DNA of 64,000 bases from Catajapyx aquilonaris (lineage: Eukaryota): assembly GCA_000934665.2 (NCBI GenBank), contig KZ538186.1, forward strand, positions 1 through 64,000, read 5' to 3'. Position 1 is the first letter of the stretch; each line of letters starts with the position of its first letter. This document shows positions 1 through 64,000 of this stretch, piece after piece. The notes beneath the pieces were generated by a model that was not told the DNA's origin, did no database searches, and saw nothing but the letters and a program-made list of their open reading frames with translations. The position numbers were made by a program, and so were the translations under genes.

Positions 1-1842
1 CCTTTAGATATAAGGCTCCTTTACCGGCCGCCATGTTTACAGGCGTCACGTGACTTGCAGGAGCATACATGTGGGAGACACCGCGATTCCGGCCTTATAG
101 GCTACTTCATGCACCTAGATTACTCTTTACCTCTCGATACACTGGAATTTATTCAGCAGATAAGTATTACAAGAAAATGGATTTTTTATTCATATATAAT
201 TTTTCGACAAAACTGGTTATAAGAGGCTTTATTCCACAAAATATTAACTATTGCTACTCTCAATATCCTGTGAGATATGTAGCTGTAACATCCTGTACAC
301 AGATTTGACCTTTCTCTCATGATTTTACCATATTTCAACTGACCCCAAGGAAGCTGTTATAATCGTCCCCATTGTGTGTTGTCTTGTAGATAGGCTTATT
401 ACTTTTTAACAGGATGTCCATGATTTGGTCATCCATACAGTCAATGTGACCCCACTAAAGAAACCTTTCTCATGATACCCCAAAGGCAATTCAATAACAC
501 CTCTGCCCTCCGCATAATCACTTGATTACTGCCACTCACAAAAGTTGGGAACACACCTTAATTTTGGTTTTTTGCATATAGAAGAGCAAAAAACAAAAAA
601 AGGAGTAAGTGTTGCCTGGCTTAAGAGGCCATACTGGCACACGTACTCTGTGAGTTTCAGCTTCAGGGCCTTCCAAACGTATTTATTATTGACGATGTTA
701 CAACCGACCCCACTCTCCCTTACTTTCAATTGTCATTTATAGAATCAGGAATATTTACAGCTCAACCCAAAAAAGAATTATATAAAAGTGCCCCCATCAG
801 TAGGACCTGCTCTAGGTGCCAAATTTGCAGAAGTGTAACTCTTTATCTGTTCTTAAATTATTAAAAGTTGAGTATAATTTTTAAAGTTTGACAATGAAAT
901 CCATACCATGTCCATAATTTTGTAGATATTTTACAGTATTTGGGCACTACTGCACACTGTTTTCTGAAACTGAAAGTCGAATCTACACCAGCCCAAACTA
1001 GACGGGTGTTCCAGTATATAGTTGAAACGCCTTTAGGGATGCATTCCCAGAAGAGCAGAAAATTCAGTTTTTCATGGTATCGATTATTTAGTTTCCGTTA
1101 TAGGTCTGCAGTAATAAATGCTATCACACAGTTGGAAGCGTGCGGCGGCATCTTGAAAGGACGTCGGAGCATGACTCAACTGCGACATGGGCTACCCCCA
1201 TTGAGTCACGTCATTTAGTGGGAAAGACCTCTCTGAATACTTTTCCGTCATGTTAGTAAGGCACAGTGATTAATTGCTCTCTATAGGTTGATGTGTTTTC
1301 GATGAGGCTCATTTAGGTTGGGGGCTGGCCCCAGGAGGTAGTGTGCAAACTGTGCACAGAATTTGGCTAGTCTTGATCCAGGCTGAATCGAGCTGTGCTG
1401 TAACCCGAAATGACTGTCTGCCACCTTGCCCTTGAACTGTACTGTACAGTGTAAACCAATACCTGCTGGTTTTGTGGTGGACTCAAGTTCGGACTCGTGT
1501 TGACATTATGTCGATGTCGAAAGTTGACGTGGCTTACAGTGGAGTGAGGCTCATGTCAAAATTATAAGGTTGATTTTATCAACGTTACGTTAATGGGCCA
1601 GCAAAGGAGCGTTTATGTGCTTACCTGGTTGCCTCTGGGGAAACGTAGCAAGGTTAGGTTCCTGGGTAGAGTTGGAGTTGATTGATTGATTGCTCAGGCC
1701 TGTAAGGGAGAGTTTGAAGCTGCAACAGGGTAGAAGCCGGTCGGACAACGATATGGTCATTTGAAAACGGCGTGAGAGTTGTATGGAAAATGCACGAGAG
1801 ATGTGTTTTAGGAGTAAAATTGTTTTGGGTCTAATACAGGTA

Positions 1843-2581
1843 CAGGGTGATCGAGAAATAATGTGCGGATTTAAAAACCATATAACGTGAAAACCTGTAG
1901 ATATATCTAAATGATTTAAGTTTTGAAATGCTAAGAAAGGTGTAAAGTTTTGGTCTTACCATAGTTTGTTTCGATAGGAGCTCCATTTGTCGCTCGAAAA
2001 ATGTAAATACGGAAATCGGTGTCGTGCCTAACCCGCTCAGTCATGTCTGGAGTCACCATAGTGATCCTATCCCGTAGGTGCTGGAGATGGCGGATCTTTT
2101 CACCCAATTTTCACCATACATGTATCTCCACAAAAAGTTCATCGGGGTATAAGATCTGGGCTTCTACGGGGGGCTAGGCATGGAGAAACTTCTCATTCAA
2201 GACTTCGTACACTGGGAGGCTGAACAAATGAAACTTTCCTATACTGCAAACCTGCAGTGTAGGAAAGGCAGTATAGGAAAGGCGACTTTTTATGTGCCTT
2301 CGTCAAGAACAATGTGTGTTGTGTCAAGACCTGTCATATGCAGCACCCACGGGATGTGATTGCAACGGTAACTCCAGATATGATTGAACGGGTTTGGCAC
2401 GAGACCGAATACCGCCTTTTAAAATGTGCCGAGTGACAAATAAAGCTCATATTTAAACAAACTAAGCTGAGAGACCAAAACTGTAGACCTTCGCATTTCA
2501 AAACTTAAATCATTAAGATATGTCTACAAGTTTTAGAGTTATAGGGGTTTAAAATCCGCGCATTCTTTTTCGATGACCCTG
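1843..2581. mobile_element. Non-autonomous Tc1/mariner (DD41D/rosa-like) relic
   Basis: TA|CAGGGTGATCGA...TCGATGACCCTG|TA, long imperfect TIRs; decayed PPRSPDL-like remnant on - near 2140-2180. Confidence 0.75.
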
Positions 2582-4220
2582 TATTATTAAAGCTCACGCT
2601 GCTGTATCCCCCCCAATCCACCCCACTTTTGGTGGATGGGGATCGATGGAATTTGCGTATTGTTTTGGCCCGTGTTTTAAAAAAGCAATCTGTTGTTGGT
2701 TGGAGAAGGGATCTTGTTAACGTTAGTTCGCTAAAATTACCAGAGAATTTTCGATTACAATAGTTTTGTTGCTACTTTTGAGCGTGCCGTCATGCACGGT
2801 TGAACCCCTATGTCGCGGTCCGTCACTCTGGCCTCGCCCCCACCCACCAACACAACCTCGCCAGCATGACGTACTTTGTTGACGACATCTCTGTTCGAAT
2901 AATTGAGACTTGACCGGAAATTGTGTGCATACACCTCGGTGTACACATTGCTATTAAATTAATTTATTTTTATTTTAGTTATTTTTTAATTTATAAAAAT
3001 AATCGCGGCCACGCGCGACTCCCTTGGGGGTTGGGAACCACTGCTCTATAGGTAAAGGCTTTATTAGGTTATGTGGGGAGCAATGTTGCTTTAAATGCTG
3101 TTTAGGTGTTTGGTATTGCAGTTTTCGGTACGGTTCTGGGAATTTTTTGGGTGTTCGTGTAATACGACGTTAGATTTTATAAACATATGTGATATGAGGT
3201 GATACAGTATATTGTATTGCCAGTCTAGATAACGAAAGCGGCCACTTAGCTACATTCGGCTTTCATATCTTGTGGTGGGATGACCCTTTTATTACCAACG
3301 TGAAAAAAAACTAAGTTCTCTATAAGCAGCTATACTTCTTGCAGTGGACTGTAGCTGTTGTGGACTTTTAGGCGTTTATAGTTCGCTCGGACAGCTGTCG
3401 CTAGGCACAAAGGACAAGTTTCTAAATTAAAAACTTGGAACCCCACTACGTATACTGCCATTCGTGTACAGCCGTGATTGCCCAAGTTGTGCGGACGTAG
3501 AAAAACGCTCCTTTATCTGCAGTTGGTGCCAGTAAACCACCACCATATCCGTTTACCCTGGACTTCAATGTTGCATATGGCTTGGGAGCACGAAATGATA
3601 TTCGTTTCCTTCCGCATACTTTGAAGTATTTGTAGTCGACTAGGTTAATCACAGTTCAAGCTGTAGCAGCATGCTGCCTCAGAAAATTAAAGTATCTGGA
3701 GCTATCCAGAGAACGTGAATCCAATTATTCCCGAGTCTGAAACGAGATTTGAGCACATAATGCACTTTGAATCAACGGGGTATTCAAAGTCAAGGCCGTA
3801 CTGTATACGTATATTCCACTGCAAGGTGAATGCCTCGATACCGAGTTCGGTGTAATTTACAAGGATGTCAAGGCAAACACGGCTCGTGTGTCTCTTGAAA
3901 TAAACTCAGTTCTGGAGTTGATCCGACGAGTAACCTGATTCCAGGCTTCGCTGGTTATTATGCAACATGATTATTGACTGCCTGCAATATCGTCTCATTT
4001 GCGTGACCGAAGTTAATCGAATGTGTAGTTGGGATCCAATAATACAAGAGTGCTAATTTTAACGCACTGAAGGTCAGCAGGATCAGCCATCATGACAACA
4101 GGCCCGAAAGAATCTTTGCGAGCATCAACCAAATTACTGTGTTAATTTCCTACACTTTATGTGCACTCCGTGTATGAATTGGTTCAGTACTTTGTGTAGG
4201 CCTGCTAGTATACGAAATAT

Positions 4221-4449
4221 ACCGAAGCAGGTTGGCATAGTGGATAGGGCGTCCGACTGCTAATCGGGAGGTCCTAGGTTCAAATCCCGGGGCCGGCAAC
4301 CCTGACCGTGGTTTTCTGTGGTTTTCCACGGTCTTTCTAGGATAATTCCGGGGTCGCTTCCGTATAATAGGCCACAGCCGCTTCCTTCCTTCCCTATCCT
4401 TGGAGGTTGAAAGGCAATGCTGGGCCAACCTCCTTAATATCAATTATAA
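4221..4449 (+). mobile_element. tRNA-derived SINE, family A
   Basis: A box TGGCATAGTGG, B box GGTTCAAATCC; TSD AGTATACGAAATAT (4207-4220, 4450-4463); second copy at 42217. Confidence 0.9.
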
Positions 4450-4979
4450 AGTATACGAAATATGAAGCGCGATGCTGATTTTCCTCGAAGGCCAATCCAC
4501 TTTGTATGAGAAGACATTAGCGTGCTCTGCTGGGTCACTCAATTATTACTTGCCTTACACTAAGTAACGGAGTGGGTACTTAATTAGACGTAAGTGAGGA
4601 GTGCACTGGCCAAATTAAAATCCGGCTCCAAGCAATGGGCAGTTTGAGCAATAGAGATGCCTGCATCCGGATAAGATAATCAGGAGCAGAGGTGTTAGCG
4701 TCTAAAATTCGGTTGTATTTAACATGGTTCATGCGACGCACAGGAGTTTGTGCCACGAAAACAATATATTTGTGCCAAATTTTCATTACATTCGCTTCCT
4801 GATTTGGGTAGCAGGACACGTATAAGATGCGGGTCTCCATGACAACGTGACGGGCAGTTTCCTGATCCGTCATCATCCATGCTAAGGGCAATCTGGGACA
4901 ATTTGTCATCAGGCCCTTCCGTTTAGGTGGGGACCTCCGGGAGAAAAAGTCAACCTTGCCCTGAAGGTGTACTGTAATT

Positions 4980-5395
4980 AGAGCGCATGACGTCATCCAC
5001 GTCTAAACGGAAGGTGTCTGGACTTGGTGGTGGCGCTGGCTGCCGGGAAAGCTGTCTATCGATCTATTGTAGACTATGGTGCTGGTGGTACGGGGGAGGG
5101 CGGAGGCTATAGGCTCAGGGGAGGGACAGTGTTGCGGGGGGGGGGGGGGNGGGGGGGGGGAGGACCCCCACATCCCCTACCCTTCCCCAACTCTACGATC
5201 AATGGAAGAAGAGAAGGCGTAACGTCATCGCAGACGACAGAGGCTTTTGCTGTAGGTTGCTGGTTGTTTCTTCTCTGGCAAGCTTAATCTTCCGGGCAAC
5301 GTGCGTAGCCGAAGCCACACCCTTGACCTCGTGGTGCGTGGGGCGGGAAAGGTAGTCTGCGTCGCTTGCGTACCGTGAGGATCCACTCGGTGAGT
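4980..5395 (+). promoter_or_regulatory. Candidate SNAP-25 promoter and non-coding first exon
   Basis: Palindromic CRE TGACGTCA 4988-4995, CRE-like TAACGTCA near 5220, G-tract, GC/CpG-rich, strong donor CG|gtgagt at 5389/5390. The first coding exon has an acceptor, so an upstream exon must exist. Confidence 0.5.
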
Positions 5396-8300
5396 AAAGG
5401 AGCTGGACTCACTAGGGGCTAGAGAGTCACGCAGACGGAAGCAATCACGGTGTCACCTTGCCCTTGTCCAAAAATTTGGGGTCGTCTCTCGATTCGATTT
5501 GAGGTCTCCGTGACTCCTAGTTCATTGGGGTTTAACCTTAATTTGCGGTTTCAGATTGTGTAAGATTGTGCCTGCGTAAAAGGGCGGCCGTACATGGGTC
5601 GTTGTAATTTTATGAGTGCTCTCTGTGCCTAATTGTATGATCAAATTTTTATGCAATAAGTGGGCGTCGACGGAGATGGTTTTGCCGACTTTTCATTTCG
5701 TTAGCACCTCGGGGAATAACGGGGAATATTGGTACTGGTTACATTGTGGATGGAAATAATGAGGGATGCAGCGTTTGTGCATCTACCCGGGAAAATTGAG
5801 TTTTTTTTTTTTTTGGTGCTTAGGAGAGGCGTGGCGTTGACATCGAATATACGGTCGGTTTTGCCGGCTTGCAATGACGGCAGCCGATAACCTGCATATC
5901 CGTCGTAATAAATGTCAGTAGTTGGGAGATTACTTTTATAAAATGAAACAACGTAATACTCGCTGGCTAGGGACGTCACGGGGGTGTTCACGTACATTTT
6001 TATTGTGTATTTAATGCTGAATCAAAATTACTGCAAATTAAAAGAGCGTAATGCCTTCTTCGTTTATGGTCTTTCATCTACTTGATTACGTACAACGAGC
6101 ATTAGCAGATCCGGCCCTTATTGGTTACTTATAGGATAAACTCTTGGGATTTTGCTCAAATAGCAAACTTTCATCTAATATGTTGTGCAGTGACACGCCT
6201 TCATAAGGCGTGAACTGGATGGAAGGCTCTGGAAAACCGGATATTCCGCCTATTTTTATTTAATTTTGGCGCAATATTGAATTTGAAAAGATATTGGATC
6301 TGTGTCTTTCCCTCTCTAAAAGCTGGATATACGGTTTTCAATAGATGCTGGGCTCCATTGTAGTCGCTTTTGTACAAAAAAAAACCCCGGTGAAAGTGTT
6401 CAGTAGGCGTTACTCTGCTGCAATAAAAAGTCATTTAAACTAAGGATCCGTCACTCAACATTCAGCATCAATAATATTCTTGAAGTGTCTTGGCGATATT
6501 GAGGAACAAACATGACATAATCCAAGAGGAGTCCAATAATAATTGAAGTGTAATTATAACTGTACTTCATATTGGTAATAATTGATTGTCACAGTTGTTG
6601 GTAATTGTAATATGTTAATTAAATGCGCTCTTTACACACATTAACTGAAGTAGATAGGCCTAATGTCAGAATTACGAGTGGCACACCATTTCACTGTGTT
6701 ACATGTCTCACCGATTTACGGGCTTCAAATTTACTCTTTTATTCAAGCGCAGCTTTAAACCATTACGACATAATGTTATAATATTCAAAATTAATTAGCC
6801 CCAAAATGGATTGCAAAAAACGGGTGCGGTCTACTGGCAACCCTCCTGGCCGTGTGTGATGAAATAAGTTTGAATCGCCAGTCTAATCCATCGTCATTTT
6901 TCCTAGGAGAAGAATCGTAATTAGGTGTATCTGTATAATCATGTAATTGGTGCAAAAATTGGAATAGTTTCGCATGGCCAGAAGATTGGTGACTTGAAAA
7001 CTCATTAACATAATTGCGATGTGGCAGCCAAAGGAACGGTTTGTTAACGGAGATATTGCTTCTGGCCTAATTATTATTTTCCATAACAAGTGGTATATAT
7101 AGGACCAAAATATAGCTATGCGATCGCGGAGCCGTCGATGGGTCACACACCATAGCCCCAGTGCAACCTGCAGCATCGTGTCTTCAGGCGCTTGTATACA
7201 GTCGTCGTCTTCATTAATGGATATGTGCATGTGGCGTTTTGTCCCGAGGTATTTTTGATCCTCAATTGTTTCATGAATCAGAGAAACAATGGATTCAATT
7301 AGTGCTCNNNNCCCCCCCCCCCCCCCCCCAACCTTCACCTTTTCGAGCACGACGAAGTGCGCAGTTTGATATCAGTCTGCTGCATATTTCATGAATGTAT
7401 CGAGTTTGCTGGAAATAGTGCTGATTCCATTGGCGAGGAATTATTACAGACCGGGGATTTCCGTTCGCACAAAGGCGTAATGGGTAATAAAGCGTAGGTA
7501 ATCTGATATCCACCGTGTTTACAATGTAATTCTTTGTCGTTCGCCATAAAATGTACGGAGATAGATTATTCTGCACCGCGTGTGGTAACGCAGCGACAAT
7601 AACGACACCATCAGGCATAGTAAGCAAATTCAGTAATGTGATTGTGTCAACGTATAAAGTGTATTTTATGTAACAACCGCACGCAAGCTGCGAAGTCAAA
7701 GGGAGGAACTAATGGACTTAAATTACACTAGACTCCTGGAGAGTCGAGTGCTATTGAGATATACGAACTATTTGTTTTTGTCGGCGTGGAAAACTTGTTA
7801 GTAGCTTTGTTGGCCACTTTGCGGCCGGTTTTGAACAGTGAGCCATGCCAGGGCAAGCAAAGCAGGTAACCGCTTTGATTCGTGGAATCTGATGTTGGAC
7901 AAGGTTTCATTACCGCTGTATAATTTGTATGGAAATTATGCGCAGCAACGGTACTGCTCGGCTCTACTCGACACGTGTCATACTGCCATAGGTAGTTTTG
8001 TAGGCCGCGGGACACGACGGGTATTGTTGCCACTAATTGGCATAGAATTGAGTCTAGTCCTTAGGGGAGGGGGGGGGGGGATTTCATGCATTGAGCTAGG
8101 GGATTTCAAGTTGGAATTGCAGTGTGACGCCAGCACTTCGATCGTCTGCGCTGTACACCACCAACTATCACATGTGCTCTCATTACTGTTATATAACTTG
8201 GGGGCCTGGAAGCATTATTAAATCAATGTTTGCCCCGAGGATACAGAATTACCCATTTCGCTACTGCTACTTCGGTTCATTGCGCTTTAAAAAGTGTTAA

Positions 8301-10028
8301 TTATGGATGCCAGGTAATCTCAGGAAGTCCACGTGCGGGGTTGTATTGAAAAGTGCGCAGTAGACGTTGGAGATTTTATCAGGGATGTTTTAGGGTCACG
8401 ACATTTTTTTTTTCCACCTCCTAATACACCTGAATGACGATTGCGTGCTGGCAGAATTGAGGGCGGGGTCGTGTCTTTGCGGTACAGTTCAGTTCATCGG
8501 GTTAATTATTCTTGGCAGCTCAGGCTGGAATCAAATGCGATTATGGCGACATTTCTGCAAGGGCTAATTTTATGTGTGTGTTTTCATTACGGGTACAAGT
8601 GTATGCGAATTTGTTCGCGTCATTCATTCCAGGCGAATGTCCATTATTTATTTCATGTTATTCGACGATGCAAATTATGACACATTGATTTGATGCGAAG
8701 CGAACGATTCTATTGTGCCGAATCCCTGAAGTATATATTATGAAATATGAGCCACTTTGGGCCTGTGAATGCCAGTTATTTTCTGGAAATGTGGTACAAA
8801 ATTATTTAAATTACGTCGTGATGTATATCTCAAAGTATCGGTTATGCCATATTATTGAGAAACAGTTCTCTTCGAAAGTATTGTATGGCATAGTTTGTGA
8901 AGTAATCTGTTGAACTGCTGCGTAATGGGACAAATTCCGCCCGTTCAATCTGTGGACTCCGGTTAGAATTCCGGAGGCGGGAGCATTTCGGAGTTTGATC
9001 TTGATTGCTGATCGGGAATAGCTTATCTGGCTTACAGGACGGAAACACACGAATCCGTTCATGCTGGCAGAAAACCCGGCCAAGAGAAGCAGAATTCTCA
9101 TTCCCTATCTGACTCACCCTGCCTGAATAAAAAAAAAATAGTTGGAAAATACACTCCTCTCCGCTTCCATGCACACTGCAGCCAAAATAGGGGTAACGAA
9201 TGGCTATACAACGCTGTTTCTGGAGGGGATTATACGCTAATGCACTTTCGCCGCCATTATGTGGCAAAGAGGCGAAAATAGTCCGGAACTGAATTAATTA
9301 CCGCTCGGTCCTGAAGTAGGCAAAAATCCCACGTAACCCTCACGACCCTAAAACTGGAGAGGAACGGTGTATCTTGGAAATCCAGTGTGCCCAGCGAGGC
9401 AGTCATATATGCATAAAGCGTGGCCAGTGAGGCTCGCAAGTTTTATGAGCCACTAAAGAGAATTTAGGAGCGTGGTCTTTCCGATTGATTGCTGTCCGAA
9501 GCGCTTTTGCTAGAGCCTATATGCACCGGAGGCAGGAAAACGATGGACCTCTTCTGGAAGCTGATCGGGGAAGGGCCTAGGCTAGCAATATTCGGCCGCT
9601 TCAAATGCCCAAATTCAGTTCCAACCTGGAAGCGCTAGGAACAAAGTTATGGGGGGATGGTAGACTGCCTAAGGGTAAAGGTTACATCAAGGTAATACCG
9701 TCCGCCCTCGGTCATGTTTCAAGTTCGATGACAACGTCGGAAATGGCACGTAGTTATTAATGAGTATAATGACTAGAGAACGGGTTTCTATAGGCTTTTA
9801 CCTACTTTTTAATTTTGTATGCAGAACACTGAAAACCAAATATGTATCCGTTTCATAAGACAAGGACCTCAAGAATCGTAGTTTTATAGACTCTCAAAAT
9901 GCCTATTTCGACCTTTTTGACGCCGCGCCGTTTTGTAAGATTTTCGTTCAAGGAATCCCTCCCACTTCAACCTGTGACGAGCGAAGAAGCGGTTGATGTG
10001 TATAGGATCCCGGGTAATAAGCCTTTAA

Positions 10029-10443
10029 GGGGTCGTCCATATACCACGTGACAGTTTTGGGGGGAGGGGGGGGTCGGCGAAAATTCATGTGGTATCTCTG
10101 AACACAGTGAAGTGGCACATATGGGAGCTTTTGCAGATGCACATGGGTTCAAAATAACCTAAAACTCGAAATCAGCGACCCCGAAAACATGGGGAGACAT
10201 GTTTTTTACGTCCTTAAACAGTTTAGGTGAGGAGCTATCAATTTCGATCGCGTTTTTTCTGATAACATTGACATTTTAAAAAAAACACGTGAAAAAGGGG
10301 GGGGGNNNNNNNNNNNNNNNNNNNNNNNNNNNNNNNNNNNNNNNNNNNNNNNNNNNNNNNNNNNNNNNNNNNNNNNNNNNNNNNNNNGGGGGGGGGGGTC
10401 AAAAAGTGCCCGAAAATCGGTCACGTGGTTTATGGACGACCCC
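10029..10443. mobile_element. PIF/Harbinger-type MITE (contains an N gap)
   Basis: TIR GGGGTCGTCCATA.ACCACGTGAC, TAA on both flanks. Confidence 0.8.
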
Positions 10444-10773
10444 TAACCGGTATTGCGACTCGAAAGAACGGTTATTAATAGCCGTTAAATAATCTGCTAC
10501 ATTCGGCCCGACGGCTATTGTATTGGCCGTATTGGCTCCCTGTGAGGGAGGATCTTCTAACTGTCGCCGAATAACTGTGATTAACCAACGAAAATATGGA
10601 ATAACTGCTAGTTTGTTGCTGTGCTGCAAAATTCCATGGCCAAAAGTAGGCTGTGGAAATTTTAATTTAATTATTAAAATAAATTAGAACCAGCTTGATT
10701 TTTTTACCGCCTATTAAGAGCCTATTTTGACTGTTTTCAGGGCCTAAATACCTACCTATTTGAGGCTTTTTAA

Positions 10774-11055
10774 CCCTGGAACCGTGCCGTGGGGTCTTTT
10801 TGGACCCCAAGGAATTAAAATTGATTAAAATGATGATTACAATGAACCTTTGCCAATTTTTTACGGTATATAACAGGAAGTGCATGTTGATTTTGAATTA
10901 GCGATCATTTTAGGCATTGTTCAAAGAATGATTGCATATAGTCAATACATTGAAAAGTATTATATAAAAACTAATAAAAATTAAAATATGGATGGGGTCC
11001 GAAAAGACCCCACGGCACGGTTGCCGTAACTTTCAGGCACGGTACGGTTCCAGGG
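10774..11055. mobile_element. piggyBac-like MITE
   Basis: TTAA|CCCTGGAACCGT...ACGGTTCCAGGG|TTAC; subterminal inverted GTGCCGTGGGGTCTTTT. Confidence 0.7.
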
Positions 11056-12002
11056 TTACGAACCTAGAAATCCGTTCCTTATTAATGACAAAATAATGCT
11101 AACTTTAGGATATGACGTGAAAACTTGAGCTACATTAAGGTCAGTCAAATGAAGCATTAATAGGATGTTTTGAATAAATATTAGGAGTTGATTTGGATTA
11201 GTTGTCACTATGACGATAGATCCTCCAGTAGATACAAGAGAGCTGAATGTGGCGAATGCAGTTTTTGCACGAAGGCCCTTTCCTTCTCCAATGGCGTGTC
11301 CATTGAGCGGAATGAATTGTGATAGACGCTGGCAATTACCCAGTTCGATAACGCTGACCGCCAAAGTGATTTCAGAGCACTTTGTGCACCTCATTTCTAG
11401 TAGGAATCTTTTCAGAGTCGAATCGAGTCATGAAGCGAACCTAATCACTTGGGACCAGAATGGAGCAAAAGGCCTGCTTGATGGAGGAGAGAGAGATAGA
11501 GAGAGGGGGGAGGGAGGGGGGTGTATGGTGGCGGAGATAACGTTGCTTGGGCGCAACTGGGATATGAAAGGCCGCAGATGTCATTATAAAGACAGCGGAG
11601 ACAAGGTGTTCAGATCGATGGTTTGTTCCGTTGTGGATGCAACTCTGGGCTCGATTTGGCGTTTTGTGCCAAGAATGGCGCCAGTTCGTACTGGATTCTT
11701 GGATCGATGCATGCTGGAGTTGCCAGCTGCCACCTGAATTACTGTAATATACCCATTGATCGAATGCATAATTCACAGGCATGACTGACTTGTTCCCTTT
11801 TTCGCCACGCTGTTGACATACTTTGGGTGGGCCTAACTGAGGTGAATTTTGCAAAGGATGTGACTTTTATGATTGTAGAGAGTTTAGTGGGGGATCGTAT
11901 TCAACTTTCCAAGTCATGCAAACCAGTCGGTGAATGCCCCTGAAGTGGCATAATGCACTATAGATGTGCTTGCGTTATTCAGAAGTGCTAACAGATTCAG
12001 TG

Positions 12003-12151
12003 TACTGTGAGGAAAACGCAACGACGATCTGACGTCATCGTCACACCACAATATGTGTAAACAGTGTCAACAAAAAGATCATTGTTTACTCCTATTGTTG
12101 CATGAGAACAAAATGATGACGTCAGATCGTCGTTTCGTTTTCCGCACTGTA
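12003..12151. repeat. Short inverted repeat / MITE
   Basis: GGAAAACGCAACGACGATCTGACGTCATC versus GATGACGTCAGATCGTCGTTTCGTTTTCC. Confidence 0.65.
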
Positions 12152-13590
12152 ATATTATTGATAGTCCTATGCAAGGCCCATGATGATGTATTGGCGGGAC
12201 TTATGCACCCTATAGGTCGCATCCCTGGCGAGAAGGTACAGAACCAGTTATTAGGAATGAATAATTATTGCACGAATATTAAAAGTAACCGGGGAGGGAC
12301 TGCTGCTTGGCGTGTCATTCAGATCATTCTGTATGGCGCAAAGAATCCTGCAGAACATCAGTTCGGAATTGATTGGTTTTCGTATGGAAAATTATGGAAT
12401 TTTGCCCTGGAGCTGATTTGCATGTCGAATCACTTTGCATTTGTTAGTGATCAACTTGATGAAAATGTAGTAGAAGCGGCCTTCAAATTTTCAATTGTAA
12501 TTTTTTTTTGCAATTTTAAATGACAAAGCTCACCCCCGTTTTTCGCCTACGTTCATTCTTGAATATGGTCGGTTGGAATTATGAATCCCCCCTTTTCAAA
12601 TGGGGAAGTAGCCTTCATTTTGGAAACTACATAATAAATTCGCCCATATTTTTTGGATTTTTTTGGCATATTCCGTTTTAAGATATCAGTTTCAGTTCCG
12701 GAGTAATTGGGGTTTTTATGTAGGGAAATGGTGACGTCACTGTTTCCCTAGAAAATGTTGACGTCACGCGAAGTGAAATGAACGCAAAAATGGTGTTATA
12801 GAACGCGCCCCGTCATTGTTGTAAAATGCTTCGCTGTTGTTAGCAACCGTCCCATTCCGTGAGCAAGATAGCGGCCGGGGCGCGTATTTATTCCAGGCCG
12901 CTCAAATCGCTTCTGGGCTGACAGTGGTGCCAACTGGTAGGAATTATCTGTCACCCGAATTCGGCACAAGAAGATCCCTTTTCTCCACCTCGATGGCCTA
13001 CAGCCGCCTTGCGAATGCTTTCCGTCGTGTCCGCGGTTAATTCAAAGTCAAATTCCTCATATCTCGCAGTCAACCAGGCATTTCAGAGTACCCTTTCGAT
13101 TGGCACCACCCGGCTGCCCCGTTTTTCCCGCCAATTTTGAAGGCACTTTTAAATGTGCCGTAATTTATCCAGTAATGTCATTTTGATGCAACAAAGTGAT
13201 GGAATGCATGTTTACAGGCATGGGCTAGCTAGTTATGAACAAAAATCCCAAATCCCAGACCAAGGCTACTTCCCCATTGTAGGTGCTTTTTGATGAATCT
13301 GAGCATCTACGAAACTGTACAAATAAATCATTATACTTTTTATCTTGGCAGGATGCAAAAATTTTAAAAATCACATTTGAACTAAGTTCAAGACATAACC
13401 TGACATAACAAGACCTGAAAATGTGCAAGATGCACTGCGATAGTATTTCTCTGCCCTCAGTTTGTCAAATTGAGCCTCTTGTTTTTTTAAGCAGGCTCCT
13501 TAGTACAGCTAGGCGATATTGATTATTGAGAATATACTGTAGCTTCGTCTGATTGACAAAAGTTGTTGTATCGGCCCACTTCATTATATA

Positions 13591-13942
13591 CAGGATGGTC
13601 CTATTAAATTGCCCGTTTCAGTTAGGCTGCATATTTTAAAGAATTTACTTCTCCATAGATACTTTTAGTGCTTATCAAAAGTATTAACTGCTGATATAGG
13701 TGTGGACCCATCATTTTAAAACCCTGCAAAGAGGTTGTGGCCTGCAAAAATATGTTAGATCATGGATGTTTCAATGGGCTATTCCCAATCGAACATTTAT
13801 TGCAAATAGTAACTTTGATAAATGATTCAATTCGCCCTAATATTGGTAGATAATTTTTACCCACTAAAAGTAACTGCTTAAAATAAGCAGCTTATGTCCA
13901 AAAATCGCTAACAAACTCATAATTCAATATTGGAACACCCTG
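13591..13942. mobile_element. Degenerate Tc1/mariner-type MITE
   Basis: TA|CAGGATGGTCCTATTAAATT...AATATTGGAACACCCTG|TA. Confidence 0.5.
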
Positions 13943-14897
13943 TATAAAACAAACTCGGATCCCATTGAAATACGTTTGCCAAGTTAAGAAATATATACGC
14001 GAAGGAACCCATCTTCCACTCACTACAAGCCAGAAATTCTGATTCTGAAAGCCTGACGCTGCACTGGTGGGAAAGAGATGCTTTTATACGCCCGAAATAA
14101 GATTTATACTGTACTGCTGTCTTGTGTAGCAGGTCAATGTCCTCGGCAGGAAAAGGCTTCTGTTTCGCAGCTCTTATCCCACTACAACCACTGTCTTTTT
14201 AATGATTCAGTTTCAACACCGTCATATAATCAATCTGGCGTTAACCAGGTTGCTAATTACACAGCTAATTCAAACGTCGCTCGTAAATCCTCAGGCCCTT
14301 AGAAATGCTCACTGCAGCTCCCCAAGTCGGATCTCAAACCATATAATCTTGTAAATAATTCTCCGGAAGGAAGCCAGTCTCTACGACAGTTTCTATAGGG
14401 CTATAGTGGCGCACTTTTTTTTTTTCTTCTTCTTCTTCTTCACGTTAACGAAAAGGCTCCCTGCCGTTCAGAGACGCGTGCTTTTGAAGGAATCTCGAAA
14501 TAAGCCAAACGCTGGAATTTGAGTGGATTTCTCGGTCGGGAGCCTCCGGCTATCTCTGCTCTTTCATACGATATATATTTTTAAAAAGAATGGCAGAAAT
14601 AAAAGCTCTCTCTCTGTAAATAAGTCAACGACCTGCTCTCCCTTTCGATTATACGCTCTTTTAGACGTTAACTGGTTAGAGCCGATCGGGTTACCAATTT
14701 TTGTCTGATGATATTGGCAATCAATATTATGTCTCAGCTTTTTATCAGGTGCAAGCTGATATCATCTTGTCGGGAGATTTGTCACATCTGGAATTGGAAT
14801 ATTGTATTAGCTGATTGATGTCTGAATAACGGTAATATGAGAATCGGGAAATAACTCGATACTGTTTGTCTTTTCTAGGAGCATCAATTAGAGCAAG

Positions 14898-14990
14898 ATG
14901 CCCGCAGCTCCAGAAGCATCCGCCGAGAATGGCGCTCCAAGGACCGAGTTGCAGGAGTTGCAACTCAAAGCCAACCAGGCAACTGACGAG
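14898..14990 (+). CDS. SNAP25: SNAP-25 first coding exon (exon starts 14879, ATG 14898)
   Basis: ttttctag acceptor before 14879; [31 protein letters not shown]; donor GAG|gtgagt. Confidence 0.93.
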
Positions 14991-17900
14991 GTGAGTTACA
15001 AACTTTTTGAATAATTGCTGCTTGAGACTGGAGTGGCAATCTTGCTAGGAAAGAAATCCGAATAAGCGGCTTGTTTGTCCACTAGACCTAGAGAATATTT
15101 TGATTCTGGCCAGAAAAGCTGGTCAAGGTGATGTAGCGTTCCAAATGCTCCTTATTTTGGATTGGCTGCCTGCAGCGCAAGCTAGATTGCCAGTCTAAAG
15201 GTGCTTATGAAACCTGGAGACTCCAGAGTGATTGCGAGAAATGGGGGCGAATAGGAGGCCTTATGAGGCTTAGAGCGGATGTCATGAGAGATTGTATCAA
15301 CTGAATTTCTCTGTAGAGAGCCAATTTGGCCGTCAAGCCGGTGCTACTTACTAATTAAAAGGGGAAGATAAATTGAGGGAGTGGTCAGGGTTATATATTG
15401 ACCTGGATGGTCCTGAGAGGATGTAATTTATAATTAAGGTGACTGCAGCCTGGGCTAGAGGAGGATTCATTTTTTAACGGACACACCGGTGTCGGCCAAG
15501 AAATACATCGTTTTACGGAGTATGGAGCGACTCGGCGGACTTTTAGATCATAGTCTGATGGCGAGTCAGGTCTGTCCACTCTGGACTGGGATTGTGAATA
15601 TATTATTCACTTTTTTCACTTAGAAGGGAAGGACTGAGATAGGATCGGCACTAGCTGGTTACCTTGGTCAAATCAGCGGAAGTTTGCATTATTAATTACG
15701 ATTATTGATGTTGGGGCAGGGTCGCACTGTAAGTAGGTCTTCTGACATGTAAACTGGTGCGTACAGACGCTTGTAACCTACCCATATTCGCATTTACGAA
15801 AGTTAACAATATTATTTGCACTGTGTAGTACCGAGGGAAATCTGTACTCGAGAGAGGCAAGTTCTCTGTTACATCGAATTTGTGTTTGTGAAACTTGCAT
15901 CATTAAATCGTTGCAAAATTGTGCTCTCCTGTCACTTTGGCGTAATGCAAAATAAATTGAGTGCATTACGGGTTGGAATGCAGAATTCGAATCATAATCT
16001 GGTCTGTTGTTCCTTCGAAAGCTCACCGAATGCTGCTTAATTTACGCAAACAACTGTATTGCTGCTCGCCTATATTGCTATTCAACATATTGGTGAATAC
16101 AGTTACCATAATGCTGCCATTGAATATGTCAATATTAGGTTGCTTGATTGCGGCACAAATAACTCGCATCGTGTTATGCCCTGATGTGTGTTTTATTCTC
16201 GGTGTGATGCTTGTGAAAAACCGAAGAGGCCACTTGACACCCAGTTCGTTATTGAAATTGCATCGTGTAGTACACTCTCTCGAGTAATGAAAATTTGATG
16301 CCAGTTTATGGCACTGTAGGGGGACTAAATTGGAAAATCTGATACTGGAAACTCATGTGACAAGCAGGTGAATGCGTGAAGGCAGCCATTTTGGCACTCG
16401 AAGTAATTTTGAAATATTTATGCAACACGTTTAATCGGAATTGTCATTATAGTTAAAGGCAGTCTTGAAATTAAGATTCAAACACCTGCTGGTTAGAACA
16501 TGATTATTGGCCAATGCGTAGCGCTTTTGGATATCCTGATTTGTGACATCATTTGTGCCGATCATAAATTTCAAGTAAGAAATCAGCTGTATTGGACACA
16601 CGGTATATTTCACGTCGCACATGCAGTTCAATATTTCATTTACCTCTCGAGTGCATAAATATTCACTTAGATCATCAACCTGTCAGTGTGAATGATTTTA
16701 CGCATTAAATTTAAAGAGAATGAGACTTGATTCACCTAGCCGAAAAGCACTCTTATAAACTAATGCAATATGAAGTGAATATGTTTGTATTCATTTCATA
16801 AACAGGGCTAGACATGTAGCAACATGTCGATTTGATAGGCTTGGCTTGGAAAAAGGCTAAAAGAGGTACTCCGGAAGCGGAAGACGGAGAGCTTCGAGCG
16901 GAGTTTTCAATTAGGCTGTCGGCCGTGGGTAAATTCATGAGACCAATGTAAACGTCTACTTTACGTGTGCGCTTTAGTGGAAGTTTCGCTATAACGTGTT
17001 AGGTAATGGTTTCGGTGTCCTGAATGATATATATAAAAAATGCTGATGGAATCAGCTGGGCACGCTATACAGTTGTACCTTACATAACTTAGAGGAAAAT
17101 CCATGTCCGTGATGGTGAAGTGAATGTCCGAGTCGCACGCCCAAAATTCGGCTCGAAATGCTATCGATTTCGATATACCCAAACGTGCGGCAGATAATCG
17201 TCCCTCGGGGCTCGGTACACCACAAATAGTATACGTTCCATTCATGTCGAAATACCCGTTCGATTCACCCAGGAAATTAGCGATGGTATTATTATCATTA
17301 CTACTACGACTACTTACTACTACTACGGCATTTTGTTGCGAGTTGATTGGGTACGGGTGGTAGAAGAGTGAGAGTGCGCCTTCCTTCGGAGAGGAAGTAA
17401 AGCCGTCGCGTCGGTCCCGTGCTTGTGACATTGCGGGAGTGCACGTTAAAGATCCCCGGAGTGGCCAAATTTACAGGAGGACCACCCCCTGGCGCATGGC
17501 GTCAGTATTGAGCCTTGAGGCGGAATATTAGGCCACTGATAAAGTTGATTGGTTAAGCGTGCCCCTGCCTGTTATGCGATGCGTTGCACAAGAGAGCCGT
17601 TTGGTTTGCGGACTAGTCAGGATGAAGGTCCAGGTTTCCGTTGGCGGTGTAGAGGGAAGCGATCGCTGAAATTGAAACCTGACATGGCCATTCAGTGTTT
17701 GGCACGGCGGGCGTTTTTTGGGAGGGTGCCAATGTTGAGCAGGCGTTGGAGGAAATAGGAGAGCCTTGTATGGGCGTGGGAGTCGGAGAAGAAAGGACGT
17801 TCACTCTTTTGGCTGAATGCGCACTTGGCAATCGGCCATTCATTCCTTGGCGAAGGGGGCCTTCGTCGGTCGAAAGCCCCTCTTCCGGTCATCTGCTGGG

Positions 17901-20900
17901 AGTTGAGTTGAATGAATGGGACTTGGGCAATCTGCTTTTTTTGTGTGTTTCGGACGGCCATTTGTTACATGTCAGGTTGGATAATGGGATACGGTATTTT
18001 TCAGCGTGGTGCTGTTGTGTGCCGAGTGTGGTCGTACAGTGCGGCTTGTGGTGAAGAATTCTTGGCAGAAAATTAATTTGTGTAGACGGGGGCATTTTTG
18101 CGGTAGAGGAAGGCTAATTACAAGTTTGGTTTATGAAGTAAAGAGCGATAGGGCGTTAGGATAGTTTGGGAGTAGAACTGGGCAGGGAATAATAAATTTT
18201 AATAACGGCTAGGCATGGCCGTCGTATGTGTGTCAACATAATGTTGTAGGCGTAATAAACAGGTTTCGGCCAGACTCGGAAATGCTGCATTTGTATCCGG
18301 AGTGGCCTACTTTTGTTTTCATATCAACAACCGACTTGTAGTATTGGCAGCGTCACATTACCGTCATGTATAATGCGAATTTTGCCCCAGCGTTCTTACT
18401 GTAATTAAATTGTCGTCTTACATGAAAATGTTCTTATAAGAAATAATTCTGGCCAGTTTGCACCTGTGATTATCGCAATAGAAACTAGAGCCCAATTTGA
18501 AAGAATTGTAGGAAATTGCGTCATTGTTCTATTCTGTATAAGCTGTATATTCGATATAAATGTTTTCATGTCTGTAATTATGCCTGTAATTAGTATTTGT
18601 AGGAGAATCGCACCCGTTACAAGAATTTCACAGTATTTAAAACTCGCATACAATAGTTTCAAAAGCCACGCCCAGATAACGTAATTGTCATTATGAGACA
18701 CGTGCGTGTCTTCTTTCTCTTTTCATTACTGCCCTAGTCTGGTCACCCTGGGAAACTTACCCACTGGGTTATCCCAAGGTAGCGTATACAGTATACAGGG
18801 TGTAAATCCTAAGCGTGTCACCAGAAACGATGGTGGTAGAGGGCGCAGGTGTGAGCATTTTTGCATAAGGAACTAGGGGTCGGAAACGTATCCTCACCGA
18901 GTTACGCCCCTTTCAAGTTTGCGGCAGGCAGTGTGCAAGAGGCGTGCGGCACGCGGCGGAGCGACTCGGTGAGGGTGCGTTTCCGACCCCTCGTTCCTTA
19001 TGCAAAAATGCTCACACCTGCGCCCTCTACCACCACCTTTTCTGGTGACACGCTCAGGATTTACAGCCTGTATAATGTTAGAAGTAAACCATAAGTTGCC
19101 CGGTATGCTACGCACTACGCAGGGTGGCCTGACTAAGGGTCTCGTTGCATCGTTTGCCTGTGGTCATTTTAATTTTTTTAATTGTTTAAAACGTCATTAC
19201 TCATTACGGCTACCTTCACATTACATGTTGCGCCTAATTTCCCACTGGATCTTTTGCACCGTCTCAGTGTTCCCCGGTCAAAAAATGTTGACCACCGTGG
19301 TTGCACACGAGTGACAGGAGCGGGAGATTGAGAGGAATACTGCCCTACCCGAACGTAGTAATTTGACAAGAGACATATTGGTATATAATGATTGATAGCA
19401 TATCCAAATAGCTAAACCAGCAGGTACTTTCGTCTCAGAAAGCATACCTATAGCCCCTCATTGTTGCGATAGGACCATCAATAGGCAGGGTACACACGCG
19501 CCACAAAATTGGTGGCCGTGACTGCGCCCCCCTCCCCCACTCGAAGCCCAAATTGAGCAGTTAGATTCGACCTTGACCTTCCTGATGACACATGGCCCCG
19601 AAGCTCCTCATTTTCTGGGATAGCCCAAGGGGACAACCCACCCCAGCCATCTGGCGGCATCCTACCAAACACGTCGGGTAGCTGGAGCTTTGATCAGATG
19701 GCCAGGAGATGGCAGGAGCGCCGCCTGGAAACTCTTCCAGCGCACGGGGGATGCTAATTGATTAGGCCGACGTCCGGAGTCCCCCGGATCGATTGGCANN
19801 GGGGGGGGGGGGGGGGGGGGGGGGTCTCCGGAATTTCTTAGGGAGGGATGCTGCGTGTCATGATAGTCTCACGAGACCAGATTATCCGCCTTCAGCATTG
19901 AGTTAGTTAAGAAGGCTTGAGCATTGAAGCTGGAAGAGCAGAGAGACAGAGATGAGAGAGAAAAAAATGTCATCCAATTTGCTCCCACTATTCTGGATGC
20001 GAGAGACTCTGATTTGCTTAGGACGTCGTCAAAGCCAACGCAACTTCCGCCGGAGTGGAGCTGCGATTGGATTATGGGGGCCCGTGTTGCCGTCAAGTGC
20101 CAAAGAAGGTTGTGTGTACAGAGCCGGGATTGGGCCTCTGGTTCAGCTCTGGAGTAAATAAAAGGGGGCGATGAAACAGTGTGAATTGCCCCCGACACAA
20201 CGCAGAAAGATGACAAACGGGGGTCTGCCCTCAGCGGAAACATGTTCAGACCACAAAAGCCAACTGTTAGTAAACCATCCGTATAATAAGTGTAGTATTG
20301 TACCGGAACGTGGGGTACATACACACACACACAAAAATTTGTTGGCCGGAAGGGTTCAGAGGAAAGGTCAAAGAAGCAACAGTTGGGAGGTTCGTGCAGT
20401 GGCGGAACTGAGGGAGAGGTGGTGTAGTGGCTGGGAGGTGTTGGACCCCAAAAAAATGCTCAAGACGCAGGCGCCGATAAATCTAAGGTGAGACAGGTAG
20501 GGGGGGGGGGGGGGGGGGNTTTTAGATTGAAGTCAGGTGAGGACAGTCGTGTGGGTGTCGGGAGGTGTGGCTGCCGTTGGCTGGGGAGGCTGGGGGTAGA
20601 CTTTCATTGACTGAAAAGCGGGCGACGGGGATAGACCGTGGGGGGGAGTGTTTTTTTTCCCCCTCAAAGAGAAGCGGTGGGGGCTTATATAAATGGTTGG
20701 CGAGTGTTCAACCGGTGGTAGTGCGTTAGTGGGTGCAAACAAGTCAATTTGCATTCTGAATTTGATTATTTCAGGTGCTGTGAGAAACGGTGCGGGTATG
20801 GCTTGCGTCAATTTTTTAAACGTGGGTTTTTAATAGGGTGCTGCATGCGATGTCACGTGCAGGGCAGGCTGAGAGTGACTGAACTGGAGGGAATAAAAGT

Positions 20901-23900
20901 GGGGGGGGAGTGAAAATAACTGGGAGGCGGGTGACATTTGAGCAGGTAGAAGGTTACGAATTCATTGACAAACGTTTGGGGGAGGGGAGGGGGGTGGCAA
21001 TTAATTCAGTATGAGTCATTTGTCACTCTGGTGTCGGGTCCCCGTCAAGGGGGTCTTCTCCCCATTGCACGTGAATGGCAAACGGTGGGGGCTGGCTTAA
21101 TTATTCATTTCGGGGGGATAACTTTGTGGACATAATGATGGGTCCACCTGCGTGTTGTCATGCGGTGGAAATGCGCTGGTCCGGCAATAATTGGCGAGTG
21201 ACCCGGTGCAGGAGGATGGGTATAGTTTGCGCGCAGTATCGTCTGAAGCCTTTGCCGACGATTACTTTCTTAAGACGAATTGCAGGAAAGTCTTGAATAG
21301 TGCATATGTGATCGATTTTTCTGATCAATTTTGTATGCGAAAGGCGGCCTGTGGAGGATCCCGAAAGCGTTTCTGTTACGATGCCGATGTGTAAAGTTTG
21401 AAGGAGGCGGCTGTGCACCTGTGTCAATTTTGCGTGGGGGTGACTTTGGTTCAAGATTTATCCCCCGACATACCATGCGTGTGCCGAGGAGCACCCCGTT
21501 GTCGTGAAGTGCGATTTTTTTTAAAGAGTGCAGATATGGAGGTGGAGAAATTGAGCTCTCAGACCACTGTGGAACATGTGCCAACAGTGGATGGAGTTGC
21601 TGTTCAGGTGAGTGGACTCTTGCCGATGACTGAGCAAACACCGGGACCTAATCCCCTCGTGGGAATTGCATGCGAATCCTTTTTGGTCTTTGCGGTACAC
21701 AGCTTTGGGGGGGGGAGGGGGGGGGGAAGGACCGATCAATTTCGCGTTTTTTTTTCCTGTTTTTGATTTGTTTTTTTCACCCCCTTTTTGCCTCCTGCGA
21801 AGTTGGTTGGGGAGTTCGAAGAGGGTTCATTTTCCAACAAAAGAGGGAGACTATTTTTAGCCGGCGTGGAAGAGAGATGGAACAAGGATTCCTAACGACG
21901 TATATGTAATGCCGCGGTTCTGCTTCCGGTAATTAGCTCGTTTGATTGGCGCGACTTTTGGGAGGTCGTTAGCACGTGACATTTTGTGACATATTTTTTG
22001 CGTGGTTGTTTTTTAGGTTTTTATTTTGTTTTTCTGCTGAAGAAGAGGGGGGAAAAGCCAGCCCAGTCGCCAGGCTGGTAGATCCCCCCCGGGTGCACAT
22101 AACCCGATTAATTAAGCGGCAGTGTTAAATAAACTGATTAGTCTGCACGCATCGCTGCATTTCAACAAACGTATCGATTTGCGGGAATTCTGAAAGCGGC
22201 AGAGAGGGGGTGGAGAAAAATACATCCCCCCCCCCCTTCCCCTCCCATAACCACTGCGTAGGTTGTGTCAAAATCAGGAAGTAACCCCCGACCTTTTTGT
22301 CTAGCCGCAACTAGGCATCGATATGACACGCATGGGCTATATTTGAAAGTGCGTCGAGAGGGGATTGGTGCGTGGGAGTGTGATTCTGTGGGCTGCCATG
22401 GCGACCATGCCCGGCTGCATCCTCTTGTTGTTGAGTAGTGACGTCAGGCGTTTTTTTGTGTGTGCGCTCCGGATGGTTGGTCCGGAGCACCCTCTGACAG
22501 CCATGGGCACAATGGTATGGCCGCCCGGGGCACAATGGTACATTATGGAGACGCCTGCACGTCTTCCACACCGGGTCGGTGCTAATGAGATGCCGGATGC
22601 ATCTGGCTTGAAAATGTCACCGGGTCGGGTCCACTTCATGCGCTTCCCTGACCGGTATATACTACTACAAACTACATGACGGTGGTTCATTGATAAAGCG
22701 AGGGTTTCAATCGGAATTCGATATGCTGATTGGATGATAGGGAGGCTGTCACTAATGGGATGTTCCTTTTTTCTCATTTTGCAGTCGCTGGAAAGCACAC
22801 GTCGTATGCTGACATTATGTGAGGAGGTAAGTTTCGTTTTATAGCACTTGTTGCAGAAATATTTAATCAAGATCCTGAGGGAAAGTAAAGAGAGTCGTCA
22901 AAGGGAAACTATAGGGTTTTTGGGCGCACCCGCAGTCCGTCGTGCGCCATTCATTATTTACAGTGTGTGCTCATTCATTAAATGGTTATTCCATGTTATG
23001 AAACTCGAGATTTTCGTGTACGAATAAATCTGTGATCCCTGTTTCTTTTTGCTACAAAAAAAGAGTAAGGAAGCTGGCATCAGGACCCTTGTGGCCCTTG
23101 ATGACCAGGGAGGTGAGTCGAATTATTTTTATTTATTTTTTGCTGTAATGTGACACAATATATGTATTACCTGTACCTCGAGTCCCATTTCACCATTTAT
23201 AATTTACTGACTTGTACATAGGCTTCTGCTTGTTCACTTGAGTTTACATTACTCAGCACATACTGCATGGAGTTGATATTGTTTTAACGTTGGATTTTGT
23301 TTGCATGATTATTCTTTTATTTTAGGGCCAGGATGCTGGTGCGCAGACTTTACAGATGCTAGAAAAGCAAGGCGGTAAGGAAATTATTTTTCAAGCTAGC
23401 AATCTGTACATTAACATAGGTTAATTTGTATTTGCTGAAGTCAAGTAGGGCCTACTAACTTATTCTTAGAGCATTGATCACTTTCAGAACAATCAAGATG
23501 ATCCGAATTTATCAAGTTAGGGCCAGCTGTGGTAATTGATGCGGGACAGAATATTAATTAATTTATGGGAGGAGAAGGGAGAAGTCGTGATTCCATTAGT
23601 GTATGGTTAACACATTCTAAGTTCAGGCTAGGCTTTTTGGGAACGTGGAGATTGATTTGAGAAGAATGTTAACGTACCCTGTTTATATAAGGATATATTT
23701 CTGAAACTTGAACAATTTCCCGGATTGTAATGAAGTAGTCGTGCATACGTAACCTCTCCCTTGGTGAACATATTTCATTAATTTTTTTATTACTTGTGTT
23801 CACTGTGGAGCTAGTTGCATAATATTCCTATGTAGCATCCCAGACATCATCTCGTTGTTTTGAGGTGCTGCTAAAATGTGGCCTTGGCAGTGATTTGTGT

Positions 23901-26900
23901 ACTTCAGGGAAATTTGCAGTGCTATATGTGATGAACACAGCAACTGTGTTGTGTCCTGTATGTGGAGGCCTGCAAGGTCGAGTTATGTTTCTTTAGTGAA
24001 GACCAGCAACATGACCACCTTGAAAATTGAATGCATGATTCAGTTGATATGTAATGTGCTCCACAAAACCACCCGAATATGCTCATAGGAGATTAAAGAT
24101 GATGAAATAGGTTCATTGTGAAGAGGAAGGGTTAGTCTTTTTTATTCTCGTAGATTTTTCACTCTTCAATTGTAGAATAAGCCAGGAATGAGACAATTTG
24201 AAGTAAATGAGACTTTTTTTTTGTACGTCTGCCACGACAGCATTGTTGGCCATTATTACTGATCTTACTGATAGTGCCTTATAGTATTTTAGTGTTGGCT
24301 AGGGTGATTGCGACACACCAAACAAAGACAGAGGAGTGTGTCGCAACTTCCTTGAAGCCATTATTTGGTTAGTTTAATTGCCTTCTGTAAACTCTGTTAT
24401 ACTGCAGTACTTGCTTTACATGTTAAGTCTCTGTAGTGAATGCTCTTCTTTTTTCTTATCCGTTAATTTTTATTTTTATTATTCATTTTATCATATATGC
24501 CTTTGTGTTCTCCTCTTTGCTACCTGTCCCTCTTTCAGCAAATGTTGTTGTTGATGTTGTTATTGATGTTGTTACTGATCCAGATGTCATTGTTATTGTT
24601 GTTTAAAACGCTCACCAGCCATCACCATGTCAAATACATCCACAAATATTACTGCATAACTCACAGCTCTACAAGGTGTGCCTGAACAATAAACTGGTAT
24701 TGTGGAGCAGGTGGCAGCCATGTTGGATTTTACTACTCTCTATTCAGTTTAAGAAGTCTATTGGAGGTGGATACTAGCCTGTCTGGGGATCTCCAATGTC
24801 CGTGATTATGCTAAATGTGAACATTTGTTTAATTATTTAAAAACTTGCAATCCCTAATGTTACTTTCGTGGGCGTGACTCAAACCACCACCTCTGGATTT
24901 CTTAAGTTGAATCCCCCTATTTGTTTATAAACAGTTACACGCAGCTTCTGAAAGGCAGAATTTGAAAGTAAGCCACTTTTTAAGAAATACTTCCTGAGAG
25001 GGGGGGGGAGTTTTGTAGTGTCCTGCATAATGTTAGTAGAAATTTAACAGCATCACTACGCAGGCATCGGTGCTGGTAGGACACCGAGTAGACTGCCTGT
25101 AAAATTCATGAGCTCTGTTTCAAAGAGCATTCATCAGGCACTTTGAAGGTCACTTTGCACCCCCCAGGCAAATTGAATGCACTATTTGTGTCCTTGCCTA
25201 GGGGCAGTTTTTATTGAATGAATTATGTTCAAAAATTCGCTACTTTCATTGCATGTATAAGTTAATTATGAAATTTGCATAATGTATTTTCAAGTTAATG
25301 ATTGTATTCTCTGCAAACACAAAAGTGAAATGGATGAGCTTTAAGCACAATAATATTGTTTTCCTCACTCAAACTGGTATGGTTACTTACTGAACATGTG
25401 GTGTCCCACAGAGCAACTTGATCGAATTGAGGAAGGGATGGATCAGATCAATGCTGACATGAAGGAAGCAGAGAAGAACTTGACTGGCATGGAAAAATGT
25501 TGTGGCTTGTGTGTCCTGCCATGCAACAAGTAAGGTTTCCAAAGTCTCTACACTAATGCTTGTTGTCACTAATGTTGTTTCTGAATTTCTATGCTTCCTT
25601 TGTATTTATAGATCGTCATCATTCAAGGAGGATGCAGGAACGTGGAAAGGCAATGATGATGGCAAAGTGGTCAACAACCAGCCTCAAAGGGTTATGGATG
25701 AGAGAAATGGAATGGGACCGCAAGGTGGCTATGTTGCCAGGTCAGACTACTAATTGTTGTGATGTGTAGGTAGTATGATTCAGCTCATTTTGCTTTGTTC
25801 CAATTGTCTTGTAGGATCACCAATGATGCTCGAGAGGATGACATGGAGGAGAATATGGGACAAGTTAGCACCATGCTCGGAAACCTGCGCAACATGGCAA
25901 TAGATATGGGCTCGGAAATTGAAAACCAGAATGTGCAACTTGACAGGATCAATGCTAAGGTAAGTTTGATATGGAGAGTACACATTGTGTCTTTCAAGTT
26001 TTAACATCCTAAAATATTATTGAATGGATGATAGTTGTGTATATCGTGAGCTAATGAATAAGGGATATTTTCTCTTAAGTGTCCATCTGCATGACTTAAA
26101 TTCACATAATTAATGTAAAAGCATGCAAGTTAATAAGCACTTTCACAGTAATTGACTTAGTCATCTAATGTAGACCTGTAGAATGTACAAATTATATCTT
26201 AGGTCAGGTAACGACTGGTATTTAGTTCTCATTTTGAGAGTATATTTGACGTAACTTATCAAGTGAAGGAGCACACTCACTTTCCATTACTCAGAGCATG
26301 AGAAGGGTTTAAATTCACACAGGCTGTAATAACGGTGTCCTGTTGGTATGCTCAGTGTACTCTCATCCATTATGATGCATGCCCATGCATCATCATGTCC
26401 GAGCCATCACTCCTGGTGATTACCCAGTGAGTCCTGATATTTTTGGGGCATCACGTATCACCCACTAAAATGCCTTATTTCCCAGGAGTAGTAGTGGACA
26501 CAATGGTCTGTGGCAGAACACGAACTTGGCCTTTGTCTTCTGTGCTGTTACTTTGGTTCTTCTCAGGGATTCAGTTTGATTCAGGGACCCAAGCCCACAT
26601 ACATTCAGAGTGATGCATTGAATCCCTCCAATATGCTATGGCCTGTTCTAACAGTTGTAACTTAGGGAATTCAACACAGTGAATGAAGTAGGTCAATCAA
26701 TGTAAACATTGATAATTCCAGTGCTTCCAATTTCTGAAACGTATGAGTACTATATGGGGATGTTTTAATGGTTAACGTAAAGTAGCATTCACTTAAGCTA
26801 GGGCATCATCAATAACATTAGGAAAAATTGGAAAGATATGTGATGTTTTTGCAGCGTACCAGTCGTAGAAACTTCATTGGAGTTGTAGATGCGGTTGAAT

Positions 26901-28557
26901 TTTATAATTTGTAACTTGAATGAGAGGCAGGAGGGATTCGCTGAATTATCTTGTACACACTCATATGCACACATGCACATATATATATTTCCAGTTCCCA
27001 ATGTTCATTTGTATTTCTCTCCTTCAGCTGCACATGTGAAATTTTTATTATATACTGAGGACCTGCACTCCTTCTTAAGTGTTTCTTTTTGAACTGCACG
27101 CTCTAGTGCATGTGCCTGGTATGAAATGATGAGGTTGATTAATGGGATGGTGAGATAACAGCGAGAAAGAAGGAAAGAAAGAAAGCAAGCTTTTCTTGCA
27201 AATCCAGGCCTGAAACCACTTTTGGAAAAAAAAAAAAAAAGAGAGAGAGAGAGAGAAAGAGAGAAAGACTTGTGTCATGCATGCATCAGTTTCATTGGGG
27301 GAGGCCGAAATGCAAGTGATAAACCACCTTCATCTTCCCCTGACAGGGCCAATCCAACGTCTGCCGTGTGGATGCAGCCAACCAAAGGGCCGGGAAACTG
27401 CTGAAGGCATAATTGTGGCCACTATACAAAGAAAGAGCGAAAGCATAAGAATGCTACTTGCTGAACACTTTTATCGTTACGTTCAGATTCTTTCATTTTG
27501 CCCATTATAGCTTGGCTATAATGTTTCAGTCCTAGATGTCTGTTTGCTCAGCTTTGTCATAAGACTGTTGGGGAATAAGAAAGAAAGATCAAAACATAAG
27601 AAAAGGTTGAAAAAACTTGGTGGCTTTGAGAAAAAGTGAATCCCAACAGATTTCTTCATTTTCACTTGTCTTATGAGAGTCTTGCTGTTCATTGTCACAC
27701 TTTTTTTGTTGTTTGCAACACGTGTTGTTACAGGCAGGACTTGGGGTCTCCATTTTGTTGCAGATATGATGATAAATTACTCATAATAACCATCATTTCA
27801 ATTTCGTGTATTGTGATAATAGCAAGGCAGTGTAAAAATGGATAGTGCACTGTTGCCCCTGTTTCAAAATAATATAATATATATAAAAATGCATATGTAT
27901 CTGTGCATATATGCATAGGTGTATGTGAATTATGCATACATGTTAGGGGGTTTTGATGTGGATGATCCAGTTCCATTCTGGAGAAGGAAATCAGAAGCAC
28001 AAAATGGTTGCACTTGTTGCACAGGACTGACTACAAGTATTTGCCTGAGTTGCGCAGTACCACAAAATAAATGAAGGATGTGGAGGTAAAACATAAAGAG
28101 AAAAACAAGACTACATAGGAAAAAGGAGAAATAATTTTGCATCTACCTCGCCAAGAGATTCTGCTTATTTCTTGCTAAACTTTGGTTTACTTATAACCCA
28201 TTATGTCTCTGTCGCTTGCAGTGTCATCAAATACAGGTTTATTGGGCTTGGCTGAAATTTTGTGCTGTTGTTGCGTGTTTTTGGGGTGCTGTGTCACTGG
28301 GAGGGAAGCTCGTGTGGGGGGTGGGGAGGGCTGTGCCAGGGGGTGTTAAAGGGCAAAAGAGAAGTGGGTGGGGGGAAATAATGCAACACAAATGGGAATC
28401 TTTAATGAAGGTGAGATCTTTGTCAAAATCGGGCCAGGTAGTCATCACCTGTTTTCCCTTTTCCCCCTTGATTATTTTTTGTACATACCAGGCCGAGTCC
28501 AACGCAAGCCGGATATCCGTGGCCAATCAACGGGCTAGCAAGTTGCTCAAGGCCTAA
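14898..28557 (+). CDS. SNAP25: SNAP-25 (Qbc-SNARE), spliced CDS: 14898-14990, 22785-22826, [23064-23112 or 23326-23374], 25412-25529, 25612-25740, 25815-25959, [27347-27412 or 28492-28557]; about 213 aa
   Basis: Joined exons read [101 protein letters not shown]/...[69 protein letters not shown]. All introns GT-AG, phases consistent, palmitoylation Cys cluster present. Confidence 0.97.
17380..17525 (+). mobile_element. SINE central-domain fragment (Deu/Nin-like)
   Basis: TTCGGAGAGGAAGTAAAGCCG...GGTCCCG...GCACGTTAAAGATCCCC resembles the Deu/Nin conserved SINE domain as recalled; not aligned. Confidence 0.45.
18796..19070. mobile_element. Tc1/mariner MITE, almost fully palindromic
   Basis: TA|CAGGGTGTAAATCCT...AGGATTTACAGCCTG|TA with arms of about 105 bp. 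Confidence 0.85.
22785..22826 (+). CDS. SNAP25: SNAP-25 42-nt exon
   Basis: ttttgcag|TCG...GAG|gtaagt; [14 protein letters not shown]. Confidence 0.96.
23064..23112 (+). CDS. SNAP25: SNAP-25 exon 4a (49 nt, canonical)
   Basis: aag|AGT...GGAG|gtgagt; [16 protein letters not shown](E). Confidence 0.95.
23326..23374 (+). CDS. SNAP25: SNAP-25 exon 4b (49 nt, duplicated, mutually exclusive alternative)
   Basis: ttttattttag|GGC...GGCG|gtaagg; [16 protein letters not shown](E); same length and phases (0/1) as 4a; AG..TL..L..QG pattern kept. Confidence 0.88.
25412..25529 (+). CDS. SNAP25: SNAP-25 118-nt exon with Cys cluster
   Basis: cacag|AG CAA CTT...AAC AA|gtaagg; [40 protein letters not shown]. 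Confidence 0.97.
25612..25740 (+). CDS. SNAP25: SNAP-25 linker exon
   Basis: tatag|A TCG...GCC AG|gtcaga; [43 protein letters not shown]. Confidence 0.96.
25815..25959 (+). CDS. SNAP25: SNAP-25 145-nt exon (Qc SNARE helix, N-terminal part)
   Basis: ttgtag|G ATC ACC...GCT AAG|gtaagt; [48 protein letters not shown]. Confidence 0.97.
27347..27412 (+). CDS. SNAP25: SNAP-25 proximal alternative last exon (8a)
   Basis: catcttcccctgacag|GGC CAA TCC AAC...[27 protein letters not shown]; same 66-nt coding length and phase as the distal last exon. Confidence 0.88.
   Translation, partial: GQSNVCRVDAANQRAGKLLKA
28492..28557 (+). CDS. SNAP25: SNAP-25 distal alternative last exon (8b)
   Basis: Pyrimidine tract then taccag|GCC GAG TCC...[27 protein letters not shown]. 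Confidence 0.94.
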   Translation, partial: AESNASRISVANQRASKLLKA

Positions 28558-31500
28558 AATGTGTGCCCTGTGGATTAACTCTGCCCCCTACACTAGCAGT
28601 GCACAGGTACTGCAAAATCTCTCTCCTCCTATTGGTTGGTTCTCTGGCCTGAACAGTGTGCACCAACAAAAGAAGTTTCCTCCTGATTTGTATACCCCCT
28701 CCATATTAAAAGTAGTGCTTATGTTCTCCAGTGGGTTGGGTATGTGAGTATGCTTTTAGTGAGGTACGTGCGTTTTTCTTTGATCTTTTTGATGTGCCAA
28801 CCTGACCAGTGAGGTTGTAAAGTCATCTAGTTCCAATTGGTCTGAGCAAATGACTACTAAATTGGCAGTCTACCAGGTATACCCCTGGACTTCATTGCAC
28901 GTTCAGTTTTTTTGTTCAGGTGCACATATTTTGTCAAGTCCAGTCTTTCTTTTCCATACTTGTACCTTACTGTGTGTGTGTGTGGGAGAAATGTCCCACC
29001 TTTTTCCAGAAATCAATGTCTTTTTTAGGCTTTCTATATCTTCATCTGTCGTAGGCCTAAAGCTAGAACCGATCCGTAAAAAGAGACTCACTGACCCACT
29101 TTCACAGGAAGGAAGTGGATTTGATCTCTTCTTTTGGCTATTGCGCCTCTGGAGGCATGGCTAATTTATTTCAGCCCCTTTGCTTGTACTGTAAGTGTTG
29201 GCTTTGAACTGTCTGTTTCTAAGAGAGTCATGGGGGCAGGGTGGGTGGGGGCTGCATGATCAATGGATGTGTGTGCATTTGTGTTGCAGGCACAGAGGTT
29301 TCACCACCCTCTTTCCAGAGTGTTTCCCTCATAGGTTCTCTAGACAACTCATTTGCTTACACAGTACCTTGTCTCCAGCCACCCGTCTCCCAGGGAATAT
29401 ACTGACTCATATCCCTCTTTGTGACTCCAATTCATTTTTGGGGTTTTCAGTTGGCCAGGGTATAGCTTTTGTATGTCTTGTTTGGTGTGCCTTACCACAC
29501 ACCCATTTGTGTAGTTTGATTTGCTTCCTATGGCTGAGCTATCGTAAGACAGTAGTTTGGCTCTCCTACAATTCAACATGTCAGTAGTTGTCAGCTGCTG
29601 TAATTTGAGGGAGTAATTGAGGGGTCAGCTAGGGTTCTTCCTTCTTCACATCGGCACTGATGCAGAGTCATGGTGTGATAGGTGTCTTGCACTATTCATT
29701 GCAATCAGTTCTTCAATCACAGTGTGAAAAGACTCATGTGGGTTTTAGGCGGGAAATTGTGCAGTCCTGTTCGCACGGCTCTAGCACCAGACTGGGGCTG
29801 AAATATGTAAATTCAAATAGCCCTGGCTTTGAGGGAGAGTCCTGACACCTCCTGTTCAGCCACGGCTGTGGTTGGATTTTCTACTAATCACCACCCCCAA
29901 GGATCTAGAATGGTTCTGCCACCCCTGTTCCCACCACCACCACCTCAACCTCTCTTTCAGGACCTACCTGAGGTAAATTAGACTCCAACTACAATTTTGT
30001 CGTGTGTAATGCAGGAGGTTTGGTGCCTAAGGACTTGCGTAGAGCTTGGGCACCTGGCCAGGGCTGCACAATTTCCCTTCTAAAAGCAGTCTAGAAGGAT
30101 CTCAAGATTAGAGATCTATTCCAAACAGCCAACTGAAGGTGGAGGAACTCTCTGAGATTGTGATAAATTATATCAAAACACATTGTAATTACCTTTCTTG
30201 TTTTTCCCCCCTGGAAGTTGTCCTCAAAAGGTGAGAGGTCTGAACCTGTGCAATAAACACACCATCTAGAGTTAAAATGGTGAATAATTTTAGATGCTAA
30301 ATTTTAGAAATGTACAAAAAATGTAAAGGAAAATAATTTTTTCTCTTTTCTTTCCAAAAAAGAAATTCATATTATTCGTAGTGTCTTTTGAGATGTAGCT
30401 GAAGAAATGATTCCAGCAAAACAACTAAGTTCTGACAGTGTACATTCTGTATATAGTTAGATATTGATAAGTTAACCTAGAGCATGGACAGAGTCCTAAC
30501 CCGAAAACTAACGAACAGGCTTGTGGGTTGGTACCTCCATAGTGGGGGGCAAAGCAAATGCGAACCAGTTTACATCCCAAGTACTAATAAGTCTTCAGCT
30601 ACTCATTGTATACGTTTTACTATTACACCCTGAATGTTAGTGGAATGTCATATCACATTTTAGTTTCCACTTATGTACCCATGTATAAAACAAGGAGAAA
30701 GAAGTGTATGATCAAATTGTGCATTTAACACATTTATTGCTTGATATTTTTATGGAATAGCTGGAGATGGGAATTTTTCTGGGGTGCTTATGTTGAGGCT
30801 AAAGCAGGAAAAGAGCTTGATTGGATTCAGATTTCCCCCCTTACCCATCCTACATCTCTCACAGTATTTTTGCTTTCAAGTAAGGTGTTCTAAATCACTG
30901 TGTACTTAAGGACGAGAGACTGAAGGAAAAAAATAGGAGTCCCCAACTTTAGCCCCACAATTTCAACGAAGCTTCGAGAGGCCTGGAAACGGTGCTTGTT
31001 GAGGATACATGCTGCTGTGATAACAAGCAGGTATCAGGGGTTTGACATGACATCCTGCTTACTTTTGTGTTTGTAAAAAAAAAAATTGACTCACCAACCA
31101 ATTAGATTATTTTGCTGGAGAGACCAATGCAGACTGGTGAGGGCGAATGTTCAGTAATGACAGACATTTATTCCAATTTCCAGAAGAAGGGCTTGAGGTT
31201 GGGGGATCTCGAAAGGGAGCATCTCTTTGGTATATCCTTGTGTCTCCGTTGTATTTTTCATTGGTCACAAAATACAACTCACTCAGCCTCCTCTCCCCTC
31301 ATACTCTCATATCAAGTGATTTGTCCTATGTACTTCCTTTCTTGCCTGGACCTATTCTAATTCATTGTATTATTTATTCTTTCTCATTGTGGGAAAATGT
31401 CCAATTACTTTTTGTAAAGGGGGTTATAGACGTAAGAGGTAGTGTAAGAATTTTGAATGCAAAATAAACTGTAACTGTCATACTGTGCTACATAGTCGTG

Positions 31501-34500
31501 GAGCAGGCTATCATTTTGGGCAAATGTCAAAGCACACCAGAGGGGAACTTGAGGATTGTTCTAGGAGGCATGCTCACAATTATACCACCTCTGGATAAGC
31601 ACAGTTGCCAAGTGTACCTATGTCCACCAATGACAGTCCTCGCGCCAATTCCTGCCCCCATTCCAGACAGCAGCAAAATCATGTTTTCAAAGTTCCCATG
31701 AACATAGAGGAAAAGTTGCTGTTTTAGCACTTGAATTTTTGACATGCCTCCCAGGCAACTCACTTCTGTCTGGGATGTTTTGATTACTTACTGTATACTG
31801 GGGTTAGTCTATTATAAAAAGTCTTTATAAAGTGCTGCCAATTTCATCAAATACACACCCATTCAAATCTCCCACATTCACCTAAGCTCCTGTGACCTTG
31901 AAACTCACTCATTAAAAAACATCCCTCAAGCCAAGAACCCCCCCACCCCCAGGTAAACTTGTGCTGGATCCGCCACTGCTGCATACGTAGTGGAAGTGGA
32001 CACACTGTGCATATCAATTCCTGCTCTTCGTTGATTTCGCCCCCCCACCCCTCGAACTGAAATCCTGGCTACGTCACTGTATACAGACAACTAAATTGAT
32101 GTCTTTGCTGTTACTGGTACACTTTTCCAGTCATCTGAACCATCTTTTTCGCACACTGAAACAATCCTAAGTAACACATTGCAAACAGAAGATCAAGTTG
32201 TTGTAGCATTCATTTTGTGTTCTTTTGCTTGAAACTTGGACTTGTTTCAGTAGTGCCTCAGTTGGTACAGTACCTGGTGCTCCCTTTTAAAATGTACAAC
32301 TGCTGCAAATACTGTAAAAAACTGAATTTCAGGTTCAGGCTAAAATTCAAACAAGAGGTAAGTCTCAGTCGGTCTCAGAACTATCCAACCCTTGTCAAAA
32401 AAGAAATTCCTCAGCTGTTTGGATTGACCTCCCCTCAAAATTTCTCCCTTTCGAAGCATGTGTGATTTCCTTACAGGGGTTTTAAGGAGTAGAGAAAAGT
32501 AACTCCATCACATAATAGTTCAATAAGTATTGAAGGAACCCACAATGTCACTTCTGGATGTCCCTGTGTGGTAGTGATGTCAGCAACAGGACATGGAACA
32601 GAAGAGGGGTTGCATTTATACCGGTCTGACGGCCCAAGTGAAAACCCTGTATGTCGCCTTTTTGTCATTTCAAGATATTCATGTTTGAAGTTTTTTGTTT
32701 CCATTGTCGTATATGGAAGTGCATGATGTCGATTGGCCAAAAATTTGCAAGGGTTGCTCCTGCAGTTACGGGCTTGTATCCAAAGGTGTGGCTTGCAAAG
32801 AGTAAAATGGTGCACTTAACTCCATTTCAGTGATTTTCGATGATACAGGGTTTTCACTTGGGGCGTCAGAGTTCCACCTTGTATGTTGCAACCCAGACTT
32901 TCCGAAGGTCATTAAATTTGACAAATGGCACATACGAATCAGAATTAAAATGGATGAAATTGCATGACCATCGTGACCCAGTCTCCAAGAAAGAGCATTC
33001 CAATCAACAGTTGTGACTACTTTGCTACTGCCTTCCCGCCCACTTCCCACCCTCACATAGTCCATCAGGTTGCACTCCTGCTATCTTGCCCTGCTTGGCC
33101 ACCATCCACAGAGAAAACATAGAATTTGTGAATTGCCACCTCTCATGTTCCGCTCTCTAAATCCCCATTGGGTTCACTTCAATTTCCGGCAAATATTTGA
33201 AACAGCTTTGTGTGAGTGACATCATACACTCTCCCTCCTTCCCACTGTTCCAGACAATTCCTAGAAGGCAACTGGCTTCCCTTCCTGCCAGGTCAAATAA
33301 TAATAATACAAATGCCGGTCTTGAGTGCATATGCTGAAATACAAATGGGGAATTGCAGATGAGAGAAGAGCAGGACTAGCTGAGGCAGCAGGGAGGATGA
33401 GTCAATCACAACTCCTTTACGGAAACAGGTATACAGTTGCAAGCATCTAGATAAAGACAGGGTCCCTTCCCTGGCCCACCTCCTTTTGAAAGTAGCTGTT
33501 GTTGCTCCTGATAGTGACCCTGTGTTGACAAGGGTGCTGCATTGACCAAGTTACTGGTTCAAGAGAATCTCGAGGTAGGAAAATAAGAGATGGTATCTCC
33601 ACTGGTGTTTATAGAAAATATTTGCCTACTATCCGCCTCACTAATGTAAAACTGTCACTTCAATTGACACCCAAATTGCACAGCTACTTCATTAAAAAAT
33701 TTGTGTCATGTATCACAAGAAGGCCTGATTCTGATATCTGTTATAGGTTCCACCAGTGACATCTAAACTCACCTCCACCACTTCCTCGCTACCTCCCATT
33801 CCCATGGGTTCCTTGCATACACCCTACCCTCTCCCTTCCTAAAATACCATACCTAATTGTCACCAGGACAATGTGACCAGGGTCTAGTCTAGGACACCCT
33901 GAACAAACCATATGTTCATACCAGTCCATACTATAACAAGCTTATTAGCAGCGTGCCCTCCCAGCAAACATGACAATGCCTTTCAAAAGAAAAAGGAGGG
34001 GAGAAAGTGGACCCCATCTGTATCTTTCTGCTTGTGACTGTAAGTAAGGGTAGAGCAGCTGAGGTTTACACCTAAGCTGTCAAATTTATCAAATTAGTTC
34101 AGGCCCCAACAAAAATCCACTCCCACTGCTCCCTCCTGCATTGTTCACATGACTCATTCTGCAAGCACACCAATAAGAATATTTCATATAAGTTGTAATA
34201 ACTTACGCTCAGCTTGTTTTACTAGCATGTAGCAAAACTTTGTACATATGGAAAGCTCTGTGAGAAAAAACATTATGGTGAGAAGTAAACCAAGTACCAA
34301 TAGAATGGGCTCATGCCAAAGTGAACCATGTCCAAAGGAATATTTCATACCAGTTTATGTTGCTTTTCCATGTGACTCACTTGCCAGAATGTAAAGGGTA
34401 TAAAACAAAGATTTTACTGAACTGTGTCCTTTCACTTAATATACTGACAGTGCTGACATGCCAAGTGTAAACCCTGTGTGTCAGATACCATGATTAATCG

Positions 34501-35314
34501 GTTATTTTTGACTACAAAATTAAACTTGTAGGGTTTGTCATACACTAATGATTCTTCACGGAAAGCTCAGAGATACTGAGTTTCTCCCAACAGGTCAAGC
34601 TCATGATTGGGGGAATTCTAAAGCATTTTCCCCTTGTTAAGTTGTTCAACATACACTGCCACCACTCAATTTATCTCGCTGCTTGTAATTGAAATGATAA
34701 AGACACATTCAACTCACAAGCAAGGAATGGAATGCACATGGGGGGTTGGGGAGGGGGGGGGGGGGGGNGGGGGGGGGGGGGGGGGGCGGTTGGAGGAAAA
34801 GGGATAGTTATGTGGGGTAGATGACAGGAACTTCACATTTGGGGTGCAGCAAAAAGGTGCACACTTCTAGGCCACAGGTTCCTTGTGATTCTCGAAGATA
34901 CCATTTTCACAATTTTGGCTCCACTACAAGACAACTGCATGCAAATTTGCTAAGAAATGTCCTATTATGCTAACCCACAACCATCCATGCCTGCCAGGTG
35001 ACCTGACGGACATGATATTATCTAACACACGAGTGGTGTCACAAGAGTTGGCATGTAATTACATCCATAATGGGAGCCACAATCAACCAGGAGTTGTCAA
35101 GAGGAAGTGTGCACCTTTTGCACCACCCTTCAGATGTGTGATTTATACACATAATTCATACAAGGTAATGGTACAGCCAGGAGAGAGACAAAAGGGGGTG
35201 GGGGTGGGGGGTGGGGGGTTTGAGTGCTGTACTGGGTTCACTTTAGAGTAAGACCAACAACCCATTTTCCTTAATGAAATGGAACACACATGGTTTCATA
35301 ATGTATACAAGCTG

Positions 35315-35424
35315 CTAGTACTCAGGTTCTTCACCATATTCATCCTCACCACGATACTGACTGAGGAGTTGTGCAGCTGAAAGGTGAGTGTCGGCATCGT
35401 CCTCATCATACTCGTCTGGTTCAT
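35315..35424 (-). CDS. BRF1: BRF1 last coding exon
   Basis: gtttccag|AT GAA CCA...TAC TAG after a 59-nt intron; [36 protein letters not shown]. Confidence 0.87.
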
Positions 35425-38400
35425 CTGGAAACGAGAACAAGTAAGTAGATCTTGTCACCATATCTTCTTTCTAAGGAGCTTACCATAATCAGGGTCCATA
35501 TCAGTCCCATACTGAGCAGCACTTGGTTCGTAGTTAACTTCCATATCATGATCATACTGAACAGGGCCTGATTCTACCACCACGTCTGTTTGCGCTTCAC
35601 TAGCTACCTCTTCCTCCTCAGCTACATTCTCCACCACTCCCTCAGTCACTTCTTCCATTGTACCCTCCATCGGTTCATCTGGCCCAGCCTCCTGCTTATT
35701 CTCTGTGATATTCTCCACCCCATTCTCCACCACATTCGCCACCCCATTCTCCACCACAGTCGCCACCACATTCTCCACCCCATTCTCCACCACATTCTCC
35801 ACCCCATTCTCTGCCCCTCTCTTAGCCAATGGTTGAGCTTGCTGCTTATCCAGTTTTTTAACTTTTGGGGACTTCTGGGGAACATCACTTTCAGGTTCTT
35901 GCGACCTGGATGAAATGTGAAATAATATAATTATAATTCCAGGTTCTAGGTTTTACCAAATATGACTTCTAAAGTACAAGTAATGAGTGCTCATTGAATT
36001 GAGCCATGGTAAGCAGAATATTTTGAAGGGATTCTGAATTCGCACAATATAAAACGTTGCTGACACTAACGATAATAAAAAAGAAATTTACCTGCCACCA
36101 TAAGGTAATAGTTCCAATGGGTTATGCTACATACAGTGCAGTGGTGGCAGTTACATTCGAAATGGTGTCATTTTTCTCCTGTGCCACTTACTAGTTGATG
36201 ACTGACATCACTATCAACAAACTAGGGAATGCTGATTGGTACATGGGACTCTCTTGAACTGAACCATCACCTTGTGTGAAGCCATTTTTGGGGTTGTCCA
36301 TATGGCAAGTTATACATATTGGCTCTTGCTGAGTCATTCAAAAATGACATCTCATACAGTGTGGTTGTAAATTTTTTCTCATGACTTTAGTAGTCTTTGC
36401 AAAGACGCCAGACTACTACTGATCAGACTACTGATCAGAATCCAATACACACTGTAACCTACTATGAATCAATTATTTCCAGAACATTCAAAGTTCCATT
36501 TAAAATGGTAGTTGCAATCCAGAGAGAGGACCCTGTCATTTGCATGTCTCAGCCATCCCACGGGAAAAAGCCATATCTGCAAAACTGACGAAGGTCACAT
36601 GCAGGCCCCACACAAGATGACCTTCATTTCTATCACTTTTGCAGATAGAACTTTTTTCCTTGGGACGGCAGATCTGTGGCAACCAAAAACCCAAGACAAT
36701 GTTCGACATTTTCATTTCATACATGAAGATTCTCTCTACCACACAATCCATCATGATCTTGTTAATCTGACAACCAAAATTTAGGAGGGTAAGAAGAACC
36801 CTCCTAAATTTTGTAATTTTTTGCATTTTCTATTTCTGCTTGGCCTATAGTGTTGTGCAAACACCACCTCCGCTGCTAATTTTCACATCAAAATAAAGCT
36901 ACCATATTACCTCTAATATTGCGGCACGCCGGTATAAAACGAGGTCGACCAGCATGCCGGTATAACCTGGGGGTGGCCGGCATGCCGCAATACCCGAGGT
37001 AGATTTCCATAATTTTGATCCTTGTCAAATTTTTTCTAATGCACCTGATACTGTACTAAAATCATGTTACGGTGAAAAATGTGCGAGTACACGCAGGGAT
37101 GCGAGAATTGCAAGTTCATCTGTTGCACAGGGCTTCGAGTGTGACCAATCCGACTGTCAGCCTGCTCTGAGAGGGGAACGCCCCTAAATATTAGAAAGGA
37201 TCTGCAAAGTATCAACGCAAATTCCTTCACTCCTTCGTTTGGGCTGTCAATAGTTCACTGGTCGCATATCTCGTTGGTAGTCAGAGGATTGATTTGTGTA
37301 GTATCAATTTGTCTGAGAAGCCTTGTCACTCGGTGAATAAAATCCAAACCAAACCGTATGCAATATCCTCGTAGGTATGCTTCCCTTCTAGCAGCCTTGC
37401 ACTTTTAATTTAATATGTTTCTGTATTTTGAACTTAACGAATGATCTTATGGGATGTGTCAGTCAATAGAAGTGTCCTGGGCTGTATGCATACCGTACAA
37501 CATTGTGTAATGCATTCATTTGAGTACTAACGATAATTTTCATAGAGATCGTAAGAAAACCTCACCTTATACCGGCATACCTCGCTTAGACTGGCATGCC
37601 GGTATTGCCACCAGATCGTGCATTTCTAAAAACTGGTCGACCTCGCCTACACCGGCAAGCCGCAATATGAGAGGTAATACGGTAAATGCGATATTCCGAA
37701 GCCACAACACCTAGCAGCCGGTCGCCGCGACTGTAGCTTGCTCTAGGGTGGTGCGAGCAAGTAGAATATGACCTCACACTTGAAATCGATTTTGTATAGC
37801 AATTTATGAATCAAGTTTAATCAATCATTTACATATCACTGATATCAGTCGCGACGACCCCCGGCCCGCGACAGAATGCAGGTGTTGTGGCTTCGGAATT
37901 CCGGTCTTTTGGCTTGTATTTTGACCCTGCTAACATGAAAATTAGCAGCAGAGATGATGTTTGCACAACACTATAGGTCAAGCAGAATTTGAAAATCCAA
38001 AAATTTTCAAAATTGAGGAGGGTAAGAAGAGTCAGTTTGGGTGTGAGACACAATCCTGATATAATCTGGACTCAAGGTCTGATGGTACATATTCCCAGTT
38101 GTGGAAGGGGAAGGCAGGTGTTTGGGAAGGAGCAGCCAATCTGATGAGGAATAATTGGGTTAGGTATATGAGAAAGTAGAAGATAGGAAATAAATTCATG
38201 TCCTATATCATTATTTTGATAACAGGACAATGTATGGCTGGCAGAAAGTGACTGTGATCCCTGGCCAACTTGATCTTACGTAACAATCATGAGAAAAGTG
38301 GACTGCACAGTTTGAATCAGTGAATTTTCCTTATTTTTAGGTAACTAATTTTGAACCCATGTCAGTACATCTTTAAGAGCATCAAACCATACTGCAAGGG

Positions 38401-41400
38401 GATATTTAGAGTGCTTGCATTGAAATGGTGTAAAAGCAAACAGTCCTGCAAGCACATATATGCAAGAAACTTTCATGAACGTTTCCCATTTGAAACTCAG
38501 GCATTAGGTCCAGACTCAGTTCTCGCTAGAGCAGATCAGAAACTCAAGGCCAAGATGGTGTTGTCAATCACACCTGTCTTAATGTACAGTAAGTCCCTGG
38601 TTTACAGAGTTCCATACTTATAAATGGGCTCCCAAAGCTCCCCATAAGGATAATAGAGTGAAACTTCTATAAGTTGAATCTCCATGGGAATGATAAAAAA
38701 CTTCAAGCTAGAGAAGTTTGGATTTCTTAAAGCACAGAACTCTAAGAACTATAAGGAAGCATACATTTATATCCAGTGACAAATGGTGTTCAAAACTTAA
38801 AAATAACTGTCACTATCACACTTACAATGTTCCTCATTGTTTTGGTGTAAAAAAATCTCTGTTATGGACATTTGCCTAATCTTAGATTCAAGGATTCAAT
38901 TGTCACAATCGAGTCAAACACTTCTTTTGGTACGTCTGGTACACAGAGATCAGGAAATTGAGCCTTTCTGTACATGTGGCCTACTCTCAACCCTTCAGCT
39001 GGGCAATAAGAAAATTTTCTCGACCCACCAACATGAACTTCAACTTAGGGAGACTGAAAATGCATCCATTAAGGCCCTGCCTGCACTTCGAGTTATGGAG
39101 AACTTCGAGCTATAAAAATTTGAGTTAGGGAAGTTTACATTGTGATCAACCAACCTCATAATTTTCTTTGATTTATAGAGAACTTCGACTTAGGGAAGTT
39201 CGAGTTTTAGAAGTGTTACTATATACAGGGTGTCCACAAATGGGGCCATAGTAAAAAAATTCTAGAAAATGCAACATACAAGGTACAACTCCCGTACATA
39301 TCTCATAGCAAAGAGGAAGGTTGAAAGTTTTTTTTGACATATCTGACCACATGAAATCATTAGTGCCGTGCCATCTAGGAGTTAAAAATAGTGTCGGCGG
39401 AGGAAAAGGCTTGGTGCATACTGCAGAAGTTAACGCCACAGCTGCAAGAAGATGCCCCGGATTTCATCTTCCAACAAGATGGAGCGCCTCCGCATTTCCA
39501 TCTCCACGTCTGCGACTACCTGAATAGGCTACTGCCTCAAAGGTGGATCAGGTGTTCCACTGACAGGGATGCAGTGTTCCAGGCTTGGCCACCCCGTTCA
39601 CCGGATTTGGCGGCGTGTGATTTTTTTTGTGGGGGTACATTAAGGATGCAGTGTTTGTGCCACCCCTCCCGAGATCTTCGGCCGAATTGAAGCACCACAT
39701 CACTTCTGGCGTGGCTTCCATAACGCCGGACATGCTACAATGCACCGATTTCCAGTTAAACACCTGCCGTGTCACACACGGTGCTCATATCGAGGGTTTG
39801 TATGTATGTAAAAAAACTTTCAACCTTCCTCTTTGCTATGAGATATGTACGGGAGTTGTACCTGGTATGTTGCATTTTCTATAATTTTTTTACTTTGGCC
39901 CCAACATTGTGGACACCCTGTATAATTATCTCTCCACTCTCAATCACTTCTGCATATCGCTCGTTTATTATTACATAGTTCTAACTCCAATTTTGAGAAA
40001 AAGTGACTTAAGAGGTGCACCTAGTTCTAACTCCATCGACCTATCCAAAAAAAAACTGGTCAAGACAATGATATGGATGCATTTGGCACAGTAGAAGAAA
40101 ATGCTACAAAGGCCTATCTTCACATTGCCGTTTTTCATTCTAACTCTGGAGTTACACTTTTGTGATTCGGAAAAAATTCAAATTAGGTGATTTAAAAAAC
40201 TTCTAACTCCGCCATTGTTGCTGCTGTTACAGACAACGACAATGACATTGGGACAGTGAAACACAAAATATGAGTAGGGTATGTAAGCCACAGTATTGCA
40301 AAAATTAACTCATTACATTTCCATGTTCATGGTGTAATTGTCGTACTGTCCAAACTTTGATTTCAAATATCTCTGCTTCATTAAAAGTGGAGTTAGAACT
40401 ATGTAGTAATGAACCGGCAATATGCTGACTAATATCAAGTTCAACGTAAATACTGTAATTAAATTAATAATTCAGAAACTACTTTCTTCCGTGCATGTAA
40501 ATAAATCCGCAAGGTGTAAGCGGTTGGTTGGAGCAGGATCTTTACGCTTGCAGCTATTATTATTACTGTGTACACGTTGTTCATCAAGGATCTGAGTTAC
40601 ATACAAATCCAACCTACAGACATTCTCAGGAATGTCTCATGTTCATAAGTTGTTGCCTTTCCTGTATTCCATTTCTGAATAATTTGGGTACAGTAAGCTC
40701 CCAGGTCACTTCTTATGTGCTCTGTGGATGGACTCTGATTTAATTTTGAGTGGGACAGGTGTTTCATTGTGCAAGCAGGCGATTCAGTGCCTTTTAGCAC
40801 CTGACCCGTCCTCTACCATGCAAATGCCACTCAATTGCTTCTTTATGGGCCTAACTTCATTTGCCCCTGTTAGAAATGTACCTAATGTTTTTGTATGTCC
40901 ATACTATGATATTTACAACTAATTTGTCATGAGTCTTGTACCCTGGCAGCAACAGATTCTATGATCCACAACACCATTTGGTTTGCATGTATTTGATAGC
41001 TTTTAGGAAAATTAGCGCAGGTGTCAGTCTCATGTTGTGAGCTGCACATCTTATCTCAGCAACCCCTTTAGAAATCATTATAAATGATATGAAACTGTCA
41101 CCTTTTAAAACTTACTACTGTACAACACAGGAGTCTGTCAGAACCAACAAGCCATTATATTCTGAATTGTGCGGGAGAAAGCTAACGCAATGCCGCAATG
41201 TGCACACACTTCCTACACTACATATTCCTCTCGGTTCCTCATGTGCATTGCAGCTTTCTTATCACCTTGCATTCAATTTCCAAGACTCCAACTCCACCAA
41301 CCACTATGGTTTGTGCCCTGATTTCTCCACTCTCTCTCTCCCTCCCCCCCCCCNNCCCCCCCCCCCCCTCTCTGTCACCCCACAACTAAGAATAGAATTA

Positions 41401-44400
41401 TCTGGAGAAAAGCTGCTTAGTTCGCAGACACCTGCATCATAAAGCATAATGTATTACCTTTTTGTAGGGGTGACTGACACATCATCTCCGGTACTGCTTT
41501 GTACAGGCACTTCAGCAGCCTCTGATGATGTGGAGGTCTGGTTGGTATTGAGGTACCGCAGAACCTCATAGTTTATCTTGCTCGAGATCTTCTTTTCTTG
41601 CAACATCTTTTCTATAGCTTCTCCTGCCGAGTTAGCTTGAAAGTTCTTTTTCTTCTGAGGTGGCCTCCGCTTCTTCTTTTCGGGCTTGCCTTCCAGTTTT
41701 TCCTTGGCCAACTTGTCTTCCTTGGCTTTTTGCTCGAGAATGTAAGCTTCATTCAGCTTGTTCCACAGACCTGTCTTTTGTTCTATCTCCTCTTCTGTCA
41801 TTATGTATGAATCAATCTCCGTGTCATCTATGCCTTCCAAGCTAATATCCTCATCAACAATCTCTACCGCTTCAGCCGGCTGAGATGAGGTGCTGGTCAG
41901 GCCTAGGCTGGCTGGGCTGGGCCCTAATCAGATAGATTTTATTAGTAACAAGAAATCAAATGGTCACGCCAGCCCCCCGCAACCCCCTCTCCTTTTGCAT
42001 GCGCTTAACGAGTCCCCTATCCCTGGATGTGGTGCACTGGACCAAATCCCATTCGGGCAGACGACTTTTGAACCATTCTGAACCTACCTCAATTGTCAAT
42101 TCCCATTCAGCCCCAGTCCGCAGATCCGAGCCCGAATGTGATTTGGAGCGTTCGGGTCTCTGGCGCATGGATCTGCAAATGGAGCTGAATGGGAATTGAC
42201 CATTTAGGTAGGTTCAACCGAAGCAGGTTGGCATAGTGGATAAGGCGTCCGAATGCTAATCGGGAGGTCCTGGGTTCGAATCCCGGGGCCGGCAACTCTG
42301 ACCGTGGTTTTCTGTGGTTTCCCACGGTCCTTCCAGGGAAATTCCGGAGTTGCTTCCGTAATTAATACGCTACAGCCGCTTCCTTCCGTCCCTATCCTAT
42401 CCCAAAGAGCACAGTAAAATGAAAAGCAAACAGTTCCAGGCAAAACAAACTTCCCCCCTAAAGAGCCGATGGCGGATAATGGGGTATGAATTATTTAGGT
42501 AGGTTCAGAACGAAGTAGTCTGCCCAATTGCAATTTGGTACAGTGCGTCACATCCAGGGATAGGGGACTCATCAAGCGCACACCCTTCACCATAAGGAGG
42601 GACTGGGAGTTGCGGGGGGCTGGGTCACACATGAAATCACTAATTTTGGGCTTATTTGCATTTCACTCATGTCATTCTTGGAAGCTTTTTTTAGCCTACT
42701 TATGCATGATAATAATAATAATAATGGATACCCCGTGAAGGCCTCCTTGGGCCTCTTAGGGGATCATCTTTTCGTGAACCGTCTTTAATCATTGCCTGCA
42801 CTGTGATGGATTTTGATTGTGGGAGGAAACGGGAGAACCCCGAGAAAACCCACGCAAACACAGAGAGAACCCATCGAAACTCTATCCACATAAGAATCCT
42901 CCGTCCGACCCGGGGATCGAACTCGGGATCTCAGAGGTGGAAGGCTGTGGCGCTAACCACTACGCCACCGTGTCACCCTCCTACTTATGCCTGATAGATC
43001 GCACTTATATTAGAAAGTTGAACATAGTGCCTCCAAGTTTCATATACACAATAGTAACCTATAGACATTACATTGGGGAATGTTATTATTTTCTGGACTG
43101 TTCCACCCTGACTCTGAGGATCTCAGCAGGTCTATTCATTTATCAGCTGGTGTAGTGTAAGGGATAGTGTGGTGACGTCACAGCCCTACAGTCTCCAATC
43201 AGAGCGTGCATCTTAGGTTACACCAGAATAAACAAATGTACTACTTATACTGGTGTCACACCAGTGCTACACTGGCTGATTAACAAAATGACCTTTTCTT
43301 TTTTACTTAACACAGACTGCATGATGCCAACCTAGTCCTTGGGGCATAGTTGGTACTGCAATTATGTCATCTAGTCCTGGAGACCGGAGTGACTGAAAAG
43401 CAGAATTTAATTCTTGTGTGTCTCGCTCTCTGTCAAGACATTCCCAAATGCTAGACAGAGTGCTGTTCATCACAAAACGTTGAGTCAGCTCATGTTCTTT
43501 AGAGATGTCTTCTGATTCACCACCACCTATAAGGATATTTTTACGGATGGTTTTTTTTTAACCTAATTTTGAGAGGGGTCAGCAACAACAACGAGATGGC
43601 AACATTGAATTAAAGTAGGAAGGAGCACATATGGTGTTTCATAACTTGACCGACAAACTTCTATGGTGAACCCATGGATACCAGTAGATCACTTATGCAA
43701 AGGAGTCATTTGAGGGTGTGGTGGAAAAAGGTGATAACCCGCACAAGTATAACTTTTCAGGAGAGCGAATTGAAGTTTGCTTTCTCTTAACAAATCATAG
43801 GGAACTTGGGTTTTGATGTAGTCCGTGTGGCCGTCTCGTGCATGATACATGAACTGGAGTATACCAAACTGTTTGTCATGTCTTTTACATAGTTGCTAGG
43901 TCAGTGGTTTCCAACCGGGGGGTCGCGGGGGGTCGCGAGCCTTGGTTCAACTTTTTTTTTCAATTTCTGTGTCAATTGAACCATTTTTACAGTATGGTAT
44001 GTCATTATGACTGCAAGTAAGTCACTCCATGGATGGGCCGGAAGCGACTGTCAAATGCCTAGTTGTACAGCTGATTGGCACAGTGTAAATGATGGATCAG
44101 TGATCCAGAGTTGGTGTCCTTGCAAAAACATAGGCCTCTTTCACACAAGGCCACCATGGCAGCACTGCCGCATAAATTAGGCGGCGCTGCTCTGGCAGAG
44201 TGTTGCAGATTTGTTCGCCACCGCGGATGTGCTGCCAGCCGAGCCATAGTCTCAAAATGCACGTCTGGTGGCACGAAAAGTTGTATCTCATGTGAAAGGC
44301 TTCATATTATTCAATGCAAACACGTGGCAGCAAGGCCAGCTGGCAGCGCCGAAAATCACCTTGGCCGCCACCAGTATTTCTGGCGCCATGCTGGCAGCGC

Positions 44401-47400
44401 GACCAAGGACACGGCCACGACAACATGTGAAAGGTTCCACTTGCAGCAATGAAAAGACTTGGTCGGGCTGCCATGGTGGCCTCGTGAGAAAGAGGCCATA
44501 GACATGCAGAACTTTCATACATGCCCTGTGTGTGGTCAAATGCAAACCTTCCAGGGTATGATACACTACATAATAAACAGTGCATTACCTTCATAACTAG
44601 ACACCACTACGCAGAGTGATCCAGTGGTGCCTAAAAGTTCAACCTAAAAGCACACTGGTCAAATTATGAAAAACCATGCATATTTTATGACTCCAAGACA
44701 GCATTCTTCAAACCAGTTACTTTTCATCCCAGTTACGTTTTCACTCCAAAAATGGTCCTGTTATTCCTAATAACCTGAAGTGTCATTCTAGCGCTTTTCT
44801 AGTAAAACACTTAGATTTTCTGTATTCGTTGGTCAATTGTAGTTGCTAAAAATCCCAAATTTTTTTCCTTCTTATAGCAACAGCATTGTGCCACCAGGTC
44901 ATTTTTTTTTGCAGACCCCCATCCCAAAATTGGGTCTCAGGCCAGGTGTCACTAACATGGGTTTCGCTCAACACCTGGGAAAGTGCAACCCAGCCTAAGG
45001 TATGCAGATCATACAGTATCATATCTATGGATCATGATCTCGGAAGGGAGGTATGGAAACTCTCTACCCTTTCATATGGAGCGAAGCATGGCATACATGA
45101 AGCCGGCATGATGCCAACCAGATATCTCAGTTCAGACGAGCTGCTTGTGTGGCCTGATAATAAAATCTGCTCACACTCTCCAATAACAATCAAGACCTCT
45201 GCATCATTGCATGGCAAGCCAGTAAATTAATGAAAAACGTGTGGATTGACAAGTTCTGATTTTATTTATTTTTAAAAATGTGAATATGGACACAGGCTCT
45301 GTTACAAGATCTTAAATGAGGTGTCTATGATTCTACCACCAAGATACGGGGAGGTGCGGTAGCCAAGATGGCAAAGTCTCAGCCTGCTGAGTGAATGATC
45401 CCAGGTTCGATCCCCGCCTGGGAGCTCCCATTCACCTGTGTCAGGAGGGTCTCTGAGGGGAGGGGTAGCACCCATGTTCCCTCCCCAAAAATCCCTATCC
45501 TCACCCAGTGTCCTTGATTCCCTGCACTGGAGTTCAAAGAAAAAATGGAAAATAAAAAATGGAAATATGGTGGTATTCCACCCCCCAACATTGACAATGG
45601 TCTCATGGGGTACAACTAAAATAAAAAAATTATTTAAAAAAACCACTAAGATACATGGGAATGTAAAGTCAACAATGATGGTTACGTGCCAAAGGAACCT
45701 TCCCAGGATTGATCCTGCTCTGTGTATCGATAATCTTTAGTGGAAATTGTTACTAATAATAAGGCATGTGGCCTAAGGCCAGGGTCCATAATCAAACTTT
45801 TTCTGTTTCTCAGCTGCTATCAACTTCTGGCAAATATGACGATATACGTAGATATCTTCAGGAAATCACCCCCATTGTGGTGTATAAATTTGGTCCCACT
45901 AAATGGTCAATCATGTCTGAAAAAATTATCAGAAGTTGACAGCACTGAAGTCATCACCTCTAATCAAATGTAAGTGAATTTTCAAAGCCTAGTTAAACCA
46001 GAGGATCATCTACACATCTATGCGAACTAATAAGAAACTAATGTAGTTTATAAGAATGGTACTAAAAAATGGATGTTTCAGTACTTCCTTTATTTAAAAA
46101 TCAAATCAAATCAGAGTTTGTCTATCCACACATCTTTCAATTGAATAGGCAAGACGAGGAAGGGCCCAACTCCAAAAAAAATGTGAAATGCATTTTATTG
46201 GCGATCCATATAGTGCATGGCTGTAAGTACCTGCACAACTAATACTACCACTCAACTCCACCCCTAAGGAGGTAAAAATTAATGTAAATAGATGCACAGT
46301 AACCCAACTCCGTGGAGCTGGGTTACTCTGAATCTTGTTCTTCCACATTATTTTGTCAGAGGAGGCCCATACCTCTCTCTTTTTTTTTTTTTACGTTACC
46401 CCGTGATAAGGCTGAGCCTTTTTAGGGGGGTGGGATACCACCATTTCACTCCATTAACTTCATTCACCGGTGCAAGGAGACAAGGATGTAGGGTAGGGAT
46501 AGGGATTTTTGGGGAGGGGTGCAAGTGCAATGTCAGTAAAGGGGTCATGATTGTGCTGTTCCCCAGGAGGTTAGGTTGCCAGCCACAGCCACTTCCTTCC
46601 ATCCCTATCCTATCCCAAAGAGCGCAGTAAAATGAAAAGCAAAGAGTTCCAGGCAAAACAAACTTCCCCCCTAAAGAGCCGAAAAAGGCTGATAATGGGG
46701 TATTAATTATTTAATTATTAACTTATTTCATCGCAACCCTATGGAAAACCTTTCCTCGACCTCTGGCGACCCGTAGGACCCCTCCCCTGCATCCTGATTT
46801 TTATTACCAAAATGTTCAACCAGGTACAATACTTACGTAGATTTGAGATGAATTTCCCCTTTAAAGTACATGCCCTTGCTTTTTCTCCTATTTTTGTCTT
46901 TATTTTAATTCCCTTTTCCCAGCCTTCCCCACAACCATTAAAAACATACTGACAATCAAGGGGTTGGGAACAGGATAAACATTTCGTCCATAGCATAGTA
47001 CCATTCTTTATAAGCGGTACCGGTACATGTAGGTGTCAATATTACACCATTCTCATGAAGTTGACATTCATGTAAATTATTGGAACATTGACGATTTTTG
47101 GTTCCAATAATCGCCAACCCAGCCAATACTTTCTTTACATAAGATTTTGCAAAAATGACATCAAATATGAAAATTTTAAAACATTTACTTCTTTTTCCAC
47201 TCAAAAAAACCGAAACAAACTCTTTCATTTCGTTATATGTAAGGTTTTATTTTCTACTTATCTCTTAACGAATGTGCTAAGAAAAGTACCACTTTGCCAC
47301 GAAAATCAGACCTCACTTTTTCAAATGCTTCTCTTTCCCGAAGTAGGTCACGAATGGTGTCACCCGTGATGAGGCAGCCCCAAAAGGATGAGAAATGTTG

Positions 47401-50400
47401 CCAGATGTAGCACTGCCTTCCCAAATTGCCACGCTCCCTTGTTTTTTTAGCTTTCCAGTCTCAATTGGCAAATACATGGTGCAGGATACTGGTAGACTTA
47501 CCTTAGTAGTTGTGAAAAATTATATTCACATATATTCCAAAAATTATGGTCCCTGCACAGTTTTTATGCTCTAAATTTGCTTCACTGGAGTTGGGCCCTT
47601 TCTCGTCTTGCCTATTCAATTATTTACTCGATAACTGTTCAATGGTGCAAAGGCCTTGATTTGAATGAAAGGGTGGGAGCAACTTTCATGCCCAGGCACC
47701 ACGAGCGCTAGTCTGAAAGTCGACATCTGGTGGGCCCCTTGTAAGCTTCAAATCTGCCATGTAATTGTGGTGTCAGTTTCCAGACCTGCCTTTTAAGACT
47801 GTGCTACGATAATGAATCATGAATCACTTACCACTCATTATTGTACCCAAGTCCTATCGCTATCGGTCAGTGCCCTCCAACAGAGCCCTCGAACAGCATT
47901 AACTAGACCATTTTCAAATACCAATTTCCTCCTTGAATATGGTCCTATTTTATTCTGAACATTCAGAACCAGATGTTGCACAAATGTTCTTCACATTATA
48001 TTCAACAGCTATGCTACAGCCCTAAAACCATATTTAGTTTACCATCTAATAAGACCACTTCTAATTTGTTTTGTTTATTTTTCTAGCCCATCAGCCAGAA
48101 ATGGCCCTTGTTTACTCCCAATAGGTTGCAGTTTCACACTGGTGTTTTCCAGAGTAAAACATGCACATTTCCTACATTCGTTGGTCATAATACATATACT
48201 GTATAATTATTAAATCATTTCAAAGTATTCATCTCAGGCTGATCTGGTTTCCTACGACAGTTCGTGTGGCATCAGAAAAAGCACTCACTCAGGATAAATT
48301 TTGAGACACCTCAGTATTGAGGCACAAGCACAATAGATATCACCATTTAATACCAGTGTGATAATTAATAATTCAGTAATAATGATAATACCCCTTCCTT
48401 AATCTAATGCTGTGTCCTCATTTCACATCCATTGCCTTCATTACTCCATGTTGGTACAAGTTCATTCACAGTCAACTGCTCTGTACCTTGCAACCTTGTC
48501 AGCACTTTCCTCAAGAATCATCTATCCATGTTTCATATCCTGTCAACCCATCAATAACTCCGGAACTTTCTTGCACATTGGCTTTGTACAGACACAACAT
48601 GCTAATGTTCCAGAATATTTGGAAATTCAGTACCCAACACCACACACCCTTGACCACTGTCCTGTCAATAACTGCTGTACTAGCAACATCAACAGGTCAA
48701 CATCTATCATGGGTCAGATGTCTCAGCAATAGAGGGCAGAGCCGCCATTGGGGATCTTGTGGTCTTTTCTGCTCAACCAGGCAAAGGTGCTTAGGTAATC
48801 TGCCAAAAAACCCTTTGGCTTGGTGATTCTCCCTGTAGCAGGGAGCTTGACTCCTAAATTCACAGTTAATGGCAATTATACAAAGGTTAGTGGGAAAATA
48901 AATTTTGAGATGCTACAGTTTTGACGCCATGCGACGGAGAGGGTAAAATCGAGCATGGGCAGGTAAGTTGATCCTTCCTTTACTTTATCAGATGGGTAGG
49001 CGCCGTCTTGCAACTTTTGCTCAGACTCAGCAGTCGTCAGATGAGACAGAGTGGCGAGGCGAGCATGCCCGTCCATATGGGCACCAGGAAATGTCATATC
49101 AGACAGAGAATGTTGGTCACATGGACTAAGAAGTTAGGACACTTGAGGACACTGTCGGTAATTGCAGTGGCTGGTAGTCCAGGTCTCTGGTTGTCCTTCA
49201 TGCTCGCAAGCTTATTCCGAAATTGCTGGCACCATATTGCTGCACCATTTGCTCAGACATGACATCTCCGAACCATACACTCCAGTAGCCAGCCATGAAT
49301 GTCTTATGTCAAATGTCAACATCTGGTAGTGAACTCACTTCAGCCTTAGTCCATGTAACCAACACTCTGTCTGTCATGACTTTTACTGGCAGAAAGTGGG
49401 CGGGCACACTCGCCTAGCCACTCGCTCTCGTCCAACGGCTGCCATGTGTGCATGTAAGCTGCAAGAAGGCACCGACACATCCTATAAAGTACCGGAAGGA
49501 TCGACGTATCTGCTCATGGTAGTTTTTACCCACTCCGTTGCATATTTCTGATTGACCCTCATATTGTGTTTAGCCCCTTCGCTACCAGATCTAGGCGATT
49601 AGATAAGTTTCTGTTCAACTTGCACGTACTCTGAAGATACGGACAAGATATTTTACCAAATTAACAGCTATACTTACACATTCATGCTGTACACTGAATA
49701 TGTTTGGAACAATTTTCCACTTCTAGAAGTCGCAAAATTAATTTCCAAAAAGATCGCCGTGACAACTCGAAATTAAATTACTACCGGCCAACTGTTAGGC
49801 TGATTTAATTATGAAATACATTAACATTGGGAATCATGCCATGACAAATATGCTGAAAATGCCGAACTTCACGAGAATTAAATGAATATTTACTCCGGCT
49901 TTTCTCCCACTTCGGAAGACTCCAAAATTGATTTAATTCTCGCAAAGTACGACAGTTTCAGCAAATTCATCATAGCACGATTCTCAAGGTTGTTATTCCG
50001 TATACATTAACGTATTTCATAATTAAATCCACCTAACAGTTGGCTGGTAGTAATTTAATTTCGAGCTGTTACAGCGATCTTTTTGGAAATTAATTTGGTG
50101 ACTTCTAGAAGTGGAAAATTTTTCCAAACATATTCATAAATAATGGATACCCTGTGAGAGGCCTCCTTGGGCCTCTTAGGGGATCATCTTTTAATTGACC
50201 GCCTTTAATCATTGCCTGCGCTGTGATGAATTTTGATTGCGGGAGGAAACGGGAGAACCCCAAGAAAACCCACGCGAACAGGGAGAAAACCCATCGAAAC
50301 TCTATCCACATAAGTATCCTCCATCCGACCCGGGGATCGAACTTGGGACCATAGACAGCTGTGGCGCTAACCACTCGGCCACCATGTCGCCGCAAACATA

Positions 50401-51619
50401 TTCATAACGTACAGCATGACCTTGTAAGTAGAGCTGGGTCATCCCATATCTATTCAGGAAATGGCTGGGGCTTGACCCCTTTCGATTAAAAAATAAATAA
50501 TACATATGTAGCCATGCAGAACTTCATTCCAAATCCAAAATTGTACACTCCTGGAGTTATATTTCACCGAGATATAAGCATGACAATCTCAACCATGTAC
50601 ACACACCACCTACATGATATATATCAAATGAAAGGTAATGGACAGGAGAATTTTATGGTGAAATAAAATTTCATCGAATGTTTTATTTTAAATTAGAAAA
50701 AAATTAAACATACAATCTCAATTTACTCTATATTTAGGATGGCCGTAAATCCCCCAACATTTGTGCTATCTGCTTTAAATTTGGGCAGTAGCACTTATGG
50801 TAGTATATACATCGGCCTGTAAAATATGTTCGTTCTAGGTGAAGCAGTGTTGGAAATAAAAAATTCCGAATATTAGAAAATTCACAAATTCGACAATTTC
50901 ATGAATTTTTTTCTCTATGTGGGGCTGGACCGATTTCGGCGTTTTATATATCAATCGATGAGCAAGATCAAGAGCGTTCTAGTGATATGAACATTATCGT
51001 TTGCTGACAAATGATAAGGTCGTGGTGAATTTTTACTTGCCATGCATATTAATGCATATAATCATGGCAAGTAAAAATTCACTACGACCTTATCATTTCT
51101 CGGCAAACGATGATTTACATATCACTAGAATGCTCTTGATCTTGCGCATCGATTGATATATATAACGCCGAAATCTGCCCATCCCCACATAAAGAAAAAA
51201 AATATGATGAAATATGATATGATGATGATGATGCTTATATGCACATAATTATAAATCTTTACTTCGGATATTCACAACCCCCTTGTTTCTGGTACATTCT
51301 TGACATAGGTGAAATATAACTCCAGGAGTGCACAATTTTGGATTTGGAATTAAGTTCTGTATGGCTACATACGTATGTTTTTTTAATCGAAAGGGGTCGA
51401 GCCACAAATTTTCAGAAAATATACTGAATTGACATGGAATGACCCAGCTGTTATTATTTGTAAAATATCTTGTCTGTAATGTCCGAGTACGTGCAAGTTG
51501 AACAGAAACGAATCTGATAGTGGTGAAGGGGTTAAAACTCAAAAATATTCCATTGCGCTCTCTTCTGGGTAAGATATGTGGCTTGACCCAAGCTATAAGC
51601 GAACAATTTGTAAATAGTC

Positions 51620-51656
<37 letters not shown>

Positions 51657-54600
51657 TAACCTTCTTCTGCAAATCTTGCCCAAAGACTCCCTCGAGTCTT
51701 CTTTCTTTGTTTATCCAGCTCCGCTTCTATTCCTTTCTTCAGTTCTAATAGCTCCCCATCTAAGCTCTGGTCGTCCAAAATCTTTTGTATCCTCTCTCTG
51801 TCCTTCCTCCGTGCTGCCCTAAAGGCAGGCGGATCTTGTTCCTCTTCCAGGTCCACCGTCATAAATTCATCTAGGGTCAGGGCAGAGGTAGGAGTCTCCC
51901 CAAACTCAGACAAACGCTTGCGAATAGTGGATTCATGCACCTTCACAGTCCTCACTGCATCAGAAAGGGCACAGTTGAACCCATGCAAGCGGCCTGCAAT
52001 GATAAGGGCAGCACCGCAAAGACCAGCAGGACGACGCCCAATATGCATCCAATCCTTCTTGAATCGCAGGAGAAGGCGAGATGCCGTGTTGGTCACCTCA
52101 TGCACTTTTTGTTTAAAACCCATCTCGTGAGCGAAGCGTAAGATATGGACACATGGATCTGGAAAGATAAAGAATGCCACTGTCAGATTCTAAAGGACCA
52201 CATATGTCATTTTACACCAATTCCTTTTACCGAACATGAGAAAAGCATCAGTATCCTGTAATACTTTTTAAACCAGAGAGTGAGTGCAAACTGGGACATA
52301 TAAAGACAGTAAAATACAGGTTTGACACCAACTTCATGGTATTTCCACAATACAGTGAAACCTGCCCATTAAGGACCCTGGGTGTAGCAGAAACCTATCC
52401 ATTGCGGAATTTTTTCAGGGAAAGGGCATATCTGGAGCCTCATGTAAAAACCATGTATCTCTGATTTGGCCATTTTGAGATATTGCACCTCAAAGTTCGT
52501 GATCTGCCATTAGTTCTTGCATAAATCATACTTGAAAAACTTGAATAACTTTGCAGGAAAACAAGTTAGAGAGACGTGGTTTGTACCAGTGGATAGAGCT
52601 TGAAAAGACCCGTCCAATTGTGGCCTACCAGTAAAAACCCAGTATCTTGAGTTACATGGTTTTTACATGAGGCTCCAGATATGCATAGGGCATGCAATGT
52701 ATTTTTTGACAGATATAATGAAACCTGCCCAACGCAGAAAGGGAAGGGATTTTTGTCTCCCTTCAAAGAAAATCCCTGTTCATAATGGAAATCAAAAAGT
52801 TCACATTATCGCCTGCGAGTCACAAAACCAGAAACTACAGCCGGGTTCACTCCCGACCCTCCCCGAGGTCTCTTGAGTAACCCTTTTTGGACTGTCCTTT
52901 CACCATACTGTGTTTCCTAATTGCTGGAATTGCCATCGGCCAGTGGCCATGAAGATATTTCAGAGGAACAGGGACTATTTTTGGTTGGAAAATGGAGATG
53001 TGGCTTGTTGGGGGGTGGCCAAGAAGATTGTGACTCGTGATTCGTAGGTGCCTTGTCTTCAAGTTCACTGTTCAGTCCAGTTTTTAAATGTCGGGGAAGA
53101 GGAAGGGGTGACACAGGCTCAACGCATTGCTCTTCTCCGGGCAGATGGTCCAAAAGAGCAGGCAAAAATTAATTGCCCAAAAACTTGGTATGGCAAAACT
53201 TACAAGGGAATGATCCGCACCAACATGTCACCGATCGGACCCAAAATTACGTGGCTGGTCAATTGCAGGCCAGGTATGAATATGTGAAAGTGACAACCGT
53301 CACTACTCAAGCATTGTCGAGTAATTAGCAATTACAAGTGGCCCCGTAACCAAGGCGACGGGGATAATTGGCGAATTGGAACGTAATAAACAAGTCTAGG
53401 TCGAGTGGCCCTACTGGCCCAGTTGGTAACGCTGCTGTTTACAGATCAAAGCACGGTCTTAGAAGATCAAAGGGTCATAGGTTCGAGCCTCGTCGGAGGC
53501 CAGTTTCCATTTTCGATTTTTTTTTTTCTTCCCCCTCCCCTTTTTCTTTCGTCTTTTTCGTGTTTTTCTTCGTGTCTTTCTTTTTTACTCCCTTTCTTAT
53601 GTCTACCAGGTATAATTTCTTGACTCTCGCAAACAACCGACAGAAAACTTGCTAGATTTTTCTTTTCCTTCTCACTCTACATATCTATAGCAGTATAGGC
53701 CATTCGGTAACACTTTTTGGCACTCGGGCCGAAATGTTACGTCAATTACTGCCGCGGGTATAAGCCAAGTGCCTGTCCCGCTCCCTATAGTAGCCTACTT
53801 TGTTATGGGAAGACGTATTAATTTGTAAGTCCCAACCAAGCAGTCAATGAATGGTACGGCGTACAGGTCTTTCCCTCAACAACGTGGTGGACCAGATGAA
53901 AATGATGGATGTAGGTATTGTGTAACTTCCACCGCTTCCCTGTGACACTGTTGTTTTGGGCATCCCGCGAATAAACCGCACTATAGGATAATTCGAAATT
54001 GAGGAAATGCTAATACACAGCAAGACAATTTACCTTGTCATTGCCTCATTTACAGCTGCTGATGCGCATCCATTATAATTTTAGCCATTTGCTGTTCAGA
54101 AACCCTGAGAAGAGGTTGAAGTTGACTTCTGTCCTTTTATTCGTGCTTATTATTATCATCTCACTTCAATCAGGCAGGAACAGTGAGCTATAACTCGTCT
54201 GCTACGACCGGCTATACCTTGTGACCTGTGAGGGAAAGACCTGTACGCCGTACCATTCATTGACTGCTTGGTTGGGACTTACAAATTAATACGTCTTCCC
54301 ATAACAAAGTAGGCCACTATAGGGAGCGGGACAGGCACTTGCTTATACCCGCGGCAGTAATTGACGTAACATTTCGACCCGAGTGCCAAAAAGTGTTACC
54401 GAATGGCCTATGCTGCTATAGATATGTAGAGTGAGAAGGAAAAGAAAAATCTAGCAAGTTTTCTGTCGGTTGTTTGCGAGAGTCAAGAAATTATACCTGG
54501 TAGACATAAGAAAGGAAGTAAAAAAGAAAGACACGAAGAAAAACACGAAAAAGACGAAAGAAAAAGGGGAGGGGGAAGAAAAAAAAAAATCGAAAATGGA

Positions 54601-57600
54601 AACTGGCCTCCGACGAGGCTCGAACCTATGACCCTTTGACCTTCTAAGACCGTGCTTTGATCTGTAAACAGCAGCGTTACCAACTGGGCCAGTAGGGCCA
54701 CTCGACCTAGACTTGTTTATTACGTTCCAATTCTCCAATTATCCCCGTCGCCTTGGTTACGGGGCCACTTGTAATTGCTAATTACTCGACAATGCTTGAG
54801 TAGTGACGGTTGTCACTTTCACATATTCATACCTGGCCTACAATTGACCAGCCATGTAATTTTGGGTCCGATCGGTGACATGTTGGTGCGGATCATTCCC
54901 TTGTTAGTGTTTCAAATGGGTGGCTAGAAAGTTTCTGCAATAGGCACAGAATTTCGCGGAAAAAAGTGTATGGAGTGTGTGTGTGGTGGACTGATTTTGC
55001 ACCATATTGAAGTTAAGGTGAATATTTTCTCTCTGCCCATTTTCCTCTGTTTCTCACCGGCCAAAAAAAAACTTAGTAACTTGATCTGAATATAGCGGAA
55101 ACCTGTCCATTACGCCTTACGGAAAAAATTTTTAGGGTCCCGTGCGATTCGGTAATACACAGGTTTCACTGTATTAACAAATATAGGGCGTTCCAATATT
55201 TTGGTTCATTTAGTTATAGGAAATTTATTTTACACTGTGAAATAATGTACTGGTCACTGTCCGTAAGCAAGAATAAAATAAACCAATGCAATTAGGCAAG
55301 TGAAGGTGCACCAGCCAGATTGAAAAGCCCGCTGTCCCCCTTCCCCTCCTGGTGCTCCCATTGGCCGCCCACATCCCTTCACATACGCGCGCACAAGCAC
55401 CCTTCCAATCGAAGTGGGTGGATGTGAAGGGTGTTGTGGGGTGGGGTGGGGTCGGGGGTGGTGGGGATGGATTTCCCTCCTACCCACTCCTATCCTCCCA
55501 GCCTCCCCCGTCCACCCACCCAAACCCTCCAAAATGGCGTCTCATCTGAAGTTGCATAGCAGTTGAACCCTTTCCTTGCACGTCTTCTTGGACCCCCCCA
55601 ACCTAGTCCCCGATCCACGGAGCCAGGACGTGCGTCCCCCGTCTGGTGGTGGGCTGGGACGCGCTGTTCGCCGCATGTTTTCGACTGGCTAGCAGGGCAG
55701 TCGCTGAGGCCATGTCCAACCTACACATGAAGATGAGCAGCGGGGCCAAAGGAGGCGGAGGAGGAGGCACACAGACGGTGGGGAACACCAACAAAAGTCG
55801 GTTCCAACAGCACCAGACCAACCAGCAGGGAGGTGCACAGCAGGCTGACAGCCTCAACATGCAGGTCACCCAGCAGACAGCTGCTTCGTGGGCCAATGGT
55901 GAGATTGCCTGGACCGCTCCTTCCGTTAACCGGTCTGATCAATGGCCCAGATATGCCTTTATGCGAACGGAGCGTAGCATGACAGTTGCTATTTGCGGAA
56001 TACAACTGCACTTGTGGATAATAAATTGCACACTGGATGAACAGTTTTCAAAGTGGGGAATGTTGACAGGTTATAAATTGTGGTTTCGTGGAGGGAATGT
56101 CTGATTGACTAATCCACTTCGGAAGTGTAGGTAACCAGCTCTTCAGAAGCTGGCATCGAAAATATCTGTTACGTGCCAGGTATGAGGTCGTATAGTTCAT
56201 ATCGCAAGATAATCAACGTGAACCCCCCCCCCAGCGCAAATTTTCCATGCCTCTGCTTATTATTGATCAATACCTTATTACCCCACAAACATTGAATAAT
56301 GCTTGCTAGGAAATACTTTTACATGTAAATCTTGTAGCTATACCAGCATGGTTTTGTCCATTTTACCTGAGAAAAATATATCAAATGGTAACCATAATTT
56401 CTTCAGAGATGGGGAGAAACTGAGGGGACTCAGGCCCCACTCCCTTTCCCCCCCTGTCAGTACATGGCCACTTGCCAAGACTGCTCCTGCTCCAGTAATT
56501 CACTTCACAACTTCTGAGATATGGTGTCCTTTCCCTCACTCTGAGCTAGGCTTAATAATTATGAATAATAACCATCAGTTCAAAATTACAATTCACCTTT
56601 AACTTGCAATACTCTTTACACAAGGCATTGTAAACAGTACGTAGCAGTTTAAATGAAAATATCACTTTCTCTCAAGGGAATGGGAAATCAGGAAAATTAC
56701 CCACTCTATGCAGCTCCCCCNCCCCCCCCCCGAGCTCGACATTTTATAATGACAGCACTACTTGTGCAGAGAGAGAGTGCAATGGTATAATATCATAGGC
56801 ATACCAGAGAAATCCAATTTTTGTGGTTTGGAGTTATTTATACCACTAAGGGCGAGTTGTATGAGCATGAGTTAACGTTAACTACGGAGTTAGCTGTTTT
56901 CATATAGACTAACTTCAGGGAGGTGGCCGAGATGGTAAAGTCTCGGCTTGCTGAGTGAAAGGTCCCAGGTTCGATCCCCGCCTGCGTCAGGAGGGTATCT
57001 GACCAGCACCTTGGAGGTGTATGGCAACCTAGCCTCCTGGGTCCTGGGGGACTGCACGTGGCCCGACAGCCAACATTGCACCTGCACAATCCCCAACAAT
57101 CCCTATCCCTACCTCACATCCCGAAGTCTTTGCATGGAGATTGAAGGAAAATTGTACTAAATGGTGATTATCCAGCCCCCTACAGAAGCCATAAGGCAGT
57201 GGTTTCCAACCTTTTACCAACTACTACCCCCTAGACATGTTTCATAAATGTGCGACCCCCCACACCCCTGCCCCTTCTACAACTGCCCCCTTTCCAGAAA
57301 ACATACACTCTGTACGGCAGAAAAATGGTTCAATTGACACAGAAATTGCACCAAAAAATAGTTGAACCAAGGCTCGCAATCCCCTGTGACCCACCGGTTG
57401 GAAACCACTGCCATAAGGGTCATCATGGGGTACACAACAAATATAACAAAATATAGACTAACTTTATAGTTAACCTTAACTCATGTTCATATCAGTCGTA
57501 TTTTTTCTGCTCTATCACCTGGGGAAGTCCAATTAGTCCTAAAGATTCACAATGAGCCAGCAAGCCATGATTTTCAGTCTTCACTGAAACAAGTGCAAGG

Positions 57601-60600
57601 TCAAATCTTTGCTTTGGACTATTTCTAAACTGGGTTTTTTGGACTTGCTAGATTTCACTTAAGTCTGTCCACAATATCTACTCTTTTTCTAAACTCAGAG
57701 GACAAGGGCACAATGAATAAGTAAATGGAAAACACATATGCTTCATATTCACACACTACTAGATCAAATTGTGTGAATGGAAAAGTATTAACTGAGTATC
57801 ACTCTCATATAAACTTCCGTGAAGGCTCAACATTTGGCATGTCATGCCCTCTACCATTGTACCAGATGTGATTTTGACTATGCTATTACAATCTGGTTCC
57901 CAAAATGTGGCAGTCTCTTTCAGAAATGTGAATTATGCAGACTCCAATTTATTTCCTGCTAAACTAATTAAAGTCACGTAGGTTGTGGCACATCCTAACA
58001 TTGGAATTGATTATTTATCAGTAATGGTACAGTCACTATGACAGTATGACCAAATGACTATTAAGCACTCCCTCAACCCTCAGTCAGAGAATGTGACCTG
58101 ATATCTTGCAATTTCTTTATTTTGACAGTCCTCCCGATGAACTCTGGTGGCAATCTTCTCTCACCTTCATCCCAGGGTGGAGGTCACCCCCATTCCCATC
58201 TACACCACCTCCATTCCCGCACTGGTGGAACTGACCAGGACTCGGTACAGGTGACTCAACCGGCCAGTGCTCCTACTTCCCCTCTCTCCTCTCCTCGTCT
58301 TATCGTTTCCACCTGTAGTGCCAGCACCAGCACTGCTGGTACCTCCCTCTCCTCTGCCCTCAGCCCTGCATCCTCTACATTCTCTCCATCAGCTCATCCA
58401 ACCTTAGACCCCAACTGGCAGGCCTCCAAGCCTACCATACGTGAAAGGAATGCTGCCATGTTCAACAATGACCTCATGGCTGATGTCCACTTTGTAGTCA
58501 GCCATGGTGGAACAGTGCAACGCATACCAGCTCACAAGTATGTGCTGGCCACTGGCAGTTCCGTCTTCTATGCCATGTTCTTTGGAGGGCTGGCAGAGGA
58601 CAAGGACGAGATTGAGGTGCCTGATGTGGAGCCATCTGCCTTTCTTGCGCTCCTCAAGTAAGATCGTCTGTGTTTCTGGTGTCAGGTTATTCTGAAACTT
58701 TTATGGTCAATAACTTCAACATTTGTTCTCAGCTGAAGTCTAATGTATGGTATGCTTTTATATCATTCCAGTAATTTAAAAGCTGCTACAGTGCCCTTTT
58801 TTGAGTGGTATTTTGTAATTCTAAGGCACTTTAAATTGTAGCATTTTAATAAATGTGGTGGAAATAATATCCGTGCTGAGAAAATTGCCACCTCACCAAT
58901 TTTCTCTTCCTTTTGGATATGCAGTTTGTTCCGTATTGAACAGCTTCAGATGACTCATGGGAAAGCCAGGTTTCTTGTGTTCTAGGGTAGGGTAATCCAA
59001 GTTTCATCCCACTTATTGAACCAAGGGGCCATTGTAATTTACCATTACGTCACTGACTTTGAAATGCGGGTGTTGTAAATCTAGCCCCTTTTCTGATGAT
59101 TTATCTTTTCCAGGTACCTGTACTGTGATGAAATCAACTTGGAAGCAGACACTGTGCTCGCGACACTATATGCAGCAAAGAAGTATATAGTGCCCTTCCT
59201 GGCGAAAGCATGTGTGTCTTTTTTAGAGACGAGCTTGACGGCAAAAAACGCCTGCCTGCTCCTGAGCCAGTCGCGCCTCTTTGAAGAACCGGAGCTCATG
59301 CAGAGGTGCTGGGAGGTCATCGATGCACAGGTATAAATTACTCAGGAGATCCATTCCATTATGTGTTTTAAGAAGTACAAATGTGAGATTGTTTTGAATG
59401 AGTTTTTTACACCAGGGAAATTCAACGAATTTTTGTCTGCAAATGAAATCAAAATCCATGGCGTGTTCTATGTCAGTATGTGGCCAAAATAAAGTTATTG
59501 AATCTAACCCATTGGAGCATGCATTACCCTTCCAAAGTGATACAAATTCAAATTTTGACATTTCACAACTATGATGAATTGTTAAACCTTAAAATTGTAC
59601 AATTGCCTCAGTGGCATAGGGAATCCAAGCTGCTATAATATATCCTATGGCAGTGGAGAGATTTCAAATATCTCAGCAGCAATGTTCCCATCACACTACA
59701 AAATTACTGGTATATCAACAGTTCTCATGAGCAATTTCCATCTTCAATAATCAATTAAATTACAAATCACCTCATGAGATTAGTTAAACAAAACTCAGTG
59801 TGAGTTAAAACCCCAAGTTGGGCCAAAAGCAAAGAAGAAGTTTCTTTAACTGTGGTGGTCACTTGCATTATTTATGATACTTGATAAAATCAGTCTTTAC
59901 ACAAAACCGTCATATAAGCCCACCACAGGTTTGAGCAGCTTGACTGCATTCACCCCTTCCCTCTTCAGGCGGAGATGGCCTTGCGATCTGAGGGTTTTGT
60001 GGACATTGACATCCACACCTTAGAATCGGTGCTGGCTCGGGAGACACTCAACTGCAAGGAACTTGTCCTGTTTGAAGCAGCCATGAGCTGGGCGTCTGCA
60101 GAGTGCGCCAGAAAGGACCTTGAGCCAACCCCACAAGCCATGAGAGGGGTGCTGGCTAGTGCCCTGTACCTCATCCGTATACCAGCAATGGGGCTAGAAG
60201 AGTTCGCCAATGGGGCAGCTCAGTCAGGAATGCTCACACTACAGGAAACAACGGACATCTTCCTGCATTTCACTGCTAAGAACAAGCCCCAGCTCAACTA
60301 TCCAACCAAGCCCAGGGCAGGGCTTAAGCCACAGGTTAGAACTTGCTTCAGTACTCATGGCCAAATTAGTTTCATCTAATGATCTCCATGATCTATCAGT
60401 ATGCAGAGCTCAGTAACATAGTAACATTGTCACTGGGGTCCTTATGTCATGAAATATTGTATATAGCAATATTTGTAACTGTTTTAAATTCACACAGGTG
60501 TGTCACCGCTTCCAATCATCAGCATACCGTAGCAATCAGTGGCGGTATCGTGGACGGTGTGACAGCATCCAGTTTTGTGTCGACCGACGAATCTTCATAG

Positions 60601-62538
60601 TAGGATTTGGACTGTATGGGTCTTCTAATGGGGCAGCCGACTACAGTGTCCGGATTGAGCTTAAATGGCTTGGGAGAGTGCTGGCAGAGGATACGACCAA
60701 GTTCTTCTCAGATGGATCCAGCAGTACCTTCCATGTCTACTTTGAGCACCCTGTTCAGGTTTGACACTTTCAGTCTTGATAGAAACAATGAGATGTTCTG
60801 TTATGGCCTTCAGCCCTAGTTTGAGTACAGTTGTTGGTTTCAGTTTCTTCAGTAATCTCATTTCAAACTTAAAACATTACTTTTCCAGGTGGAACCTGAC
60901 ACATATTACACAGCTTCAGCAGTATTGGATGGTGGAGAGTTAAGCTACTTTGGACAAGAAGGGATGAGTGAGGTCAGCGTTGGATGTGTGACCTTCCAAT
61001 TCCAGTGCTCCTCAGAGAGCACCAATGGGACTGGGGTGCAAGGTGGCCAGATACCAGAGCTCATTTTTTATGGACCTGCACCATCTCCTTCTGCTCATGA
61101 TGATCACTGAATTAATTCCCAGGGGGAAGGGAGGGTTGGCCATGCTTATGTTGTTCACGTGTACAGGTAAATTTTTTCTCCTTCTTTCTGTATTACCACC
61201 GTTCTGACTTTCACCCTCCCTTTTTTGTTATTTTAAGTGTACATAAGTGCGTGTGTTCTGGTGTTTTATCCTGTAGATAATTGTTTTTATTTGATAACTG
61301 TGTAGTTTACATCAAGGTAGACTGGTATGATCAGTTGCAGAACCACCTGTTAGCTCTCACAGTGTTATGCTCCAGGACTTCAGGCTATTGTCTTATCATG
61401 TCAATCTCGTCAAACAATCCAGAGTGGTGGCTAAAGCATGCACGTAGACAGACTAATTGCTCCAGAAAAGCAGACAGCTTTGCACACTTCAGGCAGCTGC
61501 CGCTGGTATAATCAAGATGGTGCTGACATCAGCAGTGTAATTCAGAACAGCATATACCCAGCATATGGCAGCACTGACAGCAGTGAAGCACCCAGCAAAT
61601 TTTTTAGCCTGCTGTATTGTGGTAGTTCTACTAGCCTTTTGGGAGTATAATTTCTTGTCATCATCCAAAACACTTAACAAGTCTTCTTTCTGGAGCCACA
61701 AGCCCAAATCATTGCAAAATATTCTAACTGCTCCTACCTGTCTACTTTGAATATACTAATGGGGAGGGGGGGACAGAAGTGAGGTTGAATACTCTTAACC
61801 TGAAGGCTCAGGACTCAGAAGGGTCTGTGCCATAACTCATATGCAAAAAGAAAAAAAAACACTCCCGAGTTCTTTATTTTCTCCACCCAACTACTTCTGC
61901 ATGTGTGAGTGTGTGAGACGCATGTCTAAGTGTGCATGGGAAGAACTCTCAATTGTAGGGGGAAGCAATACTTCTAGTGTAGGAACATATTGGGAGCAGC
62001 AATTCCCATACTGTACGGTAGCTTTTCCTTCACTCCATGTTATGTTTAGGTACTCATTCCGGATGCAACATTCCACCGGATTCATTTTGGTTTTGTGTTC
62101 GCACTCCTCCTAGAACATATTCATATGTAACCTACATTATGACTTAGCCATGTATTCATAATAAAAAAGTGAGTAGCTAATTCCAATCTATTATTTTGTA
62201 ATCAAGAGAACTATGAGCTGACAGGAAGCAGTCCCTAATATCCACTAAATGGTCATCATTTATTACCTGTACTACTTCATGCATTGAGGTACTCACCAAG
62301 GATGGGTATGTTGAGGCACAGTGCACTTGACAGGCGGAGGTAGGTACGTCCAAGCTCGAAGACATCCACTTGAAGAATGTCACTGAAGTCAAGCAACATG
62401 TGGGGAGTACCTTCCGTGCGGCAGGTGATGTACACACAAGCACCCACTATCAGAGCTCCCTTGCGGCCACGGGTGAGATGGCGGGAGAGAGCCAGCTTGA
62501 AGTAGTTGTACGAAGTGTCAACACAGTGCTGGTTCAGC
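35315..62538 (-). CDS. BRF1: BRF1 / TFIIIB 90 kDa subunit, 5'-partial; exons 62538-62297, 52158-51661, 41923-41458, 35905-35484, 35424-35315
   Basis: TFIIB-like cyclin repeats ([26 protein letters not shown]...[22 protein letters not shown]...[19 protein letters not shown]...[11 protein letters not shown]), BRF1 C-terminal TBP-binding block ([13 protein letters not shown]...[23 protein letters not shown]) and acidic tail. Exon phases join in frame. Zn-ribbon exons lie beyond 64000. Confidence 0.95.
35484..35905 (-). CDS. BRF1: BRF1 low-complexity acidic exon
   Basis: catccag|G TCG CAA...GAT TAT G|gtaagc; open frame with ENGVENVV repeats and VVVESGPV; phases match neighbouring exons. Confidence 0.85.
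35705..35815 (-). repeat. Coding 12/24-nt tandem repeat in BRF1 (ENGVENVV)
   Basis: Repeated ttctccaccccattctccaccaca on +. Confidence 0.85.
36798..38023. mobile_element. Non-autonomous DNA transposon with TIRs of about 95 bp and a nested TIR element (about 36905-37679)
   Basis: ACCCTCCTAAATTTTG...CAAAATTGAGGAGGGT with AAGAAGA on both flanks; inner TTACCTCTAATATTGCGGC...GCCGCAATATGAGAGGTAA. Confidence 0.75.
39226..39920 (+). mobile_element. Internally deleted Tc1/mariner (DD41D/rosa-like) transposon with transposase pseudogene
   Basis: TA|CAGGGTGTCCACAA...TTGTGGACACCCTG|TA, TIRs of about 115 bp; [10 protein letters not shown]...[14 protein letters not shown] / WGYIKDAVF with a frameshift. 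Confidence 0.92.
39966..40412. mobile_element. MITE-like inverted repeat
   Basis: ATTACATAGTTCTAACTCCA...TGGAGTTAGAACTATGTAGT; internal TTCTAACTCC repeats. Confidence 0.6.
41458..41923 (-). CDS. BRF1: BRF1 exon, C-terminal TBP-binding region
   Basis: gattag|GG CCC AGC...AAA AG|gtaata; GPSPASLGL...[17 protein letters not shown]...[12 protein letters not shown]. Confidence 0.93.
41962..42628. mobile_element. Palindromic MITE interrupted by a SINE
   Basis: CCAGCCCCCCGCAAC...GAGTCCCCTATCCCTGGATGTG mirrored by CACATCCAGGGATAGGGGACTC...GTTGCGGGGGGCTGG. Confidence 0.75.
42217..42492 (+). mobile_element. tRNA-derived SINE, family A
   Basis: Head nearly identical to the 4221 copy; TSD ATTTAGGTAGGTTCA (42202-42216, 42493-42507). 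Confidence 0.9.
42712..42979 (-). mobile_element. tRNA-derived SINE, family B (V-domain-like)
   Basis: TGGCGTAGTGG and GAGTTCGATCC boxes; core GCGTGGGTTTTCTCGGG...CCGTTTCCTCCCAC; (TAT)n tail; TSD CCTACTTATGC.TGATA. Confidence 0.88.
44120..44510. repeat. GC-rich inverted repeat element
   Basis: GGCCTCTTTCACACAAGGCCACCATGGCAGC versus GCTGCCATGGTGGCCTCGTGAGAAAGAGGCC. Confidence 0.65.
45348..45641 (+). mobile_element. tRNA-derived SINE, family C
   Basis: TAGCCAAGATGG and GGTTCGATCCC boxes; A-rich tail; TSD ACCAC(C/T)AAGATAC. Confidence 0.85.
46143..47617. mobile_element. Non-autonomous DNA transposon (AATT flanks, possibly Sola-like) containing SINE fragments at about 46480-46715
   Basis: AATT|GAATAGGCAAGACGAG.AAGGGCCCAACTCCA...TGGAGTTGGGCCCTT.CTCGTCTTGCCTATTC|AATT. 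Confidence 0.7.
48929..49543. mobile_element. Old inverted-repeat element
   Basis: ATGCGACGGAGAGGGTAAAA...GATCCTTCC..TACTTTAT mirrored by ATAAAGTA..GGAAGGATC...TTTTACCCACTCCGTTGCAT. Confidence 0.6.
49574..51531. mobile_element. piggyBac-like shell with two nested palindromic MITEs and a SINE
   Basis: TTAG|CCCCTTC...GAAGGGG|TTAA outer TIRs; inner elements about 49670-50431 and 50436-51445 delimited by AGCT. Confidence 0.75.
50140..50392 (-). mobile_element. tRNA-derived SINE, family B (second copy)
   Basis: Closely matches 42712-42979; TSD CAAACATATTCATAA (50125-50139, 50393-50407). Confidence 0.88.
51620..51651. repeat. (CTA)n microsatellite next to a BRF1 splice donor
   Basis: About 10 CTA units. 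Confidence 0.9.
51661..52158 (-). CDS. BRF1: BRF1 exon, second cyclin repeat
   Basis: tctttccag|AT CCA TGT...GAA GAA G|gttagt; ORF 51656..52180. Confidence 0.96.
53407..53502 (+). pseudogene. tRNA-like Pol III cassette in left foldback arm
   Basis: GGCC...GGCCA acceptor-like ends, A box TGGCCCAGTTGG, B box GGTTCGAGCC, downstream T-run; anticodon arm does not pair. Confidence 0.6.
54604..54699 (-). pseudogene. tRNA-like Pol III cassette in right foldback arm
   Basis: Reverse-complement copy of 53407-53502. Confidence 0.6.
55330..55711 (+). promoter_or_regulatory. Candidate BTBD3/6 promoter / 5' UTR
   Basis: Local GC/CpG-rich patch in CpG-poor surroundings, ATTGG (reverse CCAAT) near 55360, YY1/Pho-type CAAAATGGCG at 55530-55539. 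Confidence 0.5.
55712..55898 (+). CDS. BTBD6: BTBD3/6 probable first coding exon
   Basis: GCC ATG in a CpG-rich patch; [11 protein letters not shown]...[13 protein letters not shown]|gtgaga; phase 1 matches the acceptor at 58129. Confidence 0.75.
55712..61110 (+). CDS. BTBD6: BTB-BACK-PHR protein of the BTBD3/BTBD6 (Drosophila lute-like) group; exons 55712-55898, 58129-58657, 59114-59330, 59969-60334, 60498-60758, 60889-61110; about 593 aa
   Basis: [27 protein letters not shown]...[19 protein letters not shown] (BTB); [30 protein letters not shown] (BACK); [25 protein letters not shown]...[18 protein letters not shown] (PHR). All introns GT-AG and in phase. BTBD3 versus BTBD6 cannot be separated (vertebrate paralogs). 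Confidence 0.95.
56916..57450 (+). mobile_element. tRNA-derived SINE, family C, interrupted by a hAT MITE
   Basis: TGGCCGAGATGG and GGTTCGATCCC boxes; TSD ATATAGACTAACTT (56902-56915, 57451-57464). Confidence 0.85.
57197..57410. mobile_element. hAT MITE
   Basis: TIR CAGTGGTTTCCAACC; perfect 8-bp TSD CCATAAGG; related end at 43902. Confidence 0.9.
58129..58657 (+). CDS. BTBD6: BTBD3/6 exon (BTB domain)
   Basis: tttgacag|TC CTC CCG ATG...CTC AA|gtaaga. Confidence 0.95.
59114..59330 (+). CDS. BTBD6: BTBD3/6 exon
   Basis: ttttccag|G TAC CTG TAC...GCA CAG|gtataa. Confidence 0.95.
59969..60334 (+). CDS. BTBD6: BTBD3/6 exon (BACK domain)
   Basis: ctcttcag|GCG GAG ATG...CCA CAG|gttaga. Confidence 0.95.
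60498..60758 (+). CDS. BTBD6: BTBD3/6 exon (PHR domain)
   Basis: cacacag|GTG TGT CAC...GTT CAG|gtttga. Confidence 0.95.
60889..61110 (+). CDS. BTBD6: BTBD3/6 last coding exon
   Basis: ttttccag|GTG GAA CCT...CAC TGA. Confidence 0.95.
   Translation: MEPDTYYTASAVLDGGELSYFGQEGMSEVSVGCVTFQFQCSSESTNGTGVQGGQIPELIFYGPAPSPSAHDDH
62297..62538 (-). CDS. BRF1: BRF1 exon, first cyclin repeat (missing from the ORF track)
   Basis: Minus strand ctccttcag|G CTG AAC CAG...ATC CTT G|gtgagt; [80 protein letters not shown]. Confidence 0.95.
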
Positions 62539-62875
62539 CTGAAGGAGTAAAAGATTTTGAGGGTCTGAGTTACAATGGGAGTGTTTTTTTTGTTGTTTTT
62601 TTTGAAAGCTTTCTAGGACAAAATTGCACTCCCAACAAAAAACATGCAAAATGATGTGCAGTATTCCCCCATATCAGTTGTTTCACCAGCCACAGTGTCA
62701 ATTGCCCATTGCCTCCCAAAATCAGAAATCAATCATTTTGAATTCGTAAATTTCATGCATGCTCATATGCCTGGGAAGCATCATGAATCATCCTTTTGTC
62801 AACTTTTTTCCCCATCTCCTACTTGGACAGACATCCTGTATCATTCAGTGTAAACAACTCTATCAGAGGTAGATA

Positions 62876-63047
62876 CAGTCAACTCTGGATGTAAGAGACT
62901 TCCAAGGGATCGCAGAAGTCAGCATCCTACATTGAGGTTTCCTATATCCTAAATAATGTGCAGGAATGGTATACCGGGACCAGCCTTTCAAGTTGGCTAT
63001 AACCGAGGGTTGCTTATAGCTGAGGCTCTTATATCTGGAGTCGACTG
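62876..63047. mobile_element. pogo/Tigger-like MITE
   Basis: TA|CAGTCAACTCTGGAT...ATCTGGAGTCGACTG|TA. Confidence 0.75.
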
Positions 63048-63049
63048 TA

Positions 63050-63952
63050 TGAGGGTTGTCCAAAAAGTATCAGACTTTTATTTTTTTCGCGGAAACAAAT
63101 GAAGCACGGTAGGTGTCCTCTGGTGGTTAGGTGGTAGAGTACCTTCATGAATATTCATGAATTTTCTCCCGTCGCCAGAAAGAGTCGGTCGCCGGCAGTC
63201 AGCCTGTGAGTGACCCACGGTCTACTAGGCCCCTGTCGGATTTTCGTTTTCCGCGAAAATGAGGGAACGTCGTGAACAGCAGAACGACCCACCACTCGTC
63301 ACCAGTTATCACGGTGTTCAGGAAGTGGGGGTCACCGTTTGTGGAGTCCAGCATGTCTTGCGAGACTTCCAGACGGAATTCCTTCTACTCCGGTGGTCAG
63401 AGAGCTTCTGCGCGAATTTTGCACACACTACGCAAGGTCAAATCCTCCCTCAAAATAAAATGTAACAGAACCAGTGCTTATCCCCACCTCATCTGCAAGT
63501 TCTCGAACTGTGACACAACAGTCCCGCATGACCAAAGGTCAGCACTTGGTGAATGACGTTGTCATTTCGGCTTGATGGGGGCCTATCGGAATGTGAGTCT
63601 CTCTCCACCGACATTTGGCCATCTTTGAAACGGTTTTATCCCTGCATAACATGTGATGCCCATGGCATCATCGCTGAAAGCCTTCTGAATCTTCCGAATA
63701 GTTTCCACTTGGGTATAGCCAGGCGTGAAGGCAAAATTTGATGCAACACCTCTGTTTGACCTAAATCCAACAGGCGCCTAGTACCCTCGGTCACTCAAAG
63801 GCTCACTGCCAGAAACTGCCTCTCTGGGGGGGCGGAAAAGAAATTCACAAATACTCATGAAAGTACTACCCACCTCCCCACCAGAGGACACCTCCCATGC
63901 TTCATTTGTTTCTGTGAAAAAAAAAAGTCAGATACTTCTTGGACAGCCCTCA
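63050..63952 (-). mobile_element. Deleted mariner element with decayed transposase N-terminus
   Basis: TA|TGAGGGTTGTCCAAAAAGTATC...GATACTTCTTGGACAGCCCTCA|TA; minus-strand remnant ELADEVGISTGSV / ILREDLTLRSVC typical of the mariner HTH region, with frameshifts. Confidence 0.85.
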
Positions 63953-64000
63953 TATACAGGGTGAAGGGAAACTCGCAGTAAGAATCCTCCGGGTACGACA

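Follow-up and report, generated by a model that had tools for sequence, protein, structure and literature searches.

Two terminal coding exons for the end of the second SNARE helix in a SNAP-25 gene of Catajapyx aquilonaris

The final ~20 residues of SNAP-25 drive the last zippering of the SNARE complex. In a 64,000-nt stretch of the Catajapyx aquilonaris genome (assembly GCA_000934665.2, contig KZ538186.1, positions 1 to 64,000 of the forward strand; hereafter the window), a first-pass annotation made from the letters alone pointed to two exons, 8a and 8b, that could each encode this end of the protein. The locus raises the question of whether both are working exons of one gene and, if so, what a choice between them would change. 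We found that 8a and 8b are real alternative terminal coding exons, of a kind that is already present in the databases and to which this gene is newly added. The last coding exon was probably duplicated long ago, and an alternative 3' splice site within a shared terminal region would then give rise to two SNAP-25 proteins.

Anatomy and age of the two last coding exons

Judged from its sequence, the window holds on the + strand a SNAP-25 gene of the arthropod (pancrustacean) type. In tblastn, each of the 11 arthropod SNAP-25 queries found E2 as well as E4, E5 and E6 (summed E 1e-30 to 1e-61 for these three), and the majority also matched E1, E3a/b and 8a/8b. The database proteins matched by the gene carry PF00835 (Pfam, Qbc SNARE), the domain being read on the matched proteins. 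The cysteine cluster of the linker, which follows the first SNARE motif, is encoded by E4 (12 residues). The penultimate exon, whose best identity to arthropod SNAP-25 proteins is 90%, finishes with a whole codon, and therefore 8a and 8b are both in phase 0 (Table 1).

Table 1. Positions of the duplicated exons and of the terminal region in the window
Feature	Position	Strand	Description and basis
E3a (4a of the first-pass annotation)	23064..23112	+	49 nt, 16 residues; first duplicated exon; tblastn
E3b (4b of the first-pass annotation)	23326..23374	+	49 nt, 16 residues; tblastn and contig joint 22826->23326
Penultimate coding exon	25815..25959	+	second SNARE motif ITNDARED...QLDRINAK; donor AAG/GTAAGT at 25959/25960
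Intron with 8a choice	25960..27346	+	1387 nt, GT..AG; skipped exactly by one 1225-nt contig
8a pyrimidine tract and CAG acceptor	27325..27346	+	16/20 pyrimidines
Exon 8a, coding part	27347..27412	+	66 nt, 21 residues and TAA, phase 0
8a 3' UTR, or part of the intron if 8b is chosen	27413..28491	+	contig-covered as far as 28306
AATAAA between 8a and 8b	28066..28071	+	hexamer scan; candidate poly(A) signal
8b pyrimidine tract and CAG acceptor	28450..28491	+	32/40 pyrimidines
Exon 8b, coding part	28492..28557	+	66 nt, 21 residues and TAA, phase 0
Downstream 3' UTR, probably common to both forms	28558..31488	+	AATAAA at 30252 and 31463-31468; contigs

The translations of the two 66-nt exons match exactly the peptides first proposed for them, and the pyrimidine tract and CAG described before each exon are present. 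The bases upstream of the acceptors are ...cttcatcttcccctgaCAG then G for 8a and ...ttttttgtacataCCAG then G for 8b; pyrimidines make up 16/20 and 13/20, respectively, of the bases before AG, and 11-15/20 at five other acceptors of the gene. On the + strand from 22000 to 40000, 8a and 8b are the only tail-like ORFs. No Pfam domain was found in two long ORFs of the downstream 3' UTR. The tandem repeats in 25000-32000 consist of one unrelated AT-rich 22-mer array. The other duplication annotated in this gene was confirmed, as E3a and E3b are both present and a contig contains the E2-E3b joint; identical copies of the E3a peptide occur in many arthropod isoforms.

The two tails share 13 of their 21 residues and end in TAA at the same codon. 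Differences had been claimed at positions 186 and 193 together with an additional Cys in 8a; these do differ, but the full count is 8/21. At the nucleotide level 23/66 positions differ, 12 of them third codon positions, which gives a saturated pS of 0.82 and a pN of 0.21, values that come from 21 codons only. When 23 random substitutions were placed on 8b in a simulation of 200,000 runs, at least 13/21 residues were retained in 0.33% of the runs, and the open frame and stop were retained as well in only 0.03%. The flanks of the exons gave no alignment beyond the acceptor, and the sequence after 8a could not be aligned with that after 8b; therefore the coding part alone is conserved. Saturated synonymous sites and unalignable flanks point to an old duplicate in which both copies are constrained, in a test that rests on 21 codons.

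Both tails match SNAP-25 beyond chance. In PDB searches (E<=10), SNAP-25 is contained in 19/19 chains hit by 8a and in 20/20 hit by 8b, including one fusion chain among those for 8b; with queries of only 21 residues, the E-values are weak (0.009-1.3). When ranked by BLOSUM against 69 tails, 8a and 8b both found their best matches among canonical tails, and the ranking thus gave 8a no class of its own. The canonical tails closest to 8a, two in number, share 14/20 residues with it, and 8b has 17/20 residues in common with the tail of Cloeon dipterum.

Splicing of 8a and the proposed choice between the tails

Contigs from one run (X1) were compared with the window. The kind of this run is not recorded as RNA, and its contigs show presence, not absence. 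They are spliced at GT..AG at 22826/23326, 25740/25815 and 25959/27347. A lack of transcripts spliced into 27347 had been named as a result that would speak against the exon pair; one contig joins 25959 to 27347, and 8a is spliced. E2 is joined directly to E3b (22826 to 23326), with E3a skipped, and one contig is spliced through E1-E2-E3b and then continues into the next intron. Intron stretches are also covered, e.g. 23808-24222 and 26043-26568. The same joints would be left by a young processed DNA copy, in which case splicing would not be demonstrated, and the unrecorded kind of the run and its intron-containing contigs are compatible with such a copy. However, the E1-E2-E3b contig entering the next intron fits partly spliced RNA and not a retrocopy, all eight aligned pieces (8/8) agree with the window to 99% or more, and a contig stops 20 nt downstream of a poly(A) signal. 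We regard a processed copy as extremely improbable.

In the mechanism that we propose, the penultimate donor (25959/GTAAGT) would join either the proximal acceptor at 27347 or the distal acceptor at 28492. Each exon would provide the final 21 residues of the second SNARE helix with its own stop, yielding two SNAP-25 proteins that differ in 8/21 residues. If 8a is chosen, all that follows would be 3' UTR as far as 28306 or beyond, and the transcripts probably extend through 8b to a poly(A) site near 31488. If 8b is chosen, 8a would be removed within a 2532-nt intron. The event would thus be a choice between 3' splice sites in a common terminal region, not a competition of two poly(A) sites. There are two duplicated exon pairs, E3a/E3b and 8a/8b, and therefore four isoforms are possible, in agreement with the first-pass annotation, which had proposed up to four. 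The coupling that it predicted, of 4a with 8b in neurons and of 4b with 8a in non-neuronal cells, is conjectural.

The same annotation had also proposed that the choice of exon switches the 3' UTR between short and long. This corresponds to classical alternative last exons, in which 8a transcripts would be cleaved after the AATAAA at 28066, 8b transcripts would use that at 30252 or 31463, and splicing would compete with polyadenylation. The three AATAAA hexamers are present as listed, and a hexamer scan also found ATTAAA at 28705. The 8a stop is followed at a distance of 654 nt by the hexamer at 28066, an AATAAA overlaps the stop of the proximal tail exon at another arthropod locus (L001), and a contig gives no count of the molecules that end at a particular site, all of which would suit such a switch. 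Against it, the 8a-spliced contig is colinear from 27345 to 28306, i.e. 240 nt beyond the hexamer, and contigs covering 28336-29176 and 29168-31488 follow after a listed gap of only 29 nt (28307-28335). One AATAAA in 1080 nt is moreover close to the expectation from base composition, roughly 0.6 by hand arithmetic, and a second locus (L030) has neither AATAAA nor ATTAAA between its two tail exons. Classical alternative last exons, and with them this switch, are in our view the less likely reading. As run X1 covers introns, unspliced RNA or DNA could be the source of contig sequence past 28066 or ahead of 28492. The contig end at 31488 lies 20 nt after the AATAAA at 31463, and the 8a and 8b forms probably share this 3' end.

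Two further candidates were rejected. An intron within the 3' UTR would run from the only AG/GTRAG site (28411) to the 8b acceptor, where the contig 28336-29176 is colinear. A search of 25960-28500 for RNA pairings of the docking/selector type gave 22 inverted pairs (12-30 nt, 73-93% complementarity), none of which adjoins the donor while pairing conspicuously before an acceptor; from this one sequence they are inseparable from chance.

The joint 25959-28492 was not seen among the contigs of this one run. We infer the use of 8b from conservation only. It could be argued that 8a is the sole working last exon and that the ancestral canonical exon persists in 8b as a relic, which stays silent within the 3' UTR; the 8a joint is the only one of the two seen in the run, and the contig 28336-29176 passes unspliced through the 8b acceptor. 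A relic would hardly be expected to retain its frame, closed by a stop at the codon used in 8a, together with a CAG acceptor preceded by a long pyrimidine tract, nor to share 17/20 residues with the Cloeon tail and to rank with canonical tails. The pattern of synonymous and non-synonymous differences and the simulation speak against neutral decay of either copy, and the annotation treats the distal canonical form as coding sequence in every relative that has two tails. It is thus improbable that 8b is a silent relic, and we retain it as the distal of two alternative coding exons.

Tail exons of other arthropods

Tails were collected from proteins matched by the neighbouring exons, from cluster members and with a query of the last 40 residues of Procambarus X8; the arthropods so covered are only distantly related to the species of the window. 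RefSeq lists SNAP-25 isoforms with alternative tails in Artemia, Procambarus, Cherax, mosquitoes, bees and beetles, these isoforms being automatic predictions. Artemia franciscana has two tails (X1/X2 vs X3), with 3/4 combinations of E3 and tail listed, and Procambarus clarkii also has two (X8 vs X7), each with two or three E3 variants (5/6 combinations). More than one tail was likewise found in Tribolium castaneum (X5 vs X8), Apis mellifera (X6 vs X1), Vanessa, Lutzomyia and Culicoides, and Ochlerotatus camptorhynchus has three (X1/X6/X7). A tail of the SNVTHV type occurs in Cherax (C. quadricarinatus X4) and Chionoecetes.

The genomic loci L030 and L001 show the order of 8a and 8b: an SNVTHV-type exon lies proximally and the canonical exon distally, and AG precedes both. 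Measured from the penultimate exon, the distances are 119 and 553 nt in L030, 187 and about 468 nt in L001, and 1387 and 2532 nt in the window. Between L030 and a further locus, L013, the proximal exon has 0/63 differences and the preceding intron 28/124 (Fisher p 4.6e-6). The duplicate is not universal. Among 28 unspliced metagenome loci with one detected tail, several extend 2.5-4.9 kb further downstream without a second one, and a tail with Val at positions 5 and 8 was found in 0/29 spliced loci.

Whether 8a is itself the crustacean proximal exon was judged against the proximal SNVTHV tail exon of Procambarus, Cherax, Chionoecetes, Artemia, L030/L013 and L001. Val occupies tail positions 5 and 8 in 8a and in 4/4 SNVTHV references, but in 0/101 other unique tails. 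At positions 6-7, 8a has Cys-Arg (SNVCRV), without the Thr/His-His of the SNVTHV class. The D score is -4.7 for 8a, -14.1 for 8b and +11 to +18 for the four SNVTHV references, and only 1/101 other tails scores as high as 8a. Overall, 8a still appears more like the canonical tails than like the SNVTHV class, and its sequence is only suggestive of orthology with that class.

These data may be read in two ways. 8a could have arisen from 8b by a duplication within this lineage, with no relation to the SNVTHV exon, and be a minor or non-functional splice variant, as its best matches are canonical (14/20 to two tails), 8b is about as good a match (13/21) and its D score is negative. However, 8a is spliced in assembled contigs, its saturated synonymous divergence with conserved residues indicates long constraint, and it resembles the SNVTHV class in having Val5 and Val8 and in lying, like the exons of L030 and L001, proximal to the canonical tail exon. 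We give this explanation little credence. Alternatively, the proximal and distal exons would form an ancient pancrustacean module of which 8a is the local SNV..V exon, so that one gene would have two zippering ends (layers +3 to +8), chosen by an alternative 3' splice site in one terminal region and freely combined with the first-helix exons. The ancient module is a tentative reading, on which we would not rely at present. If it holds, splicing would give a functional split, for example between fast synaptic release and other secretion, comparable to that between the vertebrate paralogues SNAP-25 and SNAP-23 or to higher-fly SNAP-24.

Predicted consequences for the protein and comparison with known systems

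In alignments to solved SNAP-25 chains, the exon start corresponds to residue 185 of mammalian SNAP-25, a numbering that we take from the 1XTG construct. The tails differ at 185, 186, 189, 190, 192, 193, 194 and 200. Under the SNARE layer scheme that we assume, 185 (A/G) is core layer +3, 192 (I/V) is core layer +5 and the other differences are on the surface. Because the differences fall in core layers and on the surface, the two tails would tune both the final SNARE zippering and the partner-facing surface; this functional difference is predicted from the residues. The equivalent of Ser187, which we take to be a PKC site, and the ANQRA segment, presumably the location of the botulinum toxin bonds, are retained in both tails, as had been stated.

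For the window, the gene model is corrected to include two first-helix variants and two tails, of which the proximal is spliced. Studies of SNAP-25 isoforms have dealt mainly with the vertebrate exons 5a and 5b. A conserved C-terminal pair in arthropods would allow two tail designs to be compared in one genetic background and would matter for the annotation and knockout of SNAP-25. SNAP-25 sequence variability was reportedly the subject of a 1999 paper on a cockroach. No description of alternative last exons of arthropod SNAP-25 was found in the literature searched; a SNAP25 splicing event is listed for a butterfly (PMC12857021).

The arthropod RefSeq isoforms resemble the window most directly: the gene is the same, the exon boundary follows ...RIN.K, the tails have 20-22 residues and they are combined with alternative versions of E3. 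The window differs from the crustacean proximal class in having SNVCRV in place of SNVTHV, the remainder of 8a being canonical-like, and in the gap between the tail exons, which is 1079 nt as against about 220-370 nt in L030 and L001. Vertebrate SNAP-25a/SNAP-25b, as described in PMC2581893, are likewise the product of a tandem exon duplication within the same gene and differ by a few residues of a SNARE helix. The vertebrate pair, however, is exon 5 (first helix and linker) and is internal and mutually exclusive (PMC2581893); the pair in the window is terminal. According to the same paper, no duplicated exon 5 had been described in Drosophila (PMC2581893). The arthropod duplications affect neighbouring exons and are independent of the vertebrate exon 5 pair.

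Two SNAP-25-type proteins with different C-terminal tails also coexist in one animal in Drosophila, where SNAP-24 and SNAP-25 are two separate genes; unlike in the window, this is a gene duplication and the whole protein differs. A separate group of dipteran tails, GDANNERMTGVNKRANNLLKS and similar, was found among the protein matches; their sources name them SNAP-25, and we take this group to be SNAP-24. Syntaxin genes such as C. elegans unc-64 have alternative last exons that encode membrane anchors. As in the window, the C-terminal end of a neuronal SNARE is exchanged through the choice of a terminal exon, but in unc-64 the protein is a different one and the exons encode membrane anchors, not SNARE layers.

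Two tail exons in the SNAP-25 gene

The two alternative last coding exons of SNAP-25, the proximal 8a and the distal 8b, are confirmed in the DNA: translation reproduced both tail peptides quoted in the first-pass annotation, and a pyrimidine-rich stretch and CAG precede each exon, as was reported there. Of the 20 bases before the AG, 16 are pyrimidines in 8a and 13 in 8b; five other acceptors of the gene have 11-15. No tail-like ORF besides these two was found in a pattern scan of the + strand over 22000-40000. The gene was mapped by tblastn with 11 arthropod SNAP-25 proteins as queries. E6, the penultimate exon, closes on a complete codon (donor AAG/GTAAGT), so that both tail exons are phase 0. 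Identity of E6 to 701 database proteins reaches 90% at most, and the linker exon is no more than 90% identical to insect SNAP-25.

Features of the window, with remarks
Feature	Position	Strand	Remark
E1	about 14898-14990	+	tblastn
E2	22785-22826	+	tblastn
E3a (first-pass 4a)	23064-23112	+	49 nt
E3b (first-pass 4b)	23326-23374	+	49 nt
E4	25412-25529	+	Cys cluster CCGLCVLPC
E5	25612-25740	+	linker
E6	25815-25959	+	penultimate exon
8a	27347-27412	+	66 nt
Open frame before 8b	28135-28491	+	119 codons, in the 8b reading frame up to its acceptor
AG/GTRAG site	28411	+	sole one between 8a and 8b
8b	28492-28557	+	66 nt
BRF1/TFIIB-type gene exons	41454-52189	-	Brf1 TBP-binding domain (E 3.9e-27), TFIIB repeat (E 1.7e-17)
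Probable Kelch-like gene	58065-60379	+	ORFs with BTB (E 1.3e-11) and BACK (E 3.3e-5) domains

Run X1, a single public sequencing run of unrecorded type, was compared over 22700-31600. Its contigs are spliced at three places with GT..AG borders: 22826/23326, which joins E2 to E3b and skips E3a; 25740/25815; and 25959/27347, which joins E6 to 8a in a 1225-nt contig. The first-pass annotation had staked the proximal exon on transcripts splicing into 27347, and such splicing is seen here. The contigs also cover intron stretches, and the run therefore contains unspliced RNA or some DNA too. The joint from 25959 to 28492 is absent from these contigs. Contigs can document a joint but cannot exclude one or order isoforms by use; use of 8b in C. 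aquilonaris is putative. The open frame before 8b is probably due to chance, because the window has 44 ORFs of at least 110 aa. The AG/GTRAG site precedes the 8b acceptor by 81 nt, a distance matching the short introns of this gene; splicing at it was not seen, and a run X1 contig is colinear across the site.

The first duplicated pair, E3a and E3b, encodes the end of the first part of SNARE helix 1. The two are mutually exclusive, because each is 49 nt long and the frame is kept only if exactly one is included. Among RefSeq isoforms of other arthropods this exon has two to four versions, and that of E3a recurs unchanged in many of these arthropods. E3b is closest to decapod and Artemia variants; together with the identities of E6 and the linker exon, this places the organism among the pancrustacean arthropods.

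Constraint and relatives of the tails

PDB searches (E<=10) returned SNAP-25 in all 19 matches for 8a and all 20 for 8b, with one fusion chain among the 8b matches. Between 8a and 8b, 23 of 66 nucleotides are changed, and third codon positions account for 12 of these (Nei-Gojobori over 21 codons, pS 0.82, which is saturated, and pN 0.21). When 23 random substitutions were put on 8b in 200,000 simulated runs, 0.33% of the copies kept at least 13 of the 21 residues, and only 0.03% had an intact frame and stop as well. In the 120 nt on each side of the exons, no alignment was found beyond the acceptor. By this comparison, a test resting on 21 codons, the pair is an old duplication of which the coding sequence alone has been held, in both copies.

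Alternative SNAP-25 tails are widely annotated in arthropods, as found in database proteins matched with the neighbouring exons and in their cluster members. In Artemia franciscana, isoforms X1 and X2 share one tail and X3 has ATSNVHHVTDASNKANQLLKS; three of the four possible combinations of tail with two E3 variants are annotated. Procambarus clarkii combines AGSNTARVNMANERAGSLLKNA and ATSNVTHVAEANEKAGKLLKS with three E3 variants, and the SNVTHV-type tail, the crustacean proximal type, is present in Cherax and Chionoecetes. More than one tail occurs in each of Tribolium, Apis, Vanessa, Lutzomyia and Culicoides, and three occur in Ochlerotatus camptorhynchus; for Periplaneta a divergent tail alone was seen. 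In predictions P0009, P0041 and P0204 (Blattella germanica, Brenthis ino and Ooceraea biroi), a single protein includes two tail exons, likely an annotation error arising from the same kind of tandem exons.

A metagenome scan gave 80 loci: 29 spliced with one tail, not one of which carries Val at both 5 and 8; two unspliced with two tail exons (L030 and L048); 28 unspliced with one tail found, several having 2.5-4.9 kb downstream without a second copy; and 21 without a tail found. L030 has a proximal GNSNVTHVTEASQLANKLLK exon 119 nt past the penultimate exon and a canonical GESNENRIGVANQRAGQLLKKA exon at 553 nt, with neither AATAAA nor ATTAAA between them. Compared with the related L013, L030 has 0/63 differences in its proximal exon and 28/124 in the intron ahead of it (p 4.6e-6). 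L001 has a proximal VLSNVTHVDLANQRIGKMQ exon and then, at its contig end, the start of a canonical AQSNEA... exon, the tail found in the spliced locus L002. The duplicate is real; some pancrustacean lines conserve it, but it is not universal. In L048, whose penultimate exon is less arthropod-like, two tail-like ORFs follow AG at 1035-1100 and 2405-2473 (SESNEERIKEANTRAAKLLKS and GTSLTDRVDTANKRANKILRNQ), 599 and 1969 nt downstream of that exon; alternative tails may extend beyond pancrustaceans.

Like the SNVTHV-class exons, 8a is the proximal copy. Val occupies positions 5 and 8 of 8a, a pairing present in 4/4 SNVTHV references and 0/101 other unique tails. Against this, Cys-Arg stands in 8a in place of the Thr/His-His of the class, and a plain ranking puts canonical tails closest to 8a. 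On a similarity score (mean to the class minus mean to other tails), class members reach +11 to +18 and 8b has -14.1; 8a has -4.7, a value that just one of the 101 other tails attains. Orthology of 8a with the crustacean proximal exon is suggestive and, in our judgement, fairly probable. 8b, which shares 17/20 residues with a Cloeon dipterum tail, is a canonical tail.

Proposed working and the 3' end

The E6 donor would splice to one of two acceptors that are separated by 1145 nt, each exon supplying 21 codons and a stop. If 8a were chosen, the remaining locus would be 3' UTR, probably with 8b included; if 8b were chosen, 8a would be intronic. AATAAA is present, as reported, at 28066, 30252 and 31463, and ATTAAA occurs at 28705. 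The contig with the 8a joint is colinear with the genome to 28306, beyond the 8a stop and 240 nt beyond the first AATAAA; another (28336-29176) is colinear across the 8b acceptor, and the end of a third (29168-31488) lies 20 nt beyond the last AATAAA, that at 31463. These colinear contigs, the contig that ends just past 31463 and the L030 exons, which have no hexamer between them, make a 3' end common to both forms most likely. The first-pass annotation had proposed a switch between a short and a long 3' UTR. Use of the AATAAA at 28066 as a poly(A) signal is a lesser possibility; it is the only AATAAA between 8a and 8b, and a single one is about as frequent as chance gives (roughly 0.6 per 1080 nt by our own arithmetic). 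The earlier interpretation as a whole is partly supported.

The first residue of the tail exon aligns to position 40 of chain 1xtg_B, which we take to be residue 185 in the construct numbering. The eight differences between 8a and 8b then fall at 185, 186, 189, 190, 192, 193, 194 and 200, of which 185 and 192 are presumably core layers in the published layer scheme. Both tails retain the Ser187 equivalent and ANQRA, as the first-pass annotation had noted. We infer that the two tails differ functionally.

Comparison with known duplications

Because such tails are already automatic RefSeq isoforms in many arthropods, the window adds one more case to something known. Our literature search found no published description of arthropod SNAP-25 alternative tails; one SNAP25 splicing event appears in the lists of a butterfly study, its exon unstated in the passages available (PMC12857021). 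The SNAP-25 tail is functionally central, and this variation seems unstudied. The vertebrate exon 5a/5b pair is the known duplication in this gene, and is stated not to have been described in Drosophila (PMC2581893). The arthropod duplications are in other exons.

Follow-up and report, generated by a model that had tools for sequence, protein, structure and literature searches.

The locus described here raises the question of why a complete gene should lie in reverse orientation within a single intron of an unrelated gene, and whether this arrangement is peculiar to Catajapyx aquilonaris or is shared with other animals. The host is BRF1, a subunit of TFIIIB that recruits RNA polymerase III. 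The guest belongs to the BTBD3/6 family; we take it to be the counterpart of lute in the fly and, going by the known biology of the family, presumably a Cul3 substrate adaptor. Our analysis covered a window of 64,000 nucleotides, meaning the whole stretch of DNA analysed (contig KZ538186.1, positions 1 to 64,000).

BRF1 is encoded on the minus strand of the window. One exon (62297..62538) carries the end of the first TFIIB (cyclin) repeat, with a Pfam TFIIB match (PF00382) at 62298-62540 (E 1.3e-18), and corresponds to BRF1 residues about 94-179 by tblastn. It lies between an acceptor ag at 62540-62539 and the donor G/gtgagt, and its last base is the G of a split Asp codon. The second TFIIB repeat is found in the exon at 51661..52158 (PF00382 at 51656-52156, E 5.6e-17), which opens with the AT of the same codon (D-PCVHILRF...), ends at the donor AAG/gttagt and matches residues 178-280 of yeast Brf1, as known from solved Pol III complexes, without gaps. 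Small contigs of run X5 cover 62418-62540 and 51755-51931 of these exons. An open frame at 41457..41927, which holds a BRF1 exon of approximate limits, contains the Brf1-like TBP-binding domain (PF07741, E 3.9e-27), and 41942-41538 corresponds to BRF1 residues about 387-531 by tblastn. Since TFIIB lacks this domain, the host is BRF1 and not TFIIB. The BRF1 domain was also the sole match when 56 long open frames across the window were searched with Pfam. At least 120 relatives were found at about 54-65% identity, and those that are named are the arthropod TFIIIB 90 kDa subunit or B-related factor 1. For BRF1 residues 1 to about 93, which include the zinc ribbon, there is no tblastn match within the window. 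This part of the gene probably lies upstream of 62538, beyond the window end at 64000.

The two TFIIB exons enclose an intron of 10,138 nt (52159..62296, minus strand) with GT..AG ends and phase 1. Read on the minus strand, its donor is ...AAC ATA CCC ATC CTT G/gtgagt (exon end 62297, intron start 62296) and its acceptor ...ttatctttccag/AT CCA TGT GTC (intron end 52159, exon start 52158). The split codon is GAT (Asp) in NIPIL-D-PCVH, between both TFIIB repeats. Decapod and damselfly BRF1 proteins cross the junction gaplessly, with residues up to 179/180 ending at 62298 and residues from 180/181 starting at 52159. None of the RNA contigs listed bridges the junction 62297/52158, and the joining of the exons as proposed here is based on homology and on the splice signals. 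A block of repeated DNA occupies 52248..55239, between the BRF1 acceptor and the promoter of the guest, where the word depth in DNA run X1 is about 420-1,860 compared with about 28 over the BTBD exons. The block contains a foldback with arms at 53195-53878 and 54229-54911, made up of inverted pieces of 571 and 113 nt that are 98-99% complementary. Apart from this block, the gap between the start of the BTBD transcript and the BRF1 acceptor is about 90 + 290 nt. Neither tRNAs nor Rfam families were found in the host intron.

The guest transcription unit extends over 55532..62171 on the plus strand and is represented by one spliced X5 contig of 3,023 nt (record 10). This contig aligns in six pieces, giving six exons, and all five introns between them are GT..AG. 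The coding part of exon 1 lies at 55712..55898, with the ATG at 55712 and the exon start at or before 55532. The subsequent exons, all taken from the same contig and each with a Pfam match, encode the N-terminal region and most of BTB (exon 2, 58129..58657, E 1e-12), the end of BTB (exon 3, 59114..59330, E 1.3e-6), BACK (exon 4, 59969..60334, E 2.3e-5), the first part of PHR (exon 5, 60498..60758, E 1.9e-24) and the end of PHR with the stop codon (coding part of exon 6, 60889..61110, E 1.5e-20). Exon 6 as a whole spans 60889-62171, with a 3' UTR to about 62171. The reading frame from 55712 to 61110 comprises 1,782 nt and 593 codons with a sole, terminal stop, and the Pfam matches on five successive exons place BTB, BACK and PHR in this order within it. 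The protein shares 76% identity with a Bacillus rossius protein named BTBD6-B over 526 residues, and its best 120 relatives are BTBD3, BTBD6 or lute wherever they are named. In a metagenome scan, a lower group at 33-50% identity stands apart from these. As far as sequence can tell, the guest is a BTBD3/6 orthologue rather than a more distant BTB-BACK-PHR protein.

The guest transcript lies wholly within the BRF1 intron on the opposite strand, and its 3' end points toward the upstream BRF1 exon. AATAAA lies at 62160 and the contig ends at 62171, which leaves about 125 nt between the end of the transcript and the BRF1 donor. The first-pass annotation had described a complete BTB-BACK-PHR gene antisense in a 10.1-kb phase-1 intron of BRF1 that splits NIPIL-D-PC, which agrees with our results in all these respects. 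The nested position given there for the BTBD gene was right, but not its size, as the first and partly coding exon at 55.5-55.9 kb had been missed.

It might be asked whether the two genes are really interleaved in this genome, or whether the nest was produced by assembly or annotation. The window contains 94 N, and the best DNA runs may represent the source sample itself. One contig of run X1, 5,469 nt long, is gapless and continuous from 57538 to 62700, and holds BTBD exons 2-6 together with the BRF1 exon; because X1 may itself be the source sample, this contig lends the nest no independent support. The same interleaving is found, however, in the six unrelated metagenome contigs described below, and we consider the chance of an artefact to be negligible.

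The human genome offers the most informative comparison. The variant table of PMC12052365 gives chr14:105249697 C>T as BTBD6 c.642C>T, a synonymous coding change, and the same base as c.544+2810G>A in BRF1 transcript ENST00000547530.7, intronic and on the other strand. Human BTBD6 is thus located antisense in a BRF1 intron, as the first-pass annotation had stated. As 544 equals 3x181+1, the intron that holds it is of phase 1 and splits codon 182. The relation of this codon to the Asp of the window can be approached through the disease residues of human BRF1, namely c.667 R223, c.677 S226, c.776 T259 and c.875 P292, where yeast has an Ala at the position of S226 (PMC4315290). The translated exon of the window has R, A, T and P at Asp+41, +44, +77 and +110, and vertebrate-type BRF1 proteins have R, S, T and P at these offsets. 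The four human residues fit the offsets only if Asp is residue 182, which leads to the same codon as in the window. This assignment, which would also bear out the earlier suggestion of an intron at the equivalent codon, presumes that there is no indel between residues 182 and 223; yeast Brf1 and the window exon show no insertion or deletion in this stretch. The vertebrate-like metagenome contig L019, described below, points the same way, its exon ending in NAPAI and the G of the split codon close to an opposite-strand BTBD stop. The human numbering was taken from these anchors; a PDB sequence search yielded yeast Brf1 and archaeal TFIIB, and searches among protein cluster representatives yielded fish, opossum and an unnamed vertebrate-type protein, with human BRF1 in neither set. 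A BRF1 isoform of 650 residues, that is 677-27 (PMC4315290), agrees with c.463 = 544-81 in a second transcript of the variant table (PMC12052365).

According to the same table, the human locus at 14q32.33 resembles that of the window in having an antisense guest in a phase-1 intron after c.544, with its 3' end toward the upstream exon (PMC12052365). The human intron would be about 11.1 kb long compared with 10.1 kb here, if the next acceptor of the tabulated transcript ENST00000546417 (c.104-8283) is the canonical one. There are two differences. In human, several BRF1 transcripts have annotated starts in or close to the 5' part of BTBD6, a feature that the table documents for human only, and vertebrates possess a second copy, BTBD3, outside any BRF1.

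The metagenome scan gave 154 stretches that fit the pattern, from which 53 loci with a BTBD relative were confirmed. In six of these (L001, L003, L011, L017, L019 and L021) an opposite-strand BRF1 exon ends in ...G/GTRAGT in phase 1, at 184-806 nt from the BTBD stop. Both flanks of the nest are present only in L011, while the other five loci contain its 3' half. Trees or best matches assign two of the six to pancrustaceans, one to a bivalve and one to a vertebrate, and leave two as unplaced non-arthropods. L003 was placed within the pancrustaceans (support 99/95) and L017 as sister to the clam Mercenaria (99/99). L011 and L021 fall into a non-arthropod group (90/99), their phylum being unplaced, and the L011 protein is about 75-78% identical to nemertean, mollusc, brachiopod and vertebrate proteins alike. 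The L011 intron has 3,501 nt (7416-10916) and the acceptor tttcag/AT CCG. The exon of L019 is 96% identical to vertebrate-type BRF1 and ends in ...INAPAI G/gtgaga, 486 nt beyond the opposite-strand BTBD stop. In L003, BRF1 residues 1-180 lie in one exon and BTBD is intronless; the host intron has nonetheless been kept.

In some loci the guest was seen with no BRF1 exon beside it. Around the bird locus L016, which is 99% identical to a Cinclus protein named BTBD3, BRF1 exons are absent from 7.6 kb of 3' and 3.7 kb of 5' sequence. There are possible exceptions to nesting outside this paralogue as well. L020 (62% identity) has no BRF1 exon within 10 kb 3' or 4.9 kb 5', and a bZIP gene and a THAP gene adjoin its BTBD. 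No BRF1 exon was seen within 5.2 kb 3' in the ant-like L042, or within 1.9 and 1.3 kb in L015 and L044, respectively. The other loci are short and in many cases transcript-like, and say nothing on nesting. A plus-strand BRF1 match in L030 was dropped as a chance hit, as it was obtained with one of 120 queries at E 0.005. Poly(A) signals near the BRF1 donor, seen in six of seven loci, were not counted because the background was too high in three; this background was 0.04-0.42 per 140 nt and the signals near the donor are not clearly in excess of it.

Indirect signs of nesting can be found in existing gene models. In 14 of the 120 BRF1 matches listed, the model loses homology exactly at the split codon. 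The residue at the break is D in eight of them, N in three, Y in one, H in one and absent in one. All four residues are encoded by NAY codons, a pattern expected if a phase-1 intron splits the codon. Broken models were seen in moths, a thrips, Timema, a sand fly, a weevil and a tick. In Lottia a partial BRF1 begins with the P that follows this codon, and two models from fish are broken there too. The other indirect sign is linkage: both protein lists name 15 species in common, and in ten of them the contigs carrying BRF1 and BTBD are identical in size, as in the sand fly, where both genes are assigned to a contig of 251,554 nt. The contig sizes differ in the other five, among them Gryllus longicercus, in which the locus tags share one prefix. 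Among 146 BRF1 cluster representatives, 11 start with MRFA or MRYA directly after the split codon and nine with M/VTA(L/M)RL about 24 residues past it. The BRF1 exon of the window has no Met at the MRFA position.

The same intron, phase, orientation and guest are shared by the window, the six metagenome contigs and human, and the nest is accordingly no younger than the last ancestor shared by protostomes and deuterostomes. We are confident that it is ancient and homologous across animals. An origin before the protostome-deuterostome split had been proposed by the first-pass annotation, and is well supported by the human, vertebrate-like, bivalve, pancrustacean and unplaced non-arthropod loci. 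The competing view is that arthropods, molluscs and vertebrates each acquired BTBD3/6 in this BRF1 intron independently, for example because it is long and tolerant. Gains of nested genes in animals are generally held to outnumber losses, and the host intron does take up transposons in the window. But intron, phase, strand and end-to-end geometry are alike in seven independent sequences and in human, and the multi-exon guest of the window is not a retrocopy. The L011 intron, which is only 3.5 kb long and nearly filled by its guest, does not represent a large target either. Independent captures therefore seem very improbable to us.

Why the nest has persisted is a more difficult question, for which the first-pass annotation had suggested shared regulation or constraint. 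A plausible constraint is entrapment. Where a guest nearly fills an intron of an essential single-copy host, almost any breakpoint that separated the two would destroy one of the genes, and loss of the host intron by the usual routes would delete BTBD3/6. The host intron retained in L003, the narrow margins on both sides of the guest in the window outside the repeat block, and the bird BTBD3 of L016 speak for this view. Release might be expected when a copy of the host becomes dispensable, for instance after the vertebrate genome duplications, following which BTBD6 would have stayed in its BRF1 host while BTBD3 is now outside any BRF1. The alternative is that regulatory coupling keeps the genes together, either through a control region common to both, such as a two-way promoter located at the 5' end of BTBD and also driving an N-terminally short BRF1, or through convergent BTBD transcription that tunes the elongation or splicing of BRF1. 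Six human BRF1 transcripts in the variant table are annotated as starting downstream of the base inside BTBD6, from c.-569 to c.-2695 (PMC12052365), which places internal BRF1 starts at or near the 5' part of BTBD6. The 11 and nine short BRF1 representatives would likewise stem from starts in or just after the host intron, although they may be broken gene models like the 14 described above, and the window's exon lacks the corresponding Met. A single eQTL raises BRF1 and BTBD6 in pancreas (PMC8435735), and at both genes methylation and expression correlate with one tandem repeat (bioRxiv 10.1101/2020.12.16.423078), but such effects are expected of any close neighbours. The short distances between the BTBD end and the BRF1 donor, in the window and in the six loci, would suit convergent transcription; the poly(A) signals near the donor, however, do not clearly exceed the background. 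Vertebrate BTBD3, which L016 shows outside any BRF1, weakens the case for an obligatory co-regulation, and L020 and perhaps the ants look un-nested too.

We regard regulatory coupling as possible but rather unlikely, and lean slightly towards entrapment, not regulation, as the main reason why the nest persists. Taken as a whole, an ancient BRF1-BTBD3/6 host-guest pair that has persisted mainly through entrapment seems to us a reasonably probable account. Coupling of any kind would tie a neural or ubiquitin adaptor to Pol III capacity. A much stronger form would be a functional unit selected for more than half a billion years in all bilaterians, in which a two-way control region at the 5' end of BTBD3/6, within the BRF1 intron, launches a BRF1 without the zinc ribbon and the first cyclin repeat, and convergent BTBD3/6 transcription throttles full-length BRF1. 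We consider this improbable; if true, it would couple a Cul3 adaptor of neural differentiation to Pol III (tRNA) capacity in all bilaterians.

Several aspects make the nest worth attention. A gene nested at a split codon is a clean marker of intron and synteny homology, and the case would illustrate how a guest gene may shield a host intron from loss, with the intron-poor contig L003 as an example. Vertebrates provide a natural experiment, with BTBD6 still nested and BTBD3 free. Mutations in BRF1 lead to human cerebellar-facial-dental syndrome, with isoform-specific effects (PMC4315290). As BTBD6 is located where the tabulated internal BRF1 transcripts begin, any coupling would affect how the locus is read in patients.

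Very few gene overlaps have been conserved between insects and vertebrates. The survey of Solda et al. 2008 reports, for five genomes, three overlapping clusters between Ecdysozoa and Deuterostomia, all nested antiparallel, of which two are common to fly and human (PMC2330155). BRF1-BTBD3/6 belongs to exactly this class. The main text of that survey names synapsin-Timp only, and the second fly-human pair (Additional file 2) may or may not be BRF1-BTBD6. None of the main texts that we searched treats the evolution of the BRF1-BTBD6 pair, which may be included in the supplementary pair lists of PMC11694760, PMC3514665 and PMC2330155. The microsyntenic pairs of Irimia et al. 2012 (PMC3514665) are similar in that unrelated neighbours are kept across phyla and the bystanders have long introns. 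They differ in that the bystander introns contain enhancers for a developmental transcription factor, where here the intron contains a whole guest gene, and neither BRF1 nor BTBD is mentioned in the main text of PMC3514665. A close parallel is synapsin-TIMP: the guest is antisense in a single intron of a host unrelated to it, its position relative to the host protein is conserved across cnidarians, flies and human, and the nest was duplicated and partly lost in vertebrates (PMC2825198, PMC2330155). From what these two papers document, that pair differs in its genes and functions, was lost in nematodes and has a guest that multiplied in Ciona and sea urchin. BRF1-BTBD3/6, which shares its split codon between arthropods, a mollusc and vertebrates, would be the second well-documented case beside it, and its arrangement is of a rare but known kind, like that of synapsin-TIMP.

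In the window, the BTBD3/6-type gene lies inside an intron of BRF1, whose coding strand is the minus strand. The upstream BRF1 exon ends in AAC ATA CCC ATC CTT G|gtgagt, with 62297 as its final base (minus strand), and the downstream exon begins at 52158 (minus) with AT CCA TGT GTC after the acceptor ttatctttccag|. This donor and acceptor define a phase-1 intron of 10,138 nt at 52159-62296 on the minus strand, which cuts the Asp codon GAT in NIPIL-D-PCVH. This agrees exactly with the first-pass annotation, which had described a 10.1-kb phase-1 intron in NIPIL-D-PC. Both exons beside the intron encode TFIIB-type cyclin repeats (E 1.3e-18 and 5.6e-17). TFIIB itself is ruled out as the host by the Brf1-like TBP-binding domain in the exon at 41457-41927 (E 3.9e-27), which identifies the gene as BRF1. 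When aligned to the window, crustacean and insect BRF1 proteins span the junction without gaps, and residues 178-280 of yeast Brf1 are an ungapped match to the second BRF1 exon. Alignment of BRF1 proteins found no zinc-ribbon exons within the 64,000-nt window; they probably lie past its end. An (AGT)n microsatellite is found at 51620-51655 (minus), a few bases past the BRF1 donor 51661|51660, and by it reads of the public sequencing run X5 seem cut at 51611-51663.

The BTB, BACK and PHR domains of the guest are encoded on five plus-strand exons. A 3,023-nt contig of X5 joins six plus-strand pieces (55532-55898, 58129-58657, 59114-59330, 59969-60334, 60498-60758 and 60889-62171) with five GT..AG introns spliced out, and therefore adds an extra, partly coding first exon. 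The nesting on the opposite strand was thus described correctly in the first pass, although this exon had been missed. The BTBD stretch is present in five public runs, none of which is recorded as RNA, the kind of X5 being unrecorded. The reading frame at 55712-61110 (plus strand; 1,782 nt, 593 codons) has a lone stop at its end, and its protein shares 76% identity over 526 residues with one named BTBD6-B from the stick insect Bacillus rossius. The closest relatives of both BRF1 and BTBD are arthropod proteins, which points to an arthropod source, probably an insect. The BTBD transcript ends directly past an AATAAA at 62160, about 125 nt before the BRF1 donor.

The proposal that human BTBD6 is antisense in the equivalent BRF1 intron holds by a chain of inference rather than a direct reading. 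In an excerpt of PMC12052365, chr14:105249697 C>T is a synonymous coding change in BTBD6 (c.642C>T), and on the complementary strand the same base is an intron variant of BRF1 (ENST00000547530.7 c.544+2810G>A). According to this excerpt, human BTBD6 is therefore antisense in the BRF1 intron after c.544 and, since 544 = 3x181+1, this intron is in phase 1 and within codon 182. A second human BRF1 transcript has c.463+2810 at that base (same excerpt). The difference of 81 nt, or 27 residues, matches that between the 677-residue numbering and the 650-residue isoform (PMC4315290), which supports c.544 as standard BRF1 numbering. Human BRF1 has R223 (c.667), S226 (c.677; Ala in yeast), T259 (c.776) and P292 (c.875) (PMC4315290). 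At Asp+41, +44, +77 and +110 the translated window exon has R, A, T and P, and vertebrate-type BRF1 proteins have R, S, T and P. Because these offsets fit human 223, 226, 259 and 292, the split Asp would correspond to human residue 182, the sole consistent numbering.

A scan of metagenome contigs with an alignment of 12 BTBD3/6 proteins gave 154 pattern matches, and a BTBD relative is encoded at 53 loci. All 53 were queried with 120 BRF1 proteins and with a profile that covers the first 360 residues of BRF1. At six of them (L001, L003, L011, L017, L019 and L021), BRF1 exons follow shortly after the BTBD stop, on the other strand. The nearest BRF1 exon ends in every case with (I/L/V/C) G|GT(A/G)AG, the same phase-1 split, and lies 184-806 nt from the BTBD stop, compared with 1,187 nt in the window. 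The nest is complete in L011, where BRF1 exons flank BTBD on either side; the intron there (7416-10916, 3,501 nt) ends in tttcag|AT CCG, which re-forms Asp-Pro. In a BRF1 N-terminal tree of 25 rows, from which L001 and L019 were omitted as too short, L003 falls within pancrustaceans (99/95) and L017 is sister to the clam Mercenaria (99/99). L011 and L021 group together among non-arthropods (90/99) without phylum placement. The BTBD of L017 has 80% identity to a protein from Ruditapes, L019 has a BRF1 exon ending in RELCINAPAI with 96% identity to vertebrate-type BRF1, and L001 is similar to L003. In L003, BRF1 residues 1-180 form one exon and BTBD is intron-free, and the host intron is still present. 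L003 (1-2727) and L001 (1-2234) are pancrustacean-like contigs of an intron-poor genome, with the phase-1 host intron and the guest retained.

At 23 loci the mean identity is at least 57% and the BTBD C-terminus is reached. Eight of these have a 3' flank of at least 1.3 kb, with BRF1 in three (L011, L017, L021) and absent beside BTBD in five (L015, L016, L020, L042, L044). Among the 15 with shorter flanks BRF1 is found in three (L001, L003, L019) and was not seen in 12, most of which are apparent intron-free transcripts and hence uninformative. L016 shares 99% identity with a protein named BTBD3 from Cinclus and is the expected free paralogue. This bird gene occupies 3711-9281 of a 16.9-kb metagenome contig, on which no other Pfam-recognisable gene was found (83 frames scanned across five loci). 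In the GC-rich and gene-dense L020 (entries at 7368-8345 and 12501-13430, both on the minus strand), the BTBD3/6-like gene (62% identity) is followed by genes of the bZIP and THAP-domain kinds, and BRF1 exons are absent from the 10 kb on its 3' side and the 4.9 kb on its 5' side. It is possibly a real escape from the nest or else a lineage-specific copy. The ant-like L042 (90% identity to Temnothorax) lacks a BRF1 exon within 5.2 kb.

Predicted proteins also point indirectly to this intron. Among the 120 listed BRF1 matches, homology stops exactly at the split codon in 14, with D (8), N (3), Y (1) or H (1) at the break and one beginning at Pro. These four residues are the ones that NAY codons encode, as would be expected if a wrong upstream exon were joined at a phase-1 boundary. 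The broken models are those of moths, a thrips, Timema, a sand fly, a weevil and a tick. In Lottia, a partial BRF1 begins at the Pro after the split codon, and two fish models break there too. BRF1 and BTBD are on equal-sized contigs in 10 of the 15 species found in both protein lists, including the sand fly (251,554 nt). The contigs are unequal in Gryllus longicercus, Plutella, Penaeus vannamei, Spodoptera exigua and Scylla; for some of these the probable cause is that the assemblies differ or that the clusters are mixed.

The nest has the same intron, phase, strand and end-to-end geometry in arthropods, a mollusc, vertebrates and two further animals. Repeated capture of BTBD3/6 by this BRF1 intron is therefore far less likely than one ancient origin, which bears out the earlier suggestion that the nest is older than the protostome-deuterostome split. 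As the reason for its persistence we favour entrapment. BRF1 is an essential, single-copy gene. As the guest nearly fills the host intron, there would be very little room for two breakpoints that free it without damage to either gene, and losing the host intron would mean losing the guest. BTBD3 may have been released only after whole-genome duplication made one host copy dispensable. Entrapment fits the intron kept in the intron-poor L003, the tight packing and the freeing of BTBD3 only after that duplication.

There are some hints that regulatory coupling keeps the nest instead, but each has a mundane reading. Human BRF1 transcripts are annotated with starts beside or within BTBD6 (excerpt of PMC12052365), and one eQTL (PMC8435735) and one tandem repeat (bioRxiv 10.1101/2020.12.16.423078) are tied to both genes. 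Furthermore, 20 of 146 BRF1 cluster representatives begin just past the split codon. In this set (P0241-P0386), 11 start at MRFA/MRYA, six residues past the split Asp, and nine, one an opossum entry, at M/VTA(L/M)RL, about 24 residues past it. These short entries are either true isoforms that are initiated within or downstream of the host intron, or faulty gene models.

From the BRF1 acceptor to the BTBD start, the host intron consists for the most part of repeated DNA. In X1, a public DNA run, word depth across the block 52248-55239 is about 420-1,860, against about 28 in the BTBD exons. Were this block absent, the BTBD start would lie only about 380 nt from the BRF1 exon. Within it sits a large foldback at 53195-54911 (inverted arms 571 and 113 nt long and 98-99% complementary, with a 350-nt core), a multi-copy insertion that separates the BRF1 acceptor from the BTBD promoter. 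BTBD intron 1 contains a very high-copy repeat at 56736-57483 (X1 depth bin up to 68,414, against about 28 nearby), with numerous loose ends at 56922 and 56984 in X1. It is possibly a SINE-like element; no tRNA or Rfam match was found in the host intron, this repeat included. In the 962-residue BRF1 entry P0072 of Chilo suppressalis, reverse-transcriptase and DDE-transposase domains are fused to a BRF1 part that begins at the split codon (Y-PCLYILR). This junction suggests that transposons may lie within the same BRF1 intron in that moth.

That human BTBD6 lies inside BRF1 is apparent from any genome annotation; what is new is that the intron is homologous down to the very codon that it splits, and that the nest occurs across phyla. 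Our literature search found no paper on the evolution of the pair, and BRF1 and BTBD are absent from the main texts of a microsynteny survey (PMC3514665) and a mammalian host/nested survey (PMC11694760). In the available text of a five-genome survey (PMC2330155), only three overlaps are common to Ecdysozoa and Deuterostomia, all nested antisense, and synapsin-Timp is the only one named there; the unnamed second fly-human pair could be BRF1-BTBD. The closest precedent is synapsin-TIMP itself, an antisense nest at one host position from sea anemone and fly to human (partial text of PMC2825198).
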